A stretch of 64,000 nucleotides of DNA from Ascidiella aspersa (taxonomy: Eukaryota). This document shows positions 1-64,000 of the stretch, piece after piece. The number at the start of each line of letters is the position of its first letter. The first letter of the stretch is position 1. The position numbers and the translations under genes are program-made. A model generated the notes under the pieces. The model saw nothing but the letters and a program-made list of their open reading frames with translations, did no database searches and was not told the origin of the DNA. The stretch lies in the NCBI GenBank assembly GCA_963924565.1, contig OZ004609.1, forward strand, positions 29,822,001 through 29,886,000, given 5' to 3'.

Positions 1-133
1 TTATATTGAACAGGTCTACAAAATTAATGTCAAAACATTATGCAGTACTTGTAAATTACAAGTTTAAATTGCCCCTACGGCCGTTATATACAACACTCTG
101 ATGTTTATATGAGCAATAGAGGAAATGACGAAC

Positions 134-241
134 CCTCGTAATAACCAGCGGCTGATTGAATTCTTTTCCTCCTGAAAGTCGAAATCCCCATGGCGGTGAG
201 CCAAACAAGGTAACTGAGGTTTGAATTCTTGGCTTTGGCAT
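134..241 (-). CDS. PDLIM3: First coding exon of a PDZ-LIM protein (ALP/PDLIM3-like); gene continues beyond the left edge
   Basis: [36 protein letters not shown] matches the [20 protein letters not shown] N-terminal PDZ of ALP/Enigma proteins; phase-0 donor AGG|GTTCGT at 133; upstream acceptor TTTCAG at 284-289. Exact paralogue uncertain. Confidence 0.85.
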
Positions 242-2539
242 GTTTTCCTCAATTTGGCCTACACTTTAAACAGGGGTGTTAATCTGAAATGGGATCACAA
301 AAAATTGATACTAAGAATGTACAGCAGAATTTCACACAACTTTTACTTAACTTTCTCCAACACCATTTTCCAAAAGCAAGCATTCATATCAATAAGCTGC
401 TTTTAAAATTTTACTGAAAACTAGTGCACACAAACTGTTTGGATGCAATTAAACTCTAAATATGTTGTTAATATTTGTAAAACCAGTTTAAATCTGAAAA
501 TGGATATAGCAACAAAGCACCACAGTTGAATCCTGCCTGTTTTGACACAGCACAAAACATGTCTGGGTGTCTGGCCCAAACAGCCCAAATAAAAACTGTC
601 AAAGGTGAATAACAAAGGGGCAATCCCCTCATAGGCGAGTCATGCCTTTATTTGGTATTTCGCCGGCGGCCATTAGAAAAGCACTTGAACGGCATGTTTG
701 ACTCACGCAAGTCTGTTTCTCTAACGCACGCCAGCACAGACTAGCAATGTAGCCTGGTCGAGTGGTCGTAAATCTGGCTCAAGCCCAGCAGCCGTATCAC
801 CCATAAACATACAACTGCAATTTAACATTCGAGTTGTAAATGCACTACCGACAGCGTAGGTCTACGATAATGAAATAGGTTTTCTGCACCTATTTGATCT
901 GCAAAATCCTTTGCACGATCGCTTTACATAACATTTGCCTGAAAGTTGCTGCATTTCAGGGCCAAAACAGGAAAACCAATACAGCGAACACTCTTCTAAC
1001 AATTACAGAAAAGCCAACTTTAAACTTTTTGTACACTCAAAGTAGCAGCAGTAAGCAGGTGATGGGCATTTCCCTTAATTAAGACAGCTGATAGCAGATT
1101 ACTATTGCATACCAACGAGCTCACCAATGACAGTTTCACTTAGTCACACGACAACTTCCTAAATCGGTGAATAACTTCGTCTGGAGAAACCCGGTTGAAA
1201 ACATTTCCACTCGATAAAACCGGACGCCGACTATCTGGTGCTCGTCTAGTTATGCGCTTGACGCAATTTCCTTTTTCAGTCGAATGAGATCACTATTCTC
1301 GACCTGATGGGAGGACGACTTTCGGGTAACCTTTTTCACGCGTTATGCTGACGACCAATTCTTTCCGATTCGAGATAGGCGGCCAAGACACGATAAATGG
1401 AACTACTCGCAAGTTACTGACTGAATGGTGAACAACTTGTTTGCCACGCTGGGCTCAATATAAATCTTGTCGGACGTATAGTTTTTTAGATTTACAAAAT
1501 CTTGCCTCAACCTTTTTATCGGCGAAAGTGTTTGGTCTTAAATTTTAAGAAAGTAAAGTTATGTTGATGCTATAAGCGTTGTTTTTCACCTTTTGAAAAG
1601 TCTTGTGTGTGTTTTTTTCGGGACAATGGGTATTGCATAAATCAATATCAAGGAGTTGCGGTAATTAATTATGCTTAAAGGTCCTTATCGTGACCCACCC
1701 ACTCCCATATAATTGTTCGTCTGCCAGAAACAGATCTAACTGCGCTGTGCCAGACACACGTAGGCTGCAATATTGGATATGACGTAATGACAATAGATTG
1801 TAAAGCAACATATGACGAAAACCAGTATCATCTGGAATTAGTTAACTGAAACAGTTGTTTTAAAAATGACAAATAGTAATGAAATGTCACAAATGTGCAG
1901 ACTGTTGCCTACTACACAACACAACCTAAAACAATCGTGTTTTATTGCAACTATGCTGGCACGTATCTTCAAACGTGGCAAATACAGTAATACTAAAAGG
2001 CAATTCATCGTCAAATGCGATAAAACATTTATTTTCCTTTTGGTTGGTTTGCTCTGACGTAGGTAATTTAATGAAGTTGAATTGCGCGCGGTCCCGGTAT
2101 ATTTGATTAGGCGCGCCTGCGTTAACCTCAACGCCCATGTTTGCGGATTACAGAACAAACACTTCGCCTCACGATTTATATCTGTCCTGCTGGAAAAGTT
2201 GCACGTTGGATCTAAAATGTAGCTGATTAGAAAAGTTGTTTTTACGATTCTCATACCATCAGACATGTCATTGTCATGAAAACAAGTTGATATTTTATTA
2301 TTAATTTTCCAATATGCTCACGTCAAAGTATACCAACGAGACAAAAACCATTTGCGAGTTGAAATCCACCCTAGTTTTAACATATAGGCCTACAACATGC
2401 TTCAATAAAATAGTTACAGGTAAAATAAGGCGCTACCTATTTCTATTTCAAATCACCTTGATGTTGAAATAGGTAGGCTTAATCTTATAGGCCTACTTTG
2501 TTGCTAATCCATAACAAAACTATTTAAAAAAATAAAAAT

Positions 2540-3230
2540 AAAAGTCACCGATTTTACCTACAGCAACCACTATCTGTTACTCCGTAAACCAGTACGCTTT
2601 GGTGGCTATTTAATCACACAGCATATAAGATAGGCGTGGCGTCACACATTACAACCCATACATATACTTCAGCCAACCAGAAGCGATGAAATTCGAACAA
2701 TATGAAATTTGCTTTCAAGCCTGGCCGCACAGTGAACTCCATTCCTTGCAAAATACACTGACTAGATTACTGTGCTATTTTAGAAACGCTCTACGATGCA
2801 AGCTTAAGGCGAACTTTCTCTGCAAAACGTAAGCACAGTCAACCAAGCGAAGAACTACGTTTTACGACTGACCGACACGGTTCGACCAGCTGAGCCAAAT
2901 ACCGGACAATAGCGGCATCTCTTAAAAATAAAGACACCGGCTCCGCTCTAACTGGGCCACAACAGAACAGCTTATGCAGGCAGGGAGCCCGTGATAAGTT
3001 GCAAGCAGGCGCTCTCTGTATCAGCGCGGCCAATTTACACTCTCTTGCTGCTGTCACGCTCGCAACGGGACAGCTGAAGCTATTATCGTTCTGCCTTGCT
3101 TCTCGACTGCGTAGGCGACGCAGCCAATCGAGGGCGCCGAGGCTTATGAAGTGCGCGAAATTGGCTGAGCTGCCAGCAGTGTGTAAACCTTTGGCATCAC
3201 CGTCAAATTGAATGTCGCGAGCCAGTGCGC
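2540..3230. promoter_or_regulatory. Candidate muscle enhancer/promoter upstream of the PDZ-LIM gene
   Basis: CpG-rich noncoding block with MCAT CATTCCT (2740-2746), E-boxes CAGCTG (2887-2892, 3071-3076), MEF2-type TTAAAAATAA (2922-2931), GATAAG (~2993); minus-strand donor-like TAG|GTAAAA near 2556. Confidence 0.35.
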
Positions 3231-5501
3231 TTTTTATTAGTCCTATCGAAGTTCCCGTTTATATTTCGGTCGATAGACAACAAGCGTGCAGGCTAGGAAA
3301 CAGACTATAGTATATTAACTTGGAGGCTGATGTAGTTCTAATCTTGTTCCTGTTTGGAAATACCCAAAGTTGATTTACACCCACTCAAGTTTATTTCCCC
3401 TTTGGAATCCTACTGTTTATTGTTCCGTTGTTTCGTCACTTATCGATTCGCCACCTAATAATAGTAAGTTCCCTTCTCCGAAATATCGAGTTTCGCGATT
3501 TATCCCATTTCGAGCTCTGCGAATGCGCACGCCGAGAACCAAAGTAGGCGAGGCCCCTGCTATCTTTGAATGTCACACTCGCCGGGATGCCAACGAGTTT
3601 GGTAGACCACCGGCTCGGCTACATTAACTTTGCAATGACGTGGTTTAACCCGCGAAAATTCTACAAGAGACATACAACAAGTTCTGTTGACAGTATTTAT
3701 GCTTATTTTAAACGTATGACAGGTGTAGGTTACACCAGGGGTGAAATAAGAATATTTTTCTGCCGAAACAATGAAAAATTTTCTTTCCTGAACGCATAAA
3801 GTTTATAAAATGACGTCACGAAGTTACGTCATAATGGGGTTTACGCTCGATGTCGTGCACAAATATGCAACTAAAATTATATTTTAAATTCGATTATGGT
3901 GAGATGGCCTGGTGAATTCGGGACATAGCCTGGTAAAAAAACAGTTTTTTACTAGTACGCCGTATCAGCAAAAATTATATAACCGGAACGCCGTCCCAGG
4001 TTACTTTCAAATACGGTGCAAACACTAGCGAGGCTGCGATGTATCTCTCGACCATAGGATAAGATAGTAGTGTTTGAACTGATCCATCCCGCCGACTCAT
4101 TAAATGTATTTAAACTAAGATTTCAGTTGTAAATTTGTGCAAGACATCGAACAATAACCTCAGGTTTCGTAAGGTAATTGTTTTAGAAGTCCCGTTGTGA
4201 CGTTATCTCTGAACATTTTTCAGCGTTTCGGTAAGAAAATTATTCTAATTTCATCCCTGATTAAACGTAAAACGGAATAGACCTGTTAAGATAAAAGTTG
4301 GAAGAAATGCTATTTGATGCGGCGTTGTGCGCAGATTCAAACAGTAACGTGCCGGAAAACTGCCATTTAGTAAATACCTTTGACTTCATACCGTAAAACG
4401 AAATGGCGTGGTTTACGATTTAGCCAAAATAAGTGTCCAACCGCCAAGATCAGAAGCTAGACTTCAATTCAAATCTGCAGTGTGTCAAGAATGTGCATCA
4501 ACTGGATAATGATACCAAGCATTATGTTTGCGAAGGGCACATTACGAAAAAAACAAAAGGTCTTATTTTAAGGCTGTTACACAAAGAATGAACTTCTTTC
4601 ATAAGCGAAATACTTACCTTACTTTGTATGAATTTTTAAACCTAACAAACGTATGTTTGCCGTAGATTAAAAATGTGATATACTCACTCCTGTACAACTA
4701 GTAATTTTCACTATATTTTCTGACTAACACTAAAAGAGGCTTACTGCGTGCCCTGCACACTAAATATGGCTTTATCGCTGTGATATGCGCTGCATCTGAA
4801 CTTGATATCGACAGTGACACACGCTTTCGCTTTATTTATAGTGGAGAACGAAACAGGCAAAACTTCGATTGTAGATCTCATTTCCACGACAGCGAATGGC
4901 GTGATTAAGCTGCACAAGGTGTCGAAAGCGCCGCACTGTACAGTTCTTTGAAAACGTGCGAAAACTCCCTTCAAAGGCGCGCACGGCGCACACAAGAGTA
5001 ATGGAAGTACACTGTAAGGACCTTCCTTGTGTAAACAGTGTATTCGGCCTAATGGGAAGTTGGCTACATAACTGCCGGGGCTGAGGCGGATAGAGGTTCA
5101 GCAGAGCGTGGACATGATACACGCCGCGATTTCACACGCAACACCCGTATAAAGCAAAAAGGATCTGCGGGGTTGACAAAAGGTGGACACCCAAAATATT
5201 ACAAAGCATCTAGAGAAACGTTTTTTCAGCAACCACAAACCGAATGTGCCTTATTTCCACATTTTTTGAGACACGTCAGCACGAAAACGCGACCGAATTT
5301 TAATTACAATTGTCGAGAAGTGGAAAAAGGCAGAACAACTCGCAAAACGTGGTCAAAAGTAAGAACTCCAAGCAGCCACGAAAGCAGGCCATTCGTCGAC
5401 GTCCGTTATGGTTTACGTAGCAGCTGGATTGACAGGACGCCGGGCCGAAAGAGTTGCGTGTATTGGTTTCAAGTTAGGAGATTGTGACCCACATACGCGC
5501 A

Positions 5502-8500
5502 TCACTTCATGTTGGCTCCCATGCGGTGCGGGTCCTGTGACGGATAGTGGATCGGCATTCGTGGCATCTGGCCTGGCCCTCCTCCGCCAAAATCTAAAGA
5601 AAAAAGATTTAAGAGTTAGTGTGGTTGCATATATTATCCTGGTTAAAATACCTATTTTTAAACCTAAAACAAGACAGAAGCTGATTTTTGAATTGATGTT
5701 TGAAATACCATCACAGTCTTTAATAAAGCAAGATACATCAGTGGAAGATTAACCAAAAGTCACCAAGGCGACGGTTCAAGTGTGAGTAATAGTTAAAAAA
5801 AGAATTTAAAAATTGGATCGTAGGACTACTGAATACTGGTTTGAATCTTAAGGGTAATTAAAGGATTAAAAAATACTTGTTTAAAAATTCATGGGGTATG
5901 TTACCATCAAAGTCTTTAATAATGGAAAGATTAACCAATAGTCATCACGGTAGCGGTCAAGTGTAAGTTATAGTTGACTGATTGAAAAGAATAGAAAAAA
6001 AACTATGCATGTAAAACACATTGTACAGCAAATGGTTCGTAGGACTACTGTATACTGGTTCGAATTAAAAACTAATCGGATCATTTTTTAAAATACTTGT
6101 TTGAAATTGATGGGGCTGCCATTGTTTTAAAAAAACAAAAATGGCCAGCCAGGTAAAAAAAACGAAAATTACTAATTTGAACTGTGGCTCGACTGGCGTT
6201 TTTTTCGTGTTGATGCAAGGTTGGGCTTAAGCACTCGCTCGCCAATGCGAGTACAAATCGCTCCTGGCGAGTACTGATTGACACCCACTCGCGTAACTGG
6301 CGAGTGGATTCGGCGAAAAATTTAATTAGTTGGTGAAGGACAACTTGTGTTAAGCACCACTACTAAGCGAAATATTACTTAGCGCCAGTTATTTCCTTAT
6401 ACACTAGGGAGCAAATACATTCAACACTACACAAATAATAAGGTTAATCGAAGTCACGTTCGAAGCTCGTAATAAAGATTCTTTGTCCCGTTGTATGATC
6501 GTAATAAAGACGGCCAACAATCAAAGACTTCATTGCTGCAGTGGTAAATAGTCAAAGGTTTAATGCTTAACTTTAACGTTGTTAATTTTTAAATCTTTAA
6601 CCTGGTCGTTGACGCCTTTTTGAAGAGTTTACTGAACCTGCGATGTACCCAGCGATAAGAATTTTACTTTTCTATATTTATTGAATTGTTTATGTAAGAA
6701 TATTTTAAGCAATTGCTGTAGTTTTTGGCAACAATAAGTTCGAATGCAAATGTCTTATTTTATTTGTAAGTAGTGTTTTTTAAGATGTTTTGAGGGACCG
6801 AAACAGCCCACTGAACACTACGGTATTTCAAAATACCGCCTACTTAACTACACCCGAGAATTAGCAATTAGTCTACGTAAGTATGTTGTTGCGATCTCAT
6901 AAGTTCATAGCGGTCAACCAAGCCAAAGCTTGAAAAATAACTCTCTAAAATATTTTATATGGCAATTATGTTTAGATACGAATCGAAACCATTGCCGACG
7001 CCCTTGGAAAATGGAACGACCCACTATAGGGCGTCGCGCAACACAGAACCTCTGGTGCATGTGGTTGTTAAGTTTGCGAATGAATGGTTTAGTTGTAAAT
7101 TTACAATTATTTAGTCATTATTTGCGGTTCAGCCAGTAACTTAGTGCTGGGCGAAATATGGCGTTTTGTTTGTGGCGCGAAGCAACCTGCGGTGAAACGT
7201 CCTTTAAGCACAGTAAACCAAAATACAAAAAGAGAGCGCAAGCATTTTGAAAAAAAAAATGGAAAACAGGCATGTCGTGGTTAATAAATTGTCACTATTA
7301 TTTATTTTCATGACAGATTGTAAAAAAATATTTCGGCTAAAAACTTTCTTTTAAGCGTAAACTGCTTTATGGGTCATTAATTTGTTCATCCATGCATGGA
7401 AATAAACGACCAGACTTTTATAAAAACTAATGTTTACGTATAGAAACCATACGCCAGGTTAACGAACCCAAGAAATTACCGCGCTAGAATGGAAATTTGC
7501 AGACTGCGTGCCAACAAATTTGGCGAGTGTTATTTCGTCCGGGCGAGTGCTGATTGATAGCCGCTCGCCCGCCTGGCGAGTGCAAATTTTTGCTTAGGAA
7601 CAACCCTGTGATGGCTATTTTTTTTATATCGTTTACTTATGATAAAATCTTACTGGGCGGTGGTGGTCCCATCATCATTGGCGGCGGCATATTGTGGGCT
7701 GGGTGTCTCATGGGCGGGGGCATACCCATATGAGACATGTGCGGCATGCCTGGGGCCACCAGGGTTCCCGGGGGCGGCGGCTCCATGAAGTTGCCCCTCT
7801 TGAAGTTGGAACCGGTTCCGACGTCAGATGGCATTGGCAGTGCTGGAGTCAAAAAAGAGTGTTGAATGTAAAACAGAAGAAAATTGTGATGTAGGGTATA
7901 CTACAGCTTAAAAATGAATTGGAAAGCTTAAAAGGTCGAGTAGGTCGCCATCATCTTAATTAAAACGTTTCAAAACGAGCTTGTATCTTCTTCAGTTAAT
8001 GTCTCGAAACGTCTTAATCAAGATGATGTTGATCTACTCGACCTTTTTGGCTTTGCAATCAAGCTAAGTTACAGATCCAAGCATAGTTTACCCAAGGGTA
8101 TACTGTGCTGTGATGGTTTATATTCAACCGACTAAACCGAAAGACTGCTGTAATTCAGACATTTAACGTCGACCAAGAACTGAAATTAGAGATCTATATC
8201 ATAAATCGCTAGCTTGGATTCATTCAAACTCTAAATGTCCTTTACATTGAGCTGGCGTTTTCTTTTTGGTGTTTATTTTTTTAACATTCAACCGTTTTTA
8301 ATTTACGGAACAGTAAATACACTTCCACTACAATCCAGGAAGGTTTAGCAATTTTAAGCTTTATAAAGTTGATGTGCATGTCTTTCAGTAAGCGAACTTG
8401 GGCAGAAAGCATGAACTGGTATACTGTATAATATACATACAGTGTATAACTGTATATACAATATAAATCTCGTTTATAAATTTGAAATAAGTTTTTATAC

Positions 8501-11500
8501 ATTTAAAATACCTAGCTTGGAAACTATATCTTACCTCCAGGCAGTCCAGGTATAGGATCGTATGAGTATTGTTGGCTGTGTGTTTTACTATCTGGATCCT
8601 TCTTCTGCAAGCCTTGTGATTTTCCCCAGCGAACAACAAGACTGCATACAAAGACAACGGATTAAAACCTTATCAGATATTTTTTACAGAAATTTAAAAT
8701 ATAATCTGTCCTGATCCCGACGGGAAAATTTATCTGGTTAACATCAACAGAAAAAGGCGTTTAATCCTGAAAGAACTTTTATCTTCGATTAGAAGCTTAG
8801 AAATTCATAAATCAAACTTAAAATTATAAACGGAGGTTACAAAAATAACATTTTAATCGTGTTTGCATGTAGCGATAACCTAGGCCAGTGGTTCTCAACC
8901 GCGGCTCCTAACCGTCTTTTTTTTTCATTAGGATTGAGAAAATTAAATGATTTACCAGAAGCATATTTGCGCATTAGTTCGCTTGACAACAGCTGGTGTT
9001 CTTAAATTAATTGCTTGATTTAAGAACAAGTGTCCTACGCCTTTAAATTTTGTGAGTGTCCACACCCCATATCAGTCTTAGTGATCTTAAGTTTAAGAAA
9101 ACAAAAAAAACGAAGGTTACACATTACTGGCAAAAGATGTAAGTATATAATGTGCCATACCGTTTTCCTTTTAAAATAAGCCGACCAGCGCTTCGTTTAG
9201 CAGCAGTCTCTGCATCTGATCTCCTTGTGTACTGGATAAATGCACAATTCTGTTTTGTGACCATGTGAATCGAACGGATTTCTCCAAACTGATAAAAGTG
9301 ATTCCTGGAAAAATATGATACATATTTAGAATATACTTTAGATGCGCAAATACTACAAAAACCAACGACAATTAAAGAAAAATTAAACTTCAATTGGTTG
9401 ACTGCCATACTTGAAATATTTTTGAATGAAACTTCTGATGACCCTTCTTAAAAATCTTCCACAGTTATCCTTTTTCATGCCAACCTTTTTTATTATACTG
9501 GTCGATGAACTAGAAATGGTTTAGCTAACCACTTTTAATGACTACATTTCAAAACAACAAGCTATGGAGACCATGTAACAAAGCTATAAATTATAGGTTC
9601 CCAGTATATTATTAAATCATTTGGGATTAAGGCTAACTTTAGTGTACAATAAATTAGATTGTTCATAAATAACTAAATAATAATCAAAATAAAATTAGAA
9701 AAAAAAAGTATAGTTGCTCGGTGATGAATGAATTAAAATCGCAGAACTTTATTACATGATCACTGATTCACTACTAAACATCAAAAATATTTCTTTATTA
9801 AAAACAATGCTCTTACCTTAGATCATCCTCTTCAACAACTTCACCCAATCCGCCGATGTACAGTGTGGTGATGGTTTTATCTTCCGGAGGAGCTACAGCC
9901 TCCTGCTCTGCTGCCTCCGCTGCCCTATTAAGGAGCTTGCTGGAGACAGGATCGTTGATGCCGTAGTAACGATCCTTGATGTTCTGATCCGAAAGAGGAT
10001 CGTCTGGATCTGAAGGCTTCTCGTGCCTATAGGCAAATAAGAGAAAGTTGAATTGAATGTGTGTAGAACACTCAACAGTCAGCATTGTGTATATGTTTAG
10101 GCATCACTTGTGAAGGGTGATCAACTTGTTTAAATAAAATAATCAAGAAACAGCTCTTCTGGTGATTGTAATTCTTTACCAACGTTTTCGAAGGTGACTT
10201 AAATAGGTTGCCCAAACATTGGTAAAGAATTACAATTACTAGAAGGGCTGTTTTTTTATTTTACTATGGAAAAATATCTGTTGACTCCTCTTCATGAAGA
10301 TAAATGTGCATAATATAAGAAGGTATGTGTAAATGCATTCACACAGATATCTGTGTGGGAAACCAAAAAGTAAGAAGTTACAACACACACTTTCTTAATA
10401 TTGCAAGTTATTAAAAATATTTATTGTTTTTTTGGCAACATATTGCCAGCGTCTTTCTTTTGACTATAGGTGAAGCATTTTTAAAAATTATGATAAGTAT
10501 ATATAGATTTTTAAGTTGGCAAACTCTAAATATTGTTGACAAACAAATCAATTTATAACATAAATTTTTTATATTATGGAATATGGATAGCAAGTGTTAA
10601 AAATATTGAGCCATAGTTAACATACTAACACAAAAACAGCAACAAAGAAGCCTTAAAAGGAATGTCCAAAATCTTTTACAAACCTGTATGGACATTCTTC
10701 GCCTCGCTTGCATTCACCCTTTACCCAAAAGGAACAAATGTGTGGCCGATTCCTCTTGTAGTAGGGAGCTGTGCGAGCCAAGCGCATGAGCAGGTCGCTT
10801 GGTGCTTGTGCCTTGCCAACGGCTCCCACTGCCACCGTGCCATCAGTGTTGGCAATCTAACAACACAAGTGGGGCTTCATATATGTTTAACTAACTTTGT
10901 GTTTATTATAAGACGTAATAAGAATATCAAAGCCCATACAGAAGTAGGTATCATTTTGGACGTTTCGAATAACTCTTTATTCATTTTCAACATAGAGAGA
11001 AGTCACTGATGGAAGTGTATATATAGTGCAAAGGCAGACATCAGAAAGAAGGAAACGTGGATAGACACATAATCTTAACCGGATGTGCGGCGATAAGAAG
11101 GTAGGTCGCCGATAGCAGATAAGGCCATCCACGTGATCAGATGTTGAAAAGATAAAGTGGTATAGAAGCTTGGTCTGCGTTAATTTCCGGGTTGTGCCGT
11201 GTTATTTCAACGGTTTCCTTAATCAAAAGACGACGCCAACACCGACTTGTCGCAAGAATCTTGGGGTTTTTTAAAATCGATTTTGTGACCAGGATTTTGA
11301 TGCAAATGCCTTGCCACGTCTGTGTCCTGCGTGGACCGTGATGAAGGGTCGTGGTTGTCCATACGCACTTGTAGGTTACGCTTGGTTTGTCCAATATAAG
11401 TAGATCCGCACGAACATTGCACTTTGTATATAACTCCTGAACGACGTAACACATGCTGGTGGTCCTTGTGTATAAAAAACGAACTGATAGGTGTGGTTTC

Positions 11501-14500
11501 GTGGCTGAAAATAAATTTGACTTTATTTTCGGTGTTGCGCGCTACGAAGGTAGTAAGTTCTTTGCATATGTTCATCGATGTTTTTCCAATAAACGGGAGC
11601 TTCATTGTGATGGTATACAACGGTTTGTTTTCTTCATGCTCTACCATTTTGTTTTGCACGTCCTTGTGTTTTTGGTCAAGAAACCTGTAAATGGCAGTAT
11701 CAATAAACTGCTTGGGGTACCCATTCATCATCAACATTTTTGAAATATTGCGAAATTCATGGTGCATCCCCATGTAAGTGTTACAAATTCTGTAAGCCCG
11801 GTGTAATAGGCTATTTATCAGGTTGCGCTTGTATTTAAATGGCACAAAACTTGACCATCTTGTTAGGAGGCCTGTATGGGTAGGCTTGCGATATACGTGA
11901 GTGCTGTGTCCATTAGGCATTTTCTTAACCAGTACATCCAGAAAGGGCAGATTATTATCCTTTTCCCACTCACAGGTAAACTGGATATTTGGATGGATGC
12001 CATTTAGAGTGCAGAGAAAAGCCTCAATTTCATCACTGTTGTAGAATACGGCAAAAATGTCATCTACATAGCGGCATAAAAGATGGGGTTGTGCTGGGTT
12101 TTCCACGGTTTGATCAATTAACCAGTTCATGAAAACATCAGCAAGCAGAGGGGCGATCGGGGAACCCATTGCGACGCCGTCGATCTGTGTGTAAAATTTT
12201 TGCCTGAATTGAAAAGTGATGTCATTGCAGGTCCAATTTAACATTTTCTTGAACTCAGATTTCTTGAGTCCATGAAACAGCTTAACACCTTCCTTGTATA
12301 TGTTGTTGAGAATCAGGTTGGTGGTAAATTCAACTGGAATGTTAGTGAACAGGCTTTTTACATCGTAAGATACCATGACCTTGTCATACAGTTGTGTGTG
12401 GTTAACACGGTTCACAAAATCAAAGGTATCTTTTATATTGGTGGGATGTGCGCGCAGTGGTTGTAGAACTTCACACAGCCATTCGGCACAGTCATAGCAG
12501 AAACATCCACGCGAGTCTAGAATAGGTCGAAGTGGTACGTTGACCTTATGTACTTTAGGAACGCCATACAGTGTAGGGGTACGGGCAGCGGTTGGTCTAA
12601 TTCTGTATGGGCTTTGATATTCTTATTACGTCTTACTACAACCTCCAACCATTATGCTCCAATGTTTATTATAAGTTTTTTGTTGTTTAAATATATAAAT
12701 GCCTATAATTGTTTTAATTTGTGAGCATATCTACTTTAAATGTGATTTTTTGTGCAGTCAATCAGTTATATATACATAGCATATTTTTCAGCATCTTTTA
12801 ACGCTACATTGTAAAATGGAAATCAGTTAAATCACAGCCTACTTTAAAATGTCATAAAGTGCAGTGGACACGTTCTAGTCTCCGCCAGCCACGTTTTGCG
12901 ATTTAGAAAACTTTAAATTAAATTTTCTCTCCTTCCATGTCAACATTTCAAATTGTGATGTTGTTTTAATTCTTGTTGTTTAATGTTAAACAGAATAAAG
13001 GATTGTGCTGACAATTCAGGAAAACTTGGTTTATTTATTTTAATGTTATAAAAACAAAACATACTTCAGTTTCTGCATTTTGGTGAAAGTATTCCCTATT
13101 CACATCGGATTTTGCCATGTCATCTTTAACGCCAAGAGCATAATCCCTGGTTTGAACCGGCAAACCTAGAAACCAAAATTAGGCATTAACATAGTGTAAG
13201 TTGTGGATTAACACATAAAATAGTAATGTTTAAAGGGTAAAACAGTCAAAAAAGTGGATAAGTGAAAATGCAGACTTTCTTAATATTGCAAGTTTTTACT
13301 AATCTTTAACATTTTAGTTTTTTACATGTATTCACTTAGCCATAGAGCAATGTTTAAAGCGTAGAGCAGTCAATAAAAATACTGAAAATCAAGCAAGTTT
13401 GGGAAACAAGCAGTTAATAAAAGTATACTGTGCTTTCTTACCTAAATCGCAAAAAAATTAGGACTGGGAAACATTTGCAAATTGTTATTTATCTATACAA
13501 ATAAATACAGGACAATGAGGACATATTTACCATACTCCAGATCAAGCAGACAAGTCTGACAAATGTTCTTCAGCTTTGAGCAAGTTTGACAGACCTCGGT
13601 TTTCTTGAAACGCATCCTAGCACCAGGACACCATCTGAACACTGTGAAGGGCCGGTCGCAGATTTTACATTCCTTACCGAACTTTTCTTTTGTCTAAGAA
13701 AATCATAAGTTAGATTAAATATCTTAGTCATCAAAAAGATAAAAATAAAACCAATTGCTTGCAACATATTTTCAAGGCACACAAAGAATGAATAAAAAAC
13801 ACAAAAATGACAAGCTAAAAGAGACATGCAACATTTTTTAAAAACTGTAACAGGACAAACATTGCGAAACTCTGAATGCCTAAATAGATATGATGTCCGT
13901 AAGTCAGAGTATAATTCAGTTGGATTTACAATGTGCAGTGCCGAAATTTAGAATGCGCACATGCAACAGGGAATGTATAAGCAAAAATAGTGAACAACAA
14001 AATTTTAGTTTTTTAACCTCAAAACCAGGGCTGCGGAGTCGGAGTTGGACATGGGACTTAACAGAGTTGGTTTGTTTTGCTGCAATCGGACTCGGGACTC
14101 AAGTAAGACCACGTAAACTACCCGAGTTCTGAGTCAAACTTTTGAAACTAATATTACCGAAAAATGATAATTTCTAAAGTGGCAAATATTTTTCAACCAT
14201 GTATTGTGAATTTGTGAGTGAATGAATTTTATGACACCCCCTAAAAGTAGATTGCTGAATATTTACCTATTTAGTTCCGTTAATTGGCGGAATACAGGCT
14301 GGAGAGTCTGAGCCTGGCTCAGGGCTCTCAACGAAATCGCAATATTGTCGGAGTCGGACTCGGGTTTATTTTTTTGGCCAGAGTAGAACTCAGGAGTGGA
14401 ACCCGGGTTATTTTTAACTGACCCTGCAGCCCTTCTCTTAACACTTACTTTTCTATTTTGTTGTAGGATATAATGACATACATGTTATATATCTCAAGAG

Positions 14501-14855
14501 ACAATTTTTATGTTAATTTTTTTACGGCACATACCAGGCCGAAAATTTAGTGCGAACCAGCAAAATTATAGCAGGACTATTACCACAAAAAGCAGTTAAA
14601 CATTGAAATTTAATCTTACCATGCGAATGTAAGGATTGTCTCCAAGGCAAGTCTGGCATAAAACTGGAAAATCCTGTAAAACAATTTATGATCTTTAGCA
14701 ACGCAAATGATACCAATTGAATATTACAAAAGCATTTTAGGTTAGTAAACTTTCAACTTAGCATTCTAAACTCAGAGCATATGTAGTATTTCTTTACTTA
14801 CCGCCTCCTCCCAATTTTGGCGATTATATCTGTTTGCCCCAAGTGAGGTGGCCAT
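5502..14855 (-). CDS. RBM22: Pre-mRNA splicing factor RBM22 (Cwc2/Slt11 family), 10 exons, 428 aa
   Basis: Exons 14855-14802, 14673-14620, 13693-13531, 13165-13065, 10856-10684, 10026-9817, 9304-9161, 8641-8535, 7842-7654, 5593-5502; all GT-AG and in frame (1287 nt). Motifs [32 protein letters not shown] finger [34 protein letters not shown]-terminal [13 protein letters not shown]. Confidence 0.97.
5706..6115. repeat. Degenerate ~200-bp tandem duplication in RBM22 intron 9
   Basis: Blocks taccatca(c/a)agtctttaataa, agattaacca, tcgtaggactactg.atactggtt, aaaatacttgttt.aaatt.atgggg occur twice in the same order (~5706-5896 and ~5902-6115). Confidence 0.8.
6216..7608. mobile_element. Non-autonomous DNA transposon (~1.4 kb) in RBM22 intron 9
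   Basis: Imperfect TIR CAAGGTTGGGCTTAAGCA ... TGCTTAGGAACAACCCTG; subterminal GGCGAGT/ACTCGC arrays at both ends; TGATG on both flanks (6211-6215, 7609-7613). Confidence 0.65.
7918..8059. mobile_element. Fold-back (inverted repeat) element with hammerhead-like core, probably Penelope-derived
   Basis: Arms aaaggtcgagtaggtcgccatcatcttaattaaaacgtttc / gaaacgtcttaatcaagatgatgttgatctactcgaccttt; minus strand reads CTGAAGA-AGATAC-AAGCTC-GTTTT-GAAACG. Confidence 0.6.
10148..10254. mobile_element. Fold-back element with degenerate hammerhead-like centre, probably Penelope-derived
   Basis: ~40-bp arms aaacagctcttctggtgattgtaattctttaccaacgttt / aaacattggtaaagaattacaattactagaagggctgttt around CGAAGG-TGACTTA-AA-TAGGTTG-CCCAAACATTGG. 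Confidence 0.55.
10955..10992 (-). ncRNA. Minimal hammerhead-ribozyme-like motif in the PLE 3' region
   Basis: Minus strand TTGAAAA-T-GAATAA-AGAG-TTATTC-GAAAC-GTC: stem II and GAAAC-GUC intact, first core deviates from CUGANGA. The position matches the known association of hammerheads with PLE pseudo-LTRs. Confidence 0.5.
11137..12600 (-). pseudogene. PLE RT/GIY-YIG ORF remnant with one frameshift
   Basis: Frame open from ~12600 to ~11270. One extra A in the A-run near 11266-11271 shifts it; the PLE-type C-terminus ([23 protein letters not shown]...PLYLFNI*) continues in another frame to 11137. No start codon or N-terminus. Confidence 0.85.
14026..14434. mobile_element. MITE with GGAGTC/GACTC subterminal repeats (copy 1)
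   Basis: Ends CAGGGCTGCGGAGTCGG ... GACCCTGCAGCCCTT; near-TSD ctcaaaac/ctcttaac; internal blocks (gtaagaccacgtaaacta, caaccatgtattgt, ggaatacagg) shared with 41606-42008. Confidence 0.75.
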
Positions 14856-16608
14856 ATTTTAAATCTGACTTGTTTGACATAAACCGCAATTAGTCAGCAA
14901 GGTAAGTTACAAAAGTCTCACGTAAAAACAAATTATGTTTTCTATATATCACACTGCGATAACTGCAAGTTATAATATTACAATGTGTCAAGGAATTTTC
15001 ATAAATATTAAAAATAACTAGAAGAGGGTGCAAGTTCTAGTTAGAATTTCTGGCAAAGTTAAGGCTTGGCTAGTATTACCTAGCATGTCAACCTAGTTTA
15101 TGAGAAAAAAAATTATTTCTATCATCGTCAATTCAAGTTTGGAGCTATCCTTGTTATCTAATATCTACAATGGTTTCAGTAGATGGTAGCTCACGAAATG
15201 TATTTTTAAAGTTTTGTTTCTACAGTCTACCTAAAACTACGGCACATTTTCTTATTTGTGTACATCAGCACACCTGATGTTGTTCAACGATTTTTACCCT
15301 ACATAAGTGTGAACAAACTTTAAATATTCACTTTTAACGCAATAACTATTTGTATATTTCTGAGCTGACTTTTATTGTTCTACCGCCAGGCAAAAAAGCC
15401 AACAATAATGATCATATAACTTGGTCGTACAAAATGACTTTGAATAGATTTCCTATATTTATTTTCTATACGCTGAAATATATACTAGTGTTTTTACGAA
15501 AAACGTAAGCTAATTTGTTTTGTTTCGGTTAACTAGCAATTAAACATACATCAAAGAATCTAAAATATTTTGTCCGCTCAACGTCAAATGTTTTGTCCTA
15601 GAAGGTTATTGGTTTCTACTTCGTTTCGCAACGTTTCGACCATAAAGTTCTACTACAGTATTATCCAAATAATGATGATTAAAATATCTAGTTCATTTTA
15701 TCTTTATGGCATCAAATATACGAAAAAAACCCATTAAATGTCACTTTTTCCAAAAATAATTGATGTGGAAATAACCCCCAAATTATAAAACTTGTCTTAA
15801 CTTTTCTGCAGTTAGCAGGACATACAACGTGTACTTTAATTTAAACAAGTTATTTTTTTACAGTAGAACAAGTCTGTAACCAAGCGATTTACTTAATCAT
15901 AACCAATAATCACACAAGATATACTCAGACGTTAAACAAGATTTTAATGATAGCATCTTCCAAATATGGCGTCTAGTTCTTTATCGCCATCTAGCAGTAG
16001 TCTTTTATTATCAAACGAAGTTTATAATATTGTGATTAGCTATTTTCCTATGATGGCTCATAAAAATTTCTCTTTAATCTCCCCAGTGGCTTACCTGACT
16101 GGCCTTCTGTTAGTACAAGGTTTATATAATATGGGCAATAAATAATGAGGTCTGACAAGTATCATCTGGTTACTGGTACCTTCCCTTATGGCTACTCTGA
16201 AACCTTTTGTGAAATAAACTAAACAAACAAACTGCAGACTCCCAATGAAGAAGTACACAGAGTTAGCAACCAAAATACACAATCAAGTAACATTATTTAA
16301 TATTAAAAAGTTAGGGCCCCAATAAAGCTAAACATTTAAAGAAAAAATACAAGACTAATTTTACACAAAGTGTTTATATCAATTGTACATTTTTGCAATA
16401 ATAAAATATTAAACTTTGTGTGACATTTACAGGAAAATGAGTTTATTTCTACCCATATATGATAGTCACAAAAATACAGCAATCAATAATAAAACTATAA
16501 CAAATGTAAATGAAGAAAAATTCTGATTTTTTTAAAAAATGAAACAAAACTAGCAGAATATTTCTTTTGGTAAAAGCAGTGGTAAAATTGAAATTTAACA
16601 CAATAAAC

Positions 16609-17049
16609 CTATAATGGCTGATGTCTGAGTTCTTTTTCAAATTGTTCAGCAGTAAAAGTGCCGTCCAGCTTTTCATAGTTTTTGTTGAAAACCGAATATG
16701 CACTCATCTCTTGCTTTTCTCGTCGTTTTGTAGACGTACTTAAATACATAAAAAGAAATCCAGAGGCGATGACAAAAACAATTCCAAACTGTAACTCCAC
16801 AAACAAAAGAAACAAGAGAACCCACAGGATGATTTTTAAAATAGTTGGTGAACCAATAATGGGAATTTGTTTTAGTTTTTCTGCAACAAATACGAAAAAG
16901 CGACTTTGTGTTATTTGGTGCAACCATCTTGAAAGAAGAGTAAATACAGCATTTGTTCGTTTGACTGTGCTTGGTCTTGAAAAGTTTTTGCTGTTACTTG
17001 AGAGCTCAGCTTTTTTCCTTGCACGATACTCTGCCAAACCTTGCTCCAT
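16609..17049 (-). CDS. SAYSD1: SAYSvFN domain-containing protein 1, intronless CDS, 146 aa
   Basis: Starts MEQGLAEYRARKK; hydrophobic hairpin ILWVLLFLLFVELQFGIVFVIASGFLFMY; signature EMSAYSVFNKNYEKLDGTFTAEQFEKEL; acceptor TTTTCAG 17 nt upstream of the ATG. Confidence 0.95.
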   Translation of the reverse strand: MEQGLAEYRARKKAELSSNSKNFSRPSTVKRTNAVFTLLSRWLHQITQSRFFVFVAEKLKQIPIIGSPTILKIILWVLLFLLFVELQFGIVFVIASGFLFMYLSTSTKRREKQEMSAYSVFNKNYEKLDGTFTAEQFEKELRHQPL

Positions 17050-17913
17050 TATTCCAATAGAATTTTCTGAAAATATTATTTGAGGTTCACTTGACTTTCG
17101 CAAGTAATTTAATATTGACTAGAGTTATTTTACAAACAACTTGATTGATACTTATGTCATTAAAATGATTTGTTTAAAACACCTTGATTAGAAACACAGA
17201 TTACTAAATGCTACTAGTATAAGTGGTCTTGATGTTTCTTTGCAACATTAAAAAAATAAACAAAATTTGTCACTAACATATCTTTTGTTTATTTTTGAAA
17301 TATTGTTACTTTACACTCAGACTTTCTGTAGTGGTATTAGTAATGGATTTGGCCAATATTAAAATCTGATATAGTGCAAACAATACTAGTTATTTGTATG
17401 GGCATAAAGTACAATAGATTTGACTTGTTAATTTGGAATAAAATTAGTATTTTGAACCACATAATAACTTTACAATTGTAAGAAAATGCACATACTTACA
17501 AATAGCTTGATGTGTATCTAATAAATCTCTTTTCTTGTAATCAAATCAAAACTTTTGACGACCGAATGACGCTATATTTAAACAAATAAATTGCGGTGAT
17601 AAAATCTAATTAAAAATACTAATTAGTTACAATTTAAACAACTGTCTGGTTACAGCGGTTTGTATTGTTGCTGTTATTCTTTGTGATTCGTTGCCGTATC
17701 CCGATTTGGCACCAAACCAAAAAAGCGTTTACAGGTATAATCAACTTAATTGCTTTGGAATGGGTTTAAATAACGTTTTTAAACTCTAAAATGTTATACC
17801 ATATTGTTTTGGTTAAAAAAAACATTATTGGTCTGTCACAGTTGACCGCGATCAGCTGACGTATGTTCAACGAGCCGTGACGCATTTTTGCATGCTGAAA
17901 AAAAAAATCAAGG
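17050..17913. promoter_or_regulatory. Probable bidirectional promoter region between SAYSD1 and NATD1
   Basis: Head-to-head start codons ~860 bp apart; local CpG cluster ~17550-17900 with TGACG motifs and a CAGCTG. Confidence 0.5.
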
Positions 17914-19181
17914 ATGCTCCGTTCAGCGTTGCTGGGTAGAACGTTGTACACAAGTATGTCAACCACTGTAAACAAACAGGTACTGCAAGTTCAACACGAC
18001 AAAAAGAACAAACTGTTCTATATTGATATACCAGGTAAACAGATGATGGATCATAAGTATTGGAAAGTTACACAGCCTGACAATCTCGTTGTGCACCAAT
18101 GGCTTGTCTTTGGATAAGTTGTTCTAACCTTTTAGAAGTTCCGTTTTCCTTGAGCTATAATTATTATTTAATAAAAAAAACCTTCTAATAATTAGCTACA
18201 CATGGTTTGTCACAAATTAACTAGTAAAGTTATGTAAACCAACTCAAACCAAAAATTATAACTAACAAATTGGTGGTGATCATAACATTCTATACTAAGT
18301 AATAAAAACACCTTTCATTCAAGAAAATGTCTTCCATTTATGAATAAATTATGAAAAAAATAATGAGTTTTAGAAATTAAGTTTGAAAATAACACCTAAG
18401 CCCGAAGTGTGGTATTATTACTACTATGAATGTTGACAACATATTATTCATGACAGCCCATACTATTTGTGTGCCACCTGATTGCGCATTTTGTTATTAG
18501 CAATTATTGCTACCAATCAAAATACCAAGTAAAAGGTGTTTTAATACCTTAATACCTTATATCAAATATTTCATAATTAAGCTTTATACATTCTATACTG
18601 GATCATTACATTAGAAAAGTTCCATTTTTTAGATCATAGCAAATCTTTTACATCTAACCATGCTACATCAAAATAATATAACATTTTCATTCATAGTTAA
18701 ACAGTTTTTTTAAATCTTGTCCGGGTTAAGGATTTTCAAATGAATGTTTTTTTCAGCCTGTCAAGATCAAGCAACACTAACATATGAGCCACTAGGAGAA
18801 AATGCCCTTGATTTGCAGCATACGATTGTGCCGGAGTCTTGTAGGGGTCAAGGAGTTGGCAAAATAATTGCAAAGGTATTGGTAATATTTCCTATTTATT
18901 AAAAAAATGTTATGTGGATTTCAATCTTTTGAGGATGGGTAAACCTTTAATATATTTTCTGCTGATACTCTGTCAAAGTTACATTTTCCAACTCATTTTT
19001 GTTTAGTTAAAATAGTTAAGATGACTCCACAATATTAATTTTTCATTTCATGTTTCAGGCAGCTCTTGATTATGTCGTCGAAAACAACCTTAAAATGAAG
19101 TTGTCTTGTTGGTATCTTCAAAAATATGTTGCTGAACATCCTACTGAAGAATACCTAAGTCGATCTATTAATGATTATTGA
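17914..19181 (+). CDS. NATD1: NATD1 (GNAT/YjdJ-like acetyltransferase-domain protein), 3 exons, 120 aa
   Basis: Exons 17914-18034, 18757-18875, 19059-19181 in frame; motifs VQHDKKNKLFYI, LDLQHTIVPESCRGQGVGKIIAKAALDYVVENNLKMKLSCWYLQKYV. Confidence 0.93.
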
Positions 19182-21944
19182 AGGAAATTATATTTAGTTC
19201 AAGTTGTCATGTTCAGTAAAGTTTGCTTTTAATTTTCTCTAGACTAATTTCTATGCAAATCTGTGATACCCTGATGCCTAATTATCCCTTATTGCTAATT
19301 TAAAACTAAAATTGCTGGTGTTGCTGAAGTACCACATAAATCAAACATCTGTTGCTTGATTGACAAACTCTTACATGGGCATTTCTTTTACTTTGCTTGT
19401 TGGTATGCTTATGGTTTATGTGCATTGCATTCGGTTTCTGTCAATCATTTTTTTCCTTTTCAATAGGTTTTTAATTAATTTATTTAGTTTAAATTTTAAC
19501 TGCGTTGTATTTTATTATAAAGCTTTTTTAAATAAGATATAAATCGCTGTAAGCCTGAACCAGGTTTTAATTTCTTCTTCTTAAGTTTAATAAACTTGAC
19601 TTCATGACTCACCTGGAAGGTCTGATCAATTTAGTATTAGTTCATATAAAATCTAATAATTCCCCACGTGTACATAATCAATTTAAATTATTATTTGTAA
19701 TGATGATATTTGCTTCTCTTGGCAGCTCATTAATGGGTAAAAATATATTTTGGGGTTATCCTATTAAATTTATTGGGTTTATTTAAAATATGTCTTTTAG
19801 TTTAACCGATCGATTCAAAACTTGAGCAAAAATAACCTTCTCTTAATGTGGAATCGTATCAATTGGTAAAGATATATTTCGGTGAAACCGAAGTAAATTT
19901 ATTTATTGGAAAAATCTCTTTTAGATTAACTGATCGATGTGAAATTATGTAGATATAACCTTTTCTTAATGCGCAGTTGTATCTGGCGGTAAAAAAAGCG
20001 ATTCACGGTTACGTCAATCACCGCTTCGGCGCTCAGCCCAGCGCAATGAAAACAAATACGACAGGCCAATTTGCTGCCAGTGTCAACAGCTCAACGGACG
20101 GACGGCGGCGCGAAAAACGCGGGGGCTTAACACCGCGAAACCGGCCAATCGCGCCAACTTGGCCGAGGCTTCGGACGCATCTGTTTATTGTTCTCGGTGC
20201 GCAAACGGAACAGCGAGTTTATATTTGTCGCAAAACAAACAGGCCGTGTAGTGGCAGTGGCCTCCGGTACGAAGCAAAACGGGACGATTCGAGGCCCTGG
20301 TTGGTTTAATTTCTTGGAGGATTGCCATAATTGGGGACCTGGGCATTCCAAAAATATGCACCTGGACAAATTGCGGAGATACGGACTGGCGTTTATTTTT
20401 CGGGCAATTTGACGAATTGAAACTTGTTACGAAAAAAATTGTCCTATTTTTGCGTGACGCAGCAAATGTATTTTGGGTGAGCCGCCTTAGGAATAGAATT
20501 CCTGTTATGTTTTGTTCTTGCAAAAATTCCGGGTGATCCGCAAGTTAAACAAACTGATAATAGCAGGTCCACTATTTTGCACAAATCAGTTTCAGGAAAA
20601 GGTCCGTGCCACAGCTTCCTAAGATTATGCAACTGTGTAAGGTTATTTTTTAATACTGTCCAAGCGGCGCGAAAAGTTTAATAAATTAAACAGCATATCC
20701 AACACCGTCGAGGGCAGGCGTTCTATAAAGAAAGCTTGCGTAATTCCTTACAATAAACATGTTTTACCAGTAGGGAAGTTTGATATATGGAAATCGTTCA
20801 AGGGGGATTTTGACAATTTTTTGTTCAAAATTTGCCTTAGCGTTAAAAAGTTATTTATCTACCTCTTAACGTATACTTTTTGACAAATTGACCTTACAAC
20901 GTAAAATCACTGCGTTGAATCGCAAATTATGGTTGAAATTCCTATATAAAATTGGTGTTGAATCGGCACCAATCATACCTTAGTATCGGTTAAGTACCGT
21001 TACTACTAGTTTGGCATGTATCGGTTGCGATTAGATTTATCGGACATTCCTATGTTAAAAAAATGAGTTATACCGCCTAGAAAAACACAAAGCATTCCAT
21101 TGGATGGTTAAGAAGCTTTTCAGGACGACGGAATAGTACAAACTTATTACACTTACATATTACACCTAACCAAGTTTATTGTTCCTAAAATCTAACCTTA
21201 AAAGTATAATTGTAGTCGGAATTTAGAAAGCGTTCAACACATCTTGAACATTAATCGAAAAAATACCGAAAGAACCGAAGAAGTTTACCATCTAGAAGTA
21301 AATATCTAAACAAATGAAGTGGGTCGAGCCCCCGTTTCACCCATTCTCCCATAAATGCACCCACTGTTAAGCTCTCTGCCCAGTGCGCTATTAAAAGGTA
21401 TTTAACGCGCGCGTGACACGGTTAATTCCGAAACAATCGCGCGAACAAGATAGCCTTTACCGTTTTTCTGTTTCGACAGCAAACAAATAACGGGACAGCG
21501 CTACGGGCAACTGTTTCCACCTATACTCTCAGGCCAGTGTTAACAGGGCCTTATAGCGCCCCTGTGAATGCCAACAACGCGTTTGCGCCTGGATCTTCGG
21601 TCAGTAATAAGTATTGACAACAAACGCGGCGTCGCGTTTTGGACTTGTTAGCTCCCAGTAATTACTCGCCGCAGATTGACTCGGTGGGCACGAACTTAAT
21701 TAATAAATGGCCGTGGATGAAAATTTTATTGGTGACCTGAACGGCGTTTTGCCACTAAATTGCACTATTTGTTGCAGGCAATAATGGCCGATTTAAATAG
21801 ACTTTCCGTTATCGCCTTCACACATCTTTACAGAAAGGGTAAGGCTGTTGTGGAAACGCATGGGAACGGAGTTTTCGCGTGCCTGTCGAGGGGTAATGCC
21901 GAAGAAAAATGTGGACGTTACCACGGTCTATATCGATCCCAACT

Positions 21945-22580
21945 ACTTGTCTGATTTCCAATGTTTAATTCCGATACCGATGCTCGATATTTTGAAACAA
22001 AAAAATATCGCGATTCGATCCGAAACCAAATTATATCATTACTATGCTTAAAGAAGCAAAATAGATTAATTTGCAACATTTCAAAGTATTTTTTCCAGGA
22101 CAGTTGCCCAAATAATAATAAGTTTAGTGTTGAGAAATTTACTTCAAGTTGTTAGCTCACCATCTTTATTAAACTTACGTTTCAAGATAAAAGTTGCTGC
22201 ATTTGGTCGCAATACATAAAAATCATAAAAGCATTGGATAAATGACATTAAACTGATTATAATAATAATTTAAGTTAAACGTTCCTCTAAATATTAATCT
22301 TCTCTATAATAAAAGCGTTTAAGCTTAACAGACCTACCAGCTTTTCGGTGGCCAACGTTGCTTTGGTACCAGGTTCTCCAGCAACAAAATCGCCGGGAAG
22401 GTGAGATTCCAAATCATCACCAAAAAGTGGAGGGCTTTGGTCCTCCGCCTGATTATGTAGCTCGACTTAGAATTTAGACTAAAATTCCAATAATATGTTG
22501 GTATCGGATCGGCACCGATACGAATGAGTAGCCTATCGATGCTATTGATTGGCATCCGATATTATCGCGTAAATCCCTAA
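21945..22580. mobile_element. Degenerate CCGATA-repeat MITE (TAGGG-ended hAT-like)
   Basis: CCGATACCGAT / ATCGGATCGG arrays at both ends; terminus aaatcccta; related to 27292-27652. Confidence 0.45.
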
Positions 22581-23027
22581 TTCAAACTTTACACAACTGC
22601 ATTGTCCTAAAAACAGAATAAGCAGAAACTTACAGGCCTTTGAAAACATTTCATATACGACAAACAGTGAGGATTGGATGTTTCTAATTTAAAAGCTATC
22701 TTTATTATTGCACATTGACTCATAAGAAAAACGCTTGCTGGCTCCTAACATTTAAACATGTGGGCATCATTACATTTGAAATACATTGGTCAGTAAGGGT
22801 TCCAAACCGGCTCGCGAATCCCATACTGAAGTAAGAGCACACTCAAGAGGTCATAGAAGTAATATACACACATGGTGCATGTTACAGCTATAGCATCAAC
22901 CGCTTCTCCAGTTTCACTGACTAATATTACCCGCTCCGTATCACGGGTGCACTTTGTTGATAAATTCGCGGGACTGAAATTATTTGACTGTTAAATTAAA
23001 CCTTTTTTTTGATTTAATGCTTTACGC

Positions 23028-23345
23028 CAATGCTTCCCAACCAGTGGGTCGCGACCCATTAGTGGTGCGAAGCTATATTTCAAGTGGGTCGCGATGCATT
23101 TCTAAATGTTACAGTCTTCTATTAAATCGGGGAATTGTTGCATTTTCATAACGTAACATTTTGTGTAAGCCTGTCTCCAATCAACGATTTTATCTGGTAA
23201 TATCAATATTCAAGGTCAAGTTTCGCATTAATAGTAAATTGCCCGTGTGTACATTGTTTCTTTTGTCGTTATTTTGTTTTTCATTCGTTTGGTGCTATCC
23301 CATTGTGGGTCGCACAATAAAACTTGCATTAAAAGTGGGTCGCGT
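23028..23345. mobile_element. hAT/Charlie-like MITE fragment
   Basis: Left end CAATGCTTCCCAACCAGTGGGTCGCGACCC with repeated GTGGGTCGC; similar end at 44909. Confidence 0.5.
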
Positions 23346-26001
23346 TTTTTTGTAAAATGCTGTTACTTTCCTGTGGAAGTCTTCAATATTAGAAATAAAG
23401 TTATACGAATCGTTTATATATTTTCCAACTTAGATGATACTAAACGAAATCCTCCAAATATTATGGGTCAAAGTTCATGCGGTTCACCAGTTCAAATTCG
23501 TTTCTTTCGACCTGCGAACTTTAATGACGTCATTGCGTGTTTGTCATCACAATGTCGCACAATCGCCAGCGTCTCTCCTAAATTTTTCAAAAGTTTAACT
23601 TTTTCAAACGCGTTTTAATGTTATTGTAAAGTTGCCGTTTGGAAGTGAATACACAACCGGTCTTCGTTATTCGTAACCTGAACATTCCTTGTCTAGTGTG
23701 CAGATTTTGAAAACAAGCCTTTTTAACTTTTTTAATTTATAGATTAGCCTATAATTAGGCTAAAATTTAAAATTTTAATTTTTTTCAAATTAAATTAGAA
23801 CTGAAATTACCGGATGCTTGAAAACTGGAAAACTTACTAGATGTTGAAATAGAAGTACAATAATTTAGTTTGAATCACAGTTTATTCTTTTGAGACTGTA
23901 TAAGTCATACTCACAAGTAGTTCCAACCAAAGAATATTAATTAAAATACGTTATTCCGACTGGGATACTAAAAATGTTGTTGGACAAAGTAGCCTAACAT
24001 GTTTGGTAAATCGTGAATTAGATTATAACAGAATTACAGCATACAAGCAATTCACAAATTAGATTAGAATTAGTATTAGCCGCATTTGCTTTAATTCTGT
24101 TAAATAGAAAACCAGAATCATCTAAAATTCTAAACTGTATCCATCTTACAAGGCTAAGCGAGCAAACATTAATAGCGTATTTCATATTTCATGCGAGTTT
24201 TTTTAAACAAAATCTGCGCGATAAAAGTTATCAAGAGTTTCAATGGTGGCAAACAAACAATCGCTATAATTTCGTGTTTCTTGACAGACATACGGGTTGA
24301 CACATACTATTACTATTTTTTAGATTTTTTTTACCTTTAAAACAGTCTCGAAGTATTATCCAACTAAATATAGACGCGTACATTCCTATCAAAAATTTCA
24401 CCCATTCCTCGCGTAAAAAAAATCAAGAGAAAAAAGTCCGCGGGCATTTATTTCGAGCTGAAAGATAACGGGGAGAAAAAGGTTGGAATCAGGACATGGT
24501 CTCGTATGTCCGCTTCTGACTAGATCACTTGATGCCGGGAAATGCTCAGCGGCCGCGGCGTTGCAACTTTGGTCAGGCTGGACTTTTTTACCAGCAATGT
24601 CCAGGTTCTAATGTTTCGATTTAATTTTGTGACTTTGTCTACTTGAGCAGTCAGGCCAATGTGACTGATGTTCATACTTGTTTGTTTTCTGGCTGGCGAA
24701 GTATCACATTTCGCATTATGTGAGATAAATCCTTGCCACAAGTTGTGATGAAAAACTCGATTCTAAGGAGAGTGCTGTATTTACGCTGAACCACTCCGTT
24801 AGAGATAAACGTAACACGTATATCACGTTCATTTGTGGACTGCTAAAAGCGCTACTTACATAAGAGGGCCTTTTTATCGACGCTTCGCGGTATCGATAAT
24901 AATTTGTCAAAAAATAACGTGCCTTTCGATTCGATACGGACTACAGACGACCAAGCCTGAAATCGTAAGATGAGCTTTTTAGTAGAAGTATATCAGATGA
25001 ATCGAAAAGAAAACTTTATTGCGTATTCCAACAAAACGAGACCGGGGCTTGATCCAAACGAGATGTTACGTCCGGCCGAGTGCTTTTACAAGGCCGATAG
25101 AGATCGCTCTTAACCAAGGTTGGCCGAAGGGCAAAGCAAAGAACAAATTGCAATTTGAAGTCTCGCCTTTAAATACCCATGCATATGGCAACGTTTTCAT
25201 ATTCGGTTAAAAGCTTAAGGTGTGGCCTGTGAATTGACAAAGTTCTTTCAGAGAGGCACAAAGCGATTTTACTTGAAAATTTGCTCGCAGGATTTGCTGA
25301 GAGGTGGCCTTTTTTATATGTGGATGTTGAAACTTTGAACGGTTGAACAAGTAAAAAATATCAGTTTGTCGCACAGAACTAATGTCTTCTGGGCATTTAA
25401 ACCCACGTCATATCTGGGCATTTAGTACATAGACAGCCCAACCACAATTAGCGCCTCAGGTAGACTGTTTTCGAGAAAACTTATGAAATGTTTAGTGTCG
25501 CAATACATCGCAATAACCTCTTTTCTATCGTTCAACAAACATGCGGCTCCTCCTTTGCACGTTTCAGACACGCCCTAAAGTCGCAGTCGTCCACATAAAT
25601 TCACGTAGCAGGTTTTTGGTCTTAAGCGAAGAAGGAAATATTGTGCAGCCATATAAAGTTGTATGTATATAAAGTGAAATGTGCTTAAGTGTTAGTTTTT
25701 TGCAATTTTATTTGACGCACCGCAATCGAATATTCTTTGCTGAACAATAAAACGCAAAGTTTAAAAACCCGAGTAAAAGCAGGATCAGACATTTTTTAAA
25801 GGAATATATATTTCGCCTATACTAGCATTGTCAGTTCCTCAATTCGAATTAATTTTTGCAGAATACAAAGCAAGTAAAATGCTATGTCAGGGACATTCTA
25901 AAATAGCTTTCTCCTCCGATATGGTGTTGTCTCTGTAACGTCCTGTTAATTTACGTTTTTGAAGGTTTTTTCTAAAATTTTGATCTTTGCAAAACTTCGG
26001 T

Positions 26002-29000
26002 ATGACGGCCAGGATAATGAAGACAAAGAAGATGATAAAGAATTTTGAGTTTCCTCCGGTCACCCACCGGGTCATCCTTATCCTCCTCTCCTTTGTGATC
26101 TTTGTCTTTGCTCCGGTCTTCGCCTTCCTCAACAGTGTCCCAGTCAGCGTCAACACTTTCGGCACCAACGTGAAGCTCCTGGCCCCGGGTATGTTATATT
26201 AAAGCTATATTTCTTTATTTCTCTTTCAAAGTTTAACGCAGTGGTTATCAACCGGGATGTCGCAGCACTCTAGGGTGCCATTTTTAAAGCTCAAGGATGC
26301 CGATAGATATTTCAAATTATTTAAGATTCCAATTTTTGCTCTATTGTTAAGAGTCTTGATACAAATTTTGTGTGCGATATGTGTAAAAAATTAAAAAGCT
26401 TTTTTCAACCTTGTTGCACAGTTAATATGCTGTTTCGATCTCGTTTATTTTAACGTTGCAGTTAACCACTCAATTATACGATCAAAGGTTTCGCGAACTA
26501 TTTACAATTTCTGTAGGGTGCCGCAAGCCAAAAGGTTGCGAAACACTGGCTTAACGTGTTTAGTAAATTTAAAAAAACTATCAAGGAGACTTAAAATTGG
26601 TCTTATGAGCGTTCACTTTAAAGATTTGCAGTGTTGTGTTGACATAAGTGTTTAACGAACCTAAGGAGTATTGTAAAAAAACAAGCTGTACTATTCCATA
26701 CAAAATGCCACCAAAACAGCGTTTTATGAAAAAAATGATTACTCTTTACGACGGTCCGTTTGTTAGACATAGTCAAGTATTCACTCGATTCGCATGCAAA
26801 TAATAAAGTCAGACGAGACATCAATAAGTTGAGCCGGATTGATAAAAGCATTTTGTAATATAGCGTAAAATAGGCAAGTCTCATGATGAGGCCGAGTAAT
26901 GAGGAGTGTCCTCTCTACCATTTACAAATGAACACATGGACATAAGTGTAAGTCTTTTCTAAAACCTTGTAGTTCAGAGGCCGGGACAGTGTGTACGTCC
27001 TTAATAAACCTTGCCCCCGAACAGGCCTATTTAAGCACAACATGGAGGTGCTGAGCGACAAGTATCCAATCGACATCACGCCGGCCGGTTGGGTGTTCGC
27101 TATCCTCTGGCCGCTAATCTACTTTTGGAACTTTATCTCGGCCACCTTCATGCTGAGCAGCTTGTGCATCAGACCGGCGAAAAACCCGATATTGCGCACC
27201 GACTACCTTCTGCCCAACGTGAGTGCTTCTGTTCGTATTTGCGACATATAAAAAGTTTTGTTGAACTCCTGACGCCACGATTACTACCTACTAGGGATGT
27301 CAGATACTTGACATTTTATTCCGAAAGCAATGCCCGATATTTTGGACAAAAGTATCGCGGTCCGATCCGATATCAAATGACGTCATAATAAACTAAATTG
27401 AAACTTTCATATGTCATATATTTCACATTGTTGTAGGTTAAAATTAACTTAGGCGTTAAGAATTTAAGTTATATTCAGTTGCCAACCTTTTATTGTGTGA
27501 TGAATTTACCGTTCACTGCAAATCATACCTGAAATACTTATGTTGATTTGGACTCGAATCGACACCGAAAGCACCATGGTTTTGGAATGATTTCCGATGC
27601 TATCATTTGGCATCGGGCATCGGCTCCGATCGGATTTTGTCCTACTTCCCTACTATACATATACCATGTAATATTGTACGAAAGGCTGTAGAAGAGAAAA
27701 GTGCTAGGTATAGTTCCAATACCTAAAGTATCGATTAACCACACATTTTTCCTTTTTGTAGTGCTTCTTCTACTCGTGGATGCTTGCCTTCGCCTCTATC
27801 GTGGGCTGGCTCTTCTCTTTCGACAGCGAGATCTTCGAGCTTTCGCTGTACTTTCTCGCCCAGGCTACGGTGTGCGTTATGTATTGCCTGGCCACATCAT
27901 ACAGGTCGATTCGGCGGCATGTGGCCTTCCTCAAACACCAGCACAAAGGTAAAGTTTTTGTTTTAATTAATGGTCTTTATTGTGAAAAAGCCAGGTTTGA
28001 GAGCTTGACTTGCATTTTTTGGACGATCAACAGAGAATATGCTTTTGTTTGATTTTCTTCGCAAGAAGGCTATCCGGGCGGCTGGAGGCCTGTGAGATCG
28101 CTTATGTACGAGGTGGTACTCGAATCTTGGGGATGGGGGGAACTAGGCAATAGTGCCCACCAAAATAAAACAAGTTTATTTTGACTTTGTAATTGCAAAC
28201 TGTTCTTAATTCTTTCTGTCCTATTTTCGGTCCGTTTCAGCCAAATGTGTTGAGCTGAAAGATACGGTGTACGCTGTCTCGCTTTGTGCAGTATGAAATG
28301 GCATTGTTGTCACGAGGCTGTATTTTATAACAAACCCAACACACAAGCAAAGCGTAAATAATATCGGCTTGACAAAAATGAGGAACGTTTTCGAAGTTGC
28401 AATGGAGAACTAGGAATTGGTAAAAACGATACATTCAAGATTTTTATTATTAAAGAGCGTAAGTTTTTTTTTTACTGAAATCAATTTTGTCAGGGTTGGA
28501 CTCCAATTTCATAATAAGAGTTAAGTTCTGTTCCAACTAAGGCGTTTTGTGCTCATTTGCACATCCATTTGCCATCCCTAATCTTTCAATTTGTCGTTAC
28601 AAGACAACAAATCGCGGAATAAATCGCAAAGTGAGCATGTTACAAGATAACCTAACGTGTTTCGTTAGGTGCTTTGCGAGAACCTTTAACGAGGTTAAGA
28701 TTTGTTGACTCTGGCCTGCTGTGCGGTTCTGTGCGAGCACCCGAACTACGAATGTGGCATTGCCATTATCAGTCTGTTTATTTTGTCTCGGGCGCCAAAG
28801 CAGTCGCGAAACCGTCAAGGGCATGTCGACGCGCATAATGAGCGAGGAAATTTATCTTGAACGCAAATCCGAAGAACAAAAAAAGAGAGCTCGGAGTTAT
28901 GTAACACTGTTTAAATGGTTAAAACAAAACCTCTTTCGGCAATATCCTATTTCTCGTAAAAAGCGGCTTTATCGTTTGAGAAGTTTTCAAAAAATGTGGT

Positions 29001-31481
29001 TCATTTTACATTTGTGATACCCTCTAATGACTTTGAAGCAATCATTTTTACTTTTGTTGTAGATTATGTGTACAGTTCATTTAGATGAAGCTAAGGCCCT
29101 CAGTTCGCATTTCGTCAGATTTTTTTCAAGCTTTGTTTTCTAATCTGAGGATTGCTTATTTACAAGGCCCGAATTTAAGCACGGCTCAGTTTTGCAGCCG
29201 TTTCCTAAACACATTTTCAATAAACTGATTTGTCCAGTCTTTTATCGCATAAGATGCGTGTACCAATCACTTCGGTGAAAACTCATACTTTTACGGGCGG
29301 GGGATAATTCATATTGCTTACAGAGGTCATTTCTCCGAATTGTTGATCAGAGGTCACGGGGCGCGCGAGTTCATCGTTTAGCGCGCGCTATGGTGTTCCT
29401 CCGCTCGTTGCCTGTACAGCCGATCCTTCCGCGCTCGTGTTTATCGTTTATTGTTCGATTTCACGGCGTTGCCGAGGAACGCTTGTATTGCAAGTTGAAC
29501 AATTTGTTTGCGAGTTTGTTTTGACCGTTTAGTCGCCCTGACAAGCGCGACGAATTGCGGGCAGGTCGACATTGCTGACTGGAAAGCAGCTCGACCGAGG
29601 TTTACCGCGAAAGGTCGCCCGATGTTTGCGGTTCTTAAAACTACAAGAACGTCCACTCTTACAGTAGTTACGGGACGACAAAACACAGCGTGCTTCGAAA
29701 TCTGATTTATGCATATCTAACTTATCCGTGGCACGTGGGTATTTTCATAACAAATCCTACAGGTAAATTAATAACAGAGGTGATGGGAGTGCTTTGTAAA
29801 GCCCCATTTAAGTTACTCATCACAAAATGATTTCTATTTACTTAATTTTGGTCTGAAGTATAGCCTTTTAGTTGCAAATGTAACCGTTTGTTTAACCCCA
29901 AGAAACCGTTCCTTCAGTAAGCTAAAAAAATCCCTAAACATTTTTAAAATTCAGTTCGGTAAAATTAAACGCACAATTCATCATATGAAGCCATTATTTT
30001 ATTCAACAAGCAATGCTTTGGAGGTAGGCTATATAACTTACGACTTCTAGGTATTTAAATACCGAAAACTATTGGCGTTATATCGGCCTACTTAATTGAT
30101 TCTTGGTAAAGTCGTAGAAATCTGTTACCAAGCCTCTCGTTTGAAACTCTTCTTTTATAATTATTATATGTCTACGCAGTGTATCTCTATCTCGTGCGAA
30201 TTCTCATCCACAACGGTTTGGGGGTCTTCTGCACCTGGATCACAGCGGCTACTCTTCTGAACCTCAACGTGGTCATCGTCTTCCACGACAGCCCAGGAGT
30301 GTCTGTTCCCGTTGAAAGAGGTAACTACCGTTTCTTAAAAGCACCTATATAAGAATAAACACCGGGAGTCTTATTTGGCTGACTGGTCATATTGAATTGT
30401 GAATATATACAGCATGTTTTACTTATTGTAAAAATCCAGCCGATTTGTGTTTCTTATTTCGGTAAAAAAATTCCAATTTTTTAAATAAGTAAAACAGCAC
30501 TATTTTTTTCTGCTTATAAATTAAATATTTATAGTTCTGTGAACGGATTGAAAAGGTAATGAAATACTGAACCATCATACGAATAGATTCACATCTTATT
30601 GTTTCTTTGCACTTTTTATTTACACTTTATTGTTTCTATGTATATATCGATCGTTGAGTGTATTTATGTTCGAATCAGTTACTGATTTGAGCGCCGAGAG
30701 CAAATTCTAGGAAATTAATGTAATGCAATATTAGGCCTATGGAATATCCCTAATTACGTCCATACACACGGGTAACTTTCGATACTTAATTTGATGCTTT
30801 AATTTCGCTCTGCTTTCCCGTAGGCCTGATTTCGGCAGAGGATTCGGGCACCATAATGCTCGGATTCCTGCTGGCCGCCACCATCGTGTGGTTCATGCTG
30901 GAGAACTTCGTGTTCGAGTCCTACTGCCGCTTCACCCTCAGCATTTTTCCGACTCTTCTCTTCGCGACATCCGGACTGTACATCCGAAACCGGTAAATTT
31001 ATTAATACAAAAAAAACAGCTTTTTTACGATTTGTATACTGTCAGAAGTGTTTTTTTTTTCAGCTTTATTTGAAGCGGAAATTTTAAACGATGTATAGGA
31101 CAAACTTACAATAGTTATTTCGCTTTTTTGCCGTTTAATTATTTTTGAGGTAAAACACATTATCAAACCAATCGCCTTTCAAATACAACTGAATAGGAGT
31201 TGATGTGAACCTTCGAGGATTATTTTAAATCGACTGAGACCAAACTCATTAATTTACAAGGCGTAAAACCTGGCAGGGAACGGTATAGGCTACGTTGCAA
31301 AGCACATCTTTTTAACAGGCGATTTTGTTTGTCCTTCAGGTACGGCTCAGTGGGACGACAAAATCCGATTTTGTCTGCTTGCTTGATGGTGATGAGTGCC
31401 GCTGGTTTTCTTGCAAGATACGTGCTTTTCTTTTACAGATACGCCAGGCGTGTACGGAAACAAACGACGGCCATATGCTAG
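26002..31481 (+). CDS. Uncharacterised multi-pass membrane protein with TspO/MBR-like N-terminal motif, 6 exons, ~339 aa
   Basis: Exons 26002-26188, 27025-27218, 27762-27948, 30180-30320, 30824-30992, 31340-31481, in frame (1020 nt); motifs LSDKYPIDITPAGWVFAILWPLIY, RILIHNGLGVFCTWITAATLLN, WFMLENFVFESYCRFT; about 7-8 hydrophobic segments. An in-frame TGA at 25981 bounds the start, which could also be a slightly later ATG. Confidence 0.88.
26239..26548. mobile_element. hAT-type MITE
   Basis: TIR CAGTGGTTATCAACC ... GGTTGCGAAACACTG; 8-bp TSD gtttaacg/gcttaacg (7/8). Confidence 0.8.
27292..27652. mobile_element. TAGGG-ended MITE with CCGAT repeats
   Basis: Ends TAGGGATGTCAGATA ... TGTCCTACTTCCCTA; internal TCCGATCCGATATC and ATCGGGCATCGG repeats. 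Confidence 0.55.
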
Positions 31482-33276
31482 CTCCAAGTCAACCGTATAT
31501 ATATAGATGGATACTTTTTAACGCAAGGGCATCGCAGTAATTTTCGTGCAATATTTGGCTGTCGTGTTACAAGGCAAGGCGGTCGCCCGCATTTACTCTT
31601 TCATTTAGGTGTCATGTGCACATGCCACTAGTGTAGGAATTGTTTTCCTTTTACGAAATCACAGCTAGTTCGTATTTTACTGCTTCGCTACATAAGCGTT
31701 TATTTTGTTGCCTAGACTTGTGCTGCAACCATTTTTCAAGAGTAAGACTGCATCGAAATTTTACGATAAATTTAGCTGTAGCCGGTTAAAATTCAAGCCA
31801 TTTTTTGTCGTTTTTGTTTTTTAATTATTGTATTCTCTTGCAATTAGGTATTGGCGTTTGTTTTTGATTTAAGTTTCACAAAACTATATACATCTTCATA
31901 ATACGAGAACATGTCACTTTGTTAAAAACAACTGAGCCCCTATAGTTGCGTTTTGTTGTCTTTATTACATATCATGTTGCTTACACTTGGTAACATGCAC
32001 TAACATGCAACAAAGCCATGTCCTGTGCAACGACCATATTGGTAAACTTGCCTGTTAAGGCTGTATACTTAACCACAGTCAAACAAAGGTAAATTTGCTC
32101 TAGGCTTATATTGCGGTCACATTTATCGTTAAGCGACCTCCTTCAGCTTTGGAAAGCCGTGTTGGTGTTGCTTATAAAATTTGCCAGGTGCATTTATCGT
32201 AACTTGAATCGCACTTTGAACACGTACAGAGATGGACAAAAGTACAAATTAAGAGTCAAACGAACAAATTTATCATGTGTTCACGACGTTTTATAAGGTA
32301 CGTTAACATCGCTAAAAAAGTCTCTATAAAAAAACGAAGTCTGGTCACATTAACTCATAAAGGTAATGCAACTTGTCCTTTCACAAAAAACTCAAATGCC
32401 GTCAAGTAGAAATCTAATTACGGCTTGTGATGAACTGTGCATTATGAAACATAGTGGTTATAAGCATTTATATATATTAGTAATCGGCCAGCATTCACTG
32501 GCTATTTCCTTCTACGGTTATAGTGTCAAAATTTTGTTTGGTCATTTAACATTTTATTTAAATAAAACTGATGAAACGTTTGCTAAAGGCTTTTTAGGGG
32601 AGCACTGTACGGTTCTGGTTTGTTAAAACTTATTTTTAATTGTTTTTTTTCTTTTTTTCACCAGTTGTCATGGCCACTCTGAAATCTGTTTGTGTTTTGA
32701 CTTTTTCTATGATTTCTTGCCGTTTTCGCGTAGTTGCTTGTTTTTGCAATAAAACGTTTCAAATGGTCACTTACTTAAACTGTTGATACGCCCTTCTGTA
32801 TGAAGTTCAAATTATCTTACGTGTATGAAGTTCAAATTCGCTTACGTCTCACTAGGCAAAGATAACTCTTGGGTTTAGATTCATAGAAGAAATGCATTTA
32901 ATTGCTTGAACAAAACGGTCAAAAAACAATTGCATTGAAAACGGCAAACGGTGCGGAGGCATGTACATTAATAATTTATAAAAAAACAACTTTGGCGGTA
33001 AATATGAAACTGTGTTTATCACCAAAAACAGAACAGATATGAGAGCACTGAACGTTAATTTCTTTACTTTGTCGGCTATAAGTACAGGGTAAAAGCTAGT
33101 AAACCGATAACGCCAGGACAGGCAAACACACATTTCCAATCTGTGTTAAAAACAACGATAGATAAATACACATTTACGTGTTCAAGAACTGTATCTAGCC
33201 TTTCTGAAGTCTTTTTAACAAACAATAACGGCTTACGTATCATGATGCAAGCAAGTCACGCTAGAAAAACACCTAT

Positions 33277-33352
33277 AGCCTGCAGTGAGGTTTGAACTAA
33301 CGACCTCCGGCCATATTGGGACTGTCACTTAACAGAATGAGCTACAAAGGCT
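33277..33352 (-). mobile_element. tRNA-derived SINE head / tRNA pseudogene (copy 1)
   Basis: AGCCTTTGTAGCTCATTCTGTTAAGTGACAGTCCCAATATGGCCGGAGGTCGTTAGTTCAAACCTCACTGCAGGCT: A- and B-box-like, broken cloverleaf; shares a 23-nt exact 3' segment with the copy at 45721. Confidence 0.7.
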
Positions 33353-33696
33353 ACCTCAAAAGCGCTTTTAAATCATAACGGAACGGTTTAACAACCGAAG
33401 TATAAAAAACGTACACTCAAACTCAACAATTAGCGCGTCGAACGGAATTTTAAGCAAGTGTTTTAATAAAAATAGCCTCATATTCCGGCCTTGGATCAAT
33501 ATTTCTATAGGGAGACGATCTAACTAGCAGTAAATCGCCAGGAAGAATAAACGCGTTTTATAGATTAAACCGACATCCGTGGAAGAACAATAGCTGATGA
33601 GTTGTAAACATTGCATGACATCGGCGAATGAAAATAGGCTTTTTACTTAGAGACAGTTAAGGTTCTATAGCTTGCGTATAGAAGAGTAGCGGTCAT

Positions 33697-36600
33697 TCAA
33701 GCTCTTCTCTTTACAATCAGCTCGAAGGCGGGCGGTCGAAGACTGACCATGCTCACACCCTGCATATCGATGTTGCCCTGTCCGGGAGCCAGTGTGAAGT
33801 CGAACCTCCTTAAGAGCGAGGCAGCCACGGTGAAGAGCTGCATCTTGGCAAGCTGCTGGCCGAGACAGCTTCGAGACCCGACGCTGAACATCATCACATT
33901 GGATGACTTGACGAAGGAACCGTGGGAGTCCAGGTGGCGCTCCGGGCGGAAGACATCCGACTCTGGCCAGAGCTTCTCGTCGTGGTGGATTCCGAAGATG
34001 TTGGTGAGAAACATGGCTCCTTTGGGGATGGTATATCCCATCAGGGTGTCGCTCCTAGAAGCCTGATGCGGCACCGACAGAGGTACTGGAGGCCGGATTC
34101 GCAAGGTTTCCTATATTGTATGGATTAGCAGTGTTATACATTAGCGATCGTATGAACGGTGGTTTAATTAGGAAAATATACAACGAGAATGCTGATTTTG
34201 TCTAAAACCATCCGCGTTAAAATAAAAAAACGCTGAATACAATCTGGACCATTGTGAAAAAGCAATACCCCGTTTAAAGGCTTTGGAAATTAGTTTGATT
34301 GATTCAAACTCGGACCAAGGCCTTTAATACAAAATGTTGGAATCTTTATCACAAATTGTAAAAATATTTGACTGAAATTAGCATTGCAAGAACGTCATTT
34401 GCTATTTGAACCAAGCAGAAGAATCCATGGTATATGAAATTCAAACTCCTCGAGACTTCCATTAATAAACAATAGAAGTAAACCGGAAGCTCATTTGAAT
34501 TGCATTCTGCACAACTCAATGCAACTTTCCTAGTATTCTTAAACTAAATACTTTGTTGCTGTTGAAATTCAGCCTAGCAGATTTCGTACCGGTACTAATT
34601 TACCACTATCCTAAAACTTAGTGCTCCTTTTTGTGGTAGAAGTCAAGTTAATAAATCCGGTATTTCGGATTTGGGAAGGGATAAATTCGACCGGTTGTTC
34701 TTAACATGTTGCTTATGTCAACTAACGGTGTAATTTGACAATTTTAAAGAGGTTATTTTGGCAATGATGCGAAATGCATCTATCACGACTAAAACAAATA
34801 TACCCGTAGTTCACCTTTTGAAATTTATAGGTTTATTTAAATACAAGTCATTATGAGAGGTATTATTGATGAACTTTAGAGGTATTACTGATTAATTAAT
34901 AAGGTTTTATTTTTTTTTATTTACAAAAAGCGAATTTCCATTAAAAAACGTTCTGTTGGGGGGTGATGGCCGAGTCTAAAAAGTTGGGAGGTAAAGGCCG
35001 AATCTAAAACAACTTTAAACCGGAAGCTCATTTGAATTGCATTCTGCACAACTCAATGCAACAAAAACAAATAACAGTAAAACTACCTGAATCACAGCCC
35101 TGAAGTAGGGCACGTTGTCCTGTAGCCGCATCGTGATAAAGCCACTCTGGCCGAAAACGTCATCCAGCTCCTCCTGAACCCTTCTCTGCGCCTCCTGATT
35201 CCGACAGAGGTAGAGGATCATCCAGGTGATGGCGGTGGAGGTTGTGTCCGTAGAGGCCATGAAGAGGTCGCAGACGTAGCTGCTTAATTGCATCCGGGTG
35301 AAGGAGGAGTTTCTCTTCCACGTTGCGGAAGGGTTGTTCTTGGAGTCCTTGAGATCGCCATCTGTGTCTTCCGCATCTTGCTCAACTGCTGAACACGATA
35401 GCTTAAAGGTTTATCATTGCATTGACCACGGCGGAGGTAAAATGCTTGTTATATTGAAACGCAAATAATCACTCATCGATAATTGTATAATAACGTTCCA
35501 AGTTCGTATTCTGTCAAACAAACGAAAAAAATGACTAGGGCAAAATGTCAACAACAACCAAAAGTGTCACGCATTTCACCAGAGCACCAGTATTGAAAAG
35601 CATGCCATAAAATGCTATACAAATAGTAAACTGCATTACAAATTATTGACAGAATATACGCTTCAAATTAAACAAAAGGAGCGACTTGGACCACTAAAGA
35701 CCTAGCAAACACAATCGTAGCCACCTGCATTTTAAGTGTTAAAGCCGATTAAAAGGCGAACAAACTGAACATAAGTTATTCTGGTATTTATTTGTTTGTC
35801 CGACGTTTCGGCTTAATATGGGAACCTCTATCTGGGGAATGCAACACACAACGCCCAACAGAAGAACTTATTTTCGGTATATACTGGTAGCAACAGCATA
35901 ATTTTTTGATTAATTGAAAAAGCCTTGACTTGGACTTAAGTTATTTTACGAATGACTTAAAATGGACTTGTTACAACACTGCCTGTAGCGGTATTTATTT
36001 TGCTTCCCAAATCTTATCTGGTCGAATGTCACTCTAGAAATCGATGTACCGCCAACGGTCAGATAGGCTAAGGCTTGCAAGATAACAGCGGCCCATTACA
36101 CGCCATGCCAAGCGTACAAATATTTCTCAACTTACTGGAGGGTGACTCCCGTCCGGCGCGCTCAATCTCATCTAGAAAGCAGTCGATGAAGTCACGTGGA
36201 TCGCCGGGATGCCGGGTCCGCACGTGATCCTCAATCTCCACCTCCACCAGGGCGTTTAACTCGTCACGGAAGCGCGAAGAATCGCGGACGATACTCCGGA
36301 AGAACGGGAGCACGCGGAGGAAGGGAGCAACCATCATGGCACCGACGAGAACGTGAAGTTTACTGGGCTCGACCATCTTGTGCAGCAGGCGACGAAAGCC
36401 CGTCTTCTCGCTGGAAACCTGGTAGCCGAACACCATCTGCGAGATCACGTTCGAAATGGCGTCGTACACCATCGTGTCGATCTTAAACGGTCGCGAGCTG
36501 CCGTCTTCGAGGCAAAGCCCGTCTAGCTTGTCGCACAGCTCGTCTGCAATCTCGACCAGTCGCGGTTCGAGGCTGCGCTTGCCCATGCCGAACTCGCGGA

Positions 36601-37018
36601 GTGCTCCAAGGCCGAAGCGCCGCTGCTCGAGGTGGAAGTCGCCGCATTTGATCATCAAAATACCAAAGCCGCCTTTGAATATCTCCAAAGGTTGAGGGCG
36701 GTCGCCGAAGCTGGTCGACTTCACGTAAGCCTCGTGAGCCGCTTCCGCGCTGCCAATGACGACCACGTCCTTGAGTCCCATCTTGACCATGCACACGGCG
36801 CCGTACTTCTGTGTCCACTTGGCGATCACGCGTTCCGGGTGAGCGCGCAGCGAGGTGACGGCGCCGATCAGGGGGATTCCCCGCTTGCCGGGTGGGCTGC
36901 CTGGGGCGCGCTGGTTCCAGAGAAGCCAGGCGAGGTAGCAGGCCAGGCCGACCAGTATTACGGCGTCGATTGCCGGTTTGGCAAAGACCGCGTAGAACCG
37001 TTCGTTTTCGGTTTGCAT
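33697..37018 (-). CDS. Cytochrome P450, CYP2 clan (paralogue A), 3 exons, ~532 aa
   Basis: Exons 37018-36136, 35388-35087, 34110-33697 (1599 nt); TM anchor + PPGKRGIPLIG, RRFGLGALREFGMGKRSLE, PRDFIDCFL, I-helix ASTDTT, ETLR, FRPERH, heme FSVGSRSCLG. Confidence 0.95.
34479..35062. repeat. Exact 47-bp direct repeat bracketing a 490-bp segment in CYP-A intron 2
   Basis: taaaccggaagctcatttgaattgcattctgcacaactcaatgcaac at 34479-34525 and 35016-35062. Confidence 0.9.
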
Positions 37019-39586
37019 TTTGGTTATTATTTTGCTGTAGTGTATTTTTGTAACCTTTAAAAAAGTCATAATGTGGGATCAATGAAGTGTTTTTTTAAGG
37101 TGTTTTGGAAATTTCTCCAGCGGTTTCCCAAATTTTGGACTTGCAACTTTTTGGTATTTAAATGAAACACCTGCGGTCTCTTAAAACTACTTAGCGGTCA
37201 CCCAAACCAAACCTTAAAAAAACCCTGTATATATATATTATATACACATACGCGTACTGTACATAAACTGTCATCTATAACCCTTAAAAGTCGCTTTTGG
37301 ACCAACCGTAACGGCTGGCGTTTGGGATAAATTACTTTTTTTTAAAAACCGCTCTCCGGAAAACCCTCTCACAAAATCGGTTCGATGATATTAAAAGTTT
37401 TTTTTTTAATTACTTTGAACAACCAAAAGCTATTTTTGACGTATGGGTTGATGATTGTAAAGTTCGATTGACCCGTTGTGTCTTCTTTAAAAACGAACAG
37501 CACGCAATTATCAGTTGGCTCTAGATACATGCTAACTAACAAACCGTAAAGACACTATTTTTTTTTCGTTTCTAATCCGAGCACTGTGGCCTGCAGCTCC
37601 AATACAAAATCTTTATAAACTTTTTCACTACACGACCAAAACCTTGAGCCTAATGTTGAAATAGGCATTTAGTTTCTTGTTTAAAATTTTTATCAAATAT
37701 GTTTTCATTTAGGAAAAATCGAACGCAACAATCGATAACGTTTTAAAATAGCCTCTCGTCTCGTTTATGTAAACCCGTTCTATACGGTGGCAAAACAGTA
37801 ACATTAGGTAGTTCGTTTAAGCTCGTGAAAAAACACTAGTTATGTCTTGCTGTTCGACGATGTATGAAGTGCCAGTGACCAGTCGATCTAATATACCTTC
37901 ACAAGTGCCCGCTTTGCATACACCAACCATGATGAAAAGGCGCGTCGCTGCTATAGTGCTTATTTGCGGTGAAACCTGGGCGGTCTACAGTTTCTCGCTT
38001 TGCATTCAGCAACAGAATCAATAGTTAAAGAATTTGCATTCTTCGACGAATACGCGTAGCTAATATGCGCAGTATTACACAAATTCAAAACTCAGCATAA
38101 GGCTATCTTTGTTCATGGAGCGCGAGTCAGTCGTATAATTAAACCAGCTCAATGCAAATCATTCTGTTAACGAATTATGGGAGGGCAGGTTTAGACGTAT
38201 AATTATTTCACACTTCAACGTTCAATGCGTAGACGTTCTCTGTTTTGTGCTGCCCACTAAACATTAGTAGTGAACACTTTCCTTATTTAATTGATCGGCG
38301 ATTTCTTTAATGGATGATATTTGAACTCTTTTTCGAAATTGTAAGTAAGGCCCGATTTTAATTAAAGATCCAGTCAGTAGAAATCCGATAAACGACCGTA
38401 GAAAATTCTACAGATTTTATCATTTAATTGATATGGATTATAAAACCCAAGAATAAAATAGATTTTTTTACGAATTGAGACGAAATTTCTCCAAGATAAA
38501 AAGCTTTGCAATTCCCTAGAAACCTGGTAATTTTCGTCTTGGAAAAAAAAACAGGTTGTAACATAATATTGACCATTACAGATATAAAAAACACGTTAAC
38601 GTTTTTAACAACGTAAAACCGTATAGGCGTATAGCATGAATTTCTTGGAACAATTTGTTTTATATTTATTTAGCCATTTATTATTAGCTAATTTCCCATG
38701 AAAATTTAAGAAACGGTACACTATTCGCGGATCTGTAATCTTGATAATTGATTACAAAACCAAAAACGTCAATCTACTTGATAATTTTGAGTTTGCAATT
38801 CATTATTCAGCCAACTTTAAGATTGCTGCCCAAAGACCGTGGCGTCGCGTCTAAAAGTCTTCTGGCCTTGCCAACGGAAGTCCCTTTCTAGTGTCGGCTA
38901 GAAAACGTAGCAAAACAGTATTTATGTAGTTAGCACATTTTTTCTTCCCAACCAGCTTGTATTCGCCCGCTCGACAGTAAAACATCCACCGCGGGCAAAC
39001 AGCAAGTTGCAGAAACGCCCCTTACGAGCCTCCCTTGAAGTCACGTGTCAAACTGCGGGCGCGTAAACACCCCTCGGGGTTACTCGCGGCCGGTACGCGC
39101 CTAGCCCTCTTGCACTTGTTAATGCCAAACGGGTTACATTCGGTCACCGCTCGTAACCCCGGTTCAAATGCGCTAATGCGAAACTTCGCGATGTGGACTT
39201 TGCCTGACAAGGCACTTGGGATGTAGGCGAAAGGTGTTCCAGCTATTTCCCCCTCGGGCTGTTTCATGTTATTCGAAAGCCCTATACATTCGATTCTTGT
39301 AAACCCGATTAACTTCTTGTAAAGGCGCTGTTTTCGCGATTTACAGTTTCGATAGCCGTGGCTTATAGGATTTGATTATTGCATGGTAAGTTGAGGGCCT
39401 TGGGGTAATTATAGAAGCGTTGTTTTGAACAACATATTGAGCAACCTTGCAGTTTTATTGTTTTCGAAATGTTTTAGTGCTTTACAACTGCGATTTGTAA
39501 CGAAAACGACCATAAATTGCTTTTGTTGACTATGTGATTATATATACTTTTTACTATATGATGGCATTTGAACATGTTTGTATAAA

Positions 39587-39946
39587 TTAGTCATGATTAT
39601 TTTTGTTAGAGCGTGGCTTCGGATTCCAGAAATTCACTTTACTACTGTCAAAATATCCCATTGGAGAATGAATTATCCCACCAAACAAATATTCTTGATC
39701 CGCCCTTGCTAAAACAAATTCAAACAAGCCTACACCCTTCTCTACCTTATTCATCAAATTCACACCTGCTAGTCTCTTTATGGGCGCCATGTTGTATCCC
39801 AGTGTAAGCACACATTCCAACGTGAGGCGTTGTAACAGCGATTCACTGGCCAGTGGTGTAATCGTTTTCATCGCAGTGGCGAACTCCTCCATCGACATGA
39901 GGCCCTTTTCCTTCATTGGCAAGTTGGCCAGACGGGCCTCGGAGTC
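39587..39946 (-). pseudogene. Orphan exon-like ORF or gene fragment with an EF-hand-like segment
   Basis: 119 open codons after a possible CCACAG acceptor: DSEARLANLPMKEKGLMSMEEFATAMKTITPLASESLLQRL...; upstream the same frame still looks protein-like but has several stops; no partner coding exons found. Confidence 0.4.
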
Positions 39947-41605
39947 CTGTGGAGGTTATATAGCGTTTCTTCATATTGTTTCCTTGGTCTTGTTGAGATT
40001 TTCATATGCAAACGCTTACGCGTTATTTTACGTAATGGATCATTCCACGTAAAACTGGATTCATTTTTCTCAAAGTTCGAGCGAGGTTGGTCACTGCGTT
40101 TAGCGAGGTTGGTCACAGCCTAAACGTGCGGATATTGATGTGTTTATTAAAAAATACTTAAAATAGATCGTGCTTGTAAAACAACTATCGAAAATTTTAC
40201 ATTACTTAAAGTGATAAAGTGCAAATATTTTATTTATTTTTTTAATTATTTTCCTTGTATAACCGCGCTTAACTCAAACTAATGTACAAATGTCTGTTTA
40301 AAGACAAAACAGATGTGCTGACATTTAAAAAAAATGGTAACGATCTGTTTTTATTCCTTACCCCTGGGAAGAAATTAATATATTTCCTTTAGGGGATTTT
40401 CCGAAGTTTTACTAATTCAATATTTGGTTGCATCAAACAGTAAAAGCTTAAAACAATAATTGTTAAACTACCCGCTCCCTCCGAGAAAAAAACTGTTCCA
40501 GACCCCTCCCTTTGATGTATGCCAAATGACGATTTGGTGTTCCCGGCGAGAAATTTACGAGAACTAGCTCATAAATATCGTAATTCTGCGTGTTATTAAT
40601 GTGTGACTAAACAACTTTTGTCGGAAGCCGGTAACATTGCTGGTTAGTGTGGCTGTGCGTACCGTTTACGTTCACCGGCGGCAAACATGTGCACGTCAAT
40701 CTGTTGCCAAACTTTGAGTGCTTGGTCCTTTTACCGAAACCCGCTAGTCGTCACTTACCAGAAGGCAAGGTCGCTCAGCATTTGCAAAGCTCCACGCAAA
40801 CACGCAAACACGCAAACGAAAAAGAGCACCTTCCCGTACCACAGTGTACCAAGCGTCACGTACTGCCTATTGCTGTTTTTCACTGATATCTTTCCGGCAC
40901 ATTCCACTGTATTTTTCACTGATTTCTCATGTAGCCTTTCACTGCTATTGTTGACTTAAAGCTGCTTTGTCTGCGGTAAAATTTTGGGAAACTTTCAAGG
41001 ACATAACAGTTTAGAACTGCCAGATGGCAGAATTTTTGAAAACCGGTCGCAATTTCGTATTATCGGTATGTCATATTTTTGCGAAATAAACATTTAGTGT
41101 TCTTATCTAATTTTTGACATGCACAAACTGATAATACAATTTTGACTTGCACATTGACTATAAATTTTGTTTCTATAAACACCACTTATAATTTTAAATA
41201 AAAAAGAATGTCTTAAATATTTTAATAACCAAGTGCATTGAACTAAACAAGTGTACACTAAGTCAGTTTAGCTGCAGAATAAAACATCCTAATAATTTTT
41301 TTCGTGATTTTTCATAGTCGGAAATTGATCAGATGATTCGTCTTCGATAATAAATCGTAAATTTCACAAAGATATTCTCTGGCTAAACTTTCTTTATTCA
41401 CGACGATGATCAAATTAAGTATCTTTATCAAAGAAAAAAAATGATAGACTATAGACTACTCTTTCCTGGGACTTTTATGTTTCTTATGTCCAGATTCAAT
41501 CAAAATTTGGGTAGTATTCGGCAGTAATTTAATGTCTTTCTAAAATAAAATCAAGCGCTTGAAAAAAAATAATTTAAATCGTATTAGCTTTAATCTAAAT
41601 TAACT

Positions 41606-42008
41606 CAGGCCTGTGGAGTCGGATTCCGAATCGGGACTCGGGACTCGATGGAGTCAGTTTGTTTTGCTAGAGTCGGACTCTGGACTCGTAACTCGAGTGA
41701 GACCACGTAAAACTACATGAGACCTGATTCCGACGTGCTCATGCGAAGTACCAATTTATGAAACTGATATGCCCACCAACTGTAAGTTGTAAAGGCGGAA
41801 TAGCATTCGGTGGATATTTTCCAACCATGTATTGTAAGTGATTGAAATATATGTCCCTCTATAAGTTAATTGTGAAATATCCACCGTATTAAGTTAGGTA
41901 AATTGGTGGAATACAGGTTGTAGAGTCAGCGACGGACTTGGGACTTGACGGAATCCTACATTTGGCTGGAGTTGGACTCTTATTTTTTTTACCGACTCCA
42001 CAGTCCTG
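41606..42008. mobile_element. MITE with GGAGTC/GACTC repeats (copy 2)
   Basis: TIR CAGGCCTGTGGAGTCGG ... CCGACTCCACAGTCCTG; homologous to 14026-14434; a further end fragment at ~58680. Confidence 0.75.
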
Positions 42009-42644
42009 GCTTAAAGTAAGGGTAAACACAAACAAAGCCAGTCGTACAATAGCAAATGACATTAAAAGATCGTGTATTACGAAATTTGAAAAAAATACTG
42101 TATTTCAGGAGGTGAAATGCTTCCTAATTTCTTACAACCTTTGTTTATTTAAAATTGAAAACGACGTTTTAGCGAAAAAACAGAGTTAAAAATAATGTTA
42201 GTCGGATTGTGAGGGCAGTGAGTTGTTTTTATACCCATGAGTGGATTTCTGGATATCTACCTTATTTAAGTTAGTAGATTTGTGGTAAACTGGACTAGTG
42301 TAGGCCGGGACTCGGAATTCCAAAACAAGAAAATAAACTAGACCAGATTAAAACAATGTAACGGTAAAATTGGTATCGGTAATCGGTATATTTTCCATTA
42401 CAGGAAACGAACGTAAATTGTTGACTATAGCAAAGGATGTGCATTGTGCGTCCGAATAAAAAGGAAAGGCGTCATTGTATAAGGTTGTTTGAAAAAGTTA
42501 TAGCTTGTGTTGGGTTAAAAATCTTAAAAAACTATTGTTAGTATTATTAATGTCTCGACGTACGGCGAATAACATAAAATTTATCACAAAGGAGCCTTGT
42601 TTTAACATTTAACTATGTGCTTCTGATTCAATTTTTTTTCAAGT

Positions 42645-42935
42645 TAGTGATTCTTAAATGGTGTGCCGCGGCACACTAATGTGCCTCAATAGATTCCTAT
42701 GTGTGTCGCGAAACTTTTCCTATTCAGGAAAGTAAAGTTTTAAGATTACTCATAGGCAAACAAACACGTAAGACTTGGATGCTCAACATACCTTGTAAAA
42801 CTGATATTATAATGGTATTTAGCCTACTTATTTCAGTGCCGTGTGAGGGCTCTTTAATGTTTTAAATTATTGATTTGTAAAAGTTTGCCGCAATTTTTTT
42901 ATTTTATTAGTTTACCACAAGCTAAAAGGGTTCAA
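42645..42935. mobile_element. Degenerate hAT-like MITE
   Basis: TAGTGATTCTTAAATGGTGTGCCGCGGCACAC left end and GTGCCG/GTGTCG repeats; right end eroded. Confidence 0.4.
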
Positions 42936-45720
42936 GTTTTAAGTAGTAATAACCCTTAACGTACAACATGAAATGAAAAAAAATATCAAAAATATTTGTT
43001 TCATTCGATAATTCCAAATGCAGTTTTATCTAATCGCAGTGACCGACAGTAATGTTCGACAACAGTTAAGGGCCGTACAGAAAATAAGACGTTAATGTCC
43101 CTTAAGTAGCTCGGTGTATTCTGCAACAACTGAAGCGCAAACGGTTTTCAATTATTAACTGAGATTGTCTTAAAGGTGCCCATAGCCCACAGGATTCGCG
43201 GGGAATTCAAACACATGGCCTTGCGTTTGGCCGCAATTACCAAGTGATTAAGGTCCATGCCAAGAGCAAGCAAGTGCAGGACTCTTTTTCTACAGTTGCT
43301 TTCGTTGCAGACTACCGATGCATACCAAGGTGGTTAGAGTCAATATCGCACGTCAGTGCCAACAGAAAATAAAGGCGTGTCCGTGTTTGTCTTTAGTTAC
43401 CAGTGATGTGATTCGCACGCAGCGTCGCTTTGTTGCGGACGCAGCGTCGCTGTGTCAGAATACATGCAGAGGCTAACAGGGCGGGCATTTCACCCGGATT
43501 GCTAAAAAGTGTTCTTTGAAAAGTTTTAAGGACTAAATGTGCTTTTTAGAACGGATTCAAGGTTTGCAAGACGACTCTTTCACGCCGATAACGGTACTAA
43601 AATGTGTGTTTTTCCAATGCTGATTTTAAGCTGAACATCCGTTTGATTTGCTTGGAATTCAATAACTTATATATATTTGAAAAACCCGTAATTATGCAAG
43701 TAAAAGATTCAAACTATTTTACTTTTACGTATTCATTGAAATTTAAATGCTTGTTAACAAGGAAATGGATATTTACAAAGGCTGTTTTAATAATTCTTAT
43801 TGCGGGGCTGCAAATAAGGTCTAAATATCGGCATATTTTATCAGAAGCAGGTGAGTAAGCGATATACAAGTCAAGTTTGAGTAAAGTTTTAACTAATAAT
43901 ACCAAGTCTCTTTTAGTTTGCTTAGGTTTCTTGTCAAATCTTTTTGTATTGTTGTAAGTCGTTTCTTTTTTACTTTTTTTTGCGACACGCGAATTGCCTC
44001 TCGTTGTGCCTTTTCTGTTCCATGTAAGACCATTCGATTACTCTGCGACAGGATTGACCGAAACTTATTGGAGTTTTTAGGATTTGTACAGTGTCAACTT
44101 CGTTGGCTTAAGTTACTGAATACTGAATATTGATGATTTATCGGGGTTTTCAAACTATGCAAGCCCCTATAAATCGATAATATTTGGTAAATTTTAAACC
44201 TATTTTTCTGCACTTTTCTATGTGAGCCCCGGTTTTCACTTCGACTCTTTTGAATGCAAATCCTTAAGAGAATCCTTTTGGTCGCGCTTTAACGTCGTAA
44301 CACTCGTTAAACCTAAAACATTAAACCAGTTTTATTTTGAAGCTTAACGGTTAAATGTTTCGGTTGGACGTATAGTAGAAAACGGTTAAATGTTTTTGGT
44401 TAGACGTAGTAGGAAAATTAAAACACATGTATAGAAGTAGGTAACATTTTAAACCTTTCGAGTGTGTCTTCATTTCGTTTTCAGCATCGAACAATATCTG
44501 GCACGTTATTATTTTATTGTTTTTTTAATCTTCTCTGTATAATGTTTTACGCATAGTGCATTTTTACGTTTCATACTAGTAGTCCGGTGGTTGTAATCCT
44601 CGACCTGTGGTTCCGCCCTACTACAGACGGCTAGGCTCCCTACTACAGACGGCTACCTTTGTTGCCGAAAGGCCAAAGTTAACTAACATTCTACTTCTAT
44701 TTTTAGTTAGTTTCGGTCACTTGTTAGGCGTTTTTCAGATAGTCATGATTTTATACCCGTTATTTGGTAACTTACGTGCATCAATCGTTTGATTCGATTG
44801 CCTAAATGACCAATGGCGAATGTAAAGTCTCGTGAAAGAGAGTTTTGGTCGTGCTCGTGGCTATCACCTTACGGAACGTACAGGACTACGATTTGTATGC
44901 GCTTTCAGCATTGTTTCTCAACCTATGGGTTGCGACCCAAAACTGCGTCGCCGTTTTATGTGATTGGGTTGCCGACTGTAAAGGTTCATAAGGTTAGATT
45001 TATTGAGACTGGTCGAGAACAATGTTTTCTATATAGATGTTTTTTCGGTCGAGATTATTTTTTTTCTCGAAATTTGAGAAAACTGTGGTAGAAATACGGA
45101 GACATGGCTCATATTAATTAAGTTCGCATTTGTATATGCTTTTTATGCTATCTCACTTAATAAGAGTTCAGCCTGGTCGCCAAAGCTTTGCTGTTGTATT
45201 TACATGTAGTAATTGGTTCCTTCCCGGTCTAATTTCCAAGTAATATATTGCCCTGAACGCAAACCGTAAAGGAATTTAGTCCATTTTAAGACCAGACCTT
45301 CTGCCCAGAGTTAAAAATTTACCGTATCTCTTATTTCGTAATATAGAACCTGCTATAATTATTGTTGTGTTTTATCGAAAATCTTTTGTTTCTCAAGTGT
45401 TCTTTGGTGTTTTTTTATATATAGTTTTGTTTCTTCTCAGTACCCGTACCCGTATACATTATACAATCTACCTTCGGGTCTTTCGTCACCCTTCACTTTA
45501 ATTTCTTCGTTTCTTTGTAGTTGTTTTCCAAAATCACTACACAACGTGCAAATAAAATATCTATCTATCTCTCAAAGCAAGGCGTTAGGTCGTCGGTTGT
45601 TTATTTGGTTTCGCAAGAGGTCTGGTCAGGGTCGGGTACCTATATTCATACCAACTTGTGTACTATGAAATGTACACACACATATATGTACGTGTTCTTC
45701 ACAACTGTGATCCATAACTG

Positions 45721-45796
45721 AGTCTGTGTAGTTCACTTGGTAGAGCGACGGTCCCGTTATGACCAGAGATCATGAGTTCAAACCTCACTGCAGGCT
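45721..45796 (+). mobile_element. tRNA-derived SINE head / tRNA pseudogene (copy 2), ~145 bp upstream of the CYP-B ATG
   Basis: AGTCTGTGTAGTTCACTTGGTAGAGCGACGGTCCCGTTATGACCAGAGATCATGAGTTCAAACCTCACTGCAGGCT: cloverleaf-like with stem mismatches, C in place of U33, no adjacent oligo-T terminator. Confidence 0.7.
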
Positions 45797-45941
45797 AGTT
45801 GTGTGATCGACAGATTCGGTTATCCTGCGATGGCTTCCGGTGCAACTTGTGTACTATAACTATATTTTCGTTTTCTTTCAGTTCTTTTAAGTTATTTTAA
45901 TTTCATTTTTTTAAGTTGCAACCCTTTTTCGAAACAACGGC

Positions 45942-48900
45942 ATGCACGTTCTGGTTGATCTTTACCCGCGTCTCTCGTACACCAGCTGGGTGGCGATTGC
46001 CTCCACAGCGCTTTGCCTAATATGGTGGTACATGAACGCCAGTCCCAGGGGCGCGCCGCCGGGGCTCAACGGGCTCCCCTTCCTGGGGGTGATCCCCTAC
46101 ATCCGGTCGTATCCAGAGCGAAAGATGGCCGAGTGGAACCGTCGCTTTGGCGCCGTGTGCCGGGTCAAGTTCGCCACGAGGGATGTTGTACTGCTGGGCA
46201 GCGTCGAAGCAATAAACGAGGCCTTCGCCAAGTCGTCGGACTTTGGCGACCGGCTGCAAAACGGCATCACTGTATTTGACAATGATTTCGGAATGCTGAT
46301 GATCAACGGCGGCGACTTCCACCTTGAGCAGCGGCGCTTCGGCCTTCACACTCTCCGCGAGTTCGGTATGGGCAAGCGCAGCCTCGAACCGCGACTGGTA
46401 GAGATCGCAAACGAGCTGTGCGCGCGCATCGACCGCCTCTGTGACGTCAGCGGTGATGACGTGGCCCGGCCGTTCCCGGTGAACGACATGGTGCTGGAAA
46501 CGGTGGCGGACGTGGTGTCGCAAATCATGTTCGGCCACGAGAGATCGCAGAGCAGCGAGGCTATATGTGTGGTGATGAAGACCCTGACTGACAAGAACAA
46601 GTTCTCGGTGCTTTCGCTCATTACCATGTTCGCGCCCTTCACCAAGCACCTGCCCGTCTTCGACAAGGTGCGAACTTGCTAAACTTGGCTTGATAGGTGA
46701 AAGTGAGGTCTATAAATTACCTGGAGGTGTTTAATGGGGAATATCTCACGCCGGTTAAATGTATTCTTGCCGTTTTTGTAAAATAGATCTGTCGAAAAAA
46801 GTCGAACTCCGTAGAAATCCTAAAGGGAAAAAATGACCTGCATTAAAACATTCCCGCTTTAAAACATATTAAAATTTATTAAGGAGTTGTAAATATTGGT
46901 TGGTGGAAGCACATTTGTTTTCATTTTACAAAACGAACCAAGCGCACAAATCATTGCAGCGCACGGGAATCTTAAAATTTTGCTCTAAATTTATTATAAT
47001 TGCGTTATTCCGTTATTGATTCTACGTAATATCACAGGTTTACGAAGGTGGAATAAAGCTCAATCAATCTGTACAGGATGCCATCCGGAATGAGATAGCC
47101 GTCCACAAGGGGTCGTCAGTGAGTCACGAGTCCCGCGATTTCATCGACAGCTATTTAAAACGAATGGGGAAGGAAAAAAATCGTAAGCAAAATAAATCGA
47201 CTCTTTTATAATGTATGTGTAATGCCTACGTTCCTTTATACTAGTATACTTAAAGGGTCAATATTAACTACCACGTACCGCCAGACCATTGCCGAGGCAA
47301 AAATGCAATTTGTATTTCGTAAAACTAGCTAATATGTCCTAATTATTGAGTAAGATATGTCCTAAAAATATGTCCTAAATATTGAGTCGGTGTCCTAAAT
47401 ATTGAGTATTCCTTTTTATTCCATTTAATTTTAACTACTGATGAATATGGTTAAACTCCCCTTAAACGTTTTAAATAAAACTTGTAATTGAATGGAGGAA
47501 AGTTGGTTTATTTGAACAGTTAGACTAATATTATTCCACTGAGCCTGTGTACATTGGGATGTTGACGTCAACCTACACAACTCTAACTACAATTCTAAAA
47601 TTAAAAAAATTGAATTTTACAGGTCGCAAGCGGCATCAACAACACACCCACCACCACCATAACAACAACAATAACAACAACAATTACCTCGCCGTACCGC
47701 ACAACAACAACAACGGCCACAACAAGCACAAAAACAGCCACAGCGCCAAGAAGCACAAAAAGCACTTCGAGGCCAGCCCGAAGAAACCGCTTGGGCCGAG
47801 TTCGTTCAGCAAAGCTCAGCTGATCCACTTGTCCAAGGATATCTTCATGGCGGCCATGGACACGACCACGATTGCCATCTGCTGGACAATCCTTTACCTG
47901 TCCGAGTACCAGACGGTCCAGGTCAAAGTCCAAGATGAGATCGACCGTGTCCTGGGACCGAGCGGAATGCCCACGATGTCCGTTCTCAATAAGCTCCCCT
48001 ACGTGAGGGCGGTTTTACAGGTAACTTGTTTTTTTTTAAAGCAGAAGTCGCTGATATTTCTAAAGGTCTAGGAAATAGGTTTCAGCCCTCCGATTAAAGC
48101 TCCATTCCGAAACAGTTACATCGCTTTTCATTGTGTTCGTGATTACGGAACCCGCAATTATTTTTGGCAATATTGGCAACATGCGCATGATACCTGTAAC
48201 ATTGTGTAAGTAAATTAACCATAAAAATGAAAAAAAGTTACTGAGCTGTGCACAATTTTACATTTTCTGATAGCTTCTAATTACCGGCTTTTCTGTTTTC
48301 AATTCAATGCCGATTTGGTCGGTGTATGACTTCCATAAGGTTCAAACCACACATGAATCAAATGTGAAGCATACGTACACCAGTTTAGTGCACGCATCAA
48401 CATTTTGTGTTACAGCATAAACAGCAGTGTTTTAAAAACTTAAGTCTAGGTCGTTTTGGTAAAATGACTTGACCTGACTTACGTCTTTTCAACAAATGAC
48501 TTGACTTAGACTAACGTCATTGAGTCAAATGACTTTGGTTGAAATTAACTTTTTATTTATCATTTTTACATAAAACTGAGCTATGTCTATCAAGTTTTGC
48601 ACGTGAAACGATAAGATGCTACACGTTGTTTTTTTGTTATTTTTTGATTAGATATGTTTTATCGTTTTCATTTTCATATTTGTGGTTTAACTTGGAGATG
48701 ACTTACTCTAGTAATAACATTTTTATATTAGTGGTTTAACTTGGAGATGACTTACTCTAGTAATAACATTTTTATATTAGTGGTTTAACTTGGGAGATGA
48801 CTTACTCTAGTAATAACATTTTTATATTAGTGGTTTAACTTGGAGATGACTTACTCTAGTAATAATTTTACTGGACTCACTCGGACTTAACTTGGGTAAC

Positions 48901-49464
48901 TGATTACTTGGACTGGGACTTGACTTGTTATTTTTTTTAAAGACTTGACTTGACTTGGACTTGGACTTGAAGTTATTTCACATATGACTTGACTGCAACT
49001 TAAATTCATTTCAAAATAAGCAGTATACAATATCAATACGTTTAAACGTCCAGGAAGTCTTGCGAATCCGGCCTCCAGTTCCCTTGGGCCTACCGCACGT
49101 CGCCTCACGGGACTCTACACTCATGGGATATCGACTCAAAAAAGGCACTATCCTGCTGCCCAACATCTGGGCGGTCCACCACGACGCTGACATCTGGCCG
49201 GAACCGGACCGCTTCAACCCGGAACGGCACCTGGACGGCACCAGCGGGGAGTTCGTCAAGTCGACCAACGTGATCCCCTTTAGCATTGGGTCACGTAGTT
49301 GCTTGGGTCAACAGCTTGCCAACATGGAGCACTTCATCCAGACCGTTTGTCTCTTCCGTCGTTTCCACTTTCGAGTGGCGCCCGGCCAGAAGGTGGACAT
49401 GGAGGGTGAGAGCGTGGTCACCCTCAGGCCCTACGCCTACCCCCTTGTGGTTACTCGACGTTAA
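45942..49464 (+). CDS. Cytochrome P450, CYP2 clan (paralogue B), 4 exons, ~559 aa
   Basis: Exons 45942-46667, 47038-47182, 47623-48020, 49054-49464 (1680 nt); PPGLNGLPFLG, RRFGLHTLREFGMGKRSLE, SRDFIDSYL, AAMDTT, EVLR, FNPERH, heme FSIGSRSCLG. Confidence 0.95.
48425..49000. mobile_element. GACTT-repeat MITE in CYP-B intron 3
   Basis: Arrays of GACTTGACTT(G) at both ends; related right-end fragment ...ggacttgttacaacactg at ~35920-35981. Confidence 0.55.
48682..48865. repeat. 49-bp minisatellite, ~3.7 copies
   Basis: Unit gtggtttaacttggagatgacttactctagtaataacatttttatatta starting at 48682, 48731, 48780 (+1 G) and 48830 (partial). Confidence 0.95.
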
Positions 49465-50820
49465 AGAGGACTTTTTGTGTTGTGTGCTGGTAAAAACCCG
49501 ATATCCGTCCTTCAAAAGTTGCTCTGCTTTTCTTTTCTTTTTTTCTTTAATACATGTTTATTGAACCATCCCAGCTTGTGCTTGTTTGCCGCAGACATTT
49601 ATTGACATATGCTAGGCCTATATTAGCCTAAGTTATGGTAGAACCTGTTTCATAGTGGTAGCCAGCAATGACTGAAGACAATTCTTTTTTAAGATAGTCA
49701 CGTTACCAAAGAAGTTAGTTTTTTGCCAACCAGTCGTACAAAATTGACGCTTGATGTACGTACTAAGATCGCAAGTGACAAAAGTTGCAAAGTACTATAC
49801 TAAATGGAAATAAACTTCATAGTTCGCTATCTAATTGTTTAATGAAGTAAAGGTATAATACGAACAATCACGAAAGAAAAAAAAAGAAAAAAAAATGGAC
49901 AACATCTTAAAGTGTTTGAGGAACTTCGACAGCCTGATGGCTTTATTTAATAAACTTTTCAGTGTGAATAACAAATAGTGTTAATATAACTCGCCCAATG
50001 TTGAAAGTGAATAATGGTATGTGTATGAGTATGGAAAAGAGAAGTAATATTCATTTTTTCCCATGTGTAACGCGTGGCTCTTGGCGGGTAACAAAGTAAC
50101 TCTATGTCTGGCTCTATGGTATTTTATAACTGGTTTTCTACCTCTGACCTTGCAAATAATGAAAATAGAATGTGGTCGTTGCCCCACGTATACCGCTCAA
50201 TGAAACAAACCTTCTTTGTACAACATGAAACATGTACTGAGACTGATCATAATTTACATTGAATTTTATTTATAAAAATGCTTCTAAAAAGTTCGTAGAC
50301 TTAATATCATATTAAGTTATACTTAATATTTTCTTACACTCACTATGCTTTAATTTCTGCTTAAACTTACTATTAAATTAAAAATATATATAACCCAGAT
50401 TGAAATAAATAAAATTCACGGTCCATTAAGAAGCAGTCATGCATGTAAACAGGACGCTAAAAATAAAAACTGTTGCGAGGCAATAAAATTCAGATAATAG
50501 CAAAATGTTGGCTAGTTAACGTGTAGTGTTAATATATATACTTATCTGTATCGACAATTTACATATTAGTATAATTCCAACGTTGTACAGAAGTTAGTGT
50601 GTTATGCAAAGCATATAATACTAGGAAAACGAAAGATATATTATTTTTGGTTCATCAGCGATTTTGTAAACACTTTTTAGAACTTACATTTTAAATGAAT
50701 TAACTGTTATTTTGTGTTATTAAAGCGTTGGTTAATTTCCAGGGTGATTTATTCTGTTAAGGGTAAGATTTATAAACTTATTTCAAGAAATTGTCGCATG
50801 TTTTATTAGTTTTTTTCGGC

Positions 50821-51024
50821 GCTGGTCTAGACTCCTACCACTTTTTTACAGTAACGAAACGAGTTTATTTAGATTACAAGGAAGAAATTAGCATGAGAGA
50901 ATAAATGTAATAATATTAATAATTCACCCACCCGAACCCAAGTTTATCCTAACCAGCACCCTAACCAAAATAATGCATGCATTATAAATCCCTTGATGAA
51001 AATGTGGTAGGATTCTAGGCCAGC
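50821..51024. mobile_element. MITE with 21-bp TIR just upstream of FAM92
   Basis: GCTGGTCTAGACTCCTACCAC (50821-50841) vs gtggtaggattctaggccagc (51004-51024), 2 mismatches; internal CCTAACC motifs. Confidence 0.7.
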
Positions 51025-51207
51025 CCACTTTTTTCATATATGTGTGTGGGACTGATGAATGCATTTTAAATTTTAAAATCTGTGTTAAACTTTTTGATAA
51101 TTAAACGTTGCTAATTCCTAATCATTCTTCCTACTAGGTTCCAACTAGTTCTTTAGTCGTACTGCAATCCCTGTTTATTCTGCAATATTGGATAAAAAGT
51201 GTTAGTG

Positions 51208-54200
51208 ATGAGTTTTGGTCGCGGCACAGCATCACCTGAAGCTAGGGCAAGGTTTGTTTATTAAATAGGAAAATACTTTTATGTAAATGTATAGCTGTAT
51301 GACTGATCTGCATTCTGTGGCAGGGGTAGGCCCGAGATATTTTAGAAAGCAATTTGTGCGCACAACTTAATTAGTAAGTTGCACACCTAAATTCTAAAAA
51401 CAAGGTTGAATTGTGCTACATTCCTGAACCCCAGGTGTGAAAAAAAAAAAAAAACTTTGATTGCATATCAAAATATTGAAACAAAACATTTTGATGTGTC
51501 TGATGTTTTTTATAATTTAATCATATGTATTTGTAGACAAGCACAAACTGATTTCATTGAAGAATCAGTGCACAAAGTTGACAAGCACTTTGGGTTGATT
51601 TGCAACGAGCTCGGATCTGTGTGTCGAAAAACTGGAAGATTGAGAGACAAATATGACAGTGTGGCTAAGGTAAGTTGAAGTTTGTACATGATTTTTAAAT
51701 GTCCAGTTGTTTCGAGGTTTCTTATGGCATTAGAATATTTTTTGATTTTGTTTAACATGACAATAAAATTGTTTTGTTGATTTGTTTGATTGTACACTAA
51801 TGTTGTATACATTTATTTCAGCTGTGCATTGACTATGCTGATAAGGAACCAGATCCACTAAAGACCAGTCTAACACAGTTTGCTGAACACCTGTCTGCAA
51901 TACAAGACTACAGACAAGCCCAAGTTAGTGGATGTAGTTGCTAAAATTGCAATGTTTGTATTGCTCCAGAGCATTTGAAAGAAACGATCAATTGTTCTGT
52001 TGGAATAAATATCCTTTTTGGAAATAGTACATGTCAGCAAAAAAACCTATTACAATTTTAATTAAACAACTCCTATAATGTTTTTGTTTTATTATAATTG
52101 CCACCCATTGTCATTGTCACAGTGACTGTTTTATGCTTTTACAAAGTATCCATTCAATTAATTATGCTGTTTTTATTGAACCGATTGACAATGTGCTTTG
52201 TTCTCCAGATTGAGCGTCTGGAAAGAAAGGTCATTGATCCTTTGACAACTTATGGCAAAGAGTGTAAGCACACTCAGGTATGTTTACTTTAAATAAGCAC
52301 TGCTTTTGACAATACTTTGATGCTGGAAGTGGATTTGTTCAGTATACATGCCCAAACATATGTTGGTATATATTTAGTAAGGCGACATATTTGCTCCTCA
52401 AACGAAGTGAAAGTCATAGAACACATTTGTTTGCATTACGATATTGACAAACGGCAAGTTACTTTGATCTGACATATGATTTTGATTCAGTTTGAAGTAA
52501 TAGCACAACATACAATAACGTTACCTCTTTGAAAATAAGAAACATGATCGATTTTTTACTAACGATTAAAACGCATTATTTTGCTTTGCATTGGGCCAAA
52601 CGAATTTGTGTTGTTCCAGAGCAACTTGAGAAATTCGCTAAAAACTCGAACCAAAGAACTCAAGCAGCAAGATAGAGTTGAGACCTTGAGGCAAAAGTCT
52701 GGAGATCGGCACACACTGGTTGGTATAGACAATTTTTCGCATCTTCGAGAAATATATTTTTCAGGCCCAAACAGGCAGCTTTTAATGTTTTTTCTTATAG
52801 TCGTAGTAGCCGCTACTACTGCCATTCTGAAGTTTGAAACTTCGAAAAAAAGCAACTAAAGTGTTTACTTAAAAGTTAATGGGAAAAAAATGTGTTGAAC
52901 CGCAAATATGGTAATACGCCTACAGTACGGTAATATAGTACCTTGGTTTATGAAATAAAGCGTACTTGTGTATGATGAAACGAAGGTTGAAACTCGGGTT
53001 TCTATATTGAGCTCAGTAAATCCGAATACGCTATAACGCACACGATACAATCCGCTGAAAGGGCATACGCAACAACAATACGTTAATCCTTTTCGTTCAC
53101 CACTAGTTCAATCGATGCCACTTTTAAATCATAGCCTCGGGCAGAGATGCCACCTGCCGTTGGCACATTTAGGTTTTCGTTTTAGCTAAATGTCCCTTTG
53201 CCTAATGTATATGCGATGAGATCAATAGTGGTTGTTATATGTAAAATAAAGTTTGTCGTGCATTTTCACTAGGATAAAATATTTTAATGTAACCCCGCAA
53301 GGAGAATGGTCCATAAACTATCGTTAAGTAATGTGCTATGCCTGTAGTCCTATTTGGCGTCATTTGTACTCAAGGGATATCGAGTTTCCAGAAAAATTGC
53401 AAACCAGTTTTGTAATCCCGAGGGGCTAAAACGAAAGTGTTTTCGACGAGCGCGCTTCTTCTATGTACAGCGAAACAACAATGCCTCTGAAGGGTTGCCA
53501 ATAAACATAAAATGGATTGAGACCTTGATTCTGTTTGAGTTTTTGAGAAAGAAATTTTCGCCCGGTGCGCTTTTAATTTTAATTCATTTTTTGCTATTTG
53601 AAAACGACATTCTCTAAAGTTTTTACATGTGATTTTAAAATGTCTTACAAGCACAAACGATGAATATCTATCGGTACAAGGACGCCATTCTAAGTTTCAG
53701 CTAAACTTAGCCTATGATATCTTTCTGGTTTGATCAATATTAAAGAAACAATGCCATTTTTATTACGAAACCACAAAAATCTCTTTGTAACAAGCACGCC
53801 TATATTTTTAATCTAATCATAGAGTCCAACCCGCAAAACAGTTTTTCACTTTAAAAAGTCATTTGTCCAGCAAAAAGAGTAAATACCCAAGTTTTTTTTT
53901 TTAATGTAGATGTAACATTATTCACGTGTTTCACTTTTTAAACCGCAAATCTGACGTTCCAACGATTGTTTCGTCACAATGTTTTTCACGCGCGCAGACA
54001 CAAGCGGAAGCGGAACTCCAGCGTCGCTCAGTGGACGTCGAACGCACGACCCGAGCTTTGGAAGAGACGATCGACAAGTTTGAGGCAAAAAAGGTTCAGG
54101 ACTTGAAGGTAAAAACAAACAGAACGCTAACTCGGGCCCTACCTACATGGCGGCACCTGCCCCCTGGTGGAGACAGGTTGTCAACGATTGGGCTCAGACA

Positions 54201-56924
54201 TTACTGGCTTGTTAGAAATTCCCGGCCTTCTTCTTTGCCAGCGGGAATAACCCAGCCACAATGCTTGCCTTCTTTACTTTATTTTTACACTAAAAAAACA
54301 ACGCCCGTTGTTTTTAGAATATTTTCCCTTCCGTGCTCACCAAAAAATCGTAACGTCCTCTCTTTAGAATGTCTTGTTTACAACACTGGGGTTCCGCGGA
54401 CAGTTTTAGGAGGTTTCCAGTGACCCGTGCATATATTTTAAATACATCTTTCAAATGCTTGCACAAAGCAACTGTTTTTTTTGTAGTAAATATTGTTGGG
54501 TTAGTTTTACTTTTTAACTTTTTTTTAACAATTTTTATGTTAAAATGCCGCCATGATTTTAATTAAGCAAAGATCTCCTGTCGTCTTAACAAAATTCTAG
54601 AACTAAATTCTACAGCCAAGGCAGATAGGCACAGAAAGTCGAACCTTACACATTTTTGTCCTTCGTTACTTAACGTTTCAAGCTCACGTTGAACCTAATA
54701 CTTTTTCGTAAAACAGAAAATCTTTTCGGAGTTCATTAAGATCGAGATGGTGTTCCACGCCAAAGCTCTCGAGCAATACACGGTAGCCTACAACTCGCTG
54801 CAGGAAATACAAGAGGAAGAGCACATCGAGGTTGGTGACGTCACTGCTATGACGTAATTGTCTGAAAGCGCTTTTCTGTACTGGTTGTACTATTCTATTA
54901 ATCTTAAAACATGGCCTGTAAAACGTCCACCATTCTACGTTCAAAGTAATAGTAAAAGCTTATTACTCATTATTTGAAAAGGCGGGCACGGCCTTTATAA
55001 AATTTGTGTAAGCGGACGCAGCCGAAAAAGTTTAAGAACCCCTGTATAAGACGATATTTTTCCAGGTTTGTGTCTGGTTTAAGCGTACGTTAATTGTGCA
55101 GAACCTTTTTTTATAATAGCTATGTTAATATAAAATCACAAGTACAATAAGAATGCCGATTTTTGGAAAATAACTTAACATTTTTCCATCCTAAACTTCA
55201 TGACTCTTGATATTTGTTAGTAATCTTAATAACTATCTACGTCACCGCGGATAGAGTGTGTTGTAGTTCGAATTCCACAGTTTTTCTGCTAAACAGGTTG
55301 GTGGTAATTAGTTTCTTTTTGACCTTAGGTGTTTCGAAACAATTTGCGTCCCAGCACCAACATGCAAAACCGGATGGAACTGGCCAACCAAGCCACCGGG
55401 CGCTCATTGGCCGATTCGACGAGGATGTCGACCAATCAGACGCCGCCGCAGCCTGTCGCAAAGGCTCGCGGTCAAAGACATCAGCAAGAGTAAGTGCTTA
55501 GGATTTAAACTGTTTTTTCACAGTGTAAAAGTTGTAAACAGTAAGTGACTTGTTTGCCAGTCACAATTAGGCAGGACCTGTGTACGACGTAGTGATTTCA
55601 TTAGTCCACTGACTAATATTAGTTAAATAGTTCGACGTCAAGTTAACAAATATATATGTTTAAAAACGTTTAATTTTTTAGTAATTACTATTATCAGTTA
55701 AGAAATCTTATCGTGCGTTAAAAATCATAACCATCGCCCTTCCTGCATGCTGCGCCGACTATTCTCCAATTCTTTGGCGTTATTGCAATTAGGCGTGTTT
55801 AAGTCCCATGTGCTGAATTGTAGCAAGAAATGTTCAATATTTTCGCAGATCGGAGGTTGATGAAGATGAGGACGATGACGAGGAATACGCCACCGACTCA
55901 CAGGAATATGACGAGGACGAAGAAAGCGAAGAGGTGGGTTTAGGAGTCGGGGATCGCGATGGTGGCTAGGGATACATTTGCGGTGTAATGGTGGATTTGT
56001 ATCGGCGTTATTTTTTACATTTGTTTGAGTAACAATTTTGCTAGTTCATTCTTTCGTTGCAAAGAGGTTTCTAACCCGAAGGATGATATGATATAGTCTT
56101 TGTAACTTTCCTGACACTGTGTAAGACCCTATATCTAATTAAGGTAACCAAACATATTTGTATCGCAATATGCAACATGCAATGTTACTTTTTAACTTTA
56201 CAAGTGCTATATCCTTTGAAATAACTGATGTAGGCCAATGCGTACGCTTAAAAGCGGAAGTTACGCTTTATTTTCCTAAAATTAAAAGGCGGAAGTTACA
56301 AATCTATGCTTTGTGTTTACCTTTTACTATCGCCTACCGCAGTTTCATAGCTATGTATACAAACAATTGATATAGAAAACCTTATCAATGCACTAGCCAG
56401 TTAATTTACCTTTTTCAACTGTTACGTTACTGTGATGTAAAACATTGTTGCATTAAAAAAAGGCACAGAAGTTAAGTATCATTTCAAAAATGCATTACAT
56501 TACGCGAAGCAGAGAATAGCGTCCTATTAGTGGTCTTGGTGTGACTATAGGTTTTTTGGTTTGGAAGGACGTTTTTTCATGAGGGTTTCCAAAAAATTTG
56601 GTTGTAATCCATTTACCAATACATTTAAGCAACAAAGTCTGGCCGAGTCAAATACGCCCTTAAATAGCGAAGTGAAAATATAACCACAAATTGGGCTTTT
56701 ACTACAGTCTGATCGAAAACGACAATAACGTAGATTGCAGTTCCAAAATAATTGATGGTGTAGCGCTAGTGCATTCGTAAAACTTAGCCTTTGAACTCAG
56801 CAATGCAGACAAAATATCATTAAGACATCGTTACAATTTCCGGTTTTGCGTTAAGGAGGAAGATGAAGATGAGGAGATCGCACAACGTCCTGCATCCAAC
56901 AGAGCAAGAACAAAGCCCTGGTGA
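51208..56924 (+). CDS. CIBAR1: FAM92/CIBAR (CBY1-interacting BAR domain) protein, 9-10 exons, 317 or 328 aa
   Basis: Exons 51208-51251, 51537-51669, 51822-51923, 52209-52277, 52620-52718, 53998-54108, 54717-54830, 55329-55489, 55849-55933 (or read-through to TAG at 55969), 56856-56924. Motifs VDKHFG...RKTGRLRDK, IQDYRQAQIERLERKVIDPL, QAEAELQR, KIFSEFIKIEMVFHAKALE, EVFRN, acidic tail. Confidence 0.93.
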
Positions 56925-57077
56925 ATTTGGTTTCTTGGTGGCGCACTGGGAGCAATTTATTTCGCCCTGTCGGGTTTAGTCCTTGTTTTATTTTTAAATA
57001 TATATAACTAGCGAAAGCTTTTGTAGCGTTTGCGATTGCTCATGTAGCTTTCTCTAGCTTGGTTGGAAAAACTAGTT

Positions 57078-57463
57078 CAGTGCTCTTCAATCTGTTTTCC
57101 GTGGTAGGCTATACCAACAGCAATTTAATAAAAACTTTGCATAGGCCACCTCGCATAGCAATGCACAAGACATAAAAATAAAATTTAGTCATCTGGTAAA
57201 GTGTTATATTGGAATTATATCTTGCCTTTGAAAGTACAAAGCGACCTCACATAGAGATGGCAAGCCTTCCACATAGCATTTAAAACACCGTCATGATTCA
57301 TCAATAATTAAAATAAAAAACACCGTCATGATACATTAATTAATTTTGTCGCAGTTGTGACATGCACATTTTCAATCTGCACGCCCTTCGTATACTTTTG
57401 TCAGTTTGTATATTCCATACGGTATACACTTAGTTGTAAAGCATAACCGGTTGAAGGGTACTG
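57078..57463. mobile_element. hAT-type MITE
   Basis: TIR CAGTGCTCTTCAA ... TTGAAGGGTACTG; flanks aactagtt/gaccagtt (6/8). Confidence 0.6.
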
Positions 57464-58424
57464 GACCAGTTAATACGTGTCTATCTTGGCGTTTACACAC
57501 TTACACAGCATAATCTAAAGCTTATTCGCATTTGTTACGTTTTACTAGCTAAAATGTGTAATTTTGTAGCGCAGCTTTTTTTCTTTGCAGCCTTTCAAAG
57601 TCTACTTATAAAATCGCGTTTATAAAATATCGAAATTTGCCGAATGGCCTGTCGCAAATTGGGAGATTCGATGTAGGCCTATTCGTTTTTTGAAAAATCA
57701 AATGTTTTCCTGTGTTTGCTGCAGCCGCAATTATAATAACGTCCAGTATTTATTTTTGTTGTTGCTTCAACGACAGAAGATACGAATACAGTACCACGTC
57801 CTTTTTTATAACATTGCACTGTTCTGTTCGCCTGTTCTTGTTTTCTTGCAGCTACTACGCTCACGTCAATGTATTTCTATTAGGTGGGACAAAGTTGCCC
57901 TACTTTAATGTAAGATGTAGTAGTTATCTGTGCGGCAACCTATAACCTTTTAAATAAAATTCGTCCTAAAACATGCTTGCTTGTGTGTATCGCATTAACT
58001 TTTATTTACCAACCGAAAAGGTTTATTTACCTACCCACTGGAGATACGAATACGAATATAATATGCCATGTAGTGAGGCTATTTAGCAAACATTTTGAAA
58101 TATTGTACTGGGTAAGAATCGAACTTTACATTTTTATGGCGGTTTGCTGGACATAATACTGTTTTACGTTATATCTCTGAGTTCAATACCGCCTTTCTGC
58201 ATATATTTTACTCCTTAAATCTAAATTTATAACAAAGTTTAAACACATTGAAAAAAGTTAGACGTTTATTAACGAGAGTGCAAGTATGAACAAGTAATAA
58301 AGTTATGAAAGTGGCTCTTCGGGTCTTCTTATTAGTGCAGCCTTTGCTCTTTAGCTTCAGACGAACTTGCGTGGAAATACGCGTCGGCGGTCATTTAAAT
58401 GGCAGGGCTTTTTCAACATTCAGG

Positions 58425-60708
58425 TCAGCGGTTTCTCGTATTACAAATTAACGGTAAACTAAACAAAGGTCTAAATCTGAAAAACAAAGAGTAGACAATT
58501 AGTGAGAGAGAGAGTTATATACGCTAACAGCTCTTAAGCGCGAGTAGATATTCCTAATGAAATGACGTTCCTATACCTTCACAATTTGAAACTATCATCA
58601 GTTTAAAACATCTCTATCAGACCGAGCTGCTGCATGCAAACTTCCCCAAATACACAGACGTATGCCCTATATGGGAAAGCAGGGCTGCAGAGTCGGTTTA
58701 AAACAACGGAAATAAAGTTCACAAGTCCGACTTCAGAAAAATAAATTGACTTCGACGAGGCCCGTTGCTCTTCACTTATAGGGGTCATACAAATCACACA
58801 CCCAACCTGGGTGAAAAATATTCAACTAATTATATTGTGCTGTCTTGTAACGGTTTCCGAGCTTGCTCGGCGCATTTTGCACTCTTGTATATTTGTAGTC
58901 TAGAGTCATATGTGGCTAAAAACAACATACGATTCCGACCCGCAAAGGCTGAAATATGGAATTCTAGCAATATGGTGTACAGCGTTAGGTAGGTAGAAGT
59001 GTGCCAACATCGTAACCGTAAAGAGAAGACTGGATTAGCGTACGTTATACGTAAGCTTGCCTGGACGGTTATCTTCCATATATTTACGCAGTACAACAAC
59101 TACTAACAGCGCAACCGTTGGGAGTTAACGGCTCCACTAACCGCTGGCTTACAAGTGGACACCATTTTGAAAGGGTAGGGGGCTTACTGCAACCAGATTT
59201 TATCTCGCACATAAAAATTAAATCCTAAAAAAATGATTTATACGCGAATTTGTTTGCAAAAAATACGCCATTTTTTATTATATCACGTAAGCAAATTCTT
59301 TAGACATTTACATACATTATTAGTCATTTAGTAACATACAAAAATGTAGACTTTTGCATCCTTACGACCATTCGAGTCGTAAGTTTTGCTGAAGCTTTCT
59401 GTCAGCTCTACCTGAAAACACGTTCGATATGGATATAGGAAGGCATTCACATTATTTGGCATGTTTGAAACATTCGTATCCTCTTACCTGCTATACGTTA
59501 CGTTAGAGCAGTTGTTCTCAAATTTTACAAAAAAATACGCAACGGTCCCCCAGAGATTTTTTTAATTGCCCACGGTCCTGAAAAACATGCTCAAAATAAC
59601 ACGTTGTTTTTAATGGTATCAATGGGACGGTTGCACTCGCTTTTTTGCTATCGACTCGGCGTTGTTAACCTCTAATGAATCACTCTTATTTGAGTCAAGC
59701 AGTCACGAACAGTTTTAAAACGGTGACCGTACAGCCTTAGGGCAGCGTTAAAAAACGCAAATTCTCAACACAACACTATGACGTCACAATGCACAATTCA
59801 ACTTAGAGCGTGCAATAACGTGGATGAACAATTAATGAGCTTGGGTTGGAAAAGTAAGTTGCCTGAAAACTTTATTGCATAAAAATTGTCTTCTTAAGGA
59901 GCGTCGTGTTGATTTTTTGTTAGGTGCTTCGCGGTCCCAGAAAATTGTCTCGCGGATCCAGTTTGAGAACGACTGCGTTAGAGCAAATTTTACAAACAAA
60001 GTTTCTTGGCAAACATATACATTAAATCAGGAAAATATTCCGCTGGTAAAGGCTTCGATTTTAGCAACAATCAGAAGAGGTATTTACTATGCGTTATGCA
60101 AAGCGGAGGCAGCTTTGTGTTTTAAACGCGCTTACAGTATACTAATATAACTGGAACAGTTTCGAAACTTCGTATTAATATAAAAAAAAACGTCTTAGCA
60201 AGACAGACGTCATTGAGGTTCCATATGTATTTAACAACAGATTGTTCAATCTATACGCAAGTGCTCAGAAAACTGTCTGGTGTTTGTACCAATATGTCTG
60301 GTTTTGTACAATATTTGGCTTAACTCAACAAAATTTACGGTAGTTCTATCCACAACAAATGACGTTATTATTTTAGTCAAATAAACAAAATCGATATTCC
60401 TTATTCCTTCTAATTTTTGCAAGTAAATGTGTTTAGGATAAAAAGTCGGTTACATTAGTGTGGTAGTTTACTTTTTCCATATGATGGTAAAAATTGCTTC
60501 TTGTGATGAAAATGTTAACAAGGCTATTAAAGTTTGTGTGACATAATGTTGAAAATTTTTACAAATACAGTCGATTACGAATGTGGTGACTTTACCTGGC
60601 AAAGTTTAGCAATTCAGATTTTTCTTTATTGTCACATTTCATTTGCATTAGCAACCACACGTTAGTGTAAAAAATCTTACCTGAAGTTGTTAGCTCGTTT
60701 TCGTCCAT
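58425..60708 (-). CDS. Candidate 3-exon small ORF (41 aa) or spliced lncRNA
   Basis: Exons 60708-60681, 59411-59366, 58476-58425 with canonical sites (CAG|GTAAGA; TTTTCAG|; GTC|GTAAGG; TTTGTTTTTCAG|) join in frame to MDENELTTSGRADRKLQQNLRLEWSFRPLFSLPLICNTRNR*; AATAAA at 58270-58265. No recognisable homology. Confidence 0.35.
59509..59975. mobile_element. hAT-type MITE with perfect TSD
   Basis: TIR CAGTTGTTCTCAAA ... TTTGAGAACGACTG; exact 8-bp TSD cgttagag at 59501-59508 and 59976-59983. Confidence 0.9.
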
Positions 60709-61221
60709 ATTTTAATTAAACCTAAAGCGCATGTGCAGAAAAAAGGAACCAAACTATATCCTGTTGACTGCTGTAACTTACAATATTTTGAATTCAGCTT
60801 GTTAGCCTTGCGCGTGTATAAAAAAGAAAAATCCAATTTCAAAAGTGTTCTGCTTCTGTTAAACACCCGAAATCCAGTGTTTTAGATACCAATCGTCATT
60901 TAGGCATTTTTAACTGTTTTTCTAACGACAAGGCCACTTTTCAATTTTAACCAACGTTCTACTGAAGAACTGGTCTTTTCGCAAATTGGCCGTTATTTAT
61001 TTTTCGCGATTATCGTTTGTAAATAAATGTTTACGTAAGTTATAAACAACTAAAGCAACGGTGCACAACATCACTTGCCTGGTTTAAATTGGAGTTAGTT
61101 TTTTTATGTAATCAAAAAACGCCAAACATATAATAGAACAATAAGCGAAAGTTAACTATATTGTGTGTCAGTTTATGTCCAACTAAAAAAATAATGTTTT
61201 TTTTAAAGTGAAGGTTCAAAG

Positions 61222-61587
61222 TAGAGATCGACCGATATCACTTTTTTGGACCGATACCCGATTTTTACAATTTTTTCAATCGACACCCGATTTTTTTTAT
61301 ATAACTGGAAAATGTTTAAAACTTGAATTAATTGAAAAAATCTATATAACGTTTTAGTTTATATACTTTTATAAATTTCATTAAACTATTATTTTGCATA
61401 TTAACTTGCCGTGATAATAAATCTCAAAATTTTTCATCAAAAAATCGGTAAGTTGTTTGTTGTACAGCAAAAAATTATAACAAATTTTGGTACTAAATAT
61501 CGGCCTACATTTACCGGTACGGATATATCGGTAAAAGCCAAATATCGGCCGATATTATCGCTAAACCGATATATCGGTCTATCTCTA
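61222..61587. mobile_element. hAT-type MITE with CCGATA subterminal repeats
   Basis: TIR TAGAGATCGACCGATAT ... ATATCGGTCTATCTCTA; flanks gttcaaag/gtttatag (6/8). Confidence 0.75.
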
Positions 61588-64000
61588 GTTTATAGTGGAT
61601 AATAATTTTTTGTCTAAGAAAATATGGAAAAGTGCCGTTGTACGTCTTATATAATGCTAATTATAAAACAGTGTAAATTCTTTAGTTAAACAAATTAAAA
61701 TTTCTAATTTCTGTAAATTTTTTTTAATGTCTTTAAAAAATGTAATAGTGCGTATCAAAACGTCTCTACAAAGATGAAGTCACACCTATTTTGCTTCGGC
61801 AATAATTTTTAGGCTACATTTTTATAAGTTTTTTTTTTTTTCAAGGATGGCCTAATATAAAAGTTTAATAAGATTTATTTTTAAATGCAGTAACATATAT
61901 GTTTTTCCGTAATTAAACAAGATATAGGTTTCGACAAACATTTAACGGCAAAACAATTTACTTCCAAACATCAGTAGCATGTTTTATTTTCTTAAGAAGT
62001 ATAGCTGTGCGAGTTGGAACTGTAATTGAAAAAACTCCTTGTGAAAACCCGTCGTTTACAAAATCTTTGTGGGACTCTGCAAGACTGGTTTTGGCCATTC
62101 TTACTACAACCATATTTTCAGACAACTGAAAGTTTGGATTTCCTTAGATCCGACTGCGTGTAATGTAAAAAAAACTAGCGAAAACAGAGCTCTGCGCACA
62201 ACTACACATAACTTACACGTGATTAATGACAAAAACTATTAATTAATCGTAATCATAGTCGAAACTTAAAATTTTAATATTGACGTCATTTTATTAAATT
62301 AAAAGCCGTGTACGGTATACAATATACATCAAAGCAAACGTTTCTCTCGACGGTATCATGAAACAGTTTCTTAACGGTAAAGATAAGACATCTGTCTACT
62401 ACACCCAGGGGCGTAGCGTGGGGGGTGTCTAGGAGTCTTGACCACACACTTTGAAACCTCAGTAAACAATTATCACAAAACTAAAACCGTGATTGCTGCA
62501 ATTTTACAGCGGTAACATTGCAACTGGCGTTGAAAACACGCCGGTGCTTATCGCCGCCACCGCCTAATCACCAATTGTTGTCGTTGTTTCATTTAGCAGT
62601 AGGCCTGTCACCAACTTAAGCACTCTTCTTAAACAGGCCTGATAACGAAAATAGATTTTATTGTTGAAATAAACATTCTCAACAACGTAAAAAACAGGCG
62701 CGTAAGGTACAGCAAACGTCTTCACCGCAGGTCGCTCTATTGAATGTTTTTATTAGCCTCAATCTCAAAAAGGAGCGCTTGACCGTCGCATTTTGAAACA
62801 TAGATTAAAACGTCGGGAACCATAGCTTCCCGCTAAACCGATAATAAATGGTCGTCTTACAGTAAGTTCAGTAATAAGTCATGTTTGTGTTTTTCTTGCA
62901 CAGTTTCAGCTGAATAATTTACAAATTATACAGAGTTCAAAAAGGGCGATTTTGAAGCCACGCTTCATACCAACGGCGGAATTAAACTACAAATATCGCC
63001 AAATTCGTTGATAAGCATCGTTCATTTTGCTGACAACAAAGCGCAACAGTTTGTGATTAAAACGCCAAAGAGGCTGTTCAGACACCGCAATTCTAAGAGT
63101 TTCGTGCGCAATTGAAATCACTTGACAATCGGACGTGAATAGCCGACGAGGAGTTGCAATTTTTCGAACGATAAATAGACGACTTTAAACAGCCGTAAGC
63201 TCCTAATAATTGCCATTTTCAATCTTAAAAATGCACGAAACGTAAAATTTTACCGGCTTGAGTTTGTTCACATCACAGCCCCTGGGTGATATCGGTTACT
63301 AATCATGTGGCACAGTGGCGTAACAGGGGGGCTGAGGGTTGTGACCTCCCTTTTTTGTGAGTGATATTATCGTTTTTTGTTCGTTTTGGTCAGGGTTTAG
63401 CAAACTGTCAGTCATGTTTTTAATGTAATTGGGTCACGCGTCTTAAGCTAATGCGTAACCAAAACCTAACGCAAAACTCCCGCTTTTCGTCTTCTTTTGG
63501 TCGACCGTAAAACGCAGTATATTTTTTCACTTTCGTAACTTGTATAGGTTGGCTGATTATCTTGTGTGAATTCGACAATTAACAACGCTAAGTCAAACCG
63601 TCTTTATTTTTTTACGCTAAAAAACGTCGAAGTTAGGCGCAGCTAATATTCCTCGCTGTCAGCTGTCTGATCTTATCGATATTGGTTAACAACGGAATTT
63701 TTTGAACTGAAGCAGATTCTTGATGACTGTCGTGCGCGTTTCGAAGTCGCTATTTTTAAGGTATGATAGTAAACGCAATTTTTTTTCTATAAGCATATAG
63801 ACCACGTATTTAGTGTGCAATTAACGCAACTTTTTTCCCTTAACAGCAGCTGGTATTTTGCTTGACTTGGCACACAGCTCGGGGCAGATGTTGCGCTAAT
63901 CGTGGCACACCAAAACCCGGAAAAACTTAGTTTAGTATTTCTTTTTTAGATTAGTTTAGTATTGCAGGTGGCGAAAGACGTGTCTGTAAGTTAACGCTAG

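What the first reader, a model, noticed from the sequence alone, without database searches (positions are those of the whole stretch)
47623..47800. P450 with a ~60-aa His/Asn/Lys-rich low-complexity insertion in the H-I loop
Seen: after DFIDSYLKRM the spliced frame reads GKEKNRRKRHQQHTHHHHNNNNNNNNYLAVPHNNNNGHNKHKNSHSAKKHKKHFEASPKKPLGP (64 aa, 12 His, 15 Asn) before SSF and helix I, partly built from CAC/AAC triplets, with no stop. Known: this loop is about 10 aa in typical CYP2 enzymes. Inference: a disordered surface module that could bind metal, sense pH, drive clustering or control turnover. This would be unusual for a microsomal P450.
Basis: partly seen in the sequence, partly recalled or inferred. 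Interest (0 to 1): 0.7.

Follow-up and report, generated by a model that had tools for sequence, protein, structure and literature searches.

The report
Sea-squirt P450 with overgrown floppy loop
A sea-squirt cytochrome P450 gene is transcribed with a 64-residue histidine/asparagine/lysine-rich stretch in one loop of the enzyme; related sea-squirt enzymes also have long loops there but with few or no histidines, so the stretch is likely a tolerated repeat expansion in a predicted floppy surface loop rather than a dedicated metal sensor.

Summary
A four-exon, 559-aa, stop-free clan-2 P450 (gene A, 45942-49464 +) carries a 64-aa insert (12 His, 15 Asn, 11 Lys) between helices H and I. Stranded RNA reads cover the exons and the insert, and 3 reads run from exon 2 into the insert exon. 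Typical loops are about 9 aa, but 8 other genes of the same tunicate clade (two paralogues here, Ciona, Clavelina) have 31-48-aa loops, mostly acidic, with 0-2 His, all ending in a W-x(2-3)-[ST]SF motif that gene A has lost. The insert holds AAC/CAC runs and a 27-nt tandem duplication. It is polymorphic: in-frame +9 and +12 alleles, and a His-to-Gln change. Gene A is also the fastest-evolving clade member. Best reading: an ancestrally long, disordered loop, expanded by slippage under weak constraint (0.65). A cationic tether (0.17) or a metal/pH module (0.12) is not excluded, because the probable Phallusia orthologue is a fragment that ends before the loop. I found no paper on the clade's long loop. 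Modest interest.

The parts
45942..46667 (+). Gene A exon 1 (aa 1-242): hydrophobic N-terminal anchor, PPG hinge, helices A-F; C-helix motif reads HxxxR instead of WxxxR
   Evidence: Pfam p450 E 1.3e-18; RNA reads
46668..47037 (+). Intron 1, 370 nt, phase 0; absent from paralogues B and C
   Evidence: 4 RNA reads join across it, GT..AG
47038..47182 (+). Gene A exon 2: helices G and H and the first 5 residues of the insert (47167-47182)
   Evidence: RNA depth 5.6-8.4
47183..47622 (+). Intron 2, 440 nt, phase 1, inside the H-I loop; B and C have a phase-1 intron in the same loop
   Evidence: 3 RNA loose ends match the start of exon 3
47623..47798 (+). His/Asn/Lys-rich part of the H-I loop (the finding); the 64-aa insert has computed pI 10.9, charge +12 at pH 7.4 and +18 at pH 6
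   Evidence: no secondary structure over residues 1-62 of the exon in a low-confidence model; in-frame +9 and +12 alleles
47699..47761 (+). 27-nt (9-codon) tandem duplication inside the insert, 2.3 copies; units 1 and 2 agree at 20 of 27 bases
47799..48020 (+). Rest of exon 3: helix I (oxygen-binding motif reads AAMDTT; Gly replaced by Ala), helices J and K
   Evidence: Pfam p450 E 1.9e-18; CYP2R1 best solved match E 9e-12
49054..49464 (+). Gene A exon 4: ExxR, meander, heme-binding Cys motif (FxxGxRxCxG), stop
   Evidence: Pfam p450 E 3.6e-40
33697..37018 (-). Paralogue B, 531 aa, three exons (37018-36136, 35385 or 35388-35087, 34110-33697), divergent from gene A; 36-aa acidic H-I loop with no His

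Best explanation
Gene A is a transcribed, spliced, intact ascidian clan-2 cytochrome P450 whose H-I loop, already long in its tunicate relatives, likely grew to 64 residues by triplet slippage and a 27-nt duplication, and is likely tolerated as a predicted disordered surface loop with no specific job for its histidines. Shown: gene structure, transcription of the insert, long loops across the clade, differing loop composition, allelic length change. Inferred: the ancestor of the Ciona/Clavelina/this-species clade had a 30-50-aa loop closed by a Trp motif. In the gene A lineage constraint loosened across the protein, the Trp was lost, and A/C-rich codon runs (AAC, CAC, AAG) expanded at the 5' end of exon 3. 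The frame is kept because the mutations come in triplets and frameshifts would remove the heme domain. The enzyme would sit in the ER membrane by its N-terminal helix and oxidise a lipophilic substrate (unknown), with the loop waving in the cytosol. Weak, unselected metal binding by the His run is expected from chemistry alone.
For: (1) Loop length, counted from 9 residues after the helix-H DFID anchor to 14 before the I-helix Asp: A 65; B 36; C 34; Ciona 48, 36, 31; Clavelina 42, 36, 32; against a median of 9 (range 8-21) in 98 anchored outsiders and 5 in six single-frame P450s of the same genome. These nine genes fall in one 11-row clade (support 98/98). (2) His in those 8 loops is 0-2 against 12, and acidic residues equal or outnumber basic ones in all 8. 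(3) 8 of 8 end in W-x(2-3)-[ST]SF; A does not. (4) A departs at 18 of 121 columns invariant in the other 8, against 3-8 of 106-111 for each of the others; its branch is 0.76 against 0.31 and 0.35 for B and C. (5) Other individuals carry +9 (3 of 5 reads, X7) and +12 (one contig, X1) in-frame insertions and P316T, N320S and H335Q. Variant sites: 5 in 194 nt of insert, 4 in 457 nt of P450 core, 17 in 890 nt of intron. (6) A 27-nt tandem unit and AAC/CAC runs lie in the insert, and AAC runs are common in the genome (411 overlapping matches). (7) An AlphaFold model of the Ciona relative puts residues 288-325 at pLDDT below 50 between helices H and I of an otherwise ordinary CYP2 fold (mean 78.6; best match CYP2R1, E 6e-30). 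(8) The H-I loop is the part most often unmodelled in CYP3A4 structures (PMC13622003, one passage), and low-complexity tracts show raised length and point polymorphism in Plasmodium (PMC3140889, abstract).
Against: The excess of variants in the insert over the core is not significant (Fisher p = 0.14). The five insert variants may be one haplotype, and N320S may be an alignment effect of the neighbouring indel. The core also has amino-acid differences (I91M, N260K, N478D, E540K). 11 of 12 His survive in the other allele, and the five His nearest the splice site lie in the masked stretch, so their variation is unseen. Third-position GC of the insert (0.77) equals that of the rest of the gene (0.75), not the intron (0.31), and the runs are interrupted by synonymous codons, which suggests an old coding tract rather than a fresh microsatellite. 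Gene A has a probable orthologue in Phallusia (63% over 206 query residues), so the lineage is old, and its loop could not be seen. The switch from acidic to strongly basic (+12) is not explained by slippage alone. Two clade members (P0006, P0029) have short loops of 12 and 10 aa, so the long loop may not be ancestral to the whole clade.
Confidence: 0.65

Rival explanations
1. Selected polycationic tether. As gene A diverged in function, its loop switched from acidic to basic and now acts by charge, not by sequence: it binds acidic phospholipids, the acidic reductase or cytochrome b5, RNA, or other P450 molecules, and so tunes electron delivery or clustering.
For: The insert raises the computed charge of the protein from +3.6 to +16 at pH 7.4, while all 8 related long loops are neutral to acidic. 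Gene A changed at many conserved sites at the same time. H-I loops form contacts between aromatase chains in crystals (PMC3288111, passages). The Ciona 48-aa loop also opens with a Lys/Arg run. That the reductase and b5 docking faces are acidic is recalled knowledge.
Against: Length and residues vary within the species. Lys/Asn/His/Gln richness is what A/C-rich triplet slippage yields. No orthologous loop was available to show that the charge is kept.
Confidence: 0.17
2. Metal-binding or pH-sensing module: the 12 His, with Lys, bind Zn, Cu, Ni or vanadyl, or titrate near pH 6-7, and regulate the enzyme.
For: 12 His in 64 aa, charge +12 to +18 between pH 7.4 and 6. The His4-Asn4 pattern is unique in the genome. 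The genome has 2 vanabin-family matches over the Pfam cut-off; that ascidiids accumulate vanadium is recalled.
Against: His is 0-2 in all 8 related long loops. One His is replaced by Gln in another allele. There is no Cys and no regular His spacing. The His codons lie in CAC runs next to AAC runs, one base change apart.
Confidence: 0.12
3. Artefact or dispensable sequence: the insert is mis-assembled, is spliced out of the main transcript (an in-frame AG at 47813-47814 would remove it), or gene A is a decaying pseudogene.
For: An in-frame AG exists at 47814. RNA depth drops to 0.08 over 47756-47807. Gene A has lost many conserved residues. Only 23 RNA reads were laid.
Against: 3 of 3 listed loose-end reads use the 47622 acceptor and 6 reads cover the insert; no joint to 47815 is listed (listing needs 3 reads). 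That acceptor would also delete the conserved start of helix I. Two DNA runs and a contig hold the tract in frame. There is no stop, and heme Cys, ExxR and the Asp-Thr pair are intact. A probable orthologue exists in another genus.
Confidence: 0.05

Closest known systems
Ciona intestinalis 'cytochrome P450 2D15-like' XP_002124426 (P0002) with P0026 and P0027; Clavelina lepadiformis 'P450 2J4/2U1-like' (P0005, P0007, P0028)
   Same: Same tunicate clan-2 clade (98/98); about 41-43% identity to gene A for P0002, P0005 and P0007; HxxQRRF C-helix motif (in 5 of these 6) and long H-I loop of 31-48 aa
   Different: Their loops are neutral to acidic, hold 0-2 His and end in a Trp motif; gene A's is 65 aa by the same count, basic, with 12 His and no Trp; A, B and C also replace the I-helix Gly by Ala or Ser
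Phallusia mammillata 'cytochrome P450 2D28-like' CAB3235494.1 (P0140)
   Same: Best hit among 1.84 billion representatives, 63% identical over query residues 4-209; probable orthologue
   Different: A 213-aa fragment that stops before helix G, so its loop is unknown
Vertebrate CYP2 enzymes (CYP2R1, 2D6, 2A6, 2U1)
   Same: Best solved-structure matches by sequence and fold; N-terminal anchor and proline hinge; heme motif
   Different: About 28% identity over the whole length to a fish CYP2; H-I loop about 9 aa; AGxxT and WxxxR motifs canonical
Insect CYP4G enzymes with a family-specific low-complexity insertion
   Same: A lineage-specific charged insertion of about 34 residues in a P450 surface loop (PMC4957221, passages)
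   Different: Asp/Glu-rich, placed between helices F and G (PMC1761136, passage), clan 4, and conserved across the subfamily
Aromatase (CYP19) loop insertions in amphioxus and pufferfish
   Same: Lineage-specific insertions modelled as unstructured loops and judged dispensable by the authors (PMC7827799, passages)
   Different: Other positions (6 aa near helix H; a long one between K'' and L); not described as His-rich in the passages seen

Membership tests
Cytochrome P450 superfamily (PF00067) | Profile match over the curated cut-off | tested here: met
   3 of 4 exons score 67-139 bits against a cut-off of 22.8; the 48-aa exon 2 has no match
Cytochrome P450 superfamily (PF00067) | Heme motif FxxGxRxCxG, K-helix ExxR, meander | tested here: met
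   Present at aa 499, 424 and 477; consensus as in Table 2 of PMC8537429 (passage)
Cytochrome P450 superfamily (PF00067) | I-helix [AG]G-x-[DE]T[TS] | tested here: inconclusive
   Asp-Thr pair kept, but Gly is Ala in A and Ser in B and C; 94 of 108 other proteins read AG and 14 gave no match to the pattern
Cytochrome P450 superfamily (PF00067) | C-helix WxxxR | tested here: not met
   Reads HxxxR (aa 127); His also in 9 of the other 10 members of the 11-row clade, so a clade trait and not decay
Cytochrome P450 superfamily (PF00067) | Heme binding and monooxygenase activity | not testable with these tools
   Needs expression and a CO difference spectrum
CYP2 family in the strict naming sense | More than 40% identity to a named CYP2 (rule recalled) | tested here: not met
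   28% over 522 columns to fish CYP2 P0010; about 41% only over the C-terminal 210 aa to CYP2U1. Clan-2-like, in a tunicate-only clade
Tunicate long-H-I-loop clan-2 clade (defined here) | Placement in the clade by tree | tested here: met
   A groups with B and C (95/89) inside an 11-row clade (98/98)
Tunicate long-H-I-loop clan-2 clade (defined here) | Loop of 30 aa or more | tested here: met
   65 aa; 9 of 11 clade rows have 31-65 aa
Tunicate long-H-I-loop clan-2 clade (defined here) | W-x(2-3)-[ST]SF at the end of the loop | tested here: not met
   Present in 8 of 8 other long loops, absent in A
His-rich metal-binding loops | His content conserved among relatives | tested here: inconclusive
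   Not conserved in 8 paralogous loops; one His varies within the species; the orthologue's loop is not on record
His-rich metal-binding loops | Measured metal binding with a functional effect | not testable with these tools
   Bench work

The most novel reading that the evidence does not exclude
In ascidiid sea squirts one P450 lineage turned the clade's acidic, Trp-anchored H-I loop into a selected His/Lys-rich polycationic arm that binds metal ions (possibly vanadyl) or protons and so couples an ER monooxygenase to the cell's metal or pH state. It would be a microsomal P450 with a built-in sensor loop.
Probability: 0.12. Interest if true: 0.65.

Novelty: new variant of a known kind. Interest (0 to 1): 0.28.

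Why it matters
If the best reading holds, this is a clean small example of how a tolerant enzyme loop absorbs repeat expansion. It also flags an apparently undescribed tunicate P450 subclade with a 30-50-aa H-I loop, a Trp cap and an altered C-helix motif, which gene models can clip (one database entry, 94% identical to XP_002124426, lacks the loop). The clade offers a natural loop-swap series (acidic B and C, basic A) for asking what an H-I loop does to reductase coupling. If the metal-sensor reading were true, it would be a new way to regulate a microsomal P450.

Tried and rejected
Homologue search with exon 1 among longer proteins: none of 1878 candidates passed E 1e-10 (crowding, no evidence). 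Scan of metagenome contigs with an exon-1 alignment: 1 of 416 candidate stretches, a 27%-identical unrelated P450. The ESM Atlas gave no result. The sequencing-run search listed no RNA holder; the raw RNA run added by species label did hold the gene. Run X3 (another organism label) gave only near-identical short pieces, no orthologue. The fold of exon 3 alone is low-confidence throughout (mean pLDDT 50.7) and is only weak support for disorder. Exonisation by a shifted 3' splice site: no in-frame AG lies between 47622 and 47814, so there is no relic acceptor; not favoured, not excluded. A link to the Ciona chromosome-5 introgressed P450 repeat (PMC11291672, passages): no identifier connects it; dropped. 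PMC8537429 does not mention XP_002124426 in its main text. Earlier findings of this scan: nothing in 3 look-ups. No complex prediction was run, since no specific binding is claimed. Of 151 further proteins, 41 could be anchored by pattern; their longest apparent loops (33, 25, 19) include mis-anchored cases and none has more than 2 His among the ten longest. Rows left out of the tree: fragments under 400 aa, near-duplicates (P0003, P0016-P0020, P0030) and most vertebrate hits; 31 rows were used.

Full report
Observation. The finding lies in exon 3 of a four-exon cytochrome P450 gene on the + strand (gene A: 45942-46667, 47038-47182, 47623-48020, 49054-49464). Joined at GT..AG introns, the exons give 559 residues without a stop. 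Residues 286-349 are the quoted 64-aa peptide with 12 His, 15 Asn and 11 Lys. Three of four exons match Pfam p450 above the cut-off. The heme Cys motif, ExxR, the meander and the Asp-Thr pair are intact. The window lies on contig C3 of a 308.6-Mb genome. The closest named relatives are from Phallusia, Ciona, Clavelina and Styela, and the genome has two vanabin-family matches against 0 of 14 control genomes, so the animal is an ascidian tunicate.

Is it transcribed? RNA run X8 (about 6 in 100 of the run read) gave 23 reads on 46560-48100, all on one strand and confined to exons. Four reads join intron 1. Three reads leave exon 2 with loose ends whose first 11 letters are those of 47625-47635, the start of the insert exon; the tool masks the repeat beyond (47634-47689). 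Six reads cover 47697 and 47710, four cover 47729 and three cover 47753 with the window's letters. Depth over 47756-47807 is 0.08, so continuity into helix I is not shown on one read. One contig of run X2 spans the tract with no gap in it. The only other in-frame acceptor, at 47814, would delete the start of helix I, and no joint to it is listed. The tract is real and in the transcript; a minor skipping form cannot be excluded at this depth.

What the relatives show. The genome holds two close paralogues among 109 P450 exon matches: B in this window (minus strand, 37018-33697) and C on contig C4. Both have a phase-1 intron in the same loop. Measured the same way, the H-I loop is 65 aa in A, 36 in B, 34 in C, 48, 36 and 31 in three Ciona intestinalis proteins, and 42, 36 and 32 in three Clavelina proteins. 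It has a median of 9 (72 of 98 are 9, range 8-21) in the 98 of 100 outside proteins that could be anchored, and is 5 in six single-frame P450s on contig C2. In a 31-row tree these nine genes and two more form one clade (98/98), with A beside B and C (95/89). The two others, P0006 and P0029, have short loops (12 and 10 aa), and the Styela sister group has 13, 13 and 24. P0006 and P0029 are uncharacterised database models, and a similar entry (P0003) that is 94% identical to P0002 lacks the loop and the start of helix I, so gene models can clip it; whether these two short loops are real is open. The eight other long loops hold 0-2 His, are neutral to acidic, and all end in W-x(2-3)-[ST]SF, which A lacks. 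So the long loop is a clade trait, and its His/Lys content is special to gene A. The excess over relatives is 17-34 residues, not 55.

Structure. An AlphaFold model of the Ciona member (19-row alignment, mean pLDDT 78.6) has helix H at 270-288, helix I at 330-361 and pLDDT below 50 over 288-325. It matches CYP2R1 and CYP2D6 structures (E 6e-30). A model of gene A's exon 3 alone shows no secondary structure before helix I but is weak overall (50.7). The H-I loop is the part most often unmodelled in CYP3A4 structures (PMC13622003, one passage) and has high B-factors in CYP2C19 (PMC6770661, one passage). It is a natural place for tolerated insertions (inference).

How the insert grew. It is built of CAC and AAC runs (10 of 12 His and 12 of 15 Asn codons) and a 27-nt unit in 2.3 copies. 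(AAC)7-type runs give 411 overlapping matches in the genome. Of 19 distinct places examined (the first 30 loci, overlaps removed), 7 lie in a frame open for 100 codons or more, so such tracts are ordinary here. Other individuals differ: +9 nt in 3 of 5 reads of X7, +12 nt in one X1 contig, and P316T, N320S and H335Q. Variant sites number 5 in 194 nt of insert, 4 in 457 nt of core and 17 in 890 nt of intron; insert against core p = 0.14, not significant (the 194-nt window is two bases wider than the insert and 56 nt of it were masked). In-frame lengths are expected from triplet slippage and say little about selection. Raised polymorphism in low-complexity tracts is reported for Plasmodium (PMC3140889, abstract only). 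Gene A is unusual throughout: it departs at 18 of 121 columns invariant in the other eight, against 3-8 of 106-111 for each of them, and has the longest branch in the clade (0.76). That fits loosened constraint or a change of function.

Against the neutral reading. Third-position GC in the insert (0.77) matches the coding sequence (0.75) and not intron 2 (0.31). The runs are broken by synonymous codons. 11 of 12 His persist in the second allele, and the first five are hidden by the mask. The His4-Asn4 pattern is unique in the genome. The insert lifts the computed charge of the protein from +3.6 to +16. A search of 1.84 billion representatives found one much closer protein, a Phallusia mammillata fragment 63% identical over residues 4-209. 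Gene A is thus an old lineage, and the one comparison that would decide the question, its orthologue's loop, is missing because the fragment ends at 213 aa.

Mechanism and rivals. Most likely (0.65): an ER-anchored monooxygenase of unknown substrate (inferred from the N-terminal hydrophobic stretch, proline hinge and clan-2 fold) with an inherited flexible loop that expanded by slippage and is tolerated. A charge-based tether to lipid, reductase, b5 or other P450s (0.17) is plausible from the acidic-to-basic switch; H-I loops make inter-chain contacts in aromatase crystals (PMC3288111, passages). A specific metal or pH module (0.12) rests on composition alone. An artefact, a skipped insert or a pseudogene (0.05) is largely excluded by reads.

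Comparison with what is known. Lineage-specific loop insertions in P450s are known: the acidic 34-aa CYP4G insertion (PMC4957221 and PMC1761136, passages) and aromatase insertions (PMC7827799, passages). Nine searches of the held library showed no title or abstract start on a long or His-rich H-I loop in tunicate P450s. I saw listings only for most hits, read passages of nine papers and one abstract, and opened no supplements; subscription journals and P450 naming databases are not covered, so absence from print is not established. Gene A works like a microsomal clan-2 P450. It is not a CYP2 by the recalled 40% rule (28% to a fish CYP2) and departs from the WxxxR and AGxxT motifs.

Verdict. 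A real and expressed feature, a new variant of a known kind. The clade-wide long loop with a Trp cap is the more solid novelty; the His-rich version in gene A is most likely its overgrown form. Interest 0.28.

Noticed in passing
window 33697-37018 (-) and 45942-49464 (+): Paralogues A and B form a divergent pair about 8.9 kb apart, 44% identical; B is closer (61%) to paralogue C on contig C4. B's second exon has two adjacent possible acceptors (35388 and 35385).
   Followed up: yes
window 47850-47867; paralogues B and C (L015): All three paralogues replace the conserved I-helix Gly of the oxygen-binding motif by Ala or Ser, while 94 of 108 comparison proteins read AG and 14 gave no match. This could affect oxygen activation or substrate fit.
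   Followed up: partly
window 46668-47037: Gene A has an intron that B and C lack; the Phallusia fragment ends elsewhere, so gain or loss is unresolved.
   Followed up: partly
window 46214, 47091, 49216, 49402: At four coding sites the runs that cover them mostly or wholly show another letter than the window (I91M, N260K, N478D, E540K): private alleles or assembly errors.
   Followed up: partly
window 45718-45802: High-copy short repeat just upstream of gene A (DNA depth about 100 times the gene); looks like a tRNA-derived SINE by eye, but ARAGORN finds no tRNA in the window.
   Followed up: no
window 48450-48960: High-copy repeat in intron 3, enclosing a 49-bp tandem array of 4 copies at 48669-48865.
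   Followed up: no
window 11219-12622 (-): 467-aa open frame with a reverse-transcriptase domain (PF00078, E 1.6e-9), probably a retroelement.
   Followed up: no
window 16609-17118 (-); 51391-54423 (+): Neighbouring genes: a SAYSvFN-domain exon and FAM92-family exons.
   Followed up: no
G000:C3:25475213-25489114: Two vanabin-family (PF11437) matches about 4.4 Mb from the window.
   Followed up: no
L018, L019 (G000:C2:32.84-32.86 Mb): Cluster of six single-frame clan-2 P450 reading frames with unusually short H-I loops (5 aa); two frames are shorter or lack the heme motif within the frame.
   Followed up: partly
L002 (G000:C6:32961083-32964139): The only other DNA match to the insert is a CAA/CAG run in a gene that looks like a hairy/Hes bHLH gene ending in WRPW (label recalled from motifs, not tested).
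   Followed up: no
P0003 against P0002: UniRef H2XKK3 is 94% identical to XP_002124426 but lacks the long loop and the start of helix I, probably a clipped gene model.
   Followed up: partly
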